The position numbers and the translations under genes were made by a program. Below are positions 1 through 64,000 of a DNA stretch of 64,000 nucleotides, one piece after another. How positions within the stretch are numbered: position 1 is the stretch's first letter; every line of letters starts with the position of its first letter. Below the pieces are notes generated by a model. The model did no database searches. It saw nothing but the letters and a program-made list of their open reading frames with translations, and had not been told where the DNA came from. Source of the stretch: Candidatus Omnitrophota bacterium (GTDB lineage: Bacteria; CAIJMQ01); assembly GCA_018812925.1 (NCBI GenBank), contig JAHJCU010000008.1, forward strand, positions 70,744 through 134,743, given 5' to 3'.

Positions 1-312
1 TTTATTTACATACGCAGAAGCGCCATTTCGCATCGCTTCCGTAGCACTATCTAACGTACCATATCCTGTAATCATTATTATTTCAATATCTTCATCTATT
101 GTTTTTAATTTTTTTAAAAGTTCTATCCCGCTTATTCCCGGCATTTTTATATCCAATAAAGCCACATCAGCCATATCTTCTTTAAATTCTTTTAATATTT
201 CGTCACCTTTGGTAAAAACCGATAAATCGTAATAGTCCTTTAGAATCATTTTTATGGATTCTCTGACACTTTTCTCATCATCCACAATAATTATTTTGTT
301 CTTCTTTTTCAT
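1..312 (-). CDS. response regulator receiver (CheY-like) domain protein; only the N-terminal 104 aa are in the window
   Basis: Manual translation from ATG (complement of 310-312): MKKKNKIIIVDDEKSVRESIKMILKDYYDLSVFTKGDEILKEF...LLDIKMPGISGIELLKKLK. This is a receiver-domain pattern. It is absent from the ORF track because no stop lies in the window. Confidence 0.8.
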   Translation of the reverse strand, partial: MKKKNKIIIVDDEKSVRESIKMILKDYYDLSVFTKGDEILKEFKEDMADVALLDIKMPGISGIELLKKLKTIDEDIEIIMITGYGTLDSATEAMRNGASAYVNK

Positions 313-397
313 CCATTTCCCCTTTCTTGTAGTATATGAGTGTCTTCTTCTATTAACCGCCCCCTTACATTTTATAACATTGAACCAGAGTATTTTC

Positions 398-2794
398 TCA
401 TTTTATACCAAGCTTTTCCATTTTATATGAGAACATTCGTCTACTTATGTTTAATAATTTTGCAGCTTTAATTTTAACTCCACCTGTTTTTTCCAAAGCA
501 TCGATTATCAATTTTTTCTCCATTGAAGACACTTCTTCTTCCAAAGATAGTTGCTTTTTAGAAGAAACGTCTATAGCTTTTGGCTCATTGGGCTTATCTG
601 TCGGTTTAGGGGGAGAAACATCCGTCGGTTCTTGTTCAGACTTACCTTCCAATTTAGAGTTTGAACTTTCTTTTTTTACATCTTCACGTTCTATATCGGG
701 AGCTATCCAACCGTCGGAATATTTTTCGGTTACAGGCAAATTCTTGGGAGAATAAATAGGCACTGCTTCGGATTTATAAACAGGTATAGGAACTTCTTCT
801 TTTTCTGTGGCAATGGGAATAAATACGTCAAAGGTTGTTCCTTTATTAGGCGTTGAGGATATATTACTGCTTCCGCCGTGTTTTTCGACAACCTGTTTTA
901 CAATAGGAAGTCCCAACCCCAACCCTTTTGTTCCTGTCGTAAAAAACGGGGAATAAACTTTTGACATATCTTCAAAATCTATGCCTTTACCGTTATCTTT
1001 AAATGTTATTTGAACCTGTTTCTTGCTATCATCATATGAAGTCTTGACATTTAATCTTCCGCCTGTCGGCATAGCAGACAAACTGTTTTGCATGAGATTT
1101 GAAAAGGCTTCTTTCAATTTATCGCCGTCAAGCAAACACATCGGCACAGAACTAGCAATATTTTTATTAAGATTTATGTTTCGTTTTTTGAACTCTTCTT
1201 GGAATTCTCCCATAGCTTCTTCCAAAATAGAATTGATGTTTTCCATAGAAAGATTAAGTTTCGAAGCGTCAGAAAGTTTTTCTAATCGGTCAACAATCTG
1301 ATTTAACTTGGAAACACTGTCTAAAACCGTTTCGTGGTAATCCTTCACAAAACTTTTGTCTTGGTTTTTTTCAGGCAAAAGTTGAGCAAATGTGCTGATA
1401 GAAACAAGCGGATTCCTTACTCCGTGAGCCATTCTTCCTGCAAGTTCCCTCCAGAATTCTTCTTCTTTTGTTTTGTTCAATTCTTTTTCCAATCTTTTAA
1501 CTTCCGATATGTTCTGGAAAACCATCAAAGCACCTTTGATTCTGTTAGCTTCATCTTTTAAAGGAACTGTGCTGATACCCAGAGAAATATTTTTCCCCGG
1601 ATACACTACCTCATGTCTGTTATAAACTTTTTCATCATAAAGAGTTCTCAACATAATGTCGGCAATTATAGAACCGGCTCTTTGAATATTCTTGCCTATT
1701 AAATCGTCTTTTATTCCAAAAATGTCTTTTGCAGATTTATTTATCGAGGTTATTTTACCTTCCTTATCTATAGTTAAAACTCCCGAAGAAATATTTTTCA
1801 TTATGTCGCAAAGGTGTTCCCTATGTTGAATAATTTCCCTATAAAGGCAGGAGTTTTGAATAGCCAATGCTGTATAGTTGCTCATCATGTATAAAAATTT
1901 CAATTCACCGACAGTAAAATCTTCGCCGGTAATTTTTTTACCCAAACTTAAAAAACCCAAAAGTTCGCTATCGTCAAATAACGGAATACATATCTCCGCT
2001 TCTAAAAGTTCCATTTCTTCTTTAACATAAGACGGAATCAGCTTGTTTTGTTTTGTCAATATTTGACCGTTTTTTAAAAGCCAGCCTGCAATTCCGTCTG
2101 CATCCTTAACTCTAAAATCTTCCACAATATCCTTCTTCATTCTCAAAGCATTTTTGATTTTGTAAAAAGAATTACCCTCTTCTTTTAAGAGAATTGCCAT
2201 TTTCCCTACTTCAAAAACTTCAGACAATGTGGTTACAATCATTCCAAATAATTCTTCCGGCTTAAATATATGGGTCAAAATGCGGGAAAATTTCCTGAAT
2301 GTCTCCTGATAGTAATAGAACAGACGCCGAAATTCTTCCTCGGGTAAGAAATCCTTGTTTTCGGTAAAAATTTCCCTTGATTCCAAATTAGGCTGATTTT
2401 TTTCATTTTCCAAAACCTTGATTTTCTTCATAAGCTGAATTCTTTCATTTGCTCTGGAAATAAGATAAGCAAGTTCTTTTCTTTGGAAAGGTTTGACGAG
2501 CCATTCATAAACTTTGTTTTCCATAAGCTCTTCTCTTGTTCTTTCGTCAGACGTAGAAAGAAGAACTATTGGAATAATTTCCGAAGCAATACTTCGCGCC
2601 TGCTGAATAAATTCCAAAACATCTATCCCTTTTATGGGAGTGTCTAAGATTAAAACGTCAATCTGTTTTTCGTTTATTATCCGCAGCGCTTCTTGAGGAT
2701 TTAAAACGGAAAACAGAAAAAATTTATCATCAAGTATTGCCTTTAATGACTCTTTTATCTGTTTTTGCTCTGCAACAATTAGTATATTTTTCAT
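398..2794 (-). CDS. hybrid sensor: REC-GAF-PAS-HisKA-HATPase_c plus C-terminal Fis-type HTH
   Basis: 798-aa ORF. N-terminal receiver (ILIVAE..DVLILD), H-box MAHGVRNPL, G-box GLGLGLPIV, a P/K/E-rich linker, and a C-terminal LIIDALEKTGGVKIKAAKLLNISRRMFSYKMEKLGIK that resembles the NtrC/Fis HTH_8. Confidence 0.85.
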   Translation of the reverse strand: MKNILIVAEQKQIKESLKAILDDKFFLFSVLNPQEALRIINEKQIDVLILDTPIKGIDVLEFIQQARSIASEIIPIVLLSTSDERTREELMENKVYEWLVKPFQRKELAYLISRANERIQLMKKIKVLENEKNQPNLESREIFTENKDFLPEEEFRRLFYYYQETFRKFSRILTHIFKPEELFGMIVTTLSEVFEVGKMAILLKEEGNSFYKIKNALRMKKDIVEDFRVKDADGIAGWLLKNGQILTKQNKLIPSYVKEEMELLEAEICIPLFDDSELLGFLSLGKKITGEDFTVGELKFLYMMSNYTALAIQNSCLYREIIQHREHLCDIMKNISSGVLTIDKEGKITSINKSAKDIFGIKDDLIGKNIQRAGSIIADIMLRTLYDEKVYNRHEVVYPGKNISLGISTVPLKDEANRIKGALMVFQNISEVKRLEKELNKTKEEEFWRELAGRMAHGVRNPLVSISTFAQLLPEKNQDKSFVKDYHETVLDSVSKLNQIVDRLEKLSDASKLNLSMENINSILEEAMGEFQEEFKKRNINLNKNIASSVPMCLLDGDKLKEAFSNLMQNSLSAMPTGGRLNVKTSYDDSKKQVQITFKDNGKGIDFEDMSKVYSPFFTTGTKGLGLGLPIVKQVVEKHGGSSNISSTPNKGTTFDVFIPIATEKEEVPIPVYKSEAVPIYSPKNLPVTEKYSDGWIAPDIEREDVKKESSNSKLEGKSEQEPTDVSPPKPTDKPNEPKAIDVSSKKQLSLEEEVSSMEKKLIIDALEKTGGVKIKAAKLLNISRRMFSYKMEKLGIK

Positions 2795-5292
2795 GGTTTT
2801 ACGGTTAAAAATTTGTGACTATACGCTTTTAAGAATATCGGCAAATAGATTAAAAAAGTAGTTCCTTTACCCGCTTCGCTTTCGACCGCTATATTACCGC
2901 CATGGTCAATTACAGCGCGATAAACAATAGCCAATCCCAATCCCGTTCCATTATCTTTTGTGGTAAAGAAAGGGTCGAATACCCGCGAAAGATTTTCCGC
3001 AGGAATTCCAATTCCGGTATCCTGAATTTTTAAAAGAATTTGCCTGCCGTTTTCGGTTTTTTCATAAGATGTCGTTATATATAATTTCCCTCCGTTTTCC
3101 ATTACTTCTATCGCGTTAAGTAAAAGATTTAACAGGATTTCGTCAAATCTTGTTTTATCTATGTAATTTTCCGGAATATCGGGGGCATATTTTTTAATTA
3201 TTTTTATACCATAACTGTTAAGTTTTGTGCTCATAAATTTCAAATTTTCATCAATACATTTATGAATATGATTTAGGGTAAAATTAGGAGATTTTGGTTG
3301 GGCAAAATTAAGAAGCCGATGGATAAGGTCATCTATTTTTTTCACCTCTTCGCAGGCAGAAGCGGAAAACTCATTCCTAAATTCAGAGTCGTCATATTTT
3401 TGCGGCAGTAATTCAAAAAAAGTATTGATGGCAACCAAAGGATTTTTAATTTCATGCGCCATACCCGCCGCCAAAGTCCCCACAGTAGCAAGTTCTTCGG
3501 CTCTATTTAACTGGCGCTCCAATGTCCTAATTTCCGTAAGGTCAGCAAGAACCAAAATTACACCATTTATTCTGTTATTCTTTCCCTTTATCACCGCAGT
3601 CCCGACGCCGAGTATCATTGGTTTTACTTTATCCGCATCCGCTTTTTTCTTGTCCCTAATATATTCTATTTCATAGCTGGAAAAACCTTTACCGAATTCT
3701 TCTACATCGACTATAGCTTGAGAAAACTCATCAGGAAGAATCTTTTTATAATTCTTTCCTATAGCTAAAGAAGCTGAAATCCCTGTCATTTGTTGCGCTT
3801 TTTCGTTAAATATACGAATCTTGTCCTCTTTATCCGTAACGATAACCGCATTCGCAAGATTTTTTAAAATATTTTCCTGATATAACTTTGCTTGTTCCAC
3901 CTGAGTATAAAGACGCGCATTTTCAATGGCAACGCCCGCATGATTGGCAAGAGTAAGCAAAAGGTCTATATCTTCTTCCGTAAACATATCCCCTGAAGAC
4001 TTGTTCTTAAGAAAAATTATCCCTGTCAAGATATCTTCTCTAATTATCGGCATTGCCAGGTCTGCTCCGATTTTACCAAGAGAATTTTTCATATCCTGGA
4101 ATTGCTTATCTTCACTTATCCTTTCCCATTCATCTTTAATAACTGCATCCTTTTTCTGTGTCATCCAAACAATAAGGGAATCATTTTTAGAAAGCGCTAT
4201 ACTTTTGTTGGAAAAATTGCCCAATAAAGACTTTACTTTAAATTTATTTGCCTCGCGCAAATAGATAACACCGCCGTCTATACCCATTGTATCCGTTATA
4301 TTCTTTAAAATATATTTCAGTAATCTTGGTAAAGGTAAAACTCTGCTTAATTCCCTACCCATTTGTTTGAGAACTCGTTGATATTCATATTTTTTCTTGC
4401 CGAACATTTTATCAACCAAAGTTTGAATTTTTTCCCTTAATGGCAAAAATATAAATGTTACCAGTAAAGCTGCAAAAACAGCGGAAAAGAAGAAAGTCTG
4501 ATGACCCATAAACATTCTAAATATGCGTTCTGCTAAAAGAACTCCTAACAACAAAACAGCAGTTACTGAACCTGTAAGAAGAGTATATATAGCTGTTTTT
4601 TTGACTATTATGGTAATATCGAATAACCTGTATCGAACAATTGTATAGGTAGTAAATCCTATGATAACCACAGTCACTGTAGGTCCTAGATATATCATTG
4701 CGGAAATATTAAACATAGGCAGAATAACAGTGCCTATTAAAGCAATAGAAGTCGCAATCAGAAATCCGAAAAAATTAAACTTTACCTGTAATTGTTCATA
4801 TTTATTATTTGAAAGTTTCCACTTTTTATACAAAAACCAAAGACAGTAGATCATGCCTATTCCCTCATATACAGCAAATAGAAGATACCAAGAACCCAAT
4901 ACGGGTCGCAGACCTATTTCTGTTATTTGTACACTCTCTTGTATTAATGAAGTAAAACTAAGAATTATAAACAAAACAGACCCAGCACAAAGTAAATATA
5001 AGGGTTTTGTAGATATATTTTTATTTATTTGGGGGAAAACATAAATGAATATAGCAAGTGCTACAGGAATTATAGAGCCAATAGCATAAGCAAATTTACC
5101 AAATGTTGTTACTACTTCTACGTTGTGAGATATAGATATAAGAAAATTAATAAAACTCCATATTACAAGAACAAAAATAAATAATGAAAAAACTCTATTC
5201 TGCAATTTTTTAGGATTTTGCCATATAATATAAATACCAAATCCTAAATTTATTATTATGCACAATAAAAGAAATAAACTTTTAAATTCCAT
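2791..5292 (-). CDS. membrane sensor histidine kinase (multi-TM N-terminus, GAF, PAS, HisKA, HATPase_c)
   Basis: 833-aa ORF with about 7-8 N-terminal hydrophobic helices, H-box MAHEIKNPL and a GTGLGLAIV ATPase motif. ATGA overlap with the downstream kinase gene. Confidence 0.85.
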   Translation of the reverse strand: MEFKSLFLLLCIIINLGFGIYIIWQNPKKLQNRVFSLFIFVLVIWSFINFLISISHNVEVVTTFGKFAYAIGSIIPVALAIFIYVFPQINKNISTKPLYLLCAGSVLFIILSFTSLIQESVQITEIGLRPVLGSWYLLFAVYEGIGMIYCLWFLYKKWKLSNNKYEQLQVKFNFFGFLIATSIALIGTVILPMFNISAMIYLGPTVTVVIIGFTTYTIVRYRLFDITIIVKKTAIYTLLTGSVTAVLLLGVLLAERIFRMFMGHQTFFFSAVFAALLVTFIFLPLREKIQTLVDKMFGKKKYEYQRVLKQMGRELSRVLPLPRLLKYILKNITDTMGIDGGVIYLREANKFKVKSLLGNFSNKSIALSKNDSLIVWMTQKKDAVIKDEWERISEDKQFQDMKNSLGKIGADLAMPIIREDILTGIIFLKNKSSGDMFTEEDIDLLLTLANHAGVAIENARLYTQVEQAKLYQENILKNLANAVIVTDKEDKIRIFNEKAQQMTGISASLAIGKNYKKILPDEFSQAIVDVEEFGKGFSSYEIEYIRDKKKADADKVKPMILGVGTAVIKGKNNRINGVILVLADLTEIRTLERQLNRAEELATVGTLAAGMAHEIKNPLVAINTFFELLPQKYDDSEFRNEFSASACEEVKKIDDLIHRLLNFAQPKSPNFTLNHIHKCIDENLKFMSTKLNSYGIKIIKKYAPDIPENYIDKTRFDEILLNLLLNAIEVMENGGKLYITTSYEKTENGRQILLKIQDTGIGIPAENLSRVFDPFFTTKDNGTGLGLAIVYRAVIDHGGNIAVESEAGKGTTFLIYLPIFLKAYSHKFLTVKP

Positions 5293-5299
5293 TTTCTAT

Positions 5300-6544
5300 T
5301 TAACCCATATATTTTTTCACCACCATACTTGAGTTATTCCCTCCCAAACCATGGGAATTTATAACTACTACACCAACATTATTCTTCCTTGCTTTATTAG
5401 GTACATAGTCTAAATCACATTCCGCATCAGGAAATTCATAATTAATAGTCGGAGGCATAATTCTATCCTTCATAGCCATTAAAGAAGCAATCAATTGCAT
5501 AGGACCCGCAGAAGCTAATGGATTTCCTGTCATTGATTTAATTGAGCTTATAGGAACTTTATACGCATAATCACCGAAGACTTCCTTAATTGCAATCGTT
5601 TCTGCTCTATCTCTTACAATATCTGAAGGAGCATGAGCGCAAATGTAATCTATATCGTCCGGTTTCAAAGAAGATTGTTCTAAAACTTGCTTCATCTCTT
5701 TAACAAATCCTTTACCATTTATATCGTTTTCAAATAAACTAGAAGTTTTTGTATTATCACTATAACCCTTTATTTCTCCGTATATAAAAGCATTTCTATT
5801 AACAGCATGTTCAATTTCCTCTAAAATTACAATTCCTGCGCCTTCACTTAAAACACCACCGCTGCGCTTTGCGTCAAAAGGGCGACTGGTTTTAGCAGGA
5901 TTTCCGTTGTGCGTGGAAAGAATTCCTGTTGCGCATAAACTCCCTAATGTTAAAGGCGTTACAGAGCCGTCCGTTCCTCCTGCAATTGCAGTATCTATTT
6001 TACCTGATTTAATCTCTTCAAATGCAGTTCCTATTGCATCTAACCCACAGGTGCATCCTGTAGATATAGTAATAACCTTACCACTAAAATCTAACTCAAT
6101 TGAAACTTCAATAGCCGCAGAATTCGGGAAATAGGCAACTGAACCAAAAGGGCTCATTTTATGAACACTTTTTTCTCTAAGAACTATATGTTCTCTTTCA
6201 AAAATATCCATTCCCCCCGAAGAAGAACCTATATAAATACCTGCTCGGTTATTATTTAAGGATCCCTTTTCTATTTTAGCATCTTTAACAGCCATCTTTG
6301 CCGAAGCAACCGCAAAATGAGCAAATCTTCCGGTTCTTCTTACTGTTTTAAAATCTAGATATTCAGAAGCATCGAAATTTTTAATCTCACCTGCAATTTG
6401 AATTGGGAAAGAAGAAGCGTCAAATAAGGTAATCTTGCCAATACCGGATCTTCCATTTATTAAAGCATTCCAGAAAGCGTCCTTACCTATACCATTGGGA
6501 GCCACAACTCCGAGTCCTGTTACAACAATTCGCCTTTTACCCAT
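5300..6544 (-). CDS. fabF: beta-ketoacyl-ACP synthase II
   Basis: RRIVVTGLGVVAPNGIG start, active-site Cys context ISTGCTCG, and a C-terminal NSHGLGGNNSS. The start was moved to the MGKRR Met at 6544 (the ORF extends to 6595). Confidence 0.9.
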   Translation of the reverse strand: MGKRRIVVTGLGVVAPNGIGKDAFWNALINGRSGIGKITLFDASSFPIQIAGEIKNFDASEYLDFKTVRRTGRFAHFAVASAKMAVKDAKIEKGSLNNNRAGIYIGSSSGGMDIFEREHIVLREKSVHKMSPFGSVAYFPNSAAIEVSIELDFSGKVITISTGCTCGLDAIGTAFEEIKSGKIDTAIAGGTDGSVTPLTLGSLCATGILSTHNGNPAKTSRPFDAKRSGGVLSEGAGIVILEEIEHAVNRNAFIYGEIKGYSDNTKTSSLFENDINGKGFVKEMKQVLEQSSLKPDDIDYICAHAPSDIVRDRAETIAIKEVFGDYAYKVPISSIKSMTGNPLASAGPMQLIASLMAMKDRIMPPTINYEFPDAECDLDYVPNKARKNNVGVVVINSHGLGGNNSSMVVKKYMG

Positions 6545-6730
6545 ATCGATTGGACAATTTTGTACACTCAAAACAATAGGGTACCATTTTAGCACATTCC
6601 TGTCAAGGAAAATTACTATTCTAATTCCGATGTAACATCAAGATAAGAATAGAGATTTCTATAGGTTTTCTCACAGGTAAGATAGTTTCCTCAAAAAGGC
6701 TTTCTGAAGGAACTTTGTTTGATTATTAGA

Positions 6731-8365
6731 TTAGGATGAAAAGATTCCGTTGTTTATATCTATAACTTCTTTTCTTATTGCTTTTTCGTCTCCGCTTAAG
6801 AAAAGAACTCTATTTTCGTCTCTGAACTGTCTTGGAGACTTTCCCGCATATTTCGCCAATAGAGCCAAATCATCGGAGACAGCAGTAAGTAATCCATTTT
6901 TCTCTAAATTGTCCGTCATTTTTCCTGTTTGAGCAGAGAATTCTTTGAAATTTTTACCGTTGACTTTGTATGGAAGAGGGCTCCAAAATCTTGGAGGAGA
7001 AAATAATTTGATTTTATAATTCATTACTTTTAAAGGATAGGATTCTTTATCAAGCTGTATATTAAAATCAGAAGGATTATTAGCCCATTCGGTTTGAGGA
7101 TAAACTCCGGGAATTTGAACAAGCACCGAATCAGGACAAACTCTGAGGAGCATATCCAGGGTTTCTTTTCCTGTGTCCTCTGTTTCAAAAGGCGCAGGAA
7201 ATATTATACTAACTATAGTAAACAGACCTGATTTCTTAGTTTGCATAAGAACATGTTCAATGTTTTTAGCTTTTACATTTTTGTTCATTGCATCAAGGAT
7301 TTTTTGACTGCCCGATTCCATACCATAAAAAACTGCAAAACAACCTGACTTTTTTAATATTTGAAGGATCTCAGAATCCATACTCCTTATATGAGCAAAA
7401 GATGAATACTCAACTCTTAATTTTCTTTTTATAATTTCTTCAGCAATACCTTTTAACAACTGTGGAGGTGTAGAAGAACCTGCAAATCTAAAAATAGAAA
7501 TTTTTTCTTTATTTAGAAAGTGTACTATTTCGTCCACCAATCTATTGAAAGATTTCATACGCAAATGTCCACTCTTAATAGGATGGATACAGAAATGGCA
7601 TTTATTAGGACATCCCCTACTCTCATCAAGAACAAGCATTTTAATCTTTTCTTCATTTCCTCCCATTGCCTCATACACAGAAGAATCATAAACAGGAAAC
7701 GGCATAGAATCCAAATCCTTTATCCTCTGAATAGGATTGGTAACCATTTGCCTGCCCTTCTTGAAAATCACATTGGGAATACTCTCTAATTTTCTCTTGC
7801 CCTCGACATATTCGGCAAGCATCACTATCGTTTCTTCGCCTTCGCCATACACCAAACAATCAAACGCATCTGTCACCTTGTGAATATTATCTAAAAACAT
7901 GTCTACCTGAGGGCCGCCTGCAAAAACCGGCATATTGGAAAAGTTTTTTTTGATAAGATTCGCAATTATTTTTGACGCTGTGAAACCGTCACCATTCCAT
8001 AGTTTCAAACCGACAAAATCTATCTTGTTAGATTTTATATAAGAAACAATTTCTTCGGCTATTTTATAAAATTCCCGTCTTTGAAAATTTTCCAACTGCC
8101 TAACCGAGAAAAGATAAGGAATAATATAACGTAGCCCTTTTTTCTCTTCAATCAGAATATTCTCGATGTTTTTTTTCATTTTCTTGTGGAATTGTTCCGG
8201 AACAAGTCTTCCTATCATAGAAGTAGTATTCAAATCCATAATTTTTGTAGTATGTCCGTGCTTTAACAAAGATGCGGCTAAATTGGCCAGTCCGTTATCG
8301 GGGAGTAGGCTTGAAGGAGTATATGGGTAACCTGCGAATGTTATAAGAAGACTGTTAGTGCTCAT
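6731..8365 (-). CDS. B12-binding domain radical SAM protein
   Basis: 544 aa. The N-terminal Rossmann-like region is typical of class B rSAM enzymes, followed by the CxxxCxxC cluster motif in ESRGCPNKCHFCIHP. Confidence 0.8.
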   Translation of the reverse strand: MSTNSLLITFAGYPYTPSSLLPDNGLANLAASLLKHGHTTKIMDLNTTSMIGRLVPEQFHKKMKKNIENILIEEKKGLRYIIPYLFSVRQLENFQRREFYKIAEEIVSYIKSNKIDFVGLKLWNGDGFTASKIIANLIKKNFSNMPVFAGGPQVDMFLDNIHKVTDAFDCLVYGEGEETIVMLAEYVEGKRKLESIPNVIFKKGRQMVTNPIQRIKDLDSMPFPVYDSSVYEAMGGNEEKIKMLVLDESRGCPNKCHFCIHPIKSGHLRMKSFNRLVDEIVHFLNKEKISIFRFAGSSTPPQLLKGIAEEIIKRKLRVEYSSFAHIRSMDSEILQILKKSGCFAVFYGMESGSQKILDAMNKNVKAKNIEHVLMQTKKSGLFTIVSIIFPAPFETEDTGKETLDMLLRVCPDSVLVQIPGVYPQTEWANNPSDFNIQLDKESYPLKVMNYKIKLFSPPRFWSPLPYKVNGKNFKEFSAQTGKMTDNLEKNGLLTAVSDDLALLAKYAGKSPRQFRDENRVLFLSGDEKAIRKEVIDINNGIFSS

Positions 8366-8455
8366 TTGATCTTAATTCTAAACTCATCCTGCGACTGTTT
8401 CGAAAGAAGCAAGAGGTATTGTAAAACAGAATGTTAAAACTAAATTTTTACAGAT

Positions 8456-8531
8456 TGGTGGCGAGACCCAGAATCGAACTGGGGACGCCAGGATTTTCAG
8501 TCCTGCGCTCTACCGACTGAGCTATCTCGCC
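8456..8531 (-). tRNA. tRNA-Phe (GAA), CCA encoded
   Basis: Hand-folded cloverleaf: GGCGAGA acceptor, anticodon loop CTGAAAA, T-loop TTCGATT, 3' ACCA. Confidence 0.95.
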
Positions 8532-8568
8532 ATTTCTTTATTTGATGCTTACCATAAACCAAAAATCT

Positions 8569-8593
8569 CTGTCCGCTTTGCAAGCAGGCGGGG
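8569..8593. repeat. GC-rich palindromic element copy (CTGTCCG-CTTTGCAAG-CAGGCGGGG) between two tRNAs
   Basis: Matches the arms and loop of the copies at 16934 and 18059. Confidence 0.8.
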
Positions 8594-8633
8594 ATAACCA
8601 TTTGTCATTAAACGTCATTATATCAAATACTAG

Positions 8634-8707
8634 CGCGCCTGGCAGGAATCGAACCTGCAACCTACGGATTAGAAATCCGTTGCTCTATCCGATTGAGCTA
8701 CAGGCGC
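8634..8707 (-). tRNA. tRNA-Arg (TCT)
   Basis: Hand-folded cloverleaf: GCGCCTG acceptor, anticodon loop TTTCTAA, T-loop TTCGATT. CCA is not encoded. Confidence 0.93.
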
Positions 8708-8754
8708 AGTATTTAACTGGGAATTTTAAAGCAAAATCTCGAATATTTCAATTT

Positions 8755-9387
8755 TCACAAGAAATTAAATATTTCTTGGAGATTGGAAATACTGAAATCC
8801 TTTGTCTTTTCTTCTCTCTGGATAAGAATACTTTTATACCCTGCTTCAAGAGAAAACTCATAATCCAATGTATGATGGTCGCCTATATGCAAAATATCGG
8901 ATGGAGAGGATTTAATAAGGTTCGAGACATGAAGATAAATTTCAGGGGATTTGACTTGCTTAAAATCACTTACCGTTGAAAAGACTTCATCGAAATGGCG
9001 GTCAAATTTTTGGATTTTTTCTTTCAGAAAAATTCGAGGCATACAGGTAATAACGATTATTTTAAATCCCTGTTTTTTTAGTTTTTCCAGAACAGGTAAA
9101 ACATCGGAATATACCTTGATTGATTTTTCTCTTTTCTTGAATATCTCTTTGGCTGATATTGGGATATTGAACTTCTCAAGCCAATATTCAACATTATACC
9201 AGCGCAAATCTTTGTCTCCCAACTTCGCGTATTCGCTAAGACAAAAATCTTTTGCTTGCTTGAAATCCCATTTCCTGCTTTCGGCAACCAAAACAGGAAT
9301 ATCATTTTCCCATATGAGTTCGTTAAACTTTTGTTCAACTAATGTGCCATCTACATCAAAGGAGACAACGCGAATTTTCTTACTCAT
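8755..9387 (-). CDS. HAD-superfamily hydrolase
   Basis: N-terminal motif I VVSFDVDGTLV and a C-terminal HIGDH motif. Confidence 0.8.
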   Translation of the reverse strand: MSKKIRVVSFDVDGTLVEQKFNELIWENDIPVLVAESRKWDFKQAKDFCLSEYAKLGDKDLRWYNVEYWLEKFNIPISAKEIFKKREKSIKVYSDVLPVLEKLKKQGFKIIVITCMPRIFLKEKIQKFDRHFDEVFSTVSDFKQVKSPEIYLHVSNLIKSSPSDILHIGDHHTLDYEFSLEAGYKSILIQREEKTKDFSISNLQEIFNFL

Positions 9388-9461
9388 AGTTTTTCTGGTA
9401 GATATTCTCTCATACTTCTTATAACATTTTCTTTACAGCTTCTAAATTCACGCTCTCAAAT

Positions 9462-10367
9462 CTATGCTCGTGGATGTGTCTTATCATAAATTTTCTTCAG
9501 TCTTTTTGTGGTCAGATGTGTGTATATTTGTGTCGTTGATAAAGAAGCATGTCCGAGTAATTCCTGCACTGCCCTTAAGTCAGCGCCTCTTTCCAAAAGA
9601 TGAGTTGCGAAACTATGGCGAAAACTATGAGCAGATACATTTCTTTTAATAGCAGCTTCTTTTATATATTGGTGCGCAAATTTTTTTACACTTCCTGCAG
9701 TAAGCCTTCCTCCCCAATTATTTAAAAATAGAGCTTCTTTATTTACGCTTAAATCTTTTCGAAGCGAATCGAAAAACATATTTCTTTTATTAAAGTAAGC
9801 GCTTATTGCTTCAAGAGCTTTATCTCCTATAGGGATTATCCTTTCTTTTCTCCCCTTACCTTTTACCTTTATTGTTCCTCCTACAAAATCTATACTGTCA
9901 ATATTCATACCTGTAAGCTCAGAAACACGTATTCCTGTTGAATACAAGGTTTCTAAAATAGCTCTGTTTCTTATGCTTAAATGGTCACTGCCCGGCAAAG
10001 ACAGAATTGTCTCAATTTCTTCTACACTCATAGGTTCAGGCAATGTGCCTTTCTTTTTTGGGCTTGAAATAAGAGAGCAGGGATTGGAATCGAGCCATTC
10101 ATTCCTAATGGCAAATTTAAAAAATGAACGTAATGTTGCTATTTTCCTGCCTATTGAACTTGAACTATAACCGTCACTATAAAGAGTAGTCAGAAAATCT
10201 CTGATATGCGTAGTTTCAATTCCGCTCAATGTTATAGTCGTATAATGTTCGTTCAAAAACTTATTAAATTGAATAAGGTCGGTTCTATAACTTGTTAAAG
10301 TGTTTTCCGATAAATTTTTTTCTACTTTGAGGAATTTGAGAAACTGTTCTATTTTTTCTTTTTGCAT
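9462..10367 (-). CDS. tyrosine site-specific recombinase, XerC/XerD type
   Basis: 301 aa with an N-terminal SAM-like domain and the catalytic region HSFRHSFATHLLERGADLRAVQELLGHASLSTTQIYTH. Confidence 0.9.
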   Translation of the reverse strand: MQKEKIEQFLKFLKVEKNLSENTLTSYRTDLIQFNKFLNEHYTTITLSGIETTHIRDFLTTLYSDGYSSSSIGRKIATLRSFFKFAIRNEWLDSNPCSLISSPKKKGTLPEPMSVEEIETILSLPGSDHLSIRNRAILETLYSTGIRVSELTGMNIDSIDFVGGTIKVKGKGRKERIIPIGDKALEAISAYFNKRNMFFDSLRKDLSVNKEALFLNNWGGRLTAGSVKKFAHQYIKEAAIKRNVSAHSFRHSFATHLLERGADLRAVQELLGHASLSTTQIYTHLTTKRLKKIYDKTHPRA

Positions 10368-10401
10368 ATTGCTTCTAACCTAATACAACTTACATTCTCT
10401 T

Positions 10402-10869
10402 CTACTGCCAGTTTGCCAAAGCTTTCTGGGCCTCGTTAATAAATTCATCCATTCTTAATGGAGATATTTGAATTAGGAACATTCCCCTTTTGAGTTTCAC
10501 TACAATAGTATTCGTAAAGCTAGTTTGAAGGGTTACTGCCCGAAATGCACAGTTTATAATGGAATAAAAAAATGAAGTTTCCATTATAGAATCTATATTC
10601 TTGTATGGAATATCTTTAGTGAAGCAGTTACACTTAATTCTGATTCTATCTTCCAAAACCGAATATTCTCTTGGAAGCCAAATTACAAAAACTATTGGTA
10701 CAATTAACCAAAGAACTATCCTAAGTATTATATGAGAAGTCAATCCACTCACCCATATCAGAAAAGCCCATCCCACCATCCAGTAGATTCCTGCTCCTAT
10801 ATCCATGCGATTGGGCCTGTCAGAAAATATTACTTTTGTCTCACGCATCATGTCTTTTCTCTCTTCCAT
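10402..10869 (-). CDS. hypothetical membrane protein (two TM helices plus a small soluble domain)
   Basis: The start was set at the Met preceded by GGGGAGG-6 nt. No recognisable catalytic motif. Confidence 0.55.
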   Translation of the reverse strand: MEERKDMMRETKVIFSDRPNRMDIGAGIYWMVGWAFLIWVSGLTSHIILRIVLWLIVPIVFVIWLPREYSVLEDRIRIKCNCFTKDIPYKNIDSIMETSFFYSIINCAFRAVTLQTSFTNTIVVKLKRGMFLIQISPLRMDEFINEAQKALANWQ

Positions 10870-10892
10870 TTTATACCTCCCCCTTTGTTCTT

Positions 10893-12956
10893 TCATTCCT
10901 TGGTTCTTCCGTTTTCTGTATTCTGTTCTCCGTTTTCTGTTGGCTGTTCCTTGTCTTCTGTATTCTGTGTTTTTTCAGACGGCAAATAAGAAGCAATCCA
11001 TCTGCATTGAGGATAGTTACTACATCCGTAGAATACCCTGCCTCTTTTATTTCTCATTTCTACTATTTCGCCGGAACAATTCTGATTTGGACACTTTACG
11101 CCGACTTTTTTCAATATTCGTTTTGTGTATCGGCACGTGGGGAAATTCAAACATGCTATAAACGGTCCGAATCTACCTTCTTTTATCATTAATTTCCCAT
11201 CGCATTCGGGGCATTTCTCGTCGGTAATTATTTCTCTTTCTTTTTTTATATTTTTCATATCCACCGATGCTTTATTCAAAACTGGTTCAAAAGACGTATA
11301 AAAATCTTTCACTATATCCGACCATTTTTTCTTGCCTTCTTCAACCTCATCGAGGCTTTGTTCCATTTCGGAAGTGAATTGTTCGTAAAATATTTTGGGG
11401 AAATTCTCAACAAGCAATTCAACCACAACTATACCAAGTTCCGAAGGATGAAGTGCACCTTTCACGCTTCTTATATAATCCCTGTCTTTAATAGTATTCA
11501 TTATCGGAGCATAAGTCGAAGGACGACCTATACCTTCTTCTTCCAATTTCCTGATAAGCGTTCCTTCACTGTAACGCTGAGGCGGTTGTGTAAATTTCTG
11601 CTCGAGATTAATATCTAATAAATTTACTTTTTCCTGTTCTTTTAAAATAGGCAACACATTTACTTCTTCCTCTTCTTTTTTAAAAAGAACTGTATAGCCA
11701 TCAAACTTTGTTTTTCTACTTTCGGTTGCAAATATATAATCTCCGCCTAATAGTTTTATAGTATTCACTTCTGTTATCTTTTGAGTCATTTGGGAACCTA
11801 AAAATCGGGTGTATATCAGTGTGTATATTTTTAATTGAAAAGGGTCTAAATATTCTTTTATTTTTTCAGGGGAAAGCTCAACATTCGTTGGGCGTATAGC
11901 TTCATGCGCTTCCTGAGCGCCCTTTTTTGCCTTGAATTTGGGGGGAGAAGAAGGAAGATATTCTTTGCCGAAATTTTTAAGTATCAATTCTCTCGCTTTA
12001 TCTTGAGCACTTTTACTAATATTAAAAGAATCTGTTCTCATGTAAGTAATAAGCCCCGTCAACTCATCTCCGACGTTAACACCTTCGTATAATTGCTGCG
12101 CTATTCTCATCGTCCTTTGAGCAGAAAATCTAAATATGCTGTGAGCTTGCTGTTGCAATGAACTTGTAATAAAAGGGGGAGGAGCATTTCTTTTTTCTTC
12201 TCTGGTAGTAATACTTTTTACAATAAAGTTTTGTTTTTCTATATCGGTTTTTATATCAAAAACTTCATCCTTAGGAAATTTTGTAATCTTTTTACCTTTA
12301 AATTCTTTAAGTTGAGAAGAAAATTCTTCATTGTTTTGCGTAGAAAATTTGCCAAGAACCAAATAATATTCTTCCGGAACAAATGCCTGTATTTCTTTTT
12401 CTCTATCCACAACGATTTTCAAAGCAACTGTTTGAACCCTACCCGCAGATAATCCTTTTCTTACTTTTTTCCACAACAAAGGTGAGATTTTATAACCTAC
12501 GAGTCGGTCCAGAACTCTCCTTGCCTTACCCGAATCAACTTTGTTTACATCTATTGCAGTAATATGTTCCAGTGATTCTTTGATAGCAGAAGAAGTAATT
12601 TCGTGAAACAAAATTCTGGAAATATTTTTATTAACAGGGCTTATTTCTTCAGCTAAATGGGCACAGATTGTTTCCCCTTCCCTATCAGCATCAGCCGCAA
12701 GAAGAACTTGTGAATATTTTTTAGCCTCGCTTTTTAGCTCTTTGAGGATTTTCTTTTTTCCTTTGATAACAGTATAAGTGGGTTCAAAATCATGCTCAAC
12801 ATCAACCCCTAATTTGCTATTCGGTAAATTTTTTATATGCCCCATGCTCGCGCTAACTTTATATCCTTTCCCAAGAAAAGATTGAATAGTTCGCGCCTTT
12901 GCAGGAGACTCAACAATTATAAGCGAATCTTTTATAAGCGACTTTTTCTTTGACAT
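10893..12956 (-). CDS. topA: DNA topoisomerase I with C-terminal zinc ribbons and a heptamer-encoded tail
   Basis: TOPRIM start LIIVESPAKARTI, active-site region ITYMRTDS, and Cys4 ribbons (CPECDG..C..C, CPNQNCSG). Confidence 0.95.
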   Translation of the reverse strand: MSKKKSLIKDSLIIVESPAKARTIQSFLGKGYKVSASMGHIKNLPNSKLGVDVEHDFEPTYTVIKGKKKILKELKSEAKKYSQVLLAADADREGETICAHLAEEISPVNKNISRILFHEITSSAIKESLEHITAIDVNKVDSGKARRVLDRLVGYKISPLLWKKVRKGLSAGRVQTVALKIVVDREKEIQAFVPEEYYLVLGKFSTQNNEEFSSQLKEFKGKKITKFPKDEVFDIKTDIEKQNFIVKSITTREEKRNAPPPFITSSLQQQAHSIFRFSAQRTMRIAQQLYEGVNVGDELTGLITYMRTDSFNISKSAQDKARELILKNFGKEYLPSSPPKFKAKKGAQEAHEAIRPTNVELSPEKIKEYLDPFQLKIYTLIYTRFLGSQMTQKITEVNTIKLLGGDYIFATESRKTKFDGYTVLFKKEEEEVNVLPILKEQEKVNLLDINLEQKFTQPPQRYSEGTLIRKLEEEGIGRPSTYAPIMNTIKDRDYIRSVKGALHPSELGIVVVELLVENFPKIFYEQFTSEMEQSLDEVEEGKKKWSDIVKDFYTSFEPVLNKASVDMKNIKKEREIITDEKCPECDGKLMIKEGRFGPFIACLNFPTCRYTKRILKKVGVKCPNQNCSGEIVEMRNKRGRVFYGCSNYPQCRWIASYLPSEKTQNTEDKEQPTENGEQNTENGRTKE
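10906..10975 (-). repeat. 10 tandem degenerate heptamers (sense ACAGAAN) encoding the topA C-terminal tail
   Basis: Plus strand reads cttccgt tttctgt attctgt tctccgt tttctgt tggctgt tccttgt cttctgt attctgt gtttttt. The encoded tail is KTQNTEDKEQPTENGEQNTENGRTKE. Confidence 0.85.
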
Positions 12957-12969
12957 AAGTTTTTCACCT

Positions 12970-13680
12970 CTATATTGTTACTGCTTCTTCCAATTTTATT
13001 CTACCTTCATACAACGCCTTACCTATTATAATCCCTTCAATTCCTTTTATAACTGAAAGATGTTTTATATCCTCCAAAAAAGAAACTCCACCTGCTACTA
13101 TAATAGGAACGGGACTTATTTTGCAAATTTTAGTAAAGAATTCAACATTCACACCTTCAAGCATTCCATCTTGTTGAATATCGGTAACTATCAAGGAAGA
13201 CACCTTCATTTCGCCAAGTTTTGTAATAAATGAAAAAACATCTAAAGATGAACTTTCTTCCCATCCCTTAACATATATCTTCTCGTTTTTAATATCGACC
13301 GAAACAATAATTTTATCAGGGAAAGAAGACATGATTTCTTTTAAAAATTTTTCATCTAAAAGCGCGTTTGTTCCCAATACAAGCCATCTTGCTCCACAGT
13401 CCAAAACTTTTCGAGCCATACAAAAACTTCTTATCCCGCCCCCTAACTGCACAGGGATTTTAAGTTCTTCAGTTATTTTTTTTACAGCATCTAAATTCTT
13501 GCATTCTCCAGTTTTGGCTCCGTCAAGGTCTACTATATGTATTCTTTTCGCTCCTTTTTCCTGCCAATCTTTAGCAACTGCAACCGGGTCATCGGAATAA
13601 ATTTTGCTTGTAGTGAAATCTCCTTTAGTAAGTCTCACTACTTTGCCATCCATTAAATCTATAGCAGGAATTATTAACAT
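12970..13680 (-). CDS. hisA: ProFAR isomerase (histidine biosynthesis)
   Basis: MLIIPAIDLMDGKVVRL start, with DLDGA and GG motifs typical of HisA. Confidence 0.9.
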   Translation of the reverse strand: MLIIPAIDLMDGKVVRLTKGDFTTSKIYSDDPVAVAKDWQEKGAKRIHIVDLDGAKTGECKNLDAVKKITEELKIPVQLGGGIRSFCMARKVLDCGARWLVLGTNALLDEKFLKEIMSSFPDKIIVSVDIKNEKIYVKGWEESSSLDVFSFITKLGEMKVSSLIVTDIQQDGMLEGVNVEFFTKICKISPVPIIVAGGVSFLEDIKHLSVIKGIEGIIIGKALYEGRIKLEEAVTI

Positions 13681-13698
13681 AATTTCATTAAAGATTTA

Positions 13699-13802
13699 AT
13701 AGAAATATAATTGAAATACATAGAAATATATTGATATATATTGTCTTTCTTCACATTTCTATTTATTTCCACCGCATTTCTACCATATTTCTACTGTATT
13801 TT
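13699..13802. repeat. inverted arrays of an 11-nt-period word (TAGAAATA x3 / ATTTCTA x4-5) between hisB and hisA
   Basis: GAAATA recurs every 11 nt on the left arm. ATTTC recurs every 10-11 nt on the right arm. Confidence 0.75.
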
Positions 13803-13807
13803 AATTT

Positions 13808-14407
13808 TTATAGTGTTCCTTTAGTAGAAGGTATGCCTTTGGTTCTTGGATCTATTCTTGTAGCTTCATCCAAAGCTTTTCCCAATCCTTTAAAAATTGA
13901 TTCTGAAATATGATGAAAATCTTCCCCTTTTAAAATAGAAATATGTAAATTTAATCCGCCTCGCTGTGCAAAACTTTGCAAGAAATGTTTTAAATTCGGT
14001 CCGTCATATTTATCTTTTTCTAAAGGAGCAGGAAATTCTATTTTTTCGGAATCAAGATAAAATGAAGCCCTGCCACTAATATCAACAGCTACTCTAGTCA
14101 AAGCTTCGTCCATGGGAACAAAGGAAGAGCCAAATCTTTTAATCCCTTCCTTATTATTTAATGCTTCTGATAACGCATCTCCAAGACATAACCCTATATC
14201 TTCATTTGTATGATGTATGTCTACGTCTAAATCGCCACCGGCTTTCAATTCTAAATCAAAAAGTCCGTGTTTTGAAAAAAGTGTAAGCATGTGGTCTAAA
14301 AAAGGGATACCTGTAGAAATTTCAGATTTGCCTTCACCATCAATATTTAAAACAAGCGCGATTTTTGTTTCTTTTGTTTCTCTTTCTATTCTACCTATTC
14401 TTGCCAT
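13808..14407 (-). CDS. hisB: imidazoleglycerol-phosphate dehydratase
   Basis: ARIGRIERETKETKI and DIHHTNEDIG motifs. The start was set at the ATG preceded by GGAGGAG (the ORF extends to a TTG at 14443). Confidence 0.9.
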   Translation of the reverse strand: MARIGRIERETKETKIALVLNIDGEGKSEISTGIPFLDHMLTLFSKHGLFDLELKAGGDLDVDIHHTNEDIGLCLGDALSEALNNKEGIKRFGSSFVPMDEALTRVAVDISGRASFYLDSEKIEFPAPLEKDKYDGPNLKHFLQSFAQRGGLNLHISILKGEDFHHISESIFKGLGKALDEATRIDPRTKGIPSTKGTL

Positions 14408-14524
14408 TTCTCCTCCATTATCATCTACTGATTTTTTTATCAATTCCTATTTATCCCCAGAGAATCGGAGATTTTCGGGGACTTAATCCTCGGAATTTTC
14501 TCGAAATTCCAGAGGGCCAATTGC

Positions 14525-14550
14525 AAATTACAACTTACGAATTACTAATT
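14525..14550. repeat. TTAC/GTAA heptamer array abutting the tRNA-Pro 3' end
   Basis: aaattac aacttac gaattac taatt. Confidence 0.6.
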
Positions 14551-14551
14551 T

Positions 14552-14629
14552 TGGTCGGGGTGAGTGGATTCGAACCACCGACCTCTACGTCCCGAACGTA
14601 GCGCTCTAACCAAGCTAAGCCACACCCCG
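14552..14629 (-). tRNA. tRNA-Pro (CGG), CCA encoded
   Basis: Hand-folded: CGGGGTG acceptor, anticodon loop TTCGGGA, T-loop TTCGAAT, 3' ACCA. Confidence 0.93.
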
Positions 14630-14836
14630 TAGAAAAATTAAATATCAAATATCAAAAATCAAAAATAAACTAACAAAAATACTCGCAAAGCTAAACTCTC
14701 TTTTCTTTAATCTCTGTAATCTTTCTTTGAAATCCATGTAATCAGTGTTCCAATTATAGAAGTTTATTGTTTGCTTCTCAACTATATGAATTATGGGTTG
14801 ACTAAAGATAAAGAGATTTGATATAAGAATCTCAAG

Positions 14837-15166
14837 ATGAAAAATTTTTCTTTTATAATTATTTTTATTACAACCCCCACAGAAAAAGAGGCCCAAAAAA
14901 TATCTGATAAATTATTAAAAGAAAAATTAGTGGCTTGTGTAAGTATTGTTAAAAAAGTAAATTCTTTCTTCTGGTGGAAAAATAAAATTGAATTTGCAAA
15001 TGAAATTCTTCTTACGGCAAAAACAGATTTAAAATTTTTCAACGACATTGTAAGAATAGTTAAACAGCTTCACAGCTACGAGGTTCCAGAAATAATTGCT
15101 CTGCCTATAATTGATGGAAGCAAAGATTATTTAGAATGGATAAAAAAAAGTATAAAAAAAAATTGA
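14837..15166 (+). CDS. cutA: divalent-cation tolerance protein CutA
   Basis: 109 aa with ITTPTEKEAQKIS..KLVACVSI..WWKNKIE..YEVPEII, the CutA1 pattern. Confidence 0.85.
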   Translation: MKNFSFIIIFITTPTEKEAQKISDKLLKEKLVACVSIVKKVNSFFWWKNKIEFANEILLTAKTDLKFFNDIVRIVKQLHSYEVPEIIALPIIDGSKDYLEWIKKSIKKN

Positions 15167-15183
15167 TTTTTTTAAAATAATCA

Positions 15184-15212
15184 TTGAATAAATATTTTAA
15201 ATCATTCATAAT
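15184..15212 (+). promoter_or_regulatory. sigma70-like promoter TTGAAT-17-CATAAT upstream of the polybasic micro-ORF
   Basis: Hexamers at 15184-15189 and 15207-15212 with a 17-nt spacer. Confidence 0.45.
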
Positions 15213-15241
15213 GTAAATTATAGAAGGAGGTGATTAAAATA

Positions 15242-15322
15242 ATGGCAAAGAAAAAAGCTAAAAAGAAAGTAGCTAAAAGGAAACCAGCCAAAAAGAAAAA
15301 GACAACTAAGAAGAAAAGATAA
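15242..15322 (+). CDS. 26-aa polybasic micro-protein (MAKKKAKKKVAKRKPAKKKKTTKKKR)
   Basis: ATG 11 nt after AGGAGG (15225-15230), with its own promoter-like hexamers. Too short for the ORF track. Confidence 0.4.
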   Translation: MAKKKAKKKVAKRKPAKKKKTTKKKR

Positions 15323-15469
15323 GGCTGATACAAATAGATAAGTGAATAATTTTTATGTTATTCCAAATTGGGGCTGGATTTAATTTAAATCTTCAAATGT
15401 TTTGCAAAACGAATTAGGTCCAGCCCTAAATATTCAATCCCTCAAAAACTGCGCAGAAAAACACACGAA

Positions 15470-16843
15470 ATGCTCAAAAAATTTTTTAAACAAGATAAAG
15501 ATATTACAACAGGACCTATTCTGCCAAAAATGCTTTCTCTTACCGGTCCTCTGATGGTAACAGCCATTCTCAATTCTACGCTCAATTTAATCGATATGTT
15601 CTGGGTCGGAAAACTCGGCAGCGATTCCATAGCAGCGGTAGCCATAGGCGGAACTATTATGATGGTTGTTTTTGCAACACTTATAGGCATAACCAGAGGA
15701 ACCATTGCGCTTGTTGCCCGATATGTGGGAGCAAAAGATGCAAAAAATGCGGACGCCGTCGCAAGCCAATCCATAATGCTGGGTTTAATTATAGCTTTGG
15801 CTACAATATTAGTCGGGCTTTTATTTACGGATAAACTATTTCTGATATTAGGCGCAAGTCCGGAAGTTTTAAAAATCGGCAGTTCATATCTTAAGATAAT
15901 TCTCATAGGCGGAATAACAATGGTTTTGCTATCCTTCGGAAACTCCATACTACAAGCAGAGGGAGATACGGTAACACCTATGAAATTCATGTTTCTTTCA
16001 AATATTATCAACATTATATTAGACCCCATATTCATATTCGGATTGGGCGTTCCAAGAATGAACACATCAGGCGCCGCTTTGGCAACAGTGCTGTCTCAAG
16101 CTGTGCCCGCTTTTTTAGTGCTTCTTTTACTTTCTAAAAGACGCTCCAAAGTTCATATACACATTTCACAGTTTAAAATTAAACTGACATTTTTAAAAGA
16201 AATGCTCAAAATAGGACTGCCTGCTTCATTGCAGATGTTTTTCAGAAGTATAATGGGCTTAGTTCTAATGGGTATTGTCGCAAGTTTTGGAACAGCGGCT
16301 ATTGCCGCTTATGGAATCGGCATGAGACTACAAATGCTTGTTCTTATGCCGGCCTTTGCCTTTGGCGGCGCCGCCGCTACCCTGGCAGGACAAAACTTGG
16401 GCGCCAAACAGCCCAAAAGAGCCCAAAGAAGCGCATGGACAGCAACAACTCTCGATATGTTTCTAATGATTTTAGTAGCCATTCTATTCTTTATTTTTGC
16501 TCCGCAAATTGTCGGATTTTTTATAAAAGATAAAAATGTAATTTCTATTGGAACTCAATTTTTAAGAATAACCGCGCCTTTCTATTTATTTATTCCGCTG
16601 GGTGTTGTGCTTGGACAATCATTAGCCGGCGCAGGAGATACAATAACGCCGATGTTTATCACATTGTTGTCGCTTTGGGGATTTCAGATACCTATGGCAA
16701 TATATCTTTCCCAAGCAACTATGTGGGGAATTAACGGCATTTGGTGGACAAACGCTTTTGCTTCAGTTCTGCACGGACTTCTCATAATGGGTTGGTTTAC
16801 AACAGGAAGATGGAAGAAAAGAATAATATCTTCTATAGTATAG
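15470..16843 (+). CDS. MATE family efflux transporter
   Basis: 457 aa, about 12 TM helices, with the two-fold repeat pattern typical of NorM/DinF-type MATE pumps. Confidence 0.88.
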   Translation: MLKKFFKQDKDITTGPILPKMLSLTGPLMVTAILNSTLNLIDMFWVGKLGSDSIAAVAIGGTIMMVVFATLIGITRGTIALVARYVGAKDAKNADAVASQSIMLGLIIALATILVGLLFTDKLFLILGASPEVLKIGSSYLKIILIGGITMVLLSFGNSILQAEGDTVTPMKFMFLSNIINIILDPIFIFGLGVPRMNTSGAALATVLSQAVPAFLVLLLLSKRRSKVHIHISQFKIKLTFLKEMLKIGLPASLQMFFRSIMGLVLMGIVASFGTAAIAAYGIGMRLQMLVLMPAFAFGGAAATLAGQNLGAKQPKRAQRSAWTATTLDMFLMILVAILFFIFAPQIVGFFIKDKNVISIGTQFLRITAPFYLFIPLGVVLGQSLAGAGDTITPMFITLLSLWGFQIPMAIYLSQATMWGINGIWWTNAFASVLHGLLIMGWFTTGRWKKRIISSIV

Positions 16844-16915
16844 ATATACAATAGATATATATGAAAACATAGTAGATATAAATGGATATATATAGAAATA
16901 CGTAGTAAAAACAGG
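16844..16915. repeat. 11-nt-period TAGATATA word array after the MATE gene
   Basis: tagatata recurs at 11- and 22-nt spacing. Confidence 0.6.
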
Positions 16916-16933
16916 CAAAAGGTAACGGTAACG

Positions 16934-16958
16934 CCCGCCTGCTTGCGAAGCGGGCAGG
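16934..16958. repeat. GC-rich palindromic element copy (CCCGCCTG-CTTGCGAAG-CGGGCAGG)
   Basis: Its reverse complement is nearly identical to the intragenic copy at 18059-18082. Confidence 0.85.
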
Positions 16959-16960
16959 AA

Positions 16961-17070
16961 GCCCGTATCGGTTAATTTACGTAACCCGTAACTCGTAATT
17001 GGTAATTTTTAAAATTACGGATTACGATTTACAGATTACCGATTACGAAAAAATGGGCATCGTAACCTTA
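16961..17070. repeat. GTAA/TTAC heptamer-periodic inverted array (long imperfect hairpin)
   Basis: cgtaacc cgtaact cgtaatt ggtaatt ttt aaaattac ggattac gatttac agattac cgattac. Confidence 0.8.
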
Positions 17071-17100
17071 ACCGTAACCTATTTAAATGGAGGTTTCATT

Positions 17101-17613
17101 ATGAACGTATATGAAGCAATAAATAAAAGAAGAAGTGTTCGTGCTTATCAAGATAAGCCGATACCTGAAAATATCTTAACAAAAATTTTAGACGCCGCAA
17201 GAATAGCTCCCTCTGCCAAAAACAGACAACAATTCAAACTTATAGTTGTCAAAGATAGCCAAACGCGGAAGAAACTGGTAGAAGCGGCTAACAATCAACA
17301 ATTTGTTGGGGAAGCTCCTGTAGTAATCGCTGCCGTTGGCCTTACGCCAAACGATAAAATGCGCTGTGATATTCCTACCGACCCGGTAGACGTTGCTATA
17401 GTCATGGACCATATAACTCTTGCAGCGGTAGAAGAAGGTTTGGGAACATGCTGGATTGGTTCATTCTATCAGGACAAGGTGCGTGAAATTTTAGGAATTC
17501 CTTCTTCTTGTAAAGTTGTTGAACTTCTCACATTGGGATACCCGTCAGATTCACCAAAACCCAAATCCCGAAAATCTTTAGACGAGATAGTTTGTTATGA
17601 AAAATTTTGTTAA
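17101..17613 (+). CDS. nitroreductase family protein
   Basis: MNVYEAINKRRSVRAY start and an ARIAPSAKNRQ motif. The ATG follows GGAGG. The upstream ORF extension is just translated heptamer repeat. Confidence 0.85.
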   Translation: MNVYEAINKRRSVRAYQDKPIPENILTKILDAARIAPSAKNRQQFKLIVVKDSQTRKKLVEAANNQQFVGEAPVVIAAVGLTPNDKMRCDIPTDPVDVAIVMDHITLAAVEEGLGTCWIGSFYQDKVREILGIPSSCKVVELLTLGYPSDSPKPKSRKSLDEIVCYEKFC

Positions 17614-17696
17614 AGCGAGTTATAATCAAATATCGTCTTTAGTCGTTGCGAGATAGATTCCTCTCCCTTGTTCTTGTGAGCAAATATAGTGAGTAC

Positions 17697-17715
17697 GGCA
17701 ATCTATGAGATTGCC
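17697..17715. repeat. perfect 8-bp hairpin GGCAATCT-ATG-AGATTGCC
   Basis: Read directly. The stem resembles hairpin 3 of the 65-nt element. Confidence 0.7.
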
Positions 17716-17747
17716 TGTCCGCTTCTTGCAGAAACAAGCAGGCGGAC
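17714..17747. repeat. GC-rich palindromic element copy with a long loop (CCTGTCCG-N18-CAGGCGGAC)
   Basis: Arms match the family consensus with 1-2 changes. Confidence 0.7.
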
Positions 17748-17767
17748 TTCGTCGTTTTCACTCCTCG

Positions 17768-17832
17768 CCCCTAGAAATTGCGAATGCAATTTCAGGGACC
17801 AAAGTCCCGGAAATCCTATGGATTTCATGGGG
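17768..17832 (-). repeat. 65-nt three-hairpin element, copy 3 (divergent)
   Basis: Minus-strand read: CCCC AT [GAAATCC ATA GGATTTC] C [GGGAC TTTG GTCCC] T [GAAATTGC ATTC GCAATTTC] TA GGGG. Lies 46 nt after the uvrC stop. Confidence 0.8.
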
Positions 17833-17877
17833 CAATGACAAAAGAAGACAGGAATACCTATTTTGGGCTTTTGTTCG

Positions 17878-19590
17878 CTAATGAGAAGAATTCTGGACTT
17901 CTTTTTTCTTCAGTTTTCCATAATAAGAATGTGCAAATCTATGTGCTTCGTCACGGACACGCGCAAGAAAACGGAAAGATTCCATGCGAGGATTTAAGAT
18001 TATCATTCTGGAAGAATAAGATAAGTGAATTTTGTTCTCACCTCTTGACCCGTATAGACCTGCCCGCTTCGCAGCAGGCGGGAATCCATTTCTAACGGGT
18101 TTAGCTATTCCTACAATTGGCATATTCTCTATGCCTAACTCGTTGAAAACTTGTTTGGCAATGTTAACTTGTCCTTTACCTCCATCTACGAGGACTAAAT
18201 CAGGCAATTTAGTTTTTTCGTTAAGTATTCGCTTATATCTTCTTTCAATTATTTCCCCCATCATCATATAATCATCCGACGTATCAATGCTTTTAATTTT
18301 GAATTTTCTCCATTCATTTTTCTTGGGAGAACCCTTCTCAAAGACAACTACGCTTCCGACCGCATTCTTCCCCATTATATTTGAAATATCTATTCCTTCT
18401 ATTCTAAAAGGAACCGAAGGAAGATTTAATCTCTCTTTAAGGTCTGTAAGCATATTTATGGGTTCAGATTTTAATGAGAATCCCTCCATTAATTTATATT
18501 GCGCATTATCGCTTGCCATCTTGAGCAATCTCTTCTTATCACCCCTTTGGGGAACGGAAATCTTTACGGTTTTGCCTTTGGTTTTTTTCAGCCATTTTTC
18601 CAAAAGATTCTTTTCTTTCAGAATAACCGGAACAAATATTTCATCGGGAATACCTGCCCGACAATATTCAGCAGGCGGGAGAGAACTCAATGAATAATAT
18701 TGTTCTATGAAAGATAGAACAGCTTCTTCTATTTTAGAATCTATTATCACTATCAAGTTGAATTTTTCCTGCGCCGATAATTTCCCATTTCGCACCTTAA
18801 ATAAAACAATTAAAGCTTTATTTTTAGATCTCGCATAACCTATGAAATCCTGATTTTGTCCGTCTAATTTCGAAATTGTTTGAAGGGAAAACATTTTATG
18901 GATTGATTCTATTTGGTCTCTAAATTTTGCGGATTTTTCATACTCTTTAGATGCGCTCGCCTCATTCATTCTATTTTTAAGGTAAGAAAGCAACTTTTGG
19001 GTTTCCCCCGAAAGAAACATAGAAACATTTTCAATCATTTCCATATAATCTTCTTTTGAAACCTTACCCGTGCAGGGACCTACACATCTTGCAATATGAT
19101 AATTAAGACAGGGTTTGCCGTCTATTTTGGTTTTCTTACAAGTCTTAAAAATAAAAGTCTTTCGCAGCAGCAATAGAGTCTTTCTTAAAGATTTTGCATC
19201 GGTGTATGGACCAAAATATTTTGCTTTTCCATCCTCCAGGTCACGCGTTATATAAACCGTCGGAAACTGTTCTTCCCGAGCTATCTTTATATAAGGATAA
19301 CTTTTATCATCTCTCAACATTATGTTGTATCTGGGTTTGTGTTCTTTGATTAGATTGCATTCAAGTATCAATGCTTCAACTGCAGATTGAGTAATGAGGT
19401 AATCTATTGATACTGTTTTTTTTGTTAAGACAGCGTCCTTGCCGAAAAAATCGGGATTTTGAAAATGCGACTTTACTCTGTTTCTTATATTCCCTGCTTT
19501 GCCTATATAGAGATAATTGCCGTTTCTATCTTTGAAAATATAAACGCCGGCAGAAGTCGGAAGTGCGTTTACCTTTTCTCTAATTTCCAT
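17878..19590 (-). CDS. uvrC: excinuclease ABC subunit C (apparently lacks the C-terminal HhH2 domain)
   Basis: GIY-YIG N-terminus GVYIFKDRNGNYLYIGKAGNIRNRV, a UVR domain, and the endonuclease region LVDGGKGQ...RDEAHRFA. The ORF ends about 25 aa later. Confidence 0.9.
   Translation of the reverse strand: MEIREKVNALPTSAGVYIFKDRNGNYLYIGKAGNIRNRVKSHFQNPDFFGKDAVLTKKTVSIDYLITQSAVEALILECNLIKEHKPRYNIMLRDDKSYPYIKIAREEQFPTVYITRDLEDGKAKYFGPYTDAKSLRKTLLLLRKTFIFKTCKKTKIDGKPCLNYHIARCVGPCTGKVSKEDYMEMIENVSMFLSGETQKLLSYLKNRMNEASASKEYEKSAKFRDQIESIHKMFSLQTISKLDGQNQDFIGYARSKNKALIVLFKVRNGKLSAQEKFNLIVIIDSKIEEAVLSFIEQYYSLSSLPPAEYCRAGIPDEIFVPVILKEKNLLEKWLKKTKGKTVKISVPQRGDKKRLLKMASDNAQYKLMEGFSLKSEPINMLTDLKERLNLPSVPFRIEGIDISNIMGKNAVGSVVVFEKGSPKKNEWRKFKIKSIDTSDDYMMMGEIIERRYKRILNEKTKLPDLVLVDGGKGQVNIAKQVFNELGIENMPIVGIAKPVRNGFPPAAKRAGLYGSRGENKIHLSYSSRMIILNPRMESFRFLARVRDEAHRFAHSYYGKLKKKEVQNSSH
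18059..18082. repeat. GC-rich palindromic element inside uvrC, in-frame (encodes PPAAKRAG)
   Basis: cctgcccgcttcgcagcaggcggg. Coding strand reads CCG CCT GCT GCG AAG CGG GCA GGT. Confidence 0.85.
18653..18679. repeat. GC-rich palindromic element inside uvrC, in-frame (encodes PPAEYCRAG)
   Basis: cctgcccgacaatattcagcaggcggg. Coding strand reads CCG CCT GCT GAA TAT TGT CGG GCA GGT. Confidence 0.85.
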
Positions 19591-19672
19591 GTTTTGGTTA
19601 GCCAGTTTGCCAGTTAGTCGGTTTATCAGTTTAATAATTCACTATTAACTTGTTTACTCGTTAACCCGCTAA
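19591..19672. repeat. heptamer-periodic inverted array (GGTTAGC/CAGTTNN words versus NNAACTG/GCTAACT) between uvrC and murJ
   Basis: ttagcca gtttgcc agttagt cggttta tcagttt ... ttaactt gtttact cgttaac ccgctaa ct. Confidence 0.7.
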
Positions 19673-21196
19673 CTAAGTTTTTCTTGTTTTTAACCAATCC
19701 CACAGTTGCTGCATTTCTTTTACCTGGAAAACAAAACAAAAAGAAATATAAGACAATCCCCCGATAAGAATTATAAGAAATAAATTGAAAGATTTAAACA
19801 GATAACATACTACTCCCATCCCGACACTTGCCAAAAGAATGCGCAAGAAAGAATAAACTATCTCATTTGCATTAAAAGGTTCAATCTTTTTCTTAAGTAT
19901 GAAAAACAACATGAAGAAGGTAATTATTCCTGAAATAGATGTAGCCAAAGCTATTCCCCCCAATTTCATGGGGAAAATAAGAACGGCATTCAAAGCTATA
20001 TTCATAACTAAGGCAACAAAAGCAATTTTTGCAGGAGTTGCAGTATCTTTTAAGGCGAAAAAACAGGACTGTAATATTCTTTTAGCTCCGTAGGCAAATA
20101 AACCGATACTGTAAAAGAATAAAACGCTCGCAGTTATATTAGTAGCATAGGCATCAAATTTGCCGCTTTTAAATATAGTAGAAATAATCGGGTGAGCTAA
20201 AACCATAAAGCCAATCGATGCCGGAAGCATTACAAAAAATGTTGCGCGTAGTCCAAATGAAAGCGTATGCTTCAACTTATCATAATTATCTTCCAAAGCC
20301 TGCGTAGAAAATGTCGGCAGTATCGCCTGCGACAGCGCAGTGCTAAAAATACCCAAAGGGAAAAGAATCAAACGATACGCAAAATATAGTCCCGCCACTC
20401 CTCCTTCGCCTACAATAGCCAAAGAACCAAATATCGTGTCCACGAAATTGTTTAATTGATAAACACCCGAACTTAAGACCCGTGGAACCATCAGTTTGCC
20501 GATAGTTTTAGCCGCTGGGTGATTGAAATTGTGAGGAAATTTTAAACGAAAGCCCTTTTTATAAAGAATAGGAATTTGGAAAAAAAGTTGTAAAGCGCCG
20601 CCGACAAGAACGCCCAGCGACAAACCTTTGATATTCTCTCCAAAAATAAGGGCAAAGATAATTATCGAAATATTCAAAAGACACGGCGCAAATGCAGGGA
20701 TAGAAAAATGTTTCAGAGAATTAAGAACTGCCATAGCATAAGCCGCTAATCCAACCAAAATAATATACGGAAATATAATGCGGGTTAAGGTAATAGTGGT
20801 TTGTAATTTATATGGGTCGGCAGTAAAACCCGGCGCTATAAGCCGCACGATAACGGGAGAAAATACTATCCCCAGAAACGTAATTAAAGTCAGGGCTACC
20901 AAAAGCAGATTTAAAACAACATTTGCCAATTGCCAGAATTCTTCTTTGGAATGTTTTACGGTATATTCGCTGAATACGGGGACAATCGCGGCATTGGCAG
21001 CGCCCTCGCCGACAAAATCTCTGAACAAATTGGGGATTTTAAAAGCAATGACGAAAGCTTGAGCGTATACGCCTACGCCAAATAATTTAGCAATAATAAC
21101 ATCGCGGATAAAACCCAATATGCGTGATATAAAAGTCGCAAAACTTATAATGCCTGCTGATTTAGTAACAGCTTTGTTTATTGAAGTGGTTTTCAT
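19673..21196 (-). CDS. murJ: lipid II flippase MurJ (MviN family)
   Basis: 507 aa, about 14 TM helices. N-terminal GIISFATFISRILGFIRDVIIAKLFG is typical of MurJ. Confidence 0.9.
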   Translation of the reverse strand: MKTTSINKAVTKSAGIISFATFISRILGFIRDVIIAKLFGVGVYAQAFVIAFKIPNLFRDFVGEGAANAAIVPVFSEYTVKHSKEEFWQLANVVLNLLLVALTLITFLGIVFSPVIVRLIAPGFTADPYKLQTTITLTRIIFPYIILVGLAAYAMAVLNSLKHFSIPAFAPCLLNISIIIFALIFGENIKGLSLGVLVGGALQLFFQIPILYKKGFRLKFPHNFNHPAAKTIGKLMVPRVLSSGVYQLNNFVDTIFGSLAIVGEGGVAGLYFAYRLILFPLGIFSTALSQAILPTFSTQALEDNYDKLKHTLSFGLRATFFVMLPASIGFMVLAHPIISTIFKSGKFDAYATNITASVLFFYSIGLFAYGAKRILQSCFFALKDTATPAKIAFVALVMNIALNAVLIFPMKLGGIALATSISGIITFFMLFFILKKKIEPFNANEIVYSFLRILLASVGMGVVCYLFKSFNLFLIILIGGLSYISFCFVFQVKEMQQLWDWLKTRKT

Positions 21197-21347
21197 AGGG
21201 TTCGATTATTATGCTAACATATCTATTGTTCTGTCTCAATATATCATATATCCAGAAATTGTCTTTGACAAAGCCCCATTAGAAATAAAGCTATGACATT
21301 AAATCGCTTATGGAAAAATATAGTACAAATAAGAATTGAAAATCCCC

Positions 21348-21362
21348 AAATTTCTAACGGGG
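21348..21362 (+). promoter_or_regulatory. 15-mer AAATTTCTAACGGGG upstream of mtnA (identical 15-mer upstream of cysE)
   Basis: Exact match to the complement of 46610-46624. Lies 38 nt before the mtnA ATG. Confidence 0.4.
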
Positions 21363-21400
21363 TAAATTTATGATAAAATGTGAAACTTGGAGAAACTAAA

Positions 21401-22435
21401 ATGCCTTCTACCCCAATAGAATGGAAAAATAATAAGGTCAAAATAATCGACCAGAGCCTACTACCCAACAAGCTCAATTACATCTACATCGAAACCTGTG
21501 AAGAAATGTTCGATGCGATAAAAAACTTAAAAATAAGGGGTGCGCCTGCTCTAGGCATAGCTGCGGCTTTTGGGCTGTATTTGGGAATCAAAGATTTTAA
21601 AACAACAAGTTTTAAACGGTTTGAAAAGAAACTGAACGAAGTCATAAAACACTTAAGCAATTGTCGCCCTACCGCACGCAATTTGTTTTGGGCTCTTGAA
21701 AAACTCAAAGATAAAGTCGACCAGTTGAAAAAATATCCGATAAACAGCATAAAAGGCGCTCTTTTAGAAGAAACGCTTAAGATACAAATGGAAGACAATA
21801 AAACCTGCCAGCTCATCGGAGAAAAAGGCGCCAATCTCATAAAAGACGGCGATACGATCCTTACTCATTGTAATGCCGGCGGACTTGCCACATCCGGTTA
21901 CGGAACAGCATTGGCAGTAATATTTAAAGCCAAAGAACAGGGCAAAAAAATAAAAGTGTATGTTGGCGAAACAAGACCTTTGCTTCAAGGAGCAAGACTC
22001 ACCTGTTGGGAACTTCTTCAAGAAAAAATCGATGTTACTCTTATATGCGACAGTATGGCAGGTGAAGTAATGAAAGAAGAAAAAATAAAGAAAGTTATAG
22101 TAGGAGCCGACAGAATAGCTCTAAACGGCGATGTTGCCAACAAAATAGGCACTTATTCGCTCGCTGTTTTAGCCAGTTTTCACAATATCCCCTTTTATGT
22201 CGCTGCGCCTATATCGACTTTTGACCCCAAAATAAGAAAGGGAGAAGACATACCAATTGAACAAAGAGAAGCAGGCGAAATAGAAAATTTTGCAGGCAAA
22301 AGAACCGCCCCTGAAGGCGTTAAAGTTTATAATCCGGCTTTTGATGTTGTGCCGAATTCCTTGATTACTTGCATAATAACCGAGAAAAAATTAGTTTATC
22401 CTTCTTACAGGAAGAATATAAAAAAGGTGTTATAA
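21401..22435 (+). CDS. mtnA: S-methyl-5-thioribose-1-phosphate isomerase (eIF-2B alpha/beta/delta family)
   Basis: RGAPALGIAAAFG and VGADRIALNGDVANKIGTY motifs. The ATG at 21401 follows GGAGA. Confidence 0.85.
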   Translation: MPSTPIEWKNNKVKIIDQSLLPNKLNYIYIETCEEMFDAIKNLKIRGAPALGIAAAFGLYLGIKDFKTTSFKRFEKKLNEVIKHLSNCRPTARNLFWALEKLKDKVDQLKKYPINSIKGALLEETLKIQMEDNKTCQLIGEKGANLIKDGDTILTHCNAGGLATSGYGTALAVIFKAKEQGKKIKVYVGETRPLLQGARLTCWELLQEKIDVTLICDSMAGEVMKEEKIKKVIVGADRIALNGDVANKIGTYSLAVLASFHNIPFYVAAPISTFDPKIRKGEDIPIEQREAGEIENFAGKRTAPEGVKVYNPAFDVVPNSLITCIITEKKLVYPSYRKNIKKVL

Positions 22436-22454
22436 AAGCTTAGTAAGGAATAAA

Positions 22455-22985
22455 ATGTTAAAGAGAATTTTAAAATCCAAAACAGGTTTTACTCTCACCG
22501 AATTATTATTAGTAACTTCTATATTGGGAGCTGTATCTCCGGCCGCATACATCGGAGTAAAAAACAAAGCATACGAAATCAGTTGCATGAACAACTTAAA
22601 ACAAATCGGCACAACACTTCAAATGTTCGAATTGGAACAAGGGAAATTACCCGATGCGAAGTTTTTCCCGAACAATCCCAACACCGACCCAAGAAGCATT
22701 AAAGTCATCCTCAAAAATTACGGCATGCCCAATGAAATATTTATTTGTCCGACTGCCCCCCAGCAATTGAAAGATTTGGGATTGACTTATTTATGGAACG
22801 ACGAAGTAAACGGGAAAAGCTTATATTCTATTGACAATCCTTCGCAAACATGGTTAATGGTAGACATGACTGCTGCCTACGAAGAAGCAACATCCCATAG
22901 AAACGGATACAATATACTTTATGCAAATTTTCAGGTAAACTGGAGTGCTTCTCCTCCTTTTAACCCTAAAACCGTGGAGAAATAA
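22455..22985 (+). CDS. prepilin-type N-terminal cleavage/methylation domain protein (pseudopilin-like)
   Basis: KTGFTLTELLLV N-terminal motif and a C-terminal SHRNGYNILYANFQVNW, as seen in DUF1559-type proteins. Confidence 0.75.
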   Translation: MLKRILKSKTGFTLTELLLVTSILGAVSPAAYIGVKNKAYEISCMNNLKQIGTTLQMFELEQGKLPDAKFFPNNPNTDPRSIKVILKNYGMPNEIFICPTAPQQLKDLGLTYLWNDEVNGKSLYSIDNPSQTWLMVDMTAAYEEATSHRNGYNILYANFQVNWSASPPFNPKTVEK

Positions 22986-22986
22986 A

Positions 22987-24285
22987 ATGATTAAAAGATA
23001 TACTTTTAAAGAAATGGGAGATATCTGGGATGAAAAAAACAGATATGCAAAATGGCTGGAAGTGGAATTAGCGGCTTGCGATGAAATGCAAAAAGAAGGG
23101 CTGGTCCCAAAAGGGATTACAGAAAAGATAAAGAAAAAAGCAAAAGTAAATCTTGATATGATCCACGCTTTTGAAAAATCAAATAATCACGAAGTTATCG
23201 CCTTTCTAGATTCATTGGCAAAAATTGTAGGCGATGAAGCAAAATATATACATTTAGGTTTGACCTCTTCAGACATAATGGACACCGGACTTGCTCTGCA
23301 AATGAAAGATGCAAGTAAAATCATACTGAAAGATTTAGATGTTTTAATAACGATATTAAAAAAGCAGGCGTTGAAGCATAGAAATACCGTGATGATAGGA
23401 AGAACTCACGGCATCCACGCTCAACCAATAACATTGGGCTTAAAATTTGCGCTATGGTGGGAAGAAATAAAGAGAAACAGGCTAAGATTTGAAAATGCTA
23501 TGGAATCAATAAGTTACGGAAAAATTTCAGGCGCCGTGGGAACGTTTACTCATACTTCGCCAAAATTGGAAGAATCTACCCTAAATAAATTGGGCTTAAA
23601 ACCGGAGCCAATTGCCACGCAAGTTGTCCAAAGAGACAGACACGCCCAATTTCTCCTAACATTGGCTTTAATATCTTCATCAATAGAAAAATTCGCGTTA
23701 GAAATAAGACACCTGCAACGAACAGAAGTGCGCGAAGCCGAAGAACCTTTTGGTAAAACTCAAAAGGGCTCTTCAGCTATGCCTCATAAACGAAATCCGA
23801 TTCTTTGCGAAAGGATATGCGGTTTGGCAAGAATAATAAAATCAAACGGAATAGTATCTTTAGAAAATATTCCTCTGTGGCACGAAAGAGACATTTCGCA
23901 TTCTTCTGCAGAAAGAGTAATTATCCCGGATTCTTGTATTCTTATCGATTACATTCTGCAAAAATTTATCTTTGTAATTGAAAATTTATCTATATTCCCT
24001 GCAAGGATGAAACAGAATTTGGCGATAAGCGGAGGGCTCATTTACTCGCAGAAAATAGTTACGGCGCTCATAAATAAGGGGATGAATAGAGAAAAAGCAT
24101 ATAATGTAGTCCAAAAATATGCTTTGGAAAGTTACGACACAAAAAAAGATTTTAAATCCTTGATTTGTAAAGACAAAGAAATAAACAAACGCATAAGTAA
24201 AAAAGAGTTAGATGTATGCTTTGATTTCTCATCTCTTCTTAAAAATGTAAACAAAATATTTCAAAGATTGGGCATTGAAAAATAG
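22987..24285 (+). CDS. purB: adenylosuccinate lyase
   Basis: MIKRYTFKEMGDIW start and the fumarate-lyase signature SSAMPHKRNP. Confidence 0.92.
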   Translation: MIKRYTFKEMGDIWDEKNRYAKWLEVELAACDEMQKEGLVPKGITEKIKKKAKVNLDMIHAFEKSNNHEVIAFLDSLAKIVGDEAKYIHLGLTSSDIMDTGLALQMKDASKIILKDLDVLITILKKQALKHRNTVMIGRTHGIHAQPITLGLKFALWWEEIKRNRLRFENAMESISYGKISGAVGTFTHTSPKLEESTLNKLGLKPEPIATQVVQRDRHAQFLLTLALISSSIEKFALEIRHLQRTEVREAEEPFGKTQKGSSAMPHKRNPILCERICGLARIIKSNGIVSLENIPLWHERDISHSSAERVIIPDSCILIDYILQKFIFVIENLSIFPARMKQNLAISGGLIYSQKIVTALINKGMNREKAYNVVQKYALESYDTKKDFKSLICKDKEINKRISKKELDVCFDFSSLLKNVNKIFQRLGIEK

Positions 24286-24300
24286 GCAAACAAATTTAAG

Positions 24301-24378
24301 TATCGTGATTGGTAACTGGTAAAGCGTAATTTTTTAAAATTACCATTTACGAATTACTATTTACGGATTACGGTTTTC
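24301..24378. repeat. GTAA/TTAC heptamer-periodic hairpin (the 'empty' version without the 65-nt element)
   Basis: ttggtaa ctggtaa agcgtaa tttttt aaaattac catttac gaattac tatttac ggattac. Confidence 0.85.
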
Positions 24379-24387
24379 ATAAAACAA

Positions 24388-25074
24388 ATGGATAATTTCG
24401 ACGATATTGTTAAAAATATAAAAACATGCACCAAGTGTCATCTCGCGAAAACCCGCACAAATGCCGTTCCTGGCGAAGGGGATAAACAAACAGAAATTAT
24501 CTTCATAGGCGAAGCGCCCGGACGCAATGAAGACATTCAGGCAAAGCCCTTCGTGGGACAAGCGGGAAAAATTCTCGATAATCTTCTCAGAGAAATCGGG
24601 CTTGATAGAAAAAAAGTATATATAACTAATATCGTGAAATGCCGTCCTCCCGAAAATCGCGACCCGCAACCGGAAGAAATCAACACCTGCATACCTCACT
24701 TATTTAAACAGATAGCAGCCATTAAACCAAAAGTTATATGCACATTGGGAAGATTTGCCTTTGCCGAAATTATGGAAAGAAAAGTATTTATTAGCTCCGA
24801 ACACGGCAGACCGTTTAAAACAGAACATGGGAACAGAATCGGTGAAGGAATAAATGTTTTCCCTCTTTATCATCCTGCTGCGACTTTGCACCAACCAAAC
24901 TTGATGAGTGCTTTAAAAGAAGATTTTGCAAAACTACAAAAATTCCTAACTTCTCCCCCACCCGAAGAAAAAGAAGTTCCAAAAGTAAAAGAAAATCCGC
25001 TTGCTTCTGTGTACAACAAAAAACAGACAAAAGACCAAATAGAGAAAAAAGATAAACAATTAGGACTTTTTTAA
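24388..25074 (+). CDS. uracil-DNA glycosylase, family 4
   Basis: CxxC..FIGEAPGRNEDIQAKPFVGQAGKIL and HPAA motifs, plus a K/E-rich C-terminal tail. Confidence 0.88.
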   Translation: MDNFDDIVKNIKTCTKCHLAKTRTNAVPGEGDKQTEIIFIGEAPGRNEDIQAKPFVGQAGKILDNLLREIGLDRKKVYITNIVKCRPPENRDPQPEEINTCIPHLFKQIAAIKPKVICTLGRFAFAEIMERKVFISSEHGRPFKTEHGNRIGEGINVFPLYHPAATLHQPNLMSALKEDFAKLQKFLTSPPPEEKEVPKVKENPLASVYNKKQTKDQIEKKDKQLGLF

Positions 25075-25158
25075 ATAGTAAAGCGTTTTTACATATTCTC
25101 TCCCTAACACCACATAAAAACCTCAAGCAAAAACCTCTAAATTAAGCTATAATATTAA

Positions 25159-25326
25159 CCGTAATTGGTAACTCGTAAAGCGCCCCGTGGAATCTAAAAG
25201 ATTCCCGGGACCAAAGTCCTTGAGATTGTTCATCAATCTCTAAGGGTAATTCGTAACTTTTTTTAATTACCAATTACCATTTACGGATTGCTGTTTACCA
25301 TTTTCGTAATTAGTAATTACGAAAAT
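25159..25326. repeat. GTAA/TTAC heptamer-periodic hairpin carrying the 65-nt element in its left arm
   Basis: cgtaattggtaactcgtaaagc [65 nt] gtaattcgtaac ttttttt aattaccaattaccatttacgg... Confidence 0.8.
25182..25246 (+). repeat. 65-nt three-hairpin element, copy 1
   Basis: GCCCC GT [GGAATCT AAA AGATTCC] C [GGGAC CAAA GTCC] TT [GAGATTG TTCAT CAATCTC] TAA GGG. Confidence 0.85.
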
Positions 25327-25399
25327 GCCGAGATAGCTCAGTTGGTAGAGCAGGGCATTCGTAATGCTCAGGTCGCCAGTTCGACTCTGGCTCTCGGCT
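25327..25399 (+). tRNA. tRNA-Thr (CGT)
   Basis: Hand-folded: GCCGAGA acceptor, anticodon loop TTCGTAA, T-loop TTCGACT. Confidence 0.93.
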
Positions 25400-25403
25400 C
25401 CCA

Positions 25404-25520
25404 AGCTAGAAATCAAAAAACGGATGCTAGATGCTTGATACTAGATACTCGTAGAAGCAAACGAAAATAATTTTATTAACGAGCATCCAGAATCTAGTAT
25501 CGAGAATCGAGTAATTCTGA
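25404..25520. repeat. CTAGAT-word palindromic repeat, copy A
   Basis: Shares tagatactcgtagaa..aataatttattaac.agcatc.agaatctag.atc with the copy at 37099 and arms with the copy at 34342. Confidence 0.8.
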
Positions 25521-25535
25521 ACAAAGTGAGGATAT

Positions 25536-26783
25536 ATGTCCGCAGAAATTATAAATGTAGGTGATGAGCTTTTAAACGGGGAAACAGTGAATACAAATGC
25601 GGCTTATTTAGCCGCGAAACTTCAGGAATTCGGCATAGAACTTCACTATCAGACTACTGTAGGCGATGATTCTTTGAGAATACAAAAAAATCTTAAAAGA
25701 GCGCTTTCCCGCTCGTCCATTATAATTATTACCGGCGGACTGGGCCCAACCAAAGACGATATTACCAAAAAAGTCGTAGCCGATGTTTTAGGAAAACAAC
25801 TGGTATCACACGAACCCACTCTTTCCAAAATACACAACAAACTTAAAGATTTGACATCCTCAATAAGCAAGACAAACGAAAAAATAGCACTATATCCCGA
25901 AGGAGCGCAAATTATCGATAATCCGATAGGAACCGCTCCCGGAATTATAATCTCCGAAAACGGAAAAAGAATAATTCTTCTGCCGGGTGTCCCTAAAGAG
26001 CTAAAAGCTATTACTGAGAGAAATGCAATTCTTTGTTTTTCCCAAAGCAGAGAAAAAAATTATGTGATTAAACATCAAATACTCAAAGTTTGGGGAACAC
26101 CAGAAGCAAAAGTCGGCGAAGTGCTTGAAGACATTATGGGAGAGAATAAAAATCCTCTTGTAGGTCTGCGCGTAGATGTAGAAGAAGGAGTTAAAGTCAG
26201 CATTACAGCAAAAGGGGGCTCTGTAGCAATCGCGCAAAAACTTATAGAAGATATGGAAAATATCGTTAAACAGAAACTTGGCGATGCCGTATATGCTACA
26301 GGAGAAACATCTATGGAGAAAGTCATAGGAATGCTGCTTTCCATAAACAAAAAAACTATTGCTATAGCCGAATCAATAACCGGCGGATTAATTTCAAAAA
26401 AAATTACGGATATTCCGGGAAGCTCAAATTATTTCTTGTCGGGCATGGTGACTTATTCCAATGAATCCAAAATAAAAGATTTAAAAATTCCTGAAGAATT
26501 AATCAAAGAAAATGGAGCAGTAAGCGAACAAGTCGCAAAAGCAATGGCATTAGCTGTAAAAAATATATCCTCCGCCAATATAGGGTTGTCTACTACAGGG
26601 ATTGCAGGACCATCAATCGGAACAACCAACAAATCTCTGGGACTTGTTTTTATCGGATTGGCAACCGACAACAAGGGATGTCAAGTAGAGAAATATCAGT
26701 TTTCAGGCACGCGTTCTATGATTAGGACCAAAACCGCTCAAACCGCTCTTGATATGGTGAGAAGACATTTAATAACGATATAA
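25536..26783 (+). CDS. cinA: competence/damage-inducible protein CinA (MoCF-like domain plus nicotinamide-nucleotide amidase domain)
   Basis: MSAEIINVGDELLNGETVNTNAAYLA start, IIITGGLGPTKDDITK, and a C-terminal PncC-like AESITGGL. Confidence 0.9.
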   Translation: MSAEIINVGDELLNGETVNTNAAYLAAKLQEFGIELHYQTTVGDDSLRIQKNLKRALSRSSIIIITGGLGPTKDDITKKVVADVLGKQLVSHEPTLSKIHNKLKDLTSSISKTNEKIALYPEGAQIIDNPIGTAPGIIISENGKRIILLPGVPKELKAITERNAILCFSQSREKNYVIKHQILKVWGTPEAKVGEVLEDIMGENKNPLVGLRVDVEEGVKVSITAKGGSVAIAQKLIEDMENIVKQKLGDAVYATGETSMEKVIGMLLSINKKTIAIAESITGGLISKKITDIPGSSNYFLSGMVTYSNESKIKDLKIPEELIKENGAVSEQVAKAMALAVKNISSANIGLSTTGIAGPSIGTTNKSLGLVFIGLATDNKGCQVEKYQFSGTRSMIRTKTAQTALDMVRRHLITI

Positions 26784-26790
26784 AACAAAT

Positions 26791-26862
26791 GTAAGTTGTA
26801 AGTCTTAAGTTATAAGTTACAAGTTTATACTTACTACTTACAACCTAAAACTTAGAACTAGT
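26791..26862. repeat. TAAGTT/AACTTA heptamer-periodic hairpin after cinA
   Basis: gtaagtt gtaagtc ttaagtt ataagtt acaagtt tatactt actactt acaacct aaaactt agaac. Confidence 0.8.
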
Positions 26863-26865
26863 TAA

Positions 26866-27432
26866 ATGCGTTGCTTTATTGCTATTCCTTTATCCGATAA
26901 TATTCATAAAGAACTTTTCAAAATACAAGCTCAATTAAAAGAAGTCGCAGCAGACGTTAGATGGGTGAAAATTGAAAATGTACATCTTACTTTAAAATTT
27001 TTGGGTGAAGTTGATGAATCGAAAATCAAAACAATTTCCGAAGAATTAAAAAAAATAGTCAGAGAACATACAAGTTTTGAATCCTGTATTGGAAAACTCG
27101 GAACATTCCCTACTCTATTAAATCCTAAAGTAATCTGGATGGGTATAAGAAAAAATGAAGATAAGATAAATAAATTACAACAGGCAATAGAAGAGATTAT
27201 GGAACCGTTAGGATTAAAGAAAGAAATACGCGCATTTTCCCCTCACCTTACACTGGGAAGAGTGCGAAGTAAAAAAAACATTCAAAAGTTAACGGAAAAG
27301 TTAAAAACATTATCATTACCACACTTAATACCCTTTACTGTATATGAAACAATATTTTTCCAGAGTATATTAAAACCCAGCGGAGCAGAATACACCGTTT
27401 TAGATAAATTTTCACTCAAGGTTGAATCTTAG
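26866..27432 (+). CDS. thpR: RNA 2',3'-cyclic phosphodiesterase (2H family, LigT/ThpR)
   Basis: Two HxTx motifs: HLTLKFLG and HLTLGRV. Confidence 0.85.
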   Translation: MRCFIAIPLSDNIHKELFKIQAQLKEVAADVRWVKIENVHLTLKFLGEVDESKIKTISEELKKIVREHTSFESCIGKLGTFPTLLNPKVIWMGIRKNEDKINKLQQAIEEIMEPLGLKKEIRAFSPHLTLGRVRSKKNIQKLTEKLKTLSLPHLIPFTVYETIFFQSILKPSGAEYTVLDKFSLKVES

Positions 27433-27488
27433 CTGGGAATATGATAATTTTGACAAGTCTTATAATATGATTACAGATGTTTTTTAAT

Positions 27489-27497
27489 TGCTATAAT
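27489..27497 (+). promoter_or_regulatory. extended -10 (TGcTATAAT) upstream of recA
   Basis: Read directly, about 20 nt upstream of the GTG start and its GGGAGG RBS. Confidence 0.45.
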
Positions 27498-27517
27498 CAT
27501 TCTAACGGGAGGATAAA

Positions 27518-28567
27518 GTGACGGAAAAATCAGAAAAGAATACGGAAAAGATTAACAAAGATAAAGCGCTTGAGTTGGCTTTAAGTCAAATAGAAAAACA
27601 ACACGGTAAGGGTTCTATTATGCGCCTCGGTGACGCAAGAGCATATATTCCGGTTGAGGTTATATCTACCGGAGCACTCACTCTTGATTTGGCATTAGGC
27701 GTTGGAGGTCTCCCTCGAGGTAGAGTGACCGAAATATACGGTCCCGAATCAAGCGGTAAGACAACGCTTTCTCTTCATGTAATAGCGAACGCGCAAAAAA
27801 TGGGAGGGAAGGCCGCATTTATTGATGTTGAACATGCCTTAGACCCCAAATATGCCAAAATTTTGGGGGTTGACCTGGACAATCTATTGGTTTCCCAGCC
27901 CGACACAGGCGAACAGGCGCTGGATATTACTGAAGTTTTAGTCAGGTCCAATACAATGGATGTAATTGTAATTGATTCGGTAGCAGCTTTAGTTCCAAGA
28001 GCAGAACTTGAAGGAGATATGGGCGATTCTCACATGGGACTTCAGGCACGGCTTATGTCACAGGCGTTAAGAAAACTTACATCTTCTATAAGTAAATCCA
28101 AAACTGTATGTATTTTCATTAATCAGATAAGAATGAAAATCGGCGTAATGTGGGGCAATCCCGAGACCACTACAGGCGGGAAAGCATTAAAATTCTATTC
28201 ATCGGTAAGATTAGATATACGAAGAACAGGTAAGATAACCGGAGAAAACGACACTATCACCGGAAGCACAAACAGAGTAAAAGTAGTAAAAAATAAAGTT
28301 GCTCCGCCTTTCAGACAAGCTATGTTGGATATTTTATATAATCAAGGCATATCATGGGAAAGCAGTGTAATAGAAGCCGCCGCAGAATATGGCATCGTAG
28401 AAAAAGCCGGTTCATGGTATTCATATAAAGGAGAAAAAATAGGGCAAGGAAAAGAAAACGCTACAAAATACTTAAAAGAACATGCGGATATCACCGAGGA
28501 AATAGTAACAAAAGTTAAAGAAAAGGCAGGGATACTCAAATCTCCAGCAAAAGAGAGGAATAAATAA
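27518..28567 (+). CDS. recA: recombinase RecA
   Basis: [17 protein letters not shown] Walker A plus highly conserved L1/L2 regions. GTG start after GGGAGG. Confidence 0.97.
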
Positions 28568-28568
28568 T

Positions 28569-29012
28569 ATGAAATTAATATTAACTAAAGATGTAGAAAA
28601 CCTGGGTCAAATCGGTGATATAGTAAACGTAAAGGAGGGATATGCTCGTAATTATCTTATCCCTAAAAAGTTAGTTTTTGAAGCAACACCAGCAAACGAA
28701 AAAATCATACAAAAGGAAAAAATAAAAGCGGATAAGAGAAGAAAAGAAAATAGAAAAGCAATAGACGAACTGTGTGAAAAATTAGAAAAACTTTCTTTAA
28801 CTGCGCCTGTTCAGGTGGGAGAAAAAGATAAATTATACGGTTCTGTAACCACACAGGATATTTCGGACCTTTTGAAAAAAGAAGGCTTTGATATAGACAA
28901 AAGGAAAATAGAAATTTCCAATCCGATAAAAGCATTAGGTATATACAGCGTAAAAATCAAACTTGACCTTGAAGTTACTGCCACTACAAAAGTTTGGGTG
29001 GTGAAAATGTAA
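28569..29012 (+). CDS. rplI: 50S ribosomal protein L9
   Basis: MKLILTKDVENLGQIGDIVNVKEGYARNYLIP is the canonical bL9 N-terminus. Confidence 0.93.
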   Translation: MKLILTKDVENLGQIGDIVNVKEGYARNYLIPKKLVFEATPANEKIIQKEKIKADKRRKENRKAIDELCEKLEKLSLTAPVQVGEKDKLYGSVTTQDISDLLKKEGFDIDKRKIEISNPIKALGIYSVKIKLDLEVTATTKVWVVKM

Positions 29013-29013
29013 A

Positions 29014-29085
29014 TCGGTTTGCGGTATTCGGTTATCGGTTATCGCGAAAACCGACAACCGTTTTTTTCTTTTCCGATAACCATTA
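29014..29085. repeat. CGGTTAT/CGAAAAC heptamer-periodic hairpin, copy 1
   Basis: cggtttg cggtatt cggttat cggttat cg cgaaaa ccgacaaccg ... ccgataacc. Confidence 0.8.
29029..29067 (+). terminator. intrinsic terminator of rplI
   Basis: CGGTTATCGG - 12-nt loop - CCGACAACCG (9/10 bp) followed by TTTTTTT. Confidence 0.7.
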
Positions 29086-29091
29086 ATTCAT

Positions 29092-29895
29092 ATGGATAGA
29101 GCCAAAGTTCTTGCAAATGCCAAGCGCATAGTCGTAAAAATCGGCAGCCGCGTTATAACCTCATCCAAAAACGAACTGGATTCATCCCTAATAAACGCTT
29201 TAGTTAAGGATATTGAAGCGCTATACAGAAAAAAACATCAGATTTTAATTGTAACTTCCGGCGCAATAGTGGCGGGGCTAAAAGATTTAAAACTCGGCTC
29301 AAGACCTACCGACCTGCCTTTAAAACAAGCCGCATCCGCAGTGGGACAAGTAAAACTAATGCACAGTTACGTTACCGCATTTAAAAAATATGATATCCCT
29401 GTTGCGCAAATTCTTTTGACACAGGAGGATTTGCACAACGGCAAGAGATATTTAAATGCAAAAAATACCTTGCGTCGTCTTTTAGACAAAGGTGTTATAC
29501 CTATCATTAACGAAAACGATACGGTTGCCGTGGAAGAAATAAAATTCGGGGACAACGACACACTTTCAGCTTTAGTTTCTCTTATGATGGATGTGGACTT
29601 ATTAACAATCCTTACAAATACAGACGGTTTATATACCGACATCCCTTGCGACAATAAGAGAGCTGAATTCGTGCCTTATGTAAAGAAGATTACACCTGCA
29701 ATAGAAAAAATGGCTAAAGCTAAAGGCGACGGCGCAGGCGGGATGGAAACAAAAATTAAAGCGGCTAAAATGCTAACTCAATCAGGAATACCCGTTGTTA
29801 TTGCTAACGGTAGAGAAAAACAGATATTAAATAAGATAATTTCAGGTAAAGAAATCGGCACATTCTTCGCTGCGATTGAAAAGAAGAAGAAATAA
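29092..29895 (+). CDS. proB: glutamate 5-kinase (no PUA domain)
   Basis: IVVKIGSRVITS, VTSGAI and INENDTVA motifs. 267 aa. Confidence 0.92.
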   Translation: MDRAKVLANAKRIVVKIGSRVITSSKNELDSSLINALVKDIEALYRKKHQILIVTSGAIVAGLKDLKLGSRPTDLPLKQAASAVGQVKLMHSYVTAFKKYDIPVAQILLTQEDLHNGKRYLNAKNTLRRLLDKGVIPIINENDTVAVEEIKFGDNDTLSALVSLMMDVDLLTILTNTDGLYTDIPCDNKRAEFVPYVKKITPAIEKMAKAKGDGAGGMETKIKAAKMLTQSGIPVVIANGREKQILNKIISGKEIGTFFAAIEKKKK

Positions 29896-29932
29896 ATATT
29901 GAAACATAAAGCTTAAGACGAGGTCATCCACA

Positions 29933-29954
29933 GAGATAATTTGGTTGTGATGTA
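29933..29954 (+). promoter_or_regulatory. conserved 22-nt motif GAGATAATTTGGTTGTGATGTA, 19 nt before the ankyrin gene ATG
   Basis: One of three near-identical copies (also 32166 and 32456). Contains a -10-like GATAAT. Confidence 0.6.
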
Positions 29955-29973
29955 AAAAAAGGGAGGAGAGAAG

Positions 29974-31050
29974 ATGAAAAAATTAGGTGTCTTGGCTGTA
30001 ATTATTGTTGCTATTATTGTTGTTCTGTTTTCTATAAAAAATTTTCGCAAGGATACAAAAGATGTTATTCCCAACGAGATAAATAAGCAGATAAATGAAG
30101 AATTATTAAACGCTTCAATTCGTGGGAATATAGAAACTGTTCAAACACTTCTCGATAAAGGAGCAGACGTAAATGCGAAAAATAATGGCGGCTATACTGC
30201 ATTATGGTGGGCTTCCTTTAACGGACACGCTGATATAGTGAAACTACTCATTGAAAATGGTGCAGATATCAATGTGAAAGCAAAAAAGGATGGTTGGACA
30301 GCATTAACTGTAGCTTCCTTTGATGGACATCTAGATATGGTAAAAGTGCTCGTCGAAAATGGGGCTGATATCAACGCGAAAGATAATGAACAAGCTACTG
30401 CACTAATACAAGCTTGCCGAAATGGAAAAATTAATATAGTTAAATTGCTGATTGAAAAGGGAGCGGATATTGATACAACAGACAATGAAGGTTATACCGC
30501 ATTAATGACAGCTTTCGAAAACGGATGGACCGACATAGCAAGCCTTCTTAAACAGGCAGGAGCAAACATGAAGATAGGCATAAAGGAAGAATTGTTGATA
30601 GCATTGAGAGAAGGAAATGTAGAAAACATCCTATCTCTTCTCGAAAAAGGAGCAGATGTGAATACAAGATATCATAGCGGCAGGACTGCATTAATGCAAA
30701 CATATCAAATTGAAGTAATTAAACTGCTTATTGATAAAGGGGTGGATGTCAACGCGAAAACAAATAACGGCAGTACTGCACTAATAGGAACTTCCATGAA
30801 TGGACAAAATGATATAGTAAAACTGCTTATTGAAAAAGGGGCAGACATTGATGCAATGAACAATAACGGCTATAGCGCGTTAATTATAGCTTCTTCAATG
30901 GGACATACCGATTTAGTTGAATTGCTTATTGATAAGGGCGCATATGTCAATGCAAAACCCAAGAATGGCTGGACTGCGTTAAAGTGGGCTTCCCAAGACG
31001 GACACGCAGATATAGTAGCACTACTTAAACAAGCAGGGGCAAAAGAATAA
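29974..31050 (+). CDS. membrane-anchored ankyrin-repeat protein (about 9-10 ANK repeats)
   Basis: N-terminal TM helix, then repeated G.TALM.A...GH.DIVKLLIEKGADVNAK units. Confidence 0.9.
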   Translation: MKKLGVLAVIIVAIIVVLFSIKNFRKDTKDVIPNEINKQINEELLNASIRGNIETVQTLLDKGADVNAKNNGGYTALWWASFNGHADIVKLLIENGADINVKAKKDGWTALTVASFDGHLDMVKVLVENGADINAKDNEQATALIQACRNGKINIVKLLIEKGADIDTTDNEGYTALMTAFENGWTDIASLLKQAGANMKIGIKEELLIALREGNVENILSLLEKGADVNTRYHSGRTALMQTYQIEVIKLLIDKGVDVNAKTNNGSTALIGTSMNGQNDIVKLLIEKGADIDAMNNNGYSALIIASSMGHTDLVELLIDKGAYVNAKPKNGWTALKWASQDGHADIVALLKQAGAKE

Positions 31051-31055
31051 AGAAA

Positions 31056-31139
31056 ATGAATACTAAATCTCAAATTCTGAAAATAGCTCAAGAGGCGAAT
31101 ACACTCCACCACTATAAAACATTGATACAGCATATATAA
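31056..31139 (+). pseudogene. duplicated 5' fragment of proA (first about 15 codons, then divergent, stop after 27 codons)
   Basis: ATGAATACTAAATCTCAAATTCTGAAAATAGCTCAAGAGGCGAA versus proA ATGAATATAAAAACTGAAATTCTGAAAATAGCTAAAGAGGCGAA (33085-33128). Confidence 0.65.
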
Positions 31140-31231
31140 GCTGGGCTATGCTATAATATAGAAGTTTATTAGGACATCCGAAGTGCATTCCGCTTAAATC
31201 AATTGACACAAAGTTCTCAGGAGGCTAAATC

Positions 31232-31999
31232 ATGGAAAAAATTCGCGTTGGACTATTTGGGTTCGGAAGAACCGGCAAAATCGTTGCCAATGAATATTTA
31301 CAAGACAGCATTTTCTCTTTAGAATGGGTCGTCCGCAAAACCCACCGAGACAAGCACAAATTCGCTTCAGACCTTCTTGGGTATGAATATGAAGCCGGAA
31401 AAATATTTTCCATTGCCGAAATAGATGATTCCTTTTTCAAAAATAATCCCGTAGATATAATTGTTGATTTTGCCAGTTCCAAAGCTGTAAACTATTATGA
31501 AAAAGCCGCATTTTTAGGCATTAAAATAATTTCGGCAATTTCTAACTATAAAAAGCAAGATCTAGACAAACTCTTGTCGTTAAAATCGCGGACAGCTGTA
31601 CTTTATTCACCCAATATAACCCTCGGTATCAATTTCCTCCTTATTGCATCTCAAGTCCTTCAGGAGATAGCTCCTCACGCAGATATAGAAATTGTAGAAG
31701 AACACTTTAGGGAAAAACAAGGTGCATCCGGCACTGCAAAAAAACTCGCTTCTATCCTAAATCTTAATGAAAAGACAAATGTTAATTCAATCCGTGTCGG
31801 TGGAATTGTCGGAAAACACGAGATAATTTTCGGTTTACAGAACCAAACCATAAGATTGGCGCATGATAGTATAAGCAGAGCAGCGTTTGGTCAAGGAGCC
31901 ATTTTTGCGTCAAAATGGCTTATAAAAAAACATAAAGGTTTATACTCAATGGAACAGGTAATTACAGAAATGTTCAAAAAACATCTGCCTGTTTACTAA
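31232..31999 (+). CDS. dihydrodipicolinate reductase (DapB) family protein, divergent
   Basis: N-terminal GLFGFGRTGK, IVDFASS, SPNITLGINF, EIVEEHFREKQGASGTA (DapB consensus is E.HH..K.DAPSGTA) and GLYSME. Confidence 0.7.
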   Translation: MEKIRVGLFGFGRTGKIVANEYLQDSIFSLEWVVRKTHRDKHKFASDLLGYEYEAGKIFSIAEIDDSFFKNNPVDIIVDFASSKAVNYYEKAAFLGIKIISAISNYKKQDLDKLLSLKSRTAVLYSPNITLGINFLLIASQVLQEIAPHADIEIVEEHFREKQGASGTAKKLASILNLNEKTNVNSIRVGGIVGKHEIIFGLQNQTIRLAHDSISRAAFGQGAIFASKWLIKKHKGLYSMEQVITEMFKKHLPVY

Positions 32000-32165
32000 A
32001 AACGCTCTTTATAATAAAAATCGTAATCTATCCACCTTCCTCAAATTCTCTGCAAAATAACATTTCAATAAGTATAAATACTCGTTGGAATCATCTTGGA
32101 ATCCGTGATATTATTAGTTTGAAATAGTGAGGGTAAACAGAAAAACTACGACGAAGTTATCCATT

Positions 32166-32187
32166 GAGATAATTTGGTTGTGTTGTA
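32166..32187 (+). promoter_or_regulatory. conserved 22-nt motif GAGATAATTTGGTTGTGTTGTA, 21 nt before the ATG at 32209
   Basis: Second copy of the motif. Confidence 0.6.
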
Positions 32188-32208
32188 GGATAAAGGAAGA
32201 GGTATTTT

Positions 32209-32442
32209 ATGCGATGGATAGATGATGTAAAAAATGCTCTTGTTGAATTGGGAGGAGAAGCACATCTCTCACAAATATATGAAATAGTAGAGAAAAATCG
32301 ATCTAAACGAGGTGATACAATGGGAAAACTCAAATCGTGGGTACGTAATACCCTACAACAAAATTCGAGAGAAAAAGGAAAGAACATTTTTAAGTCTGTC
32401 TATCCAGTTGAGATGAGAAAAGGGATATGGAGGTTATTGTAA
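32209..32442 (+). CDS. small (77 aa) putative winged-helix protein
   Basis: Pattern LSQIYEIVEK...WVRNTLQQNS...G.WRLL resembles stand-alone wHTH modules. This is a weak call made by eye. Confidence 0.45.
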   Translation: MRWIDDVKNALVELGGEAHLSQIYEIVEKNRSKRGDTMGKLKSWVRNTLQQNSREKGKNIFKSVYPVEMRKGIWRLL

Positions 32443-32455
32443 CGTTAGAACCATA

Positions 32456-32477
32456 GAGATAATTTGGTTGTTTTGTA
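32456..32477 (+). promoter_or_regulatory. conserved 22-nt motif GAGATAATTTGGTTGTTTTGTA, 20 nt before the ATG at 32498
   Basis: Third copy of the motif. Confidence 0.6.
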
Positions 32478-32497
32478 AAATATAAAGAGAAATCCTT

Positions 32498-33088
32498 ATG
32501 CAATCCGATTTCATTGATACATATTTTCAACGAGTCTCACGGTTACCTTTTACTGAGGATCAAATGAAAACTCAATTTGGGTTGAAAGAAGATGAGATCA
32601 AAACTTTTATCAGTCTTAGAGAAGGTATCAACAGTATTCTTAAATTAGTTGTAGACCAATGGAAACTGATTGACCCTAATGCACAAAAAATTGATCCCAA
32701 TGAAATTTCTCAGAAGTATATTGAGATTCGACTCGGCGGATTGAAAGATATGTCAGCGGAACTTGCTGATTTCATACAACAATCAGCTTTACAGTACTTC
32801 GGTCTTCTTGCAGATGCCAATAAGCCGGGATGGTTGCCAAAACAAATGATAAGAATATGTCCAGATTTGGAGAAAGATATTAGACTGTTCATAAAGCAGA
32901 TAGCAAAATTGGAAAGTTTTATGCGAACATTTCCAGTACTTATCCAAGCAATAAGACAGAGCAAGCCAAGCGAGAAACAATATTTAATCAACTATACACT
33001 CGATGAATTAAAATATGGCATCAAGAATGCTGACAAAAAACCTGCGTTCTGGCGCAAAATTGAACGACAATTCAAAATTACTAAATGA
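32498..33088 (+). CDS. hypothetical protein (196 aa, predicted all-alpha), stop overlaps the proA start (ATGA)
   Basis: Clean ORF with no motif I recognise. Translationally coupled to proA. Confidence 0.55.
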   Translation: MQSDFIDTYFQRVSRLPFTEDQMKTQFGLKEDEIKTFISLREGINSILKLVVDQWKLIDPNAQKIDPNEISQKYIEIRLGGLKDMSAELADFIQQSALQYFGLLADANKPGWLPKQMIRICPDLEKDIRLFIKQIAKLESFMRTFPVLIQAIRQSKPSEKQYLINYTLDELKYGIKNADKKPAFWRKIERQFKITK

Positions 33089-34341
33089 ATATAAAAACTG
33101 AAATTCTGAAAATAGCTAAAGAGGCGAAAAAAGCTTCGTATAAGCTGGCTATGGCTTCTACCAAAGATAAGAATAAAGCTTTGGAGAAAATGGCTGATGG
33201 ACTGTTAAAAGAAAAAGACGCCATTATCAAGGTTAACAAACAAGATGTAGCAAATGCCAAAAAGAAAGGACTTTCGTCCGCACTTATTGACCGGCTCACT
33301 CTTAATGAAGAAAGAATTGAGAAGATGGCATCCGATATAAGAGACATCGTTAAACTTGAAGACCCAGTTGGCGTTATTATAAAAACTTGGGAAAGACCAA
33401 ACGGCCTTAAGATAAGCAAAAAAAGAGTTCCGATTGGTGTAATTGGGATAATATATGAATCAAGACCGAATGTTACAAGTGATGCTGCAACGCTGTGCTT
33501 AAAAGCAGGCAATGCCGTAATTCTAAGAGGCGGTAGTGAATCTTTTAATTCTAATAAAAAGATAGCGGAAATACTGAGGTTATCATTGAAAGGAACAGCA
33601 ATACCCGAAGAAGCTATTCAGTTTATCCCGACAATAGACAGAAAAGCTGTAGATGAACTTCTTAAACTAAACGCTCATATAGACCTCATAATTCCAAGAG
33701 GCGGCGAAGAATTAATAAGAAAAGTTACGGAAAATTCCTACATTCCGGTAATCAAACATTATAAAGGTGTATGCCACGTATATGTTGACAGATTCGCCAA
33801 CTTAAAAATGGCAGAAGATATATGCTTTAATGCTAAAGTACAAAGACCGAGCGTATGCAACGCTATGGAAACAATGCTTGTTGATGAGAAAATTGCCAAA
33901 GAATTTTTGCCGTCGATGTTCAAGAAATTCAAGTCAGCAGGAGTTGAGATTAGAGGATGCGCTAAGACAAGAAAAATAGTTAAAGGCATAAAATCCGCAA
34001 ACGAATCCGACTGGTATGCAGAATATCTTGACCTTATTCTTGCTGTTAAAATAATTCCGGGGGTAGATGACGCGATTGAACACATCAATACTTACGGCAC
34101 GCATCTTTCGGATTCTATAGTAACAGAAGATTACTCGAAATCAATGAAATTCCTGAATGAAGTGGATTCTGCTTGCGTATATGTAAATGCTTCCACAAGA
34201 TTTACCGACGGCGGCGAGTTTGGTCTCGGCGCAGAGATTGGTATATCAACCGATAAAATCCATGCGCGCGGCCCGATGGGGCTTGAGGAACTTACGACTT
34301 ATAAGTATATCGTGTTTGGCGATGGACAAGTAAGGAAATAA
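33085..34341 (+). CDS. proA: gamma-glutamyl phosphate reductase
   Basis: 418 aa. Contains IYESRPNVT, the catalytic Cys context RPSVCNAMETMLV, and a C-terminal ASTRFTDGGEFG. Confidence 0.95.
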   Translation: MNIKTEILKIAKEAKKASYKLAMASTKDKNKALEKMADGLLKEKDAIIKVNKQDVANAKKKGLSSALIDRLTLNEERIEKMASDIRDIVKLEDPVGVIIKTWERPNGLKISKKRVPIGVIGIIYESRPNVTSDAATLCLKAGNAVILRGGSESFNSNKKIAEILRLSLKGTAIPEEAIQFIPTIDRKAVDELLKLNAHIDLIIPRGGEELIRKVTENSYIPVIKHYKGVCHVYVDRFANLKMAEDICFNAKVQRPSVCNAMETMLVDEKIAKEFLPSMFKKFKSAGVEIRGCAKTRKIVKGIKSANESDWYAEYLDLILAVKIIPGVDDAIEHINTYGTHLSDSIVTEDYSKSMKFLNEVDSACVYVNASTRFTDGGEFGLGAEIGISTDKIHARGPMGLEELTTYKYIVFGDGQVRK

Positions 34342-34428
34342 CCGATTCTAGATACTTGATGCTGGATACTAGTAGAAACATAATAAAAAAGTTTTAACTA
34401 GAATCAAGAATCTAGTATCCTTTTTTTT
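34342..34428. repeat. CTAGAT-word palindromic repeat, copy B
   Basis: aaccgattctagatacttgatgctggatactagtagaaaca... The same 5' end occurs in the copy at 37099. Confidence 0.8.
34364..34428 (+). terminator. probable intrinsic terminator of proA
   Basis: GGATACTAG ... CTAGTATCC followed by TTTTTTTT. The loop is long (39 nt), so alternative pairings exist. Confidence 0.55.
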
Positions 34429-34442
34429 AGGTAACCAAATCC

Positions 34443-35543
34443 ATGAAAAAATTAATTCTGCCCACGCACCAGTATCACCATTACCACAATGGCAAACGAT
34501 GTGGGGTTTCGCCACAATATAAAACAACACATAAAAAAACACTGTGTATCTTAAACCTTGTGGCTACACTTTTACTGCTTCCTATCATCCTATTAGGATT
34601 TGGATTCTCTAAAAAGACATATCTTCTTATGGGAACTTTTGTGGAAATAACTCTTCCGCAGAAAAACAACAAAGTCATCAATGAAACCTTAGAAGCAATG
34701 CATGCACTGGAAGATGAGCTAAGCATTTATAATAAGGAAAGCCAAATAAACCGCATAAATTCTCTGAAAAAAGACAACCTGCAGAAAACTTCTCCCGAAG
34801 TTTATGAAGTTATCCAAAAAGCCATTTATTTCAGTAAACTGACAAACGGCGCCTTTGACATAACGGTTTCCCCTCTTCTTAAACTCTGGGATTTTGAAGG
34901 AGGAGAATTAAAAGAAATACCATCACAGGAAAAAATAGACGAAGCGCTAAGAAATATCGGCTGGCAAAACCTAATATTTACTAAAGACGGGAAAATTGGT
35001 TTTGCAAAAGATAATATGAGCATAAACCTCGGCGGAATTGCAAAAGGGTATATTGTGGATAAGGCTATATCCTATTTAAATGCAAAAGGAATAAAATCAG
35101 CACTCATAAATGCGGGAGGAGATGTTTATTGTCTCGGCGAAAAAGAAAATGGGGAATCTTGGAATGTCGGCATACGTCATCCAAGAAAAAAGAAGGGAGT
35201 TATAGGAATATTAAAACTAAAAAATAAAGCAGTAGCCACTTCAGGCGATTACGAAAAATTTTTCACTTTGAAAGGAAAAAAGTTTTGTCATATAATTAAC
35301 CCTCAAACTGGCTATCCTGTAGATAGCGCCATAATTCAAGTCACAGTAGTTGCGGAAACTTGCATCGATGCAGACGCGTTGGCAACGGCTTTAATGGTTA
35401 TGGGAAAAGAAAAAGGAATAGAATTGATAGAAAAACTCGCCAATACCGAGGTCGTTATAATAGAGGAAAAGGAAGGAAAACTCGATATAAGTTATACTAA
35501 AGGGTTGGAAGAAATTATTGAAATAAACAAGGGTAATTGGTAA
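34443..35543 (+). CDS. apbE: FAD:protein FMN transferase (ApbE family)
   Basis: MGTFVEITL, GAFDITVSPL, GGIAKGY, SGDYEK and DALATA motifs. N-terminal TM/anchor. The last codons (GNW*) lie inside the GTAA repeat. Confidence 0.88.
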   Translation: MKKLILPTHQYHHYHNGKRCGVSPQYKTTHKKTLCILNLVATLLLLPIILLGFGFSKKTYLLMGTFVEITLPQKNNKVINETLEAMHALEDELSIYNKESQINRINSLKKDNLQKTSPEVYEVIQKAIYFSKLTNGAFDITVSPLLKLWDFEGGELKEIPSQEKIDEALRNIGWQNLIFTKDGKIGFAKDNMSINLGGIAKGYIVDKAISYLNAKGIKSALINAGGDVYCLGEKENGESWNVGIRHPRKKKGVIGILKLKNKAVATSGDYEKFFTLKGKKFCHIINPQTGYPVDSAIIQVTVVAETCIDADALATALMVMGKEKGIELIEKLANTEVVIIEEKEGKLDISYTKGLEEIIEINKGNW

Positions 35544-35738
35544 CTTGTAAATTGCCCCGTGGAATCTACAAGATTCCCGGGACCAAAGTCCTTGAGATTG
35601 CTCAGCAATCTCTAAGGGTAATCCGTAATTTTTCTATTGTTAGTTATTTGTTTATTACTATTTATGAATTACTGATTACTGTTTACGATTCTTGAATTAC
35701 CATTTACCAATTACTATTTACGCTTTACGATAAATACT
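35531..35738. repeat. GTAA/TTAC heptamer-periodic array carrying the 65-nt element
   Basis: gggtaattggtaacttgtaaatt [65 nt] gtaatccgtaattttt ... gaattac tgattac tgtttac gattctt gaattac catttac caattac tatttac gctttac. Confidence 0.8.
35554..35618 (+). repeat. 65-nt three-hairpin element, copy 2
   Basis: Differs from copy 1 at only three positions, all in or closing the hairpin loops. Lies 11 nt after the apbE stop. Confidence 0.85.
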
Positions 35739-37040
35739 ATGTTTAAATTACGTCCTTTTATAGGCGGTGTTCATCCGCCGGAAAACAAACATTTAAGTTG
35801 TGATAAAGAAATAATACCCATTCCCGCGCCTGAAATATTGTTTTTTCCTTTAAGCCAACATACAGGCGCACCGTGCCAGCCCGTAGTTCAAAAAGGCGAC
35901 AAAGTAAAAAGAGGAACCTTAATAGGAACTTGTGAAAAACTTATATCAAGCCCTATTCATTCGTCTGTTTCGGGAACTGTAAAATCTATAGAGAATAGTT
36001 CGCATCCCGTAATCGGAAGATTTCAATCCATTGTAATAGAAAACGATAAACAGGATTTAACCGAAGAATCTATTTCTCCTAAAAAAAACACCGAGAATCT
36101 TTCGGCAGATGAAATAATAAAAATCGTAAGAGATGCCGGCATAGTCGGACTCGGAGGCGCGGCATTTCCCACACACGTTAAGTTGTCCCCGCCAAAAGAA
36201 AAGGTTATCAAAACCTTCATAGCAAACGGTGCTGAATGCGAACCATATTTAACCTGCGACCAACGCCTTATGCAGGAAATGGGGAAAGAAATAGTCGAAG
36301 GCATCAAGTTAGTAAGAAAGATTCTAAACTCCGAAAGATGCATTATTGCAATAGAAAACAATAAACCTGACGCAATAGAACAGATAAAAGAATTAACTCG
36401 AAACGAGAATATAGAAGTAATAGCCATAAAAGTGAAATATCCTCAAGGCGGAGAAAAACAACTTATTAAGACGGTTTTAGGCAAAGAAGTCCCGTCGGGT
36501 GGACTACCTATGGATGTGGGTGTTGTAGTTCATAATGTCGGAACTCTGTTGGCTATTTACGAAGCTGTTAACTTTGGTAAACCATTATATGAAAGGGCAA
36601 TAACCGTAACAGGCGCAGTAAAAAATCCAGGCAATTATTTAGTTAGAATTGGAACACCCGTAAAAGATATTCTTGATTTCTGCCAAGTAGATTGGGATAA
36701 CATAGGTAAAATAATTTTAGGCGGGCCAATGATGGGCATATCCCAACAAGACATCCAAACTCCCATAATAAAAGGAACAAGCGGAATACTTGTCCAAACT
36801 AAAGACGAAATAACGCAAGACGAAGAGTTTTCGTGCATAAGATGCGCAAAATGCATAGAAGTTTGCCCCGCATATCTTCTTCCCACACAGATTGCAAAAG
36901 TGGTAAAAGCCGAAAAATGGGAAAGATTAAGCCAGTTACATATAAAAGATTGTATAGAATGCGGTTGCTGCACTTATGTATGTCCTTCCAAAATCCCCCT
37001 AGTTCAATATATTAAATTAGGAAAAATCAAGACAAAATAA
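35739..37040 (+). CDS. RnfC-like electron transport subunit (SLBB domain plus two 4Fe-4S motifs)
   Basis: GGVHPPENK start, GLGGAAFPTHVK, CIRCAKCIEVCP and CIECGCCTYVCPS. No other rnf genes are adjacent. Confidence 0.82.
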   Translation: MFKLRPFIGGVHPPENKHLSCDKEIIPIPAPEILFFPLSQHTGAPCQPVVQKGDKVKRGTLIGTCEKLISSPIHSSVSGTVKSIENSSHPVIGRFQSIVIENDKQDLTEESISPKKNTENLSADEIIKIVRDAGIVGLGGAAFPTHVKLSPPKEKVIKTFIANGAECEPYLTCDQRLMQEMGKEIVEGIKLVRKILNSERCIIAIENNKPDAIEQIKELTRNENIEVIAIKVKYPQGGEKQLIKTVLGKEVPSGGLPMDVGVVVHNVGTLLAIYEAVNFGKPLYERAITVTGAVKNPGNYLVRIGTPVKDILDFCQVDWDNIGKIILGGPMMGISQQDIQTPIIKGTSGILVQTKDEITQDEEFSCIRCAKCIEVCPAYLLPTQIAKVVKAEKWERLSQLHIKDCIECGCCTYVCPSKIPLVQYIKLGKIKTK

Positions 37041-37098
37041 TCCCCTATCCACTTCTTTTGATGTTTAACGAGTTTTTAGATAAACTTATAAATAATAA

Positions 37099-37182
37099 AC
37101 CGATTCTAGATGATAGATACTCGTAGAAACAAATAATTTATTAACAAGCATCAAGAATCTAGAATCAAGTATCTAGTATTCT
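37099..37182. repeat. CTAGAT-word palindromic repeat, copy C (in the ribD leader)
   Basis: aaccgattctagatgatagatactcgtagaaacaaataatttattaacaagcatcaagaatctagaatcaagtatctagta. Confidence 0.8.
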
Positions 37183-37202
37183 ATTTTCAAATTCCAGATT
37201 AT

Positions 37203-38345
37203 ATGAAGAATAAAACGGACACCAAATTCATTAAAGAGGCATTGGCTCTCGCAGTAAAAGCCGAAGGGCTCACGTCCCCCAATCCTTTGGTCGGCGCTGT
37301 TATCGTAAAGGGGAACAAAATTATCGGAAGAGGTTATCATAAAAGAGCAGGTTCTAAGCACGCTGAAATCCTTGCCCTTGAATCAGCAGGAAAGCCTGCC
37401 CACCAGCCCGCTACGAAGCTGGCAGGCAACCGAAAGGCAGGCGGGAAAACAAAAGGAGCTACTCTGTATATCAACCTTGAGCCATGCGCTCATTACGGTA
37501 AAACACCGCCCTGCGCTCCCGAAATAATAAAAGCAGGTATAAAAAGAGTTGTAATAGCTATGCCGGACCCAAATCCTTTGGTCAATGGTAAGGGGATAAA
37601 GAAACTTAAATCCGAAGGGATAGATGTACAAGTCGGTATCCTTGAACAGGATGCTAGAAAAATAAACGAAACATATATCAAATATATGACTAAAAAAATG
37701 CCGTTTGTAGTTTTGAAATGGGCTATGAGCTTAGACGGTAAAATAGCCACTCGTAAAGGCAATTCAAAATGGATTTCAGGGAAGGCTTCCAGAGAATTCA
37801 CACAAAAATTAAGAGGTAAATTCGATGCGGTTCTAATAGGGATAGAAACACTTCTTAAAGATAACCCTCAACTTAACACTCACGGTTTGGAAATAAAAGA
37901 ACCAAAAAGAATAATTATTGACAGTAAAGGAAGAATCCCTTTGGATTGCAATCTGTTAAAAACTAAAGGTGGACAGATTATAATTACCACAACAGATAAA
38001 ATAAGCAAAAAGAAAATAAGAGATTTGAAGGAAAAAGGAGCAGAGATTATAGTTATTTCTTCAAAAGAAGGCAGAGTCGACTTAAAGAAACTTATGATAG
38101 AATTAGCCAAACGAGAAATTACATCTATATTGGTTGAAGGCGGCGGAACAATAAATGCTTCATTTATAGAAAATGCCTTGGCAGATAAATTTGTGGCATT
38201 TTTATCTCCTATGATAATCGGCGGTAAAAACGCAATTTCCCCTGTAGAAGGAAAAGGAATAGAAAAAATAGCCAATGCTGTAAGAATCCGCGACTTATCT
38301 ATAAGGAAAATGGGAGAAGATGTAGTAATGGAAGGATATTTATAA
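37203..38345 (+). CDS. ribD: bifunctional riboflavin biosynthesis deaminase/reductase
   Basis: HAEILAL ... LEPCAHYGKTPPC zinc motif and a C-terminal reductase domain. Carries an about 17-20 aa insert between the two halves of the deaminase motif. Confidence 0.92.
   Translation: MKNKTDTKFIKEALALAVKAEGLTSPNPLVGAVIVKGNKIIGRGYHKRAGSKHAEILALESAGKPAHQPATKLAGNRKAGGKTKGATLYINLEPCAHYGKTPPCAPEIIKAGIKRVVIAMPDPNPLVNGKGIKKLKSEGIDVQVGILEQDARKINETYIKYMTKKMPFVVLKWAMSLDGKIATRKGNSKWISGKASREFTQKLRGKFDAVLIGIETLLKDNPQLNTHGLEIKEPKRIIIDSKGRIPLDCNLLKTKGGQIIITTTDKISKKKIRDLKEKGAEIIVISSKEGRVDLKKLMIELAKREITSILVEGGGTINASFIENALADKFVAFLSPMIIGGKNAISPVEGKGIEKIANAVRIRDLSIRKMGEDVVMEGYL
37395..37445. repeat. nested GC-rich palindromic elements inside ribD, in-frame (51 nt)
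   Basis: cctgccca ccag [cccgctacgaagctggcagg] caaccgaaagg caggcggg, encoding PAHQPATKLAGNRKAGG. Confidence 0.8.
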
Positions 38346-38360
38346 ATCGTCAGAAAAATA

Positions 38361-38424
38361 ACGGTTATAGGTTATCGGTTATCGTAAAAAAACGAAAACC
38401 GAATACCGAAAACCGCTAACCGAT
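38361..38424. repeat. CGGTTAT/CGAAAAC heptamer-periodic hairpin, copy 2 (ribD-ribE spacer)
   Basis: cggttat aggttat cggttat cg taaaaaaa cgaaaac cgaatac cgaaaac cgctaac cg. Confidence 0.8.
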
Positions 38425-38434
38425 TAGTTGAAAC

Positions 38435-39067
38435 ATGTTCACCGGAATAATTGAAGAAATAGGTAAAATATCTAAAATAGAAAAGAGCGGCAATGTTTGG
38501 ACCTTTACCGTTAACGCGCCCAAGATATGCAAAGACGGTAAAAACGGTGACAGCATATCCGTTGACGGAGTTTGTCTTTCCGTAACGGATATACAAAAGA
38601 ACACGTTCAAAGTGCAAGCTATACGCGAAACATTAGAAAAAACTACGCTTTTAAGTTTTAAAGAAAACAGGAGCGTAAACCTTGAAAGAGCGGTAAAACC
38701 TACAGACAGATTGGGAGGACATATTCTCACAGGACATATTGACGCGATAGGAGAAATAATTGAAAAAAGCAAAGGGGAAACTTTTAGTTTGAGAATAGAA
38801 TCTCCCCTACCCCTAATGAAATATATAGTCCCAAACGGCTCTATAGGAGTCGACGGAATAAGCTTAACCATAAAAGAAGTAGAGACTTCTTCGTTCAAAA
38901 TTACTATAATTCCATATACAACATCTTTTGCTACGATAGGAATAAAAAAGATAAACGATAAAGTAAACCTCGAAGTAGATATACTGGCAAGATATGTAGA
39001 AAAGGCCATATCTGAGAAAAGAGAAATAATTACATCTGAATTTCTAAAAGAAAAAGGATTTCTATGA
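38435..39067 (+). CDS. ribE: riboflavin synthase
   Basis: MFTGIIEEIG start and an internal duplicated lumazine-binding repeat (GDSISVDGVCLS / NGSIGVDGISLT). Confidence 0.92.
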   Translation: MFTGIIEEIGKISKIEKSGNVWTFTVNAPKICKDGKNGDSISVDGVCLSVTDIQKNTFKVQAIRETLEKTTLLSFKENRSVNLERAVKPTDRLGGHILTGHIDAIGEIIEKSKGETFSLRIESPLPLMKYIVPNGSIGVDGISLTIKEVETSSFKITIIPYTTSFATIGIKKINDKVNLEVDILARYVEKAISEKREIITSEFLKEKGFL

Positions 39068-40272
39068 AATTTACAAAGGTTAAAGACGCGGCAGAGCAAC
39101 TCAAAAAAGGCAACTTCGTTATCATTGTAGATGATGAGGACAGAGAAAATGAAGGAGACCTTATAATAGCCGCAGAGTTTGCGACAGCTGAAAAGATAAA
39201 TTTCATGACAAAGTACGGCAGAGGTATGATATGCATGCCAATAACAAAACAGAGGGCGACAGAGCTGAATCTGCACCAGATGGTTCCAGAAGACAAGAAC
39301 ACAGAAGTCACCCGGTGTAAGTTTACTGTTTCTGTTGATGCAAAAAAAGATACAACTACAGGCATATCTGCACATGACAGAGCAACAACTATAAAAACAA
39401 TTCTAAATCCAAAAACAAAACCGGATGACCTTGCAAGACCCGGACATATATTCCCTCTTCAAGCAGAAGATGGAGGAGTTCTAAAAAGAGCAGGCCATAC
39501 AGAAGCAACAATTGACCTTGCCAAACTACTCGGGCTTAAACCAGCAGGGGTTTTGTGCGAAATTATGAACGACAATGGCACAATGGCGCGCCTGCCACAG
39601 CTTCAGAAATTTTCCGAACAATTTAATATTCCATTATGCACAATAAAAGATTTAATAGCATTCAGAATAAAGGAAGAAAAATTAATAAAAGAAGTGCTTA
39701 CGACTAATCTGCCGACACCACATGGAGACTTTAAACTTGTCCTTTATGAATCTCTCATTAATCAGGAAAATTATCTTGCACTTATAAAAGGAGATGTAAA
39801 AGGCAAACAAGATGTTCTTGTAAGAGTTCACTCACAGTGTCTTACAGGAGACGTTTTTGAGTCATTAAGATGCGATTGTGGCAACCAACTTCGAGATGCT
39901 CTGACAATGATATCCAAAGAAGGCAAAGGCGTTTTACTTTATATGCCGCAGGAAGGAAGAGGTATAGGATTAGCCAACAAATTAAAAGCCTATGTTCTGC
40001 AGGATAAAGGAAGAGATACAGTAGAAGCAAATGAAGATTTGGGTTTTAAAGACGATTTAAGAGATTATGGTATGGGTGCGCAAGTTCTGGTAGACTTGGG
40101 GCTTTCTACTATAAGACTCTTAACAAATAACCCGAAGAAAATTGTGGGTTTACAGGGGTATAAATTAAAAGTTACACAAAGAGTTCCAATAGAAACACCC
40201 ATTAACAAACGCAATATTTCCTATCTCAAAACAAAAAAAGAAAAAATGGGACACTTATTGAAAAAGATATAG
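39064..40272 (+). CDS. ribBA: bifunctional 3,4-dihydroxy-2-butanone-4-phosphate synthase / GTP cyclohydrolase II
   Basis: [19 protein letters not shown] and [17 protein letters not shown] motifs. Confidence 0.93.
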
Positions 40273-40312
40273 TAAAATAACTAAAAACGAGTATAAAAAA
40301 AGGGAGGTTAAA

Positions 40313-40780
40313 ATGATTAAAACATATAAAGCTGATTTAGTGGTTAAAGGTAAAAAAATTGCTCTGATATGTTCTCGTTTCAACGAATTTATTACGGGCA
40401 AACTCCTTGACGGCGCAATAGACACACTTACACGACATGGCGCAAAAGAAAACGAGCTCGAAGTGTTTTGGGTCCCGGGTTCATTTGAAATCCCATATCT
40501 CGCCAGCAAACTTGCACAGAAGAAAAAATACGATGCGATTATCTGCTTAGGCACAGTAATAAAAGGTGACACATCACACTGGGAACACATAGCGAAAGAA
40601 GTGACTAAAGGCATAGCTCAAATTTCTCTTGCAACAGGTATACCTGTGATTTACGGAATACTCACTCCTGATACACTCGAGCAGGCAATTGAAAGAGCAG
40701 GAACAAAATCTGGCAACAAAGGCAGAGACGCCGCATTAGCAGCTATTGAGATGGTTAATTTGTTCGGACAGATAAAGTAA
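40313..40780 (+). CDS. ribH: 6,7-dimethyl-8-ribityllumazine synthase
   Basis: 155 aa with [21 protein letters not shown] and [12 protein letters not shown]. Confidence 0.93.
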
Positions 40781-40819
40781 AGCAGTTTTAAGTCATAAGT
40801 AATAAGTTTTAAGTAACTG
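40781..40819. repeat. TAAGTT heptamer array after ribH
   Basis: cagtttt aagtcat aagtaat aagtttt aagtaac tg. Confidence 0.65.
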
Positions 40820-40863
40820 ATAAAAAACTGTTAATAAACGGTCTTTGATTTGATGGGAAACAT

Positions 40864-41310
40864 ATGAGCTCAAGACGAAAAGCAAGAGAATTGGCTTTGA
40901 AGGTTCTTTATCAGAATGATTCTATGCCCCATGATGGGACAGAACCACTTTCTACTTGGAAAGACACATTCAAGTATCTGACTGATATTATGGATATTGA
41001 TAAAGAAGAGAAGAAGTTTGCAAAAGAACTGGTAGAAGGAACTTTAAAAAACATTGAGTTGATTGATCCCAAAATCTCCGAATTTTCTAAACATTGGAAA
41101 ATCTCGAGAATTTCCGTAGTTGACCGAAACATTATGCGTATTGCCTGTTACGAGATGCTATTTTCAGAAAAAGTCCCCCATGCAGTATCTATCGACGAAG
41201 CAATAGAGCTAAGCAAAAAATATTCTGCAACAGAAAGTAAATCATTCATAAACGGCGTTTTGGATGGGATATGTAAGGACTTACAAAAAAAATCAAAAAT
41301 AAAAAATTAA
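40864..41310 (+). CDS. nusB: transcription antitermination factor NusB
   Basis: SRRKARELALKVLYQ start and a DRNIMRIACYE motif. Confidence 0.9.
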   Translation: MSSRRKARELALKVLYQNDSMPHDGTEPLSTWKDTFKYLTDIMDIDKEEKKFAKELVEGTLKNIELIDPKISEFSKHWKISRISVVDRNIMRIACYEMLFSEKVPHAVSIDEAIELSKKYSATESKSFINGVLDGICKDLQKKSKIKN

Positions 41311-41350
41311 AATGTAAAATGACAAATTAAAATTCAAAATTTTACATTTT
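41309..41350. repeat. AT-rich 12-bp hairpin AAAATGTAAAAT / ATTTTACATTTT built from heptamer words, nusB-mutS spacer
   Basis: Read directly. Confidence 0.6.
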
Positions 41351-41362
41351 GATATGTAATTT

Positions 41363-43978
41363 ATGGAAGATAAAAACTTCACCCCCATGATTCAGCAGTA
41401 TCTTACGCTGAAGAGTAAATATCCAAGCGCCATACTTTTTTTCCGTCTTGGGGACTTCTACGAAACATTCTTTGAAGACGCTAAAATCGCTTCAAAAACC
41501 CTGCAAATTGTCCTCACAGCAAGAGACGGAGGCAATAAAAAAAAGGTTCCAATGGCCGGTATTCCACACCACGCAGTTGAAGGATATCTGGCAAAACTCA
41601 TACGAGCCGGGCATAAAGTTGCAATATGCGAACAGATGGAAGACCCCAGAAAAGCAAAAGGATTGGTCAAAAGAGAAGTAGTGCGAGTTATTACTCCCGG
41701 AACAATAGTCGAATCGTCTCTGTTGGAAGATAAAGGCAATAATTACATTCTTTCTTTCCGCCCCGACAAAGATAAAGTAGGTTTCTCTTTTCTTGATTGT
41801 TCCACAGGCGAATTCAAAGTTTCCGAAGTTTCACTTGATGAATTCATAATAGAAGTTTCCCGTCTTTCTCCGTCAGAATGTCTACTACCTGAATCGATCG
41901 CAAAAGATAATGATTGGCAAAACAATCTCAATCATAAAATACGCACCTTTACACCCTACCCCGATTATAATTTTTCACCCGATGTCGCCACACAAACACT
42001 AAAAGAACATTTCAACGTTTATTCTTTGGACGGACTTGGACTCCGCGGGTTTAATTTAGGCATCGCTTCGGCAGGCGCGCTTTTGGATTATGTAAAAGAG
42101 ATGGAGAAAACAAAACTGGAACATATAACAAATATAGAACTTTATTCTCCTTCTGACTTTATGCTTCTTGACGAAGACACACAACGTAATTTAGAACTTT
42201 TAAGAACATTTGCGGGAGAAGAACGCAAAGATACCCTTTATTCAATACTCGACTCCACACTCACGCCAATGGGAGGACGGCTCTTAAAAAGATGGATGCT
42301 TAATCCTTTACTGGATGTAAGAACCATAAACAAGAGACTGGAGAGTGTAAAAACTTTTACAAAAAATACACCACTATTAGAAGAATTAAGACAGAACCTA
42401 AAAGAAGTATACGACCTGGAACGTATCATAAGCCGTCTTGATACAAATGTAGCAAAAGGTAAGGACCTTATCGCATTAAAACAATCGTTAAATAAAATCC
42501 CGCAAATCAAACAAGTACTTAAAGAATGCAAGTTGCCACCGTTGTTAAAGGAACTTGCTTCTAATCTTGACGATGTTAAGGAAATCCGCGAACTCATAGA
42601 AAAAGCAATCGTTGATAATCCGCCATATATTTTGACCGAAGGCGATGTCATAAAAGAAGGATATGACAGCGAATTGGACAAGTTAAAAATTGCATCCCGA
42701 GAAGGCAAAACCTGGATTGCAGGGCTTCAGACAAAAGAAAGAGAACGGACAGGAATCAAATCACTAAAAGTAGGTTTTAATAAAATTTTCGGATATTACA
42801 TCGAGATAACATCATCAAATATTTCACAAGCACCATCTGATTATATCCGCAAACAAACTTTAGTTAACTGCGAAAGGTTCATAACTGAAGAACTCAAAGA
42901 CAAAGAATCCCTCATTATCGGCGCAGAAGAAAAAATGAGAGAGCTGGAGTATGAAATTTTTCTACAGGTCCGGCTTCTAATCTTAAAAGAATTAAGCAGA
43001 ATAAAAAATACTGCATCGAACATAGCAAATTTGGATGTTCTTTCTTCACTCGGAGATATTGCGTTAAAAAATGATTACTGCTGTCCCGAAATAACCGAAA
43101 CAGGAAAAATCCAGATAAAAGACGGCAGACACCCCGTGCTGGAAAAAGTTATGCCCAACAACCCTTTTATTCCAAATAACACACTACTTGATGGCAAAGA
43201 CCATCAGTTGATTATCATCACGGGACCCAATATGGCGGGAAAATCTACATACATACGCCAGATTGCTTTAATAGTTTTAATGGCGCAGATGGGCAGTTTC
43301 ATTCCCGCAAAAGAAGCATCAATTTCTGTTGTAGATAGATTATTCACAAGAGTCGGCGCAACCGACGATTTAGCAAGGGGCAGGTCAACATTTATGGTCG
43401 AAATGAACGAGACCGCGCAGATACTGCGAAATGCCACACCTAAAAGTTTAATAATACTTGATGAAGTCGGCAGGGGCACATCTACCTATGACGGCGTATC
43501 AATAGCGTGGGCTGTTGCCGAATATATTCATAATAACCCGAAAATTGCCTGCAAAACATTATTTGCCACACACTATCACGAACTCACCGGTTTGGTTGAT
43601 TTCTTAAAGAAAGCCCAAAACTACAATATTGGTGTAAAAGAATCGGGAGGGAAAATAACATTCATAAGAAAAATACTTCCCGGCGCGCAGGATAAAAGTT
43701 ACGGAATTCACGTGGCCGCTTTGGCAGGAATGCCAGACGAGGTTATAAACAGAGCAAACGATATCTTGAAGAGTTTAGAAAGAGAAAAATTTATATCTTC
43801 AAAGAAAGGTTCGACAAGAACACCGAAAATTAAAATAGACCAACTGACATTCTTCTCTCCTAAAGAAACAAGTCATCCTATAATTGAAGAGATTAGAAAT
43901 TTAAAAGTTGAAGAACTCACCCCGCTGGAAGCCCTGAACAAGTTGAGCGAACTAAAGAAAAAAGCAAAAGAATCGTAA
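41363..43978 (+). CDS. mutS: DNA mismatch repair protein MutS
   Basis: TPMIQQYL..FFRLGDFYE N-terminus, Walker A GPNMAGKST, and DEVGRGTSTYDG. Confidence 0.96.
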   Translation: MEDKNFTPMIQQYLTLKSKYPSAILFFRLGDFYETFFEDAKIASKTLQIVLTARDGGNKKKVPMAGIPHHAVEGYLAKLIRAGHKVAICEQMEDPRKAKGLVKREVVRVITPGTIVESSLLEDKGNNYILSFRPDKDKVGFSFLDCSTGEFKVSEVSLDEFIIEVSRLSPSECLLPESIAKDNDWQNNLNHKIRTFTPYPDYNFSPDVATQTLKEHFNVYSLDGLGLRGFNLGIASAGALLDYVKEMEKTKLEHITNIELYSPSDFMLLDEDTQRNLELLRTFAGEERKDTLYSILDSTLTPMGGRLLKRWMLNPLLDVRTINKRLESVKTFTKNTPLLEELRQNLKEVYDLERIISRLDTNVAKGKDLIALKQSLNKIPQIKQVLKECKLPPLLKELASNLDDVKEIRELIEKAIVDNPPYILTEGDVIKEGYDSELDKLKIASREGKTWIAGLQTKERERTGIKSLKVGFNKIFGYYIEITSSNISQAPSDYIRKQTLVNCERFITEELKDKESLIIGAEEKMRELEYEIFLQVRLLILKELSRIKNTASNIANLDVLSSLGDIALKNDYCCPEITETGKIQIKDGRHPVLEKVMPNNPFIPNNTLLDGKDHQLIIITGPNMAGKSTYIRQIALIVLMAQMGSFIPAKEASISVVDRLFTRVGATDDLARGRSTFMVEMNETAQILRNATPKSLIILDEVGRGTSTYDGVSIAWAVAEYIHNNPKIACKTLFATHYHELTGLVDFLKKAQNYNIGVKESGGKITFIRKILPGAQDKSYGIHVAALAGMPDEVINRANDILKSLEREKFISSKKGSTRTPKIKIDQLTFFSPKETSHPIIEEIRNLKVEELTPLEALNKLSELKKKAKES

Positions 43979-44043
43979 GAGAATTAGACAAATATTTTCT
44001 TATTCAAAAGTAAAAAACTTTTTATTGTAGTTCTTGAATATTT

Positions 44044-44379
44044 TCAACTATGTATTTCGGGAATTTTCTTATTCTGTGCCTTAACCACACCAACAACAAG
44101 AACCCTATCACCAAACCAAATTTTATCCTTCCCGATTTTTTCCATCATTGTTGATCCATTGAATTTCAATAGTACAATATTACGAGTATTACCAACGGTA
44201 TGGCTGGTAACTTCTAATACGGGCTCAGCATATTCAAGATAAATACCTTCGATTTTAATCTTGTGTCCCTCAAAATCTTCGATAGCACTTTTAGTTACTA
44301 AGGTTTTCGGACTATTATTCTCACGAATACAGCCACTAACCAAAATAGAAAAGGCAATTAATGAGAATAGATATTTCAT
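44044..44379 (-). CDS. putative lipoprotein, hypothetical
   Basis: Signal peptide ending LVSGC (lipobox-like). Confidence 0.55.
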   Translation of the reverse strand: MKYLFSLIAFSILVSGCIRENNSPKTLVTKSAIEDFEGHKIKIEGIYLEYAEPVLEVTSHTVGNTRNIVLLKFNGSTMMEKIGKDKIWFGDRVLVVGVVKAQNKKIPEIHS

Positions 44380-44451
44380 TTATATTTTATTCATTAATAT
44401 TCTCTTACAACTTCTTCAAAACCAATTCAGTTGTTATTTTACCTCAACTAC

Positions 44452-44814
44452 TCACCTGGCAAATATCATCTTTAACGCAATCAACAATAACGCCACACCG
44501 AATACCTTTTCTAAAACTACACTTGGTAAATTGGTTGCTATTTTTGCGCCGAATAAACCGCCGATAAAAAAACCCATACAAATAAAGGATGCTATTTTAA
44601 GGTCGACATATCCGTGTTTGTAATATGTCCATGCGGCGAGTATACCGATTGGAGGAACAAGCAAGGCAAGTGTTGTGCCTTGTGCTTGATGCTGGGAAAG
44701 TCCGAATAGAAAAATTAAAGCTGGAACAATAATTACTCCACCGCCTATTCCGATTACTCCGCTTAAAGCTCCTGCAAATAACCCTAAAGCAATATAAAGT
44801 AAAATATTATTCAT
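44452..44814 (-). CDS. TauE/SafE (TSUP) family membrane protein, half-size
   Basis: GALSGVIGIGGGVIIVP motif, 4 TM helices. Confidence 0.78.
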   Translation of the reverse strand: MNNILLYIALGLFAGALSGVIGIGGGVIIVPALIFLFGLSQHQAQGTTLALLVPPIGILAAWTYYKHGYVDLKIASFICMGFFIGGLFGAKIATNLPSVVLEKVFGVALLLIALKMIFAR

Positions 44815-44817
44815 ATT

Positions 44818-45591
44818 TTATAATTTCTTCAAAACTAATTCTGCAACTTTTTTACCCGATAGAAGCATTCCGCCGAAGATAGGACCCATTCTTGGACCAC
44901 CGAATACAGCGTTGACCGCCATACCCGTAACCCAAAGGCCGGGATATACTTCTTTTGTATTTTCTACGATAAGTTTTTCGCCGACTTCCGCCCACATTGG
45001 TTTTTCACCGAGCATACCGCCGGTGGAAGTGTTGAGTTTTACACCCATTTTCTTTTCCATACCTCTTACCACTTCGCAAGGGTGTCCTGTTGCGTCTATG
45101 ATTATTTTTGCGCCGATTGTTATAGGGTCAATATGCAGTTTTGCCATTTCTACGGGAGACCAGTTAATTACAATCCCCGTAATTTTGTTTTCCCGTATCA
45201 TTACATCTTCGCAGGAGATAAGATTAAAAATCATAGCGCCTGCTTTCTTTGCATTGAAACATAAACCCGATGCCATTTCTACGCAATCAACAATATAATA
45301 GTTTTCCTTATATTTCTTTAACCGGATATTCTGTTCTTCAAGGATTGGCTTTGCTTCTTCCTGAATGACCGCTTTGTTGAACATCATACCACCGCCCCAC
45401 ATACCGCCGCCGATGGAAAGTTTTCTTTCAAACAGGGCGACTTTTTTGCCGGCTTTAGCCAGATAATATGCGGCGATAAGACCAGAAGGGCCGCCGCCAA
45501 CAATAGCGACATCAAGTTCTGTTGCAGTTCTTAGTTCTTTTGAGTATTCTTCAATAATCGCTTGGGAAATCAGGATTTCGTTCAGTTCCAC
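44818..45591 (-). CDS. thi4: thiazole synthase, Thi4 type
   Basis: [12 protein letters not shown] dinucleotide motif and Thi4-like [10 protein letters not shown]. The GTG at 45591 lies 7 nt after AAGGAG. The ORF track starts at the TTG at 45609. Confidence 0.85.
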
Positions 45592-45973
45592 GCTTCTTCT
45601 CCTTCTCAAGTTGTTCGATACGATAGTTTAAATCCTTTATTTCATCCTGCAGGGAATTAACTTCTTGCGAAGGAGCAACTTCCTGCCCTGTTACTTCCTT
45701 CTTATCGTTTTCTATTTTTTCGATGTGTTCTTTTAAGCCCTTTATTTCATCTTTCAGGGAATTAGTTGTTTGTGAGAACTCAACCTCCTGTTCTGTCTGG
45801 CCCTTTTTATCTTCCTGCGCCTGCTTGATGTATACCTTTAATTGTTTTATTTCACCTTTCAGCGAATCGATTGTCTGTGTGAAATCTACTTGGGATGGGT
45901 TTTTCTTATCTTCTTCGGACTGTTCCAATTTGTTGCTCAAACCTTTTATTTCGTCTTTTAGAGCATTAATGGT
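45551..45973 (-). repeat. four tandem coding repeats of about 100 nt ([18 protein letters not shown]....QEV.FSQ)
   Basis: Residues 196-335 of CysE. The last repeat overlaps the thi4 start by 41 nt. Confidence 0.85.
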
Positions 45974-46558
45974 TTGCAATACCGGGTCAGGAAGTTTCCC
46001 GTGTTCCAGGTCAATTGTTGCTTTTGCGTGTTTCTTATGTTCCTCGACTGTTCTTCCTGGAACACCCACTACAGTACTATCGGGAGGAACGGATTTTATT
46101 ACAACAGAGCCCGCACCTATTTTAGAACCTTCGCCTATATTAATTGGGCCAAGAATTTTTGCGCCTGTGCCGATTACAACGTTATCTTCAATAGTCGGAT
46201 GTCTCTTTCCTTTCTTAAGACTTGTGCCGCCAAGAACAACTCCCTGATACAGAAGAACATCATCACCTATATCAGTCGTCTCACCGATAACCACACCCAT
46301 ACCATGGTCTATAAAAAATCTTCTGCCGATTTGAGCGCCCGGATGAATTTCAATTCCGGTCATAAATCGGTTAAAGTGGGAAAGAAGCCGCGCCAAAAAT
46401 AAATAACCATGCTCCCACATAATATGGGCGATTCTGTGCAGCCATAAAGCGTGCAGTCCCGGATAGCAAAGTACAACTTCCATAGTTGACCTTGCTGCTG
46501 GGTCCTCTGCAAAAACGGTTCTTATATCTTCTTTTAACAAAGATTTTAAATCTATCAT
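45551..46558 (-). CDS. cysE: serine O-acetyltransferase with a 140-aa tandem-repeat C-terminal tail
   Basis: N-terminal SATase helix domain, hexapeptide repeats ([19 protein letters not shown]..), [10 protein letters not shown], then 4 repeats of about 33-37 aa. Confidence 0.88.
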
Positions 46559-46608
46559 TTAGGATACCTCCGATTTGATATGTTATACGGTTGTCGGGTT
46601 TAATTCAA

Positions 46609-46712
46609 CCCCCGTTAGAAATTTAAAAAACGCTAAAATAATTATTAACCAGATAAGCACCCATTGTTCTGCATAGCATCTTAAAAGCAAGTCATTAAAT
46701 TTCTTTACGGGG
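46609..46712. repeat. long-range inverted repeat CCCCCGTTAGAAATTT ... AAATTTCTTTACGGGG (72-nt spacer) in the cysE leader
   Basis: About 14 bp of pairing with one mismatch and one bulge. The arms belong to the CCCCGTTAGAA family. Confidence 0.75.
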
Positions 46713-46720
46713 TCAACCCT

Positions 46721-47044
46721 TTATATCTTTAATTTTAGCAGACCCAAAAGTTCCTTTATACTCTCAATAATATCTATTTTCAGTATAAAACGGGCTACAA
46801 TCCATAAAACAACAAACCAGATAATAAGTTTAACAATTGTCGGAATTCTTTTTTGTTTAATAATAGGTCTTTCTTCGTCTATTTCCTTGATTCTCTCAAC
46901 GTGCGACTCCATCTTTTTGCCGCATTCTTCCGAACAGAATATTCCGCTGGGAGCTGATATACCGCAATCCTCGCAAATCGGCCTATGGCACATCTTGCAG
47001 CGCAAAGTAGCTTCTTTTTTAAGACACTTTGTACAGGTGGACAT
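46721..47044 (-). CDS. zinc-ribbon (B-box-like) protein with a C-terminal TM helix
   Basis: CTKC..C.MCHRPICEDC...FCSEEC cysteine pattern and a hydrophobic C-terminus. Confidence 0.62.
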   Translation of the reverse strand: MSTCTKCLKKEATLRCKMCHRPICEDCGISAPSGIFCSEECGKKMESHVERIKEIDEERPIIKQKRIPTIVKLIIWFVVLWIVARFILKIDIIESIKELLGLLKLKI

Positions 47045-47063
47045 ATTTCACCTCCTTTAAAAC

Positions 47064-47130
47064 TCGGTGTTCGGTTATCGTAAATAATTTTTAACGCAAA
47101 CCGAAAACCGTTTTATCTTTACGCTAACCG
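47064..47130. repeat. CGGTTAT/CGAAAAC heptamer-periodic hairpin, copy 3
   Basis: tcggtgt tcggttat cg taaataatttttaa cgcaaac cgaaaac cg ... cgctaac cg. Confidence 0.75.
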
Positions 47131-47134
47131 TCTT

Positions 47135-48415
47135 TTATTTATATATCAGATACTTCTCTCTTTTTTCATTAAATTCGTTTAATTCTATTTCCCATTTTTT
47201 TATAATTTCGTCAACATTTTTACCTTCTCTTATTTCATCTAATATATAATCTACCCCCCAGATTTCATTAAAATCTTTGGACGGAATATATTTGCCGGGA
47301 TATAATGATTCCAATGAAGTTAAAATCTCCAATGCCGTTTTAACAGGCTTAAAAGTTCTTTTGTCAGTAAGCACTAACCTTATGCCTCCAAGCTCCTTAT
47401 CTTTAAACGAAAAATAAAACGGTTTAAACCAGTAGGGCTGGAATTTTACACCGGGAATATTCTTAGCATTTAATTTTTCCGCAAATTTATTCGGGTCAAT
47501 CCATTCGCTGCCAATCAACTCAAACGGGAGAGTATATCCCACACCGTTACACAAATTAGCGCTACCGATAGTTCCTGTCGTAGCGTATAGAAAAGCGGAC
47601 TCAACTGTGGGAATATGCGGAGAAGTTGGAACCCAATCAAGACTGGTATCATCCCAAATCATATTTCTCGTCCAGACTTTCATAGGCACAACAGTCAGTT
47701 TAAGTTCAATTTTATATTCTTCTCTTATAAATTTCGCCATCTCGCCTATAGTCATACCATGAACCAAAGGAATATCGAACAAACCAATGAAACTTTTATG
47801 CTCTTCTTTTATTATGGGTCCTTCTATATTAAACCCGCCCAAGGGATTTGGCCTATCTAAAACCACAAATTCCTTTCCATATTTTGCGGCTGATTCCATA
47901 GCATAAAACAATGTTGAAATATAAGTATATGTTCTGGCGCCTATATCCTGAATGTCAAAAAGTAAAACATCTATTTCGGATAACATCTCTTCGGTAGGGC
48001 AACGGGTCTTTCCATAAATTGAATATACCGGCAGTTTTGTTTTTTCATCTACAATTTTACTTACATGTTTTCCGGCTAATACTTCGCCTCTTATACCGTG
48101 TTCGGGAGCAAAAAGAGCAACAAGATTGAAGGCAGGATTTTCATAAAGAATATCGGTTGTTGATTTTAAATTTGAATCTACGCCCGTGGGATTGGTTATA
48201 AGTCCTAATCTTTTATTTTTGAGAATTTCCACATAGCCTGTGTCTTCCTTCAACACTTCTATGCCTAATTTTACCCCGTTAGAAGTTTTCAACACAATTT
48301 CTTTAGTATCATTCAAACTTTCCGTATTACTTCTAACGGGGCAAAAAACAGAATTAACGAATAGAAAAAAGGGCATAATCGCAATTACAATGAAGAGTCG
48401 TCTTGATAAACGCAT
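47135..48415 (-). CDS. DUF1343 family protein (exo-beta-N-acetylmuramidase NamZ-like), secreted
   Basis: Signal peptide, then KRLGLITNPTGVD, FAPEHGIRG and FDIQDIGARTYTY motifs. Confidence 0.85.
   Translation of the reverse strand: MRLSRRLFIVIAIMPFFLFVNSVFCPVRSNTESLNDTKEIVLKTSNGVKLGIEVLKEDTGYVEILKNKRLGLITNPTGVDSNLKSTTDILYENPAFNLVALFAPEHGIRGEVLAGKHVSKIVDEKTKLPVYSIYGKTRCPTEEMLSEIDVLLFDIQDIGARTYTYISTLFYAMESAAKYGKEFVVLDRPNPLGGFNIEGPIIKEEHKSFIGLFDIPLVHGMTIGEMAKFIREEYKIELKLTVVPMKVWTRNMIWDDTSLDWVPTSPHIPTVESAFLYATTGTIGSANLCNGVGYTLPFELIGSEWIDPNKFAEKLNAKNIPGVKFQPYWFKPFYFSFKDKELGGIRLVLTDKRTFKPVKTALEILTSLESLYPGKYIPSKDFNEIWGVDYILDEIREGKNVDEIIKKWEIELNEFNEKREKYLIYK
48274..48341. repeat. perfect 13-bp inverted repeat CCCCGTTAGAAGT - 42 nt - ACTTCTAACGGGG inside the NamZ-like CDS
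   Basis: Read directly. Encodes CPVRSN...KTSNGV between the signal peptide and the conserved domain. Confidence 0.85.
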
Positions 48416-48485
48416 AGCTTAATTTTACACGCAAGATACTTATGTAGCAATAGGTGGATTTTTCCGCATGATATAATTATAAGTT

Positions 48486-49037
48486 ATGTCAAATATAATT
48501 TTTTATACTTTCCTTGACTCATTTTTAGGAACAATAGGGCTCGCTTCGTCTTCTTCGGGCGTGGTATATGTGGATATGGGAATAAAAAAAAGAGCTTTTT
48601 TATGTAAACTAAAGCAAAAATTCCCGACCTGTAAACTAATAAAATCGGAAAAGAAAAACTCTAAAGCGATATGTGAATTAAACTCTTATCTGAAAGGAAA
48701 TATGAAATCGTTTGAAAGTAAGCTGGATTTAAAAGGCCCGCCCAAATCATGTCGGGCAGGTCCTCCAAAATCTCGGCGGGCAGGCACGCCTTTTCAGATT
48801 AAAGTATGGAATTGTTTAAGAAAAATTCCTTACGGTAAAATGTATTCATATAAATTTATTGCCTGTAAAATAGCAACATGCTCCCATTCGCGCGCGGTCG
48901 GCAATGCTGTCGCTAAAAATCCTGTTGCGATATTTATTCCCTGTCATAGAGTAATCAATTCCAACGGGGATTTGGGGAATTATGGCCCCGGCAAGAACTT
49001 CAAGAAAATGTTATTAAAGATTGAAAAAGCAATATAA
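48486..49037 (+). CDS. ogt: methylated-DNA-protein-cysteine methyltransferase
   Basis: TPFQIKVW, IPYGKMYSY, and active site IPCHRVI. Confidence 0.88.
   Translation: MSNIIFYTFLDSFLGTIGLASSSSGVVYVDMGIKKRAFLCKLKQKFPTCKLIKSEKKNSKAICELNSYLKGNMKSFESKLDLKGPPKSCRAGPPKSRRAGTPFQIKVWNCLRKIPYGKMYSYKFIACKIATCSHSRAVGNAVAKNPVAIFIPCHRVINSNGDLGNYGPGKNFKKMLLKIEKAI
48737..48784. repeat. two tandem GC-rich palindromic elements inside ogt, in-frame (48 nt, PPKSCRAG PPKSRRAG)
   Basis: cccgcccaaatcatgtcgggcagg tcctccaaaatctcggcgggcagg. Splits the conserved G-TPFQ junction. Confidence 0.85.
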
Positions 49038-49071
49038 TAGAACAAAACCGCGTAAAGAAAATGGAATGGGT

Positions 49072-49100
49072 TTGATAGAGCTGAATTGCTATGGTAGAAT
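49072..49100 (+). promoter_or_regulatory. sigma70-like promoter TTGATA-17-TAGAAT upstream of hsp20
   Basis: Hexamers at 49072-49077 and 49095-49100. Confidence 0.5.
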
Positions 49101-49129
49101 TTTTTAACTAAAAGATATAAGGAATAATT

Positions 49130-49588
49130 ATGCCATTATTTAAGGATAAAATTTCCAAAAATATAAAGCAAATGGAAGATGAGATGGAAAAGGTCTTCCG
49201 TCATCTTTCTACTTTTCGCAATTGCTTCTTTCCCTCTCCACTTCACAAACCCTGGCATCCGTATACCGATGTATATGAAACCAAGACAGATTTAGTAATA
49301 AAAGTGGAATTAGCCGGAGTTAAAAAAGAGGATATTAAAATTTTCACCCGAGAAGACAATATTATAATCCACGGAACCAGAAAAGAAACTTGTACAGAAG
49401 GAAAAACTGCCTATAGGCAAATGGAAATAAATTACGAAGCTTTTGAAACGATCATTTCTCTTGGTATCCCCGTTGATGCAAAAAAACCGTTAAAAGCTAC
49501 CGCAACCAACGGGATTTTGGAAATTAGATTGCCGAAAACAAAGAAAAATCAAGTTAAGAATATAAAAATAAAAATTAAGGGAGAATAG
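49130..49588 (+). CDS. Hsp20/alpha-crystallin family small heat shock protein
   Basis: 152 aa with PYTDVYETKTDLVIKVELAGVKKEDIKI ... GILEIRLPK. Confidence 0.9.
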   Translation: MPLFKDKISKNIKQMEDEMEKVFRHLSTFRNCFFPSPLHKPWHPYTDVYETKTDLVIKVELAGVKKEDIKIFTREDNIIIHGTRKETCTEGKTAYRQMEINYEAFETIISLGIPVDAKKPLKATATNGILEIRLPKTKKNQVKNIKIKIKGE

Positions 49589-49637
49589 AATCGTTTAATC
49601 CGGGTAAAGTAAGACACTTATATCCGAACAAAAAATT

Positions 49638-51965
49638 ATGGATATAGAATTGAAAACTCCGAAGGAAATTCCGGTCCTGCCTTTAAGGGATACGGTTGTT
49701 TTTCCGGGTATGACCGTCCCTATAACCATAGGCAAACCCGCCAGTATAAAACTCGTAGACGATGTGTCTATCGGGGATAAATTCTGCTGCTTAGTCCTGC
49801 AGAAGAAAAAATTGGATGAAGACCCCCAGCCTGAAAATTTATATAGAGTCGGGACTTTGGCGCGGATCGTAAAAATGTTTAAACTGCCAACAAATACCGT
49901 CTACCTATTGGCGCAGGGAATCGAAAGAATAGAGATAAAAAATTTCACTCAAAAAGAACCCTATATAAAAGCTCACGTAAATAATATACAAGAAGAAAGC
50001 AGCGGAAAGACTCCGGAAATAGAAGCCCGGATGAGAAACCTATTGCACCAATTTAAAAAAGCGGTGTCTTTATCGCCCAAAATTCCGGAAGAAGAAAGTT
50101 ATATCACCGCAATTAACATTAAAGAACCCGGGAGATTGGCTGATTTTATTATCGCAAATCTTTCTCTTAGCCCCAAAGAACAACAAGACATATTGGAAAC
50201 TTTGGACCCAATAGAAAGATTAAATAAAGTAGCCAAATTCTTAAACAATGAATTGGAAGTTCTCATGTTGCAGTCCAAAATCCAAGAAGAAACAAAATCG
50301 AAACTCGGCAAAGCGCAGCGTGAATATTTCTTGAGGCAACAGCTTGAATCTATAAGAAAGGAGCTGGGAGAAGGGGACGAAAATGCGATAGAAATAAAGG
50401 AACTAAGAAAAAAGATAGAAGAAGTGGGAATGAGCCAAGAAGCGATGAAAGAAGCAAAGAGGGAACTCAACAGATTAGACAAGTTGCCTCCGCAAGCCGC
50501 AGAATATCACGTTATACGCACATATTTAGATTGGCTCGTTTCTGTTCCTTGGAACAAAAGTACAAAAGATAATCTCGATATTAATCAGGCGGCAAAAGTA
50601 TTAGACGAAGACCATCACGATTTGGAAAAAGTAAAAGACAGAATTTTAGAATTTTTAGCCGTAATGAACCTAAAGAAAGATGCAAAGGGACCAGTTCTAT
50701 GTTTTGCGGGTCCGCCAGGAGTGGGGAAAACATCCCTAGGTCAATCTATTGCCAGAGCGTTAGGCAGAAAATTTGTCCGGTTGTCTCTTGGGGGCATAAG
50801 AGATGAAGCAGAGATAAGAGGACACAGAAGAACATATATAGGAGCCCTACCCGGCAGAATAATACAAGGATTAAGAAGAGCAGGAACAAACAACCCCGTG
50901 TTTATGTTAGATGAAGTAGACAAGATTGGTACCGATTTTAGAGGCGACCCGTCATCTGCCCTATTGGAAGTTTTAGACCCCGAACAAAATAATTCTTTCA
51001 GCGACCATTATTTAGATGTTTCCTTCGACCTTTCAAAAGTAATGTTTATTACCACGGCAAATATCTTAGACACTATTCCGCACGCTTTACGCGATAGGAT
51101 GGAAGTTTTGGAATTACCCGGCTACCCGCAAGAAGAAAAACTTATAATTTCCAAAAAATTCTTGTTACCTCGTCAGATAAAAGAGAACGGTTTAAAGCCG
51201 GAAAATGTAAAAATAACTGATCCTGCCATTAGGAAAATAATCCGAGAATATACTCGTGAAGCGGGTGTAAGAAATGTAGAAAGAGAAATTGCCAATATTC
51301 TTCGCAAAGTTGCAAAAAAGTTCGTTAAAGGTAAAAAAGATTCTTTTGAAATCAATGAAAAAAATATTGCTTTATATCTAGGTCCTATTAAGTTTTTCTC
51401 CGAAACAGCTGAACGCACATCTGAACCGGGAGTAGCAACTGGACTGGCATGGACGCCGCAAGGCGGAGAAATTCTCTTCATAGAAGCAAATAAAATGAGC
51501 GGAAAAAAGGACCTTACTTTAACAGGCCAGTTAGGTCAAACGATGCAAGAATCTGCTAAAGCCGCTTTATCTTATGTGCGTTCCAAAGCAAAGAAACTAA
51601 AAATTGATGAAGGATTTTTTGAAAAATATGACATACATATACATGTTCCGCAGGGAGCAGTACCGAAAGATGGTCCTTCGGCAGGAGTTGCCATAGCTAC
51701 CGCGCTGGTATCTCTATTAACCAATAGACTGGTAAAATACAATGTGGCTATGACAGGGGAAATCACATTAAAGGGGAAAATTTTGCCTGTGGGTGGTATT
51801 AAAGAAAAAGTGCTTGCCGCTTCCCGCGCAGGAATAAAAGAGATAATTCTACCTGCAAGAAACAAAAAGGATTTGGAAGAGATTCCTGCTCATGTCAAAA
51901 AGAGTTTGAAATTTACATTTGTCAAAACACTGGACGAAGTTTTTGCGCACGCCCTTAAAAAATAG
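49638..51965 (+). CDS. lon: ATP-dependent Lon protease
   Basis: LON N-domain (IPVLPLRDTVVFPGM), Walker A GPPGVGKTS, and catalytic PKDGPSAG. Confidence 0.96.
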   Translation: MDIELKTPKEIPVLPLRDTVVFPGMTVPITIGKPASIKLVDDVSIGDKFCCLVLQKKKLDEDPQPENLYRVGTLARIVKMFKLPTNTVYLLAQGIERIEIKNFTQKEPYIKAHVNNIQEESSGKTPEIEARMRNLLHQFKKAVSLSPKIPEEESYITAINIKEPGRLADFIIANLSLSPKEQQDILETLDPIERLNKVAKFLNNELEVLMLQSKIQEETKSKLGKAQREYFLRQQLESIRKELGEGDENAIEIKELRKKIEEVGMSQEAMKEAKRELNRLDKLPPQAAEYHVIRTYLDWLVSVPWNKSTKDNLDINQAAKVLDEDHHDLEKVKDRILEFLAVMNLKKDAKGPVLCFAGPPGVGKTSLGQSIARALGRKFVRLSLGGIRDEAEIRGHRRTYIGALPGRIIQGLRRAGTNNPVFMLDEVDKIGTDFRGDPSSALLEVLDPEQNNSFSDHYLDVSFDLSKVMFITTANILDTIPHALRDRMEVLELPGYPQEEKLIISKKFLLPRQIKENGLKPENVKITDPAIRKIIREYTREAGVRNVEREIANILRKVAKKFVKGKKDSFEINEKNIALYLGPIKFFSETAERTSEPGVATGLAWTPQGGEILFIEANKMSGKKDLTLTGQLGQTMQESAKAALSYVRSKAKKLKIDEGFFEKYDIHIHVPQGAVPKDGPSAGVAIATALVSLLTNRLVKYNVAMTGEITLKGKILPVGGIKEKVLAASRAGIKEIILPARNKKDLEEIPAHVKKSLKFTFVKTLDEVFAHALKK

Positions 51966-52167
51966 CGGTCAATTATCAGTGACCAGAGTTTAGCAAAAAC
52001 CAACTGACCACTCATCACTATCCACTAGGAACTATTCTTACGATACTTTGCTCATTCCGGGGAGTTTGCGATGGCTTGCCTTTTTGGAACTCCATCTCAA
52101 TTTATTTTTTCTCTTCTTGCGATTTCTATTTTTTCTTCCCATTTTAGTATTGGTTGTTAGTTATTGT

Positions 52168-53766
52168 TTATTTTTTCTTGTCTTCTTCCTCTTCTTTTAC
52201 TTTTTCGGTTATTAAAGTTTCGGTAGTAAGTATGAGAGAAGAAATCGAAGCCGCATTTCTTAAAGCCGAATGCGTAACTTTTACCGGGTCAATTATACCA
52301 GCTTTTATCATATCCACAAATTCGCCTTTTTCAGCATCAAAGCCTTCATTAGCTTTAGAATTTTTAATTTTGTTGACAATAACAGAGCCGTCAAATCCGG
52401 CATTAACAGCTATTTGCCTTATAGGTTCTTCCAAGGCTCTTTTTATTATATTTAATCCGATAGCTTCATCGCCTTTAAGCGTCATTTTTTCCAAAGCGGG
52501 AATACATCTTAAAAGAGCCACTCCGCCGCCTGGAACAATGCCTTCTTCGACAGCCGCTCTTGTTGCATGTAACGCGTCCTCTATCAACGCCTTTTTGGAT
52601 TTCATCTCTATTTCCGTCGCAGCGCCCACCCTAATTACCGCGACTCCGCCCGCTAATTTTGCAAGACGCTCTTCTAATTTTTCCTTGTCATAATCCGATT
52701 TTGTATCTTTAATTTCTTTTCTTATCCGCTCAATTCTTGATTTTATATCTTTTGTATTGCCTTTACCTTCTATGATAGTGGTATTATCCTTATCTATTCG
52801 CACACTCTTTGCTCCACCGAGATTTTTTATACCGACAGATTCAAGTTTTATACCCAAATCACCCGATACAAATTCACCTCCAGTCAGAACAGCAATGTCT
52901 TCCATCATAGCTTTTCTCTTATCGCCATATCCCGGCGCCTTAACTGCGCAACATTGGATAACCCCTTTTAACTTATTGACAACTAATACAGCCAAAGCTT
53001 CTCCTTCAATATCCTCCGCTATTATAAACAACGGTTTTTTCGCATTGCCTATTTTTTCAAGCAAAGGAACAAGGTCTTGAACAGAAGAAATCTTGGATTC
53101 ATGAATCAGAATATAAGGGTCATTCAATAAAACTTCCATGTTTTCCGGGTCATTGATAAAATAAGGCGAAAGATATCCTCTGTCAAACTGCATACCTTCC
53201 ACAACGTCCAATTGCGTTTCGAGTTTCTCTCCTTCCTCTACTGTAATTACACCTTCTTTGCCAACCTTTTCCATAGCATCGGCAATAAGTTCTCCCACCT
53301 TTTTATCGTTATGAGCCGAAATAGAAGCAACCTGAACCATTTCGTCCTTTTTTTCCACTTTTTGGGCAATTTTTTTAAGTTCGGATGCAACCGTATCAAC
53401 CGCTTTTTCAATACCTCTTTTCAAAATCATAGGATTTGCGCCCGCTGTAATATTCTTCATACCTTGCTTGAATATTGCCTGCGCCAAAACAACTGCGGTA
53501 GTGGTTCCATCCCCTGCAATATCAGAAGTCTTTTCTGCAACTTCTTTAAGCAACTGCGCTCCCGCATTTTCATAAGGGTCTTTTAAATCGATTTCTTTGG
53601 CAATGGTAACTCCGTCGTTTGTAATAGTAGGCGAACCCCATTTCTTTTCAAGGACTACATTCCTTCCTTTAGGACCAAAACTTGCCTTAACCGCTTTTGC
53701 CAGAAGATTAATTCCTCTTTCTAACGCTTGTCGTGCTTCTTCTTTATAAATTAATTGTTTAGCCAT
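52168..53766 (-). CDS. groEL: chaperonin GroEL (no GroES gene adjacent; the tail lacks a GGM repeat)
   Basis: [12 protein letters not shown].., AGDGTTTA and VAAVKAPG-like motifs. C-terminus [11 protein letters not shown]. Confidence 0.97.
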
Positions 53767-53877
53767 ATAAAACTACCTCCTTTATAATCCGGCGAATGAC
53801 GAATTTACTACATTAAAATATGTACCTGCCTGCATAAACAGACGGAAATAATAGGAAAATTCTGAATTTGGATGTGT

Positions 53878-53906
53878 ATTATAAGCAGTTGACTATGTAA
53901 TGTCAA
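53878..53906 (-). promoter_or_regulatory. consensus sigma70 promoter TTGACA-17-TATAAT for groEL
   Basis: Complement of 53901-53906 is TTGACA and complement of 53878-53883 is TATAAT, with a 17-nt spacer. About 110 nt upstream of the ATG. Confidence 0.7.
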
Positions 53907-53950
53907 AAATCATTTTAATACGGATGGAAATTTTAACAGGGATGTATATT

Positions 53951-54018
53951 AAAAAAACACCCCGCCAGAAGTCAGTGCCACAAGGACAGCACATCTCAAA
54001 CACTAACTTCTAACGGAG
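53951..54018 (-). terminator. intrinsic terminator of the pilin gene
   Basis: Minus strand: CUCCGUUAGAAGU - 33-nt loop - ACUUCUGGCGGGG (13 bp including 3 G-U) followed by UGUUUUUUU. The arms belong to the CCCCGTTAGAAGT family. Confidence 0.75.
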
Positions 54019-54051
54019 TCTATACTTTTTATTCTATCCCAAACTTATAAA

Positions 54052-54453
54052 CTATAATCCAGCTACAACTATAGTTCCAGCCTGGTTAATAGATACAGTA
54101 ATACCTGCCGCATCTCCTCCTGCAGCTGCTGTTACTGTAGCAGTGAATGTAGCCGCTGCACCAGTTCCAGCCGCTACAAGCACGGGAGCTGTAGTAAAGT
54201 ATCTGTTTCCAGTAAGGTCTATGCTTCCGCTTATATCAGCCCAAACAGCTGTATATGCATTAGTTTCAGCAAAAACTAATCGCTCAGCCGTTCTAATAGA
54301 ACCGACTAGGGCCTGTCCTTCGCTCGACATCGCTCTTCGGACATTGGCTCTATAAAGCGGAACTGCAACTGCTGCTAAAATACCTACGATAATGACTACC
54401 ACCATCAACTCAACTAGGGTAAAACCCTTTTTACTATGCAATCGCTTTCTCAT
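54052..54453 (-). CDS. type IV pilin / pseudopilin (prepilin N-terminal methylation motif)
   Basis: KKGFTLVELMVVVIIVGILAAVAVP N-terminus and an A/T/G-rich C-terminal half. RBS GGAGGTG. Confidence 0.85.
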   Translation of the reverse strand: MRKRLHSKKGFTLVELMVVVIIVGILAAVAVPLYRANVRRAMSSEGQALVGSIRTAERLVFAETNAYTAVWADISGSIDLTGNRYFTTAPVLVAAGTGAAATFTATVTAAAGGDAAGITVSINQAGTIVVAGL

Positions 54454-54526
54454 TATTCATTCACCTCCCTTTTATTTAGGCCAGAACTTCTTATAGACAT
54501 TCCGACCTTTCTATCCTTGTATTGTA

Positions 54527-54554
54527 ATTATACCCCTGCTTACTGAGAAGTCAA
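54527..54554 (-). promoter_or_regulatory. sigma70-like promoter TTGACT-16-TATAAT for the pilin gene
   Basis: Complement of 54549-54554 and of 54527-54532. Confidence 0.55.
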
Positions 54555-54784
54555 TACCCTGACTGCTTCTAATACATATTTTTAAAATTCAAATTGGAAA
54601 CGAAAAAGTATCCATTCATGCGGAAAATCGCCGCACATAACAAAACTTATAATAGCCCATTTCTTTATAAATTTAAAAGTGATAGAATAATTTTGTTTGA
54701 CAAATTATGTCAGGCGATATGGCATAAAACTTGCCGTGTTACTGGTGTCTACTTAAAAAGTTTTTAAAATAGGAGGAATGAAGC

Positions 54785-55780
54785 ATGAAGAAAAATAGTT
54801 TTGTTGGGAGAGTCGCTTTTCTTTTATTAATCGCTTTGTCTGTTATACTTTTAGCAAATTCAAGTTATGCTTTCGATTTCAATATTGATAAAAGAGCCCC
54901 TAAAGAAGAAAGAAAAAAACAAGAATTAGAAGAGCTTCAAGAACAATTTCAGTGGTGGCCAACCGACGCTATGCCTGGTCCCGTTCAAGACCAAAAACGC
55001 GGCGGTTACTGGTGGTGGCCTACAGAACCCGGAGAAACGGAAACAGAACTTTGGGGTAACAGAGGTTATGTTTATGTGTATAAAATGATTTTCGATTATA
55101 AAGAAGAAGAACTTGCTCCTCCTCAACCGAAAGAATTAAGACCGTCTCTGCTTATAAAGAAAATAATAAGAAACGTAAAGATTCACTTTGACTTTGATAA
55201 ATCAGATTTACGTGAGGACGCTCAAGTTATTTTAAAAGATGCCGTTAGAGTATTAAATAGAAATCTTGAAGCAAGCATCCTAATTACCGGTAATTGCGAT
55301 ATACGCGGACAGGAATCCTATAATGAAAAATTAGGAAGAAACCGCGCTGAATCCGTGAAAAAATTCATGCTCGAAAACGGTATTGCCGAAAACCGCATAA
55401 AAATAGTAAGCCGAGGTAAACTTGACGCAATAGCCCCGATTACTGACCTCGTAGGTATGCAGAAAGATAGGAACGCTCAATTTATGATTGCCGAAGTCCA
55501 GGAGGTAATGCTCCAATATTCAGGAAAACCAAAAGGAATGCAAACAGAACAAATCGAAGAAGGCAAATTTTTAATAGAGACGGAAGAAGAAATAGAATCG
55601 GAAATTAAGGTTTCAATCAGAGAATATGTTGTTCAAAAAGGCGATACGCTTTCCAAAATTGCGCAGGAACAACTTGGTAGAGCATCCCGTTGGAAATATC
55701 TTTATGAACTTAACAAAGACCGAATAAAAGACCCGAATAAACTAAAAGTAGGACAAAAAATAATTATACCAATTGAATAG
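54785..55780 (+). CDS. OmpA-family peptidoglycan-binding protein with a C-terminal LysM domain
   Basis: Signal peptide, W-rich region, OmpA_C-like ITGNCDIRGQESYNEKLGRNRAESV, and LysM YVVQKGDTLSKIA...VGQKIIIP. Confidence 0.85.
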   Translation: MKKNSFVGRVAFLLLIALSVILLANSSYAFDFNIDKRAPKEERKKQELEELQEQFQWWPTDAMPGPVQDQKRGGYWWWPTEPGETETELWGNRGYVYVYKMIFDYKEEELAPPQPKELRPSLLIKKIIRNVKIHFDFDKSDLREDAQVILKDAVRVLNRNLEASILITGNCDIRGQESYNEKLGRNRAESVKKFMLENGIAENRIKIVSRGKLDAIAPITDLVGMQKDRNAQFMIAEVQEVMLQYSGKPKGMQTEQIEEGKFLIETEEEIESEIKVSIREYVVQKGDTLSKIAQEQLGRASRWKYLYELNKDRIKDPNKLKVGQKIIIPIE

Positions 55781-55811
55781 CATATACAAGTTTAGGAATC
55801 CTAAAACGAAT

Positions 55812-56174
55812 ATGTCAAAACCGTTTATCGCCATATTAAAAGTTTTTATAATAATAAGTTTAATTTTAGCGATAATCGTATCATTTACTATTCTTATAAA
55901 ACATCGCATAAATACTCCCAACACCACAGAATTTGCGGATAAAATTCCGATAGAAGAAGAACAGATAATAGGAATAGTTATTGGATATAATTCTCAAGTA
56001 AAAGAGATTCAGCAAATTTTAAAAAACTCTAATTTTGACCCCGGTCCTATTGATGGAAGAATGGGCAACAGAACACGCCAAGCAATAAAAAAATTTCAAG
56101 AAGCAAAAGGGTTGCAACCCACCGGCAAGATAGATGAAGAAACTATGCTTGCATTAAATAAAGAAAAAACATAA
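55812..56174 (+). CDS. membrane-anchored PG_binding_1 domain protein
   Basis: TM helix plus GPIDGRMGNRTRQAIKKFQEAKGLQPTGKID. The start is uncertain (ATG at 55812 or TTG at 55773). Confidence 0.7.
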   Translation: MSKPFIAILKVFIIISLILAIIVSFTILIKHRINTPNTTEFADKIPIEEEQIIGIVIGYNSQVKEIQQILKNSNFDPGPIDGRMGNRTRQAIKKFQEAKGLQPTGKIDEETMLALNKEKT

Positions 56175-56241
56175 ACATGAAAAACAATTTTACATATCAA
56201 TTAACAATTCAAATAATATCCAATAAAGGAGGAAGGAAAAG

Positions 56242-56667
56242 ATGTTTCAGAAAATTATAATAACGCTATTTCTTGTTTTGCTCTTATCAGGTTGCGCAAC
56301 AACTACTCCGACTCCCCAAACCCAAAGGCAACAACTTCAGGAACAAGTAAACGAATTGCAGGGCAAAATATATTTTCTCGAACAAGAATTACAGGCAAAA
56401 GGAAAAGAAATCAGCGAATTGGGAAGAGAACTTGAAAGCATTAAAAATATCAAACAAAAAACAAACAATACTTCCGTAAAACAGTTGTCTTATAGACAAA
56501 TGCAAACGGCTTTAAAAAATGCCGGATTCTATAAAGGCCCAATTGACGGCAAATTGGGGAAACAGACCCAAAAGGCAATAGTACAATTCCAAAAGGCAAA
56601 CGGACTTAAAGCCGACGGAGTTATAGGCGAAAAAACGACTGCTGCATTGAGCCAGTACTTGAAATAA
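56242..56667 (+). CDS. lipoprotein with a coiled coil and a PG_binding_1 domain
   Basis: Lipobox LLSGC and GPIDGKLGKQTQKAIVQFQKANGLKADGVIG. Confidence 0.75.
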   Translation: MFQKIIITLFLVLLLSGCATTTPTPQTQRQQLQEQVNELQGKIYFLEQELQAKGKEISELGRELESIKNIKQKTNNTSVKQLSYRQMQTALKNAGFYKGPIDGKLGKQTQKAIVQFQKANGLKADGVIGEKTTAALSQYLK

Positions 56668-56734
56668 ATTTAACTACTATATAAATTTCAAGTTTAAATC
56701 GGGCAAGATATTTCTATTCTTTAATTTTGTAATT

Positions 56735-57067
56735 ATGAAAAGTAAAAAACTCAATTTAAAAGAAAATAGAAATAATTTGTCATCACTATTAAAATATCAG
56801 AATAATGCCGTTGTCAGCAGGGAAATCATAAAAAAAGAAACAGGGACAGTTACATTGTTTGCATTCGATAAGGGGCAAGGACTGAGTGAACACACCGCAC
56901 CTTTTGATGCTTTAGTTTACATAATTGACGGCGCCGCCGAAATTGTCATTTCGGGCAAATCCCACACAATAAAAAAAGGCGAAATGATTATTATGCCTGC
57001 AAACAAGCCACATGCACTAAAAGCAATTAAAAAGTTCAAGATGTTGTTAGTTATGATAAAAGATTAA
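56735..57067 (+). CDS. cupin domain protein
   Basis: 110 aa with G.SEHTAP...G...I..G....I..GE.I.MPANKPHAL, the cupin motif pattern. Confidence 0.72.
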   Translation: MKSKKLNLKENRNNLSSLLKYQNNAVVSREIIKKETGTVTLFAFDKGQGLSEHTAPFDALVYIIDGAAEIVISGKSHTIKKGEMIIMPANKPHALKAIKKFKMLLVMIKD

Positions 57068-57093
57068 TATTAAATATTTCGTAAGGATAACAA

Positions 57094-57558
57094 ATGAAGA
57101 AATCTCAACTGATAATGTTTTGGCTACTGCCGATTATTGTAATAGGTGGTTTATTCATACCAGTTTTGGGCTATTTAGTTATAGCAATGATGGCCTTCTT
57201 CCTTATACTCTCATTCTTTAGGGGTCGATATTGGTGCTGGAACCTGTGTCCAAGAGGCGCTTTCCTAGACGGTGTATTATCAAAAATCAGCACCGAAAAA
57301 ACTGTGCCCCTATTTTTCACCAAGCAATGGTTCCGCTGGTTCATATTCGTTTTACTTATGGGTTTTTTAGTGTTTCGCATAATCTCTACAGGGGGCAACC
57401 TTCTTGCGATAGGTGTCGTTTTCGTAACAATGTGTCTGGTAACAACTATCATTTCAATTATTCTAGGAACAACAATGAAACACCGCGCCTGGTGCACAAT
57501 ATGTCCTATGGGCATGCTTCAGGAAAAAATAGGTAAAATAAAACATAAAAAAAAGTAA
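57094..57558 (+). CDS. membrane protein with 4Fe-4S-binding-type Cys motifs
   Basis: RYWCWNLCPRGA and WCTICPMG motifs flanking TM helices. Confidence 0.65.
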   Translation: MKKSQLIMFWLLPIIVIGGLFIPVLGYLVIAMMAFFLILSFFRGRYWCWNLCPRGAFLDGVLSKISTEKTVPLFFTKQWFRWFIFVLLMGFLVFRIISTGGNLLAIGVVFVTMCLVTTIISIILGTTMKHRAWCTICPMGMLQEKIGKIKHKKK

Positions 57559-57562
57559 GAAT

Positions 57563-57997
57563 ATGAAAATAAAAAGCTCAACTTTCCAAAACAATCAACT
57601 TATGCCCAGCAAATTTACTTGTGACGGAGACAACATTAATCCTGCTTTAGTCATTGAAAATATTCCTGATGGAACAAAAAGCTTGGCTTTGATTATGGAT
57701 GACCCGGATGCGACAATCGGCACTTTTGTGCATTGGGTAGTATTTGATATGCCTGTAATTTCAGAAATTAAAGAAAACAGTATCCCCCAAGGAAAACAGG
57801 GAAATAATAGCGCCGGTCAAAAGAAATATCACGGTCCCTGCCCGCCCTCTGGAACACACCGTTATTTCTTCAAAATATATGCGCTTGATACAATGTTAAA
57901 TTTAAACGAGAATACAAATAAAGCACAATTAGAACAAGTAATGGCAAATCATATAATTGACAACGCAGAATTGATTGGGTTATATAAGAGAAGATAA
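57563..57997 (+). CDS. YbhB/YbcL (PEBP/Raf kinase inhibitor-like) family protein
   Basis: CDGDNINP, DDPDA, FVHWVVFD and GPCPPSGTHRYFFKIYALD. Confidence 0.88.
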   Translation: MKIKSSTFQNNQLMPSKFTCDGDNINPALVIENIPDGTKSLALIMDDPDATIGTFVHWVVFDMPVISEIKENSIPQGKQGNNSAGQKKYHGPCPPSGTHRYFFKIYALDTMLNLNENTNKAQLEQVMANHIIDNAELIGLYKRR

Positions 57998-58022
57998 GAA
58001 AGGGAAAAAGAGAGGTGGAAAA

Positions 58023-58781
58023 ATGAAAAAATTAGGCATAGTAATTTTAATTATATTAGTTTTATTGATTGCTGTTGTTCTTGCCAGAAACACCATAGCC
58101 AAAAATGTAATATCAGCAGGTGTCAAAGCAATAACGGGATTGGATTTAAATATTGGAAGTATGGATGTGGGAATATTAAAAAGTATAGTCAGTATAAAAG
58201 AAATAAAGTTATACAATCCGCCCGAATTCAGCGATAAACTAATGGTAGTTCTGCCGGAAATTTATGTTGATTATGATTTGGGCGCATTCCTTAAGAAAAT
58301 TGTGCACATTGAAGAAATGAAACTTAACTTGAAAGAATTTGTTGTCGTGAAAAATGAAAAAGGCGCGCTTAACCTTGATTCTTTAAAAGTGGTAAAAGAC
58401 AAAAAAGGAGCCCCATCTCAAGAAGAAAAGACAAAAAAAGGAGAATTTAAAATCGATGTTCTCCAATTAAAAATAGGAAAAGTTATATTTAAAGATTATT
58501 CTCAAGGCAAAAACCCCAAAACAATAGAGGTTAAATTGGATATTGACGAAAAATACGAAAATATAACCGATGCCAATAAACTTGTGAGTTTGATTGTAAC
58601 CAAGGCGCTTATGAACACCGCAATCACAAAACTTGCCGATTTTGATTTGGGTTCCTTGCAGACAGAAGCAGGCAACCTTCTAAAAGACGCAAATAAATCG
58701 GCTCAAGATGTCTTTGATAAGGCAAAAGAAGAAGGCGAAAAAGCTATGGATAAAATAAAGGATATCTTACAACCTAAATAG
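58023..58781 (+). CDS. hypothetical membrane-anchored protein
   Basis: ATG at 58023 and an N-terminal TM helix. No motif recognised. Confidence 0.6.
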   Translation: MKKLGIVILIILVLLIAVVLARNTIAKNVISAGVKAITGLDLNIGSMDVGILKSIVSIKEIKLYNPPEFSDKLMVVLPEIYVDYDLGAFLKKIVHIEEMKLNLKEFVVVKNEKGALNLDSLKVVKDKKGAPSQEEKTKKGEFKIDVLQLKIGKVIFKDYSQGKNPKTIEVKLDIDEKYENITDANKLVSLIVTKALMNTAITKLADFDLGSLQTEAGNLLKDANKSAQDVFDKAKEEGEKAMDKIKDILQPK

Positions 58782-58827
58782 AAAGACCAATGTACGGTCT
58801 CATTTCTTGGGAAAAGGAGAGTTTATT

Positions 58828-59016
58828 ATGAAGCCTAAAGTTATTTTTGCGCTTGTCTTAGCAGGTTTATTCTTGATTCTTTTGATTCAAAATACGCAGG
58901 TTGTTGACGTAAAACTTTTCTTTTGGACAATCAGTATGTCACGGATTATCTTATTACCTCTAATGATACTTATTGGTTTTATAATCGGATTCTTTGTAGG
59001 AAGAAAATACTGGTAA
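58828..59016 (+). CDS. small two-TM protein, LapA/DUF1049-like
   Basis: ATG 8 nt after GGAGA. Two hydrophobic helices separated by NTQVVDVKLFFW. Confidence 0.55.
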   Translation: MKPKVIFALVLAGLFLILLIQNTQVVDVKLFFWTISMSRIILLPLMILIGFIIGFFVGRKYW

Positions 59017-59051
59017 ATAGCTACTATTGTATCCCCTAGTATGAGTACAGA

Positions 59052-59777
59052 ATGGAAATCAAAACTATAGAATCGTTTGATAAAACGAAAATCGCTCTAA
59101 ATCATTTCAAAAAAGACGGTAGAGATACCGTCTTAATTATTTGTCACGGGTTTGCGATGTCAAAAGATTCGAAACCTTTTATAGACCTATCAAATGACTT
59201 TTTTAAATCATACGATATTATTGTGATGGACCAGCGCGGACACGGAGATAGTGAAGGTGTTTTTACTTTTTCTGCAAAAGAACACGAAGATATCAAAGCA
59301 GTCGTTGAATACGCCAAAGAAAATTATACCTGTATTTACCTAATGGGCTTTTCACTGGGAGCGGCTTCTTGCATAATCGAGGTAGCTATTAATAAAAACG
59401 TCAATGGGTTGATTGTCATAAGCGCGCCAATTAGTTTCGAGAAGATAGAAAACCGATTCTTGTATAAAGACGCTCTTATACCGGGAATTCAAAAGTTTGG
59501 TGAACATACCCTTAAAATGCGCTTGGGTAACATCTTTGAAAAAAAAGAAAAACCTATTGACCTCATTGATAAAATCTCTCCTATCCCGACTTTATTAATA
59601 CAAGGAGAAAATGACCCGATTATTTTCAAACATCATGCAGAAGAACTTTACGAAAAAGCCAAAGACCCCAAAAAATTAATAATGATAGACAAAGGATTGC
59701 ACGCAGAAGATTTGTATATAAATAACCCTAAGGAATTTGTTTCTTTGTGCAGTTCGTGGTTAAGTGGATTGTTGTAA
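59052..59777 (+). CDS. alpha/beta hydrolase
   Basis: HGFAMS oxyanion region, nucleophile elbow GFSLGA, and a C-terminal GLHAED. Confidence 0.8.
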   Translation: MEIKTIESFDKTKIALNHFKKDGRDTVLIICHGFAMSKDSKPFIDLSNDFFKSYDIIVMDQRGHGDSEGVFTFSAKEHEDIKAVVEYAKENYTCIYLMGFSLGAASCIIEVAINKNVNGLIVISAPISFEKIENRFLYKDALIPGIQKFGEHTLKMRLGNIFEKKEKPIDLIDKISPIPTLLIQGENDPIIFKHHAEELYEKAKDPKKLIMIDKGLHAEDLYINNPKEFVSLCSSWLSGLL

Positions 59778-60869
59778 TACTTCAAATATAATTTTTTCTT
59801 TTACGGAAACGTCAATTGCAACTTTACCAACCTTCAACGGAAGAACATAATTGGTTTTTCCTGCCGTATTTTTCTTATCAAAAAGAGTGTTTTTAACAAT
59901 GTCTCTTATATCGACATCCGAAAACTTTATTTTTATATCAAGTTTTGTTAGTAAATCAATAATCCTTTGACTTTCAATAGAAGAAATCATATTTAGCCTT
60001 TCTGCAATTTTAGTTTCTACAACGAGTCCCATACCTACAGAAATACCGTGACTAAATTTATATCCCGACGCTTTTTCTATCGCATGTCCTATGGTGTGCC
60101 CCAAGTTAAGCATCTTTCTGATATTTTTTTCTTTCTCATCTTTTTCAACAACCTCTTTTTTTATCTGGCAGCTGCGTTTGATTGCTTTAATTAATATCTT
60201 TTCTTCAAGTTTATAGATCCTGTCTATATTATCCCGCATAAAAAGAAAATATTTTTTGTCCGCAATAATACCGTGTTTTACCATTTCGATAATGCCGTTA
60301 AGCATTTCTTTTCTGTCAAGAGATTTAAGCAATTCAACGTCTATGAAAACGGTTTCGGGCTGGTAAAACGCTCCTATAAGATTTTTACCGTAGGCAGTAT
60401 CAATTCCTGTTTTACCTCCTGTACTGCTGTCCACCATAGCAAGCAAGGTTGTCGGAATCTGAATAAACGGCACTCCCCGCATATAAGTAGACGCAACAAA
60501 TCCCGCCAAATCGCCCACAACACCACCGCCCAGAGCAATAACAACACAATCCCTCTTAAATCCTTTAAGAGTTAATGCATCTTCTATTTTCGCTTTTACT
60601 TCCCGCGTCTTGCTTGCTTCCCCCGCCCTAAAACTGAAGAGTTCTGCCGGAACTTTTTTAGCTTTAAGAATTGAAAGGAGTTTTTTTCCGTAAAGTTTGC
60701 TTACATTTGTATCTGTTATTACGGCTACTTTTCCGTAGTTAGAATCTGCAATATATTTTACTATCTGCGGAAAAAGCCCCTTGCCAATTGTTATACGGTA
60801 GGAATTATCCACTTTTTTAAGGAGTTCTACTTTGACTGTTTCCATATATTCCCTATCACTCAATTTCAT
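59760..60869 (-). CDS. aroB: 3-dehydroquinate synthase
   Basis: GEASKT, ALGGGVVGDLAGF, TLLAMVDSS and NLGHTIGHAIE motifs. Confidence 0.9.
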   Translation of the reverse strand: MKLSDREYMETVKVELLKKVDNSYRITIGKGLFPQIVKYIADSNYGKVAVITDTNVSKLYGKKLLSILKAKKVPAELFSFRAGEASKTREVKAKIEDALTLKGFKRDCVVIALGGGVVGDLAGFVASTYMRGVPFIQIPTTLLAMVDSSTGGKTGIDTAYGKNLIGAFYQPETVFIDVELLKSLDRKEMLNGIIEMVKHGIIADKKYFLFMRDNIDRIYKLEEKILIKAIKRSCQIKKEVVEKDEKEKNIRKMLNLGHTIGHAIEKASGYKFSHGISVGMGLVVETKIAERLNMISSIESQRIIDLLTKLDIKIKFSDVDIRDIVKNTLFDKKNTAGKTNYVLPLKVGKVAIDVSVKEKIIFEVLQQST

Positions 60870-61827
60870 CTGCTGTTATCTTTTTATAAAAATCCAGATA
60901 ATCATATTTTTCTTTGGAATCATCCGGCAAATCCATAAGTTCCATTGCTATTTTAGGATGTAAATTAAGTATACCCGTTATCATATAGGGAATAGAATAT
61001 CCCCAGGTAATCTCTTTTGTAAGCGGTAATATATCCTTACCGATAACTTTCAGTAACGGCATAATATTGAATTTCGGATTTTTCAGGAAAGATACCAGTA
61101 GTTCCAGAGGACAATTTCCAGCCGCTCTGCCAAACCCGTAAAGCGTCCCGTCAAGATAATTGGCTCCTCTTATTATGCCCGTAATTGTATTCGCAAACCC
61201 CAGCTGTTGATGGTTATGAGCATGCACGCCTATTTCCTTAGTCTTAAGAAATTTTTTATATTTATCAACATAAAAATTAATGTCGTCACTGTATAAAGCG
61301 CCGAAACTATCTACGATATATACAGCCATTACTTTCGTTTCATTTTCAATCTGCTGGAGCGCTTCGTCCAATTCCCATTCAATAGTCTGTGAAATAGACA
61401 TTATATTTATAGTCGCTTCATAACCCTTCTCAGTGGCGTTATTTGCGAGTTTAATTGCTTTATCGATATCTTTTACATAAGTAGCTACTCTTATGACATC
61501 AACGACACTGTCTTTTTTGGGCAGGATATCTTCCGCTACGGCTTTATGTGAATCCTGCATTATAGCTATTTTGGTTTTAGTGTCCTTTGTTTTGATTCCT
61601 TCCGTAACTTTTCTTAGATTTTCTTCATCGCAAAAACGCCATGCTCCGTATTCTTTTACCGAGAACATCTCTTTACTGTTTCTATATCCTAACTCTACAA
61701 TATCTACCCCTGAATCACATACGGCCTTGTAAACTTTGCGGACAAGGTCAATTGAAAACCGGGATTTATTCATTAATCCGCCGTCGCGGATAGTACAATC
61801 GATAACTTTTATTTCAGGTCTATACAT
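60856..61827 (-). CDS. HMGL-like (DRE-TIM metallolyase / pyruvate carboxyltransferase family) aldolase
   Basis: VIDCTIRDGG and GVHAHNHQQLG metal-ligand motifs. 14-nt overlap with aroB. Confidence 0.75.
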   Translation of the reverse strand: MYRPEIKVIDCTIRDGGLMNKSRFSIDLVRKVYKAVCDSGVDIVELGYRNSKEMFSVKEYGAWRFCDEENLRKVTEGIKTKDTKTKIAIMQDSHKAVAEDILPKKDSVVDVIRVATYVKDIDKAIKLANNATEKGYEATINIMSISQTIEWELDEALQQIENETKVMAVYIVDSFGALYSDDINFYVDKYKKFLKTKEIGVHAHNHQQLGFANTITGIIRGANYLDGTLYGFGRAAGNCPLELLVSFLKNPKFNIMPLLKVIGKDILPLTKEITWGYSIPYMITGILNLHPKIAMELMDLPDDSKEKYDYLDFYKKITADEIE

Positions 61828-61945
61828 TTATAACTCCTTTGTAAATTTGATATGCATTATACCAAAACAAAAAAATATTCTGTAAGTTTTTGCCTACCTC
61901 ACAAACTCATAAGATATTGTTATAATAATTTATTATTTTAAAAAA

Positions 61946-62218
61946 ATGAAGAAACGCACCGGTAAATATTACGTTTATATTGTTAAATGTCAGAAAGGGA
62001 CATATTACATCGGTTATACAAATGATATTAAAAATCGGCTTAAACTACATAACAGGGGCCTTGGCGCTAGATACTTAAGAGGTAAATCGCCTATAGAATT
62101 AGTCTATGTTAAAAAATATAAGTATTATAAGAGTGCGATTAATAAAGAAATATCACTTAAAAAACTAACAAGGAAACAGAAAGAGGAATTGATTAAAACT
62201 TATGAAAAAACAAAATAG
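61946..62218 (+). CDS. GIY-YIG nuclease domain protein (UPF0213-like)
   Basis: YYVYIVKCQKGTYYIGYTNDIKNRLKLHN. Confidence 0.85.
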   Translation: MKKRTGKYYVYIVKCQKGTYYIGYTNDIKNRLKLHNRGLGARYLRGKSPIELVYVKKYKYYKSAINKEISLKKLTRKQKEELIKTYEKTK

Positions 62219-63674
62219 TAAGTTATCCCCCCTTGATTCTGCTCATTGCATTCGCAAAATCAAAACAGGGGGGACGGCACCGAAAGTTTTCATTCAAACT
62301 TTCGGGTGCCAGATGAATAAATACGACTCAGAGATTATGAAGTCGCTTCTCTTACAAGAAGGATATGAATTTACCGACAATTGGCAAAAGGCAGATGTAA
62401 TACTGGTTAATACCTGTAGTGTAAGACAACATGCGGAAGAAAGGGTATATGCGCATTTATGGAAATGGAGCAGATATAAGCAAGAATCAAAACCCAATTT
62501 GATAATCGGTATATGCGGATGTATGGCGCAGAAAGAAGGAATAAATATTCTAAACAAAATACCTCATTTAAATCTTGTATGCGGAACTTACAGTATTCCT
62601 AAAATTCATGAATTTGTAAGGGATTTACTTAAAACCGGCGGCAGGCGCATTGAAACTTCAGAAGATTACACTGATTTCCCTGCGCCTATTTATGAGATAA
62701 GAGACAGCAAAATTTCTGCGTGGGTGGCAATTATGAGGGGATGTAATAACTATTGCGCCTATTGTGTCGTGCCGTATGTCAGAGGTAAAGAAATAAGCCG
62801 TCCTGTAGAAGAAATAGAAACGGAAATCAAGGAACTTGCCCGCAAAGGCATAAAAGAAGTAACGCTTTTGGGGCAGAATGTTAACTCATACGCATCTCAG
62901 AAGACAGAAAACAGAAGACAGAGGACAGAAAAAAATAAAAATGATTTTGCACACTTGCTGAAAAGAATAAATGACATAAAGGGGATTGAACGGATAAGAT
63001 TCACAACTTCGCATCCGAAAGACATGTCTATCGTTACTATTGAAGCTATAAGAGATTTGCCAAAAGTTTGCGAGCATATTCATCTGGCATTACAGTCTGG
63101 TTCCGACAGGATTTTGAAACTGATGAATAGAAAATATACAAGGAGCCAGTATAAAGAGCTTGTTGACAGAATCAGAGCGACTATTCCAGATGTAAGCATT
63201 ACTACCGACATAATGGTTGGATTTCCTACCGAAACCAAAGATGACTTTATGGATACTTATAATCTTGTCAAAGAAATAGGATTTGATGCGTCTTATATAT
63301 TCAAATATTCGACAAGACCCGGAACAAAAGCCGCCGATATGGAAGATGATATACCTGAAGAAATAAAAAAAGAACGACTCAACAAGCTTCTTTCTCTTCA
63401 AAAAAGAATAGTACAGAAGAAAAACGAAAAATTAATCGGTAAAGAAGTTGAAATCCTCGTTGAGGGAATTAATAAAAGAGGAAGTAAATTGTTAAGTGAA
63501 ACCACGTGCATTTCCGAACCCGACGGAGTTCGGAAATGTTACGTGGGGAAGACTCGTAATTTCAAGTATGTCTCTTTCCAAAGCGATAAAAACTTAATCG
63601 GAAAACTGGTAAAAGTGAAGGTTGTAAAAGTAAGAGGTGGGTTGTTTGAGGGAATTTTAGTTGACAAAAGTTGA
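62202..63674 (+). CDS. miaB: tRNA-i6A37 methylthiotransferase
   Basis: FIQTFGCQMN, radical SAM CNNYCAYCVVP, and a TRAM domain C-terminus. Confidence 0.93.
   Translation: MKKQNSKLSPLDSAHCIRKIKTGGTAPKVFIQTFGCQMNKYDSEIMKSLLLQEGYEFTDNWQKADVILVNTCSVRQHAEERVYAHLWKWSRYKQESKPNLIIGICGCMAQKEGINILNKIPHLNLVCGTYSIPKIHEFVRDLLKTGGRRIETSEDYTDFPAPIYEIRDSKISAWVAIMRGCNNYCAYCVVPYVRGKEISRPVEEIETEIKELARKGIKEVTLLGQNVNSYASQKTENRRQRTEKNKNDFAHLLKRINDIKGIERIRFTTSHPKDMSIVTIEAIRDLPKVCEHIHLALQSGSDRILKLMNRKYTRSQYKELVDRIRATIPDVSITTDIMVGFPTETKDDFMDTYNLVKEIGFDASYIFKYSTRPGTKAADMEDDIPEEIKKERLNKLLSLQKRIVQKKNEKLIGKEVEILVEGINKRGSKLLSETTCISEPDGVRKCYVGKTRNFKYVSFQSDKNLIGKLVKVKVVKVRGGLFEGILVDKS
62227..62273. repeat. GC-clamped inverted repeat CCCCCCTTGATT - 19 nt - AATCAA(aaca)GGGGGG in the miaB N-terminal extension
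   Basis: Read directly. Encodes part of SPLDSAHCIRKIKTGG, upstream of the conserved FGCQMN start region. Confidence 0.75.
62898..62932 (+). repeat. five tandem heptamers (CAGAAGA CAGAAAA CAGAAGA CAGAGGA CAGAAAA) inside miaB
   Basis: Same ACAGAAN word as the topA tail. Encodes QKTENRRQRTEK. Confidence 0.85.
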
Positions 63675-63686
63675 TAAAATCTGCTT

Positions 63687-64000
63687 CTAAAACTTATTAA
63701 TAATTTTACAAATCTTTGGCCTTTTAGAAAACACACGGGAATTATTGGATGTAATATTTTTCAGAGAAAAAATTTGCTTCCACTTAAGCCCGTTACCACC
63801 ACGAATAATCACATTTATCTCATCACTATGACTCAACTCTTTACCATGGTAATAACCATCTTTTTTACCGAACCACCATCCATCAAAAACAAAATATTTA
63901 TTTTCAGCATCTTTAACTACTACTGGAACTTTATATTTTCTTTTTAGAAAAAGATTTTGGTAGAAAGTCGCCGGAACTAATTCAGGAATAAATTCATTAA
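63687..64000 (-). CDS. hypothetical protein, C-terminal 103 aa (the gene starts beyond the right window edge)
   Basis: Manual translation: ...EFIPELVPATFYQNLFLKRKYKVPVVVKDAENKYFVFDGWWFGKKDGYYHGKELSHSDEINVIIRGGNGLKWKQIFSLKNITSNNSRVFSKRPKICKIINKF*. The reading frame stays open to the edge. Confidence 0.5.
   Translation of the reverse strand, partial: NEFIPELVPATFYQNLFLKRKYKVPVVVKDAENKYFVFDGWWFGKKDGYYHGKELSHSDEINVIIRGGNGLKWKQIFSLKNITSNNSRVFSKRPKICKIINKF

Follow-up and report, generated by a model that had tools for sequence, protein, structure and literature searches.

The ogt gene of a 64-kb window (the whole stretch of DNA that was analysed) carries an exact insertion of 16 codons at positions 48737-48784 and is otherwise intact. 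Very probably, this block consists of a miniature hairpin repeat of REP-like type, present in two partly decayed copies in tandem; the repeat is dispersed in a Ratteibacteria-like genome and its relatives. New copies of the repeat are exact insertions without target duplication, and they are found in spacers, between tRNA genes, within open reading frames (ORFs), and next to other palindromes or nested in their loops (Table 1).

The ogt insert is composed of cccgcccaaatcatgtcgggcagg followed by tcctccaaaatctcggcgggcagg and translates as PPKSCRAG-PPKSRRAG. The earlier note had claimed an in-frame insertion that retains the PCHR active site, and this is confirmed. The ORF matches the Pfam profile DNA_binding_1 with 101.5 bits over positions 1-80 of its 81 and keeps PCHR in frame; in the alignment with Ogt of M. 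tuberculosis, a single gap of exactly 16 residues is located between LDL(K/R) and GT(P/D)FQ. The proposal that the insert might form a loop is consistent with the predicted structure, in which it appears as a low-confidence coil between two Ogt domains (10-residue block means of pLDDT of 65 and 51), lying between the N-terminal domain and the helix 102-112.

Among near relatives the number of units varies, which bears out the suspicion that the 16 residues are lineage-specific. The closest Ogt relative (81% identical) has no unit, two relatives possess one and the window has two, while the remaining aligned relatives, all with at most 58% identity, have none. The Ogt tree has the topology (((window,P0001),P0002),P0003), with bootstrap values of 1.0 and 0.9. 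Unit a of the window is identical to the lone unit of the relative L002 at 24 of 24 positions, although outside the unit the two genes agree at only 75% of positions and, among third codon positions, at 63%. One unit was gained in the common ancestor of four sampled lineages; the window lineage then added or duplicated a second unit, and the closest relative lost its unit precisely. This loss would have occurred either by excision with a hairpin-recognising enzyme or by slippage between the flanking AGGC repeats.

Table 1. Repeat units, the associated element B and their host genes in the 64-kb window.
Feature	Position	Strand	Description
U4, CCCGCCTGCTTGCAAAGCGGACAGA	8568..8592	-	between tRNA-Phe and tRNA-Arg
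U1, CCCGCCTGCTTGCGAAGCGGGCAGG	16934..16958	+	25 nt; intergenic, downstream of MatE gene; heptamer repeats on flanks
U5, TCCGCCTGCTTGTTTCTGCAAGAAGCGGACAGG	17714..17746	-	33 nt, extended stem; in 264-nt spacer between convergent uvrC and nitroreductase genes
uvrC	17878..19590	-	570 aa; carries U2, U3 and element B
Element B in uvrC, hosts U2	18043..18099	-	second inverted-repeat family, CCCGTTAGAAAT...TCTA(A/T)ACG(A)GG plus TCAAGA
U2 in uvrC, family core CCCGCCTGCTGCGAAGCGGGCAGG	18059..18082	-	24 nt; reads PPAAKRAG; inside loop of element B
U3 in uvrC, CCCGCCTGCTGAATATTGTCGGGCAGG	18653..18679	-	27 nt; reads PPAEYCRAG
ribD	37203..38345	+	380 aa; carries nested unit pair
ribD outer unit, CCCGCCTGCCTTTCGGTTG / TGGGCAGG (- strand)	37395..37445	-	27 nt, reverse orientation, split by inner unit
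ribD inner unit, CCAGCCCGCTACGAAGCTGGCAGG	37403..37426	+	24 nt; reads QPATKLAG; inside loop of outer unit
ogt (O6-alkylguanine-DNA alkyltransferase)	48486..49037	+	183 aa; insert host; PCHR active site intact
ogt unit a, CCCGCCCAAATCATGTCGGGCAGG	48737..48760	+	24 nt; reads PPKSCRAG; weak hairpin; identical to lone unit of relative L002
ogt unit b, TCCTCCAAAATCTCGGCGGGCAGG	48761..48784	+	24 nt; reads PPKSRRAG; in none of the relatives found

The repeat family has the consensus 5'-CCCGCC(TGC)-loop-(GC)GGGCAGG-3', and the ogt units carry the arms CCCGCC...CGGGCAGG. Each unit is a GC-rich imperfect hairpin of 22-33 nt with a stem of 6-9 bp and a bulged or unpaired ...CAGG end; the family core folds at -7.1 kcal/mol into a 9-bp stem with a bulged A. 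The window contains at least eight units (8-9), distributed unevenly, five of them within 8.5-18.7 kb. The further sites at 8569, 16934, 17714, 18059, 18653 and 37395 that had been listed from the sequence alone are all real units, located both in spacers and in conserved genes; those at 16934, 18059 and 18653 are complete, and those at 8569 and 17714 have one or two arm substitutions. The motif CCGCCTGC has 8 matches in the window against 0.43 expected, and the pattern CCCGCC-N4-24-CGGGCAGG has 4 matches against 0.00 expected. For the pattern CCYGYCCG-N7-20-CRGGCGGR, a genome-wide count had been proposed; within the 64-kb window it has 4 matches versus 0.0 in 200 dinucleotide-preserving shuffles. 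On the source contig, the adjoining 19 kb (about 10 kb added per side) contain no further unit. Genome and metagenome scans were limited to near-full-length patterns, because a looser motif gave abundant matches in viral contigs that likely stem from GC-rich genomes.

The loops vary widely from unit to unit, so that copy-and-paste of one master sequence is insufficient and several sub-families must exist. The idea that loops are templated from the flanks, based on AAATTT-type matches, was dropped because chance similarity in AT-rich sequence accounts for these matches. With Rfam, only four tRNAs were recognized at the gathering threshold, and permissive E-values around U1 yielded chance-level matches, the best being CRISPR-DR28 (E = 0.88). 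A full-text literature search for the repeat sequence gave no match.

Profile searches confirmed the assignment of uvrC and ribD as host genes. The U3 site in uvrC reads TCTCT[27 nt]TATTCCC when filled and TCTCT|TATTCCC when empty, without target duplication, and it is empty in L006, L007 and L008, whose UvrC proteins are 87-90% identical. Element B represents a 33-nt in-frame insert in uvrC, which is present without U2 in L006 and is missing from L007. In ribD, the nested pair constitutes an insert of 51 nt and 17 residues, common only to relatives with 92-93% identity. Against the solved structures of RibD and Ogt, the two inserts correspond to exact gaps of 17 and 16 residues, respectively. 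As for the units in spacers, the uvrC-nitroreductase spacer that contains U5 has a counterpart of only 9 nt in L008, and there is a run of N at this site in L006. A unit copy located between two tRNA-like sequences, as U4 is in the window, was found in the relative L167.

Independent insertions of the family were identified in a number of relatives. Within uvrC, L008 has a separate insertion 6 nt from the U2 site and in the same frame as U2, L006 has one in reverse orientation at codon 118, and L007 has one at codon 262. The der gene of L184 contains a nested and reversed insertion; in ribD, the exact 24-mer core is nested within an outer CCCGCC..GGCGGG unit in L222, and a reversed 33-nt unit is present in L223; in L210, both apbE and ribD are invaded. 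An amino-acid kinase gene was also found to host family units. The empty sites and the independent insertions in uvrC and ribD substantiate the view that a short GC-rich palindromic family colonises ORFs in frame, in the manner of the Rickettsia palindromic elements (RPEs), and the anticipated presence/absence polymorphism is evident from clean empty and filled sites in ogt and uvrC and from empty sites in ribD. The clean insertion sites (CTCT|T, AATT|T, GAAA|T, AATA|T) share no fixed target; the only pattern seen among them is a T directly 3' of the insertion at four of the five sites.

The copies within ORFs share a number of constraints. As had been noted, the ogt and uvrC units read in the same frame, with PP..RAG in PPKSCRAG, PPKSRRAG, PPAEYCRAG and PPAAKRAG. 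Seven independent forward insertions have one common frame, for which the chance, given the first, is (1/3)^6 = 0.0014. Intragenic inserts have lengths of 24, 27, 33, 48, 51 or 93 nt, all multiples of three; intergenic units have lengths of 24, 25 or 33 nt. All ORF copies are stop-free and rich in Pro, Ala, Gly and Arg, with PP..RAG in forward and PAR..AGG or ..QAG in reverse orientation. Selection would presumably purge any ORF copy that breaks these conditions of frame, length or absence of stops.

Instead of a mobile repeat, the hairpin could be a selected cis-element, namely a DNA or RNA signal (protein-binding, RNA processing or stability, or uptake-type) that is adaptive in repair genes; we regard this as unlikely. 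The conservation of ogt unit a beyond the level of synonymous sites is in line with such a function, as is the counterpart of U4 in a relative with only 72% identity in UvrC. Two of the three invaded window genes are repair genes (P about 0.03, estimated from coding lengths), a bias that parallels the one reported in PMC3733652. However, ribD, der, apbE and the amino-acid kinase gene are invaded as well, the units come and go between genomes that are 87-93% identical, they nest in one another and in MITE-like repeats, and none has an Rfam match. Moreover, they occur in both orientations: the bias relative to transcription proposed in the earlier note (seven of eight units) is confined to the window and does not hold across genomes, with 24 antisense and 14 sense units downstream of genes. 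Individual copies may nevertheless have been exapted.

A local origin, that is, a lineage-specific Ogt loop built from native codons through slippage or tandem duplication and resembling the family through its GC-rich Pro/Arg/Ala/Gly codons, appears very unlikely. The two ogt units are identical at 18 of 24 positions and are arranged head to tail, as a duplication leaves them, and their loops occur nowhere else in the window. Unit b has a decayed left arm (TCCTCC) and folds at -0.2 kcal/mol, compared with -7.1 for the family core, and hence forms no hairpin. Unit b could indeed be a local tandem duplication instead of a second insertion, but duplication does not account for unit a, which is conserved above the synonymous sites of its host gene. 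In addition, the arms, spacing and frame of the ogt units match those of the uvrC and spacer units, and an ogt-type unit, CCCGCC-MAAAWCAYGK-CGGGCAGG, was found in non-coding heptamer arrays on unrelated GC-rich soil contigs. Finally, an artefact of assembly or binning, or contamination, is most improbable; the GC-rich blocks would then be chimeras or reads of foreign origin within an AT-rich MAG. All data are metagenome assemblies, and a shared contaminant might be suspected from the identity of the 24-mer between unrelated MAGs. However, the exact 183-aa Ogt protein is present on five contigs and in several public sources (NCBI, JGI, Logan and ENA), so that it is no artefact of one assembly; none of the genes examined has its frame broken by an insert, point substitutions separate orthologous units, and each genome has its own sequences on either side of the 24-mer, which recur within that genome.

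Copies of the repeat would be made in trans by an enzyme with affinity for the hairpin folded in single-stranded DNA, for which a RAYT/IS200-type HUH tyrosine transposase would be a candidate. Small GIY-YIG proteins, one of which is encoded at 61946-62218 of the window, would be further candidates. The screen for the HUH...Y motif gave no hit in the window, in all 81 core-bearing genome loci or in the other loci covered by the screen, which represent a fraction of each genome. No protein family recurs beside the cores across genomes, with clusters of flanking ORFs comprising only ABC transporters, PlsY and response regulators. Likewise, gene calls for the source contig and the syntenic relative, covering about half of the window, contained no transposase, and neither did eight further ORFs scanned with Pfam.

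Short palindromic repeats inserted in frame into repair genes are an already published phenomenon. REPs of 20-40 bp were described in frame in uvrA, uvrB and other excision-repair (UvrABCD) genes, as well as in recBCD and polA (Di Nocera, De Gregorio & Rocco 2013, PMC3733652), and therefore the window repeat is a variant of a known phenomenon. In-frame REPs are also found inside RAYT genes, in the TnpA_REP subclass 2.4 of Cyanobacteria, Bacteroidetes and other phyla (Quentin et al. 2018, PMC6006769). The proposal that RPEs are the only precedent has accordingly to be abandoned. According to passages in PMC3184786 and PMC3733652, the RPEs (Ogata et al. 2000) are palindromic repeats located in frame in conserved genes of an AT-rich genome, and their insertions are tolerated because the encoded peptides lie at the protein surface. 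RPE-4 and RPE-6, which are short, belong to the REPs with a CGTC tag and are among the in-frame cases described earlier (PMC3733652). Compared with the RPE-1 type (about 105-146 bp), the window units are four to six times shorter (22-33 nt) and have no sequence similarity; their host is related to Ca. Ratteibacteria, and only the behaviour of in-frame insertion is common to both.

The window repeat closely resembles the REPs of PMC3733652. These, too, are imperfect GC-rich palindromes (20-40 nt) in which one foot bears a short conserved motif, and they are found singly, in tandem clusters or as dimers; they are mostly intergenic with some copies wholly in ORFs, may form several families per genome, and are in some cases common to several species. 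In the broad sense of a GC-rich imperfect palindrome of about 20-40 nt, the window units are REP hairpins, decayed copies such as ogt unit b excepted. Unlike the GTAG and CGTC REPs, every sub-family of the window repeat has the foot ...CAGG-3' (5'-CCTG on the other strand) and none has GTAG or CGTC; no RAYT was found in the loci screened; the family lives in an AT-rich candidate phylum and in Bacteroidota instead of Proteobacteria; and it is often nested in loops of other repeats and has an identical 24-mer across phyla. The REPs in RAYT genes resemble it in a range that includes Bacteroidetes and scattered phyla but have feet of the GT[AG]G type ('long' or 'double foot') and lie beside or within the gene of their own transposase; no such gene was seen here. 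IS200/IS605-derived elements insert 3' of a fixed tetra- or pentanucleotide, with a strand bias towards the lagging-strand template. The missing target duplication at the window units would fit such an origin, the clean sites have no fixed target, and replication strand and gene orientation are confounded in the window. MITEs were ruled out by the lack of a target duplication at U3 and by the unit size of 22-33 nt versus the typical >50 bp, and DNA uptake sequences (DUS/USS), which are species-specific motifs of 9-12 nt that build up through substitution, by the fact that the units are insertions relative to orthologues and that their sequence is common to several phyla.

Other AT-rich genomes also harbour GC-rich palindromes of very small size, in part in frame within coding sequences: the GC clusters of yeast mitochondria, and repeats of Methanocaldococcus jannaschii that were reportedly described by Suyama, Lathe & Bork in 2005 as 18-bp palindromic repeats with coding potential. 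Both differ from the window family in their archaeal or organellar hosts and unrelated sequences. The small dispersed repeats (SDRs) of Nostoc, reportedly characterized by Elhai et al. in 2008, are mobile elements of 21-27 nt that occur nested or in tandem in genomes rich in heptamer tandem repeats. They are not known to have a mobilising enzyme. The SDRs are similar to the window units in size, nesting and heptamer setting; the sequences differ. In the mentions of PMC5861425 and PMC3116915, SDRs are reported from Nostocaceae only.

The family extends beyond the window lineage, and its identical 24-mer is multi-copy in unrelated phyla. This core was found in multiple copies in MAGs of Bacteroidia, Saprospiraceae, 'Deinococcus sp.' and others, often beside heptamer arrays. 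In the Saprospiraceae and 'Deinococcus' MAGs, it rides as a passenger within larger MITE-like repeats. The identity of the 24-mer across phyla is left unexplained by copies of a repeat dispersed in a Ratteibacteria-like genome and its relatives, and counts against that explanation. It is possible, though in our view doubtful, that CCCGCC...GGGCAGG defines an uncatalogued super-family of 'CAGG/CCTG-tagged REPs' that moves without a linked transposase gene, has spread horizontally or been kept by a conserved host enzyme across several phyla (as titled: Ratteibacteria, Bacteroidota, a 'Deinococcus' MAG, an unclassified MAG and GC-rich soil bacteria), and is coupled mechanistically to the heptamer tandem arrays of bacterial spacers, its turnover being a major source of indels in housekeeping proteins of Ratteibacteria.

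Few repeats are known to insert in frame into essential genes, and a candidate phylum now provides another clear example, with the empty, single, double and nested states legible at base resolution. Insertion and loss of units are frequent enough to tell apart genomes that are about 90% identical, and the in-frame inserts inflate apparent protein divergence and can mislead gene calling and alignment of MAGs. The filter of survival is visible in lengths that are multiples of three, in one tolerated frame per orientation and in the location within a predicted linker. The cross-phylum 24-mer without a linked transposase offers a handle on the mobilisation of REP-like hairpins that lack a RAYT, and likewise of the CGTC REPs, and its position beside heptamer arrays offers one on the origin of these arrays in bacteria.

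The block inside ogt reads CCCGCCCAAATCATGTCGGGCAGG + TCCTCCAAAATCTCGGCGGGCAGG, corresponding to tandem units a and b, and is conspicuous by composition because the G+C content of the window is 33-40%. The 183-aa ORF shows a full-length match to PF01035, the Ogt DNA-binding and active-site domain (101.5 bits), with PCHR in frame, and the 16 encoded residues are exactly the sole long gap in its alignment with the M. tuberculosis Ogt, between LDL(K/R) and GT(P/D)FQ, confirming the GC-rich in-frame block proposed in the earlier note. The earlier note suggested testing by structure prediction whether the insert is a surface loop. In the AlphaFold model (mean pLDDT 85.4), residues 84-100 form a coil of low confidence, averaging 65 and 51 over 10-residue blocks, with the N-terminal domain on one side and helix 102-112 on the other. 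The exact protein is encoded on five contigs and is present in NCBI, JGI, Logan and ENA, which rules out a single-assembly artefact.

The other sites listed in the earlier note are all real, with the host genes uvrC and ribD correctly named. The copies belong to a family of hairpin repeats of the form CCCGCC(TGC)-loop-(GC)GGGCAGG. The window contains 8 copies of the left-arm octamer CCGCCTGC versus 0.43 expected, and 4 matches to CCCGCC-N4-24-CGGGCAGG versus 0.00; the count suggested previously, of CCYGYCCG-N7-20-CRGGCGGR, gave 4 versus 0.0 in 200 dinucleotide-preserving shuffles. GC-rich 22-mers overall are just mildly enriched (37 versus 25.5), so the signal comes from the family motif and not from composition.

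Features of the window and of related loci (sequences of U1-U5 are given on the strand beginning CCCGCC)
Feature	Position	Strand	Remarks
U4	8568-8592	-	CCCGCCTGCTTGCAAAGCGGACAGA
U1	16934-16958	+	CCCGCCTGCTTGCGAAGCGGGCAGG
U5	17714-17746	-	TCCGCCTGCTTGTTTCTGCAAGAAGCGGACAGG
uvrC	17878-19590	-	host of U2, U3 and element B
U2	18059-18082	-	CCCGCCTGCTGCGAAGCGGGCAGG, the 24-nt core
U3	18653-18679	-	CCCGCCTGCTGAATATTGTCGGGCAGG
ribD	37203-38345	+	host of nested pair
Nested pair of units	37395-37445		in ribD
ogt	48486-49037	+	183-aa ORF
ogt units a + b	48737-48784	+	in ogt
Element B	18043-18099	-	inverted repeat
Element B	21275-21361, 48275-48340, 46611-46622		relative L210, ~2316-2408
Element C	25161-25261, 35533-35633		~65-nt repeat; relatives L210 (9915-9981), L140, L163
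Element C	17767-17836	-	
Heptamer arrays	16986-17050, 24304-24382, 25245-25309, 35633-35739, 29011-29064, 47061-47114, 38393-38425, 10884-10971, 62898-62939		

As single-stranded DNA, the core has a predicted hairpin with a GCGA loop and a 9-bp stem interrupted by a bulged A (-7.1 kcal/mol); the predicted fold of ogt unit a is weak (-3.8 kcal/mol), and unit b has none (-0.2). In the sub-family CCCGCC-loop-GGCGGG-CAGG, found elsewhere, the 6-bp stem is perfect and CAGG follows it unpaired; a hairpin with a CAGG foot is thus the constant feature. U4 lies within the 101-nt spacer between tRNA-Phe and tRNA-Arg (minus strand, 8456-8707). A similar tRNA-hairpin-tRNA order in relative L167 implies that this copy is old, and it has possibly been exapted.

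The nearest named relatives of the window organism are MAGs titled Candidatus Ratteibacteria. Among the aligned Ogt proteins, P0001 (81% identical to that of the window) has no unit, P0002 has a single unit with the same DNA as unit a, P0003 has a single unit (CCCGCCAAAAACACGGCGGGCAGG), and the remaining 12 relatives (<=58% identity) have none, so that the 16 residues are lineage-specific, as anticipated. Given the tree (((window,P0001),P0002),P0003), with bootstrap values of 1.0 and 0.9, the simplest history is a single gain, with another unit added on the window branch and the unit lost exactly from P0001; precise loss is thereby shown. Unit a is identical at 24/24 positions between the window and relative L002, versus 75% in other ogt sequence and 63% at third codon positions, and is hence under constraint, or renewed, at the level of its DNA. 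The arms of the family show sequence constraint that extends to a conserved mismatch or bulge.

Presence/absence polymorphism, which the earlier note proposed to look for, extends to uvrC and ribD. U3 is missing from the UvrC of all relatives, including proteins 90% and 87% identical; its empty site reads TCTCTTATTCCC and its filled site TCTCT[27 nt]TATTCCC, demonstrating, at the level of aligned DNA, exact insertion without target duplication. U2 is nested in a second palindromic insert, element B (CCCGTTAGAAAT...ATTTCTAACGAGG), which occurs without U2 in L006 and is absent from L007. In L008, another family unit (CCCGCCTGCCAAATTTTGGCGGGCAGG) lies within the same element B, 6 nt away from the U2 site and in the same frame. 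Further units lie at uvrC codon 118 of L006 (reversed) and codon 262 of L007 (a variant). The ribD block is a gap of exactly 17 residues relative to B. subtilis RibD, and this nested insert is common only to 92-93% identical proteins; other RibD proteins have family units at two further positions. In ribD of L222, an outer CCCGCC...GGCGGG unit contains the exact core in its loop, ribD of L223 has a reversed 33-nt unit, and der (engA) of L184 has two units, nested and reversed. Units are shown to insert preferentially next to or within hairpins that are already present. A 14-kb comparison with the syntenic, ~92% identical L210 revealed hairpin inserts (93, 33 and 27 nt) that keep the reading frame in its amino-acid kinase gene, apbE and ribD.

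All intragenic inserts are multiples of three (24, 27, 33, 48, 51 or 93 nt), while intergenic units are 24, 25 or 33 nt long. Seven independent forward insertions (U2, U3, those of L008 and L007, the ogt site, the ribD inner unit and L222) share one frame, xxC CCG CCT ... CGG GCA GGx, encoding PP..RAG; given the first insertion, the probability of this is (1/3)^6 = 0.0014. Reversed units encode PAR..AGG or ..QAG. Judging from these lengths and frames, selection probably acts on both inside genes, and the RPE-like, in-frame colonisation of ORFs is supported.

The arms of element B, CCCGTTAGAAAT / ATTTCTAACGGG, enclose 3 to 63 nt. In uvrC the element is a 33-nt insert that keeps the frame; it recurs in the 5' part of the NamZ-like gene and lies in the 93-nt insert of the L210 kinase gene; its 27-nt form has a predicted fold of -7.1 kcal/mol (z = -5.7). 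Element C is a run of three small hairpins with CCCC...GGGG at its ends, and adjoins family hairpins in relatives. Its copies vary by paired changes that keep the stems; it is a structured RNA or else a composite mini-repeat. L210 has two methyltransferase genes (2756-4147) at the place of a window gene of 99-nt (33-aa) repeats that look ankyrin-like (29974-31050), and, between ribH and nusB, a PemK toxin pair missing from the window. UvrC of the window organism and its eight closest aligned relatives ends directly after the RNase H-like endonuclease domain, without the C-terminal (HhH)2 domain kept by more distant relatives (P0129 onward).

A scan of one genome per species with the near-full-length pattern CCGCCTGCT-N0-2-GCRAAGCGGRCAG yielded 81 loci, where we estimate less than one match by chance. 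The identical core is multi-copy in a Bacteroidia MAG (~20 loci, 38% G+C), a Saprospiraceae MAG (~12 loci, some as tandem arrays), an unclassified MAG (~11 loci, 50-56% G+C), a MAG titled Deinococcus sp. (~8 loci, ~60% G+C), other Bacteroidota (titles including Chitinophagales and Cyclobacteriaceae) and two Ratteibacteria-like MAGs. Its flanks are genome-specific, and it occupies the centre of MITE-like repeats, tandem arrays with varied loops, or the exact junction of two different heptamer arrays. The heptamers are AT-rich in AT-rich genomes and (GGCGAGT)n in GC-rich ones, including five GC-rich soil contigs with an ogt-type unit between them; lag-7 self-match in 35-nt hairpin flanks is 0.338 versus 0.26 at random positions. 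Degenerate heptamer arrays (TTACGNA, CGGTTAT, TTCTGTN and others) also fill the window spacers and occur at many loci among L129-L221. The orientation bias relative to transcription noted for seven of eight window units does not hold across core-bearing genomes (24 antisense versus 14 sense copies 3' of genes; 5 sense versus 3 antisense inside genes). In the window, GC skew and gene orientation flip together (negative and minus-strand to ~20 kb, positive and plus-strand at ~26-44 kb), which would fit a replication origin around 20-24 kb, and the orientation of hairpins there thus cannot be separated from the direction of either transcription or replication.

RPEs are not, as had been claimed, the only well-known precedent. 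REPs of 20-40 bp wholly inside ORFs were described in several species, many in uvrA, uvrB and other excision-repair (UvrABCD) genes, recBCD and polA, and the short Rickettsia RPE-4 and RPE-6 were shown to be CGTC REPs (Di Nocera et al. 2013, PMC3733652); in-frame REPs were also reported inside RAYT genes from Cyanobacteria, Bacteroidetes and further phyla (Quentin et al. 2018, PMC6006769). The behaviour is thus already known. Read on the opposite strand, the family has the layout of tagged REPs, 5'-CCTG and then a hairpin, but it fails the tag test defining the GTAG and CGTC super-families. The movement of REPs is attributed to a hairpin-recognising RAYT/IS200 HUH enzyme that acts in trans on single-stranded DNA (PMC3733652, PMC6006769, PMC3116915). 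By analogy, such a putative enzyme would recognise the hairpin and mobilise the units in trans on single-stranded DNA. A motif screen of the window, the genome loci bearing a core and the further loci gathered by then found no HUH...Y ORF; no gene family recurs next to cores, and no transposase-like neighbour is common to core loci L129-L208. There is also no transposase among the called genes of the source contig and the syntenic relative (~half of the window) or eight Pfam-scanned ORFs. These screens covered small parts of each genome, making absence weak evidence, and CGTC-type REPs similarly have no known transposase (PMC3733652). As a separate observation, a stand-alone 90-aa GIY-YIG nuclease-domain ORF (61946-62218) overlaps the start of a radical-SAM (MiaB-like) gene, a small nuclease in a genome rich in hairpin inserts.

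With the tag test failed and no RAYT found, we file the family as a variant of the REP kind outside the described families. The ogt observation is confirmed, but its novelty is lower than claimed. What seems new is the CAGG/CCTG foot, the host clade, the density of nested, polymorphic in-frame copies, the identity of the core across phyla and the association of the hairpin with heptamer arrays. As read from the compared genes, mini-hairpins that come and go routinely generate indels in this Ratteibacteria-like clade.
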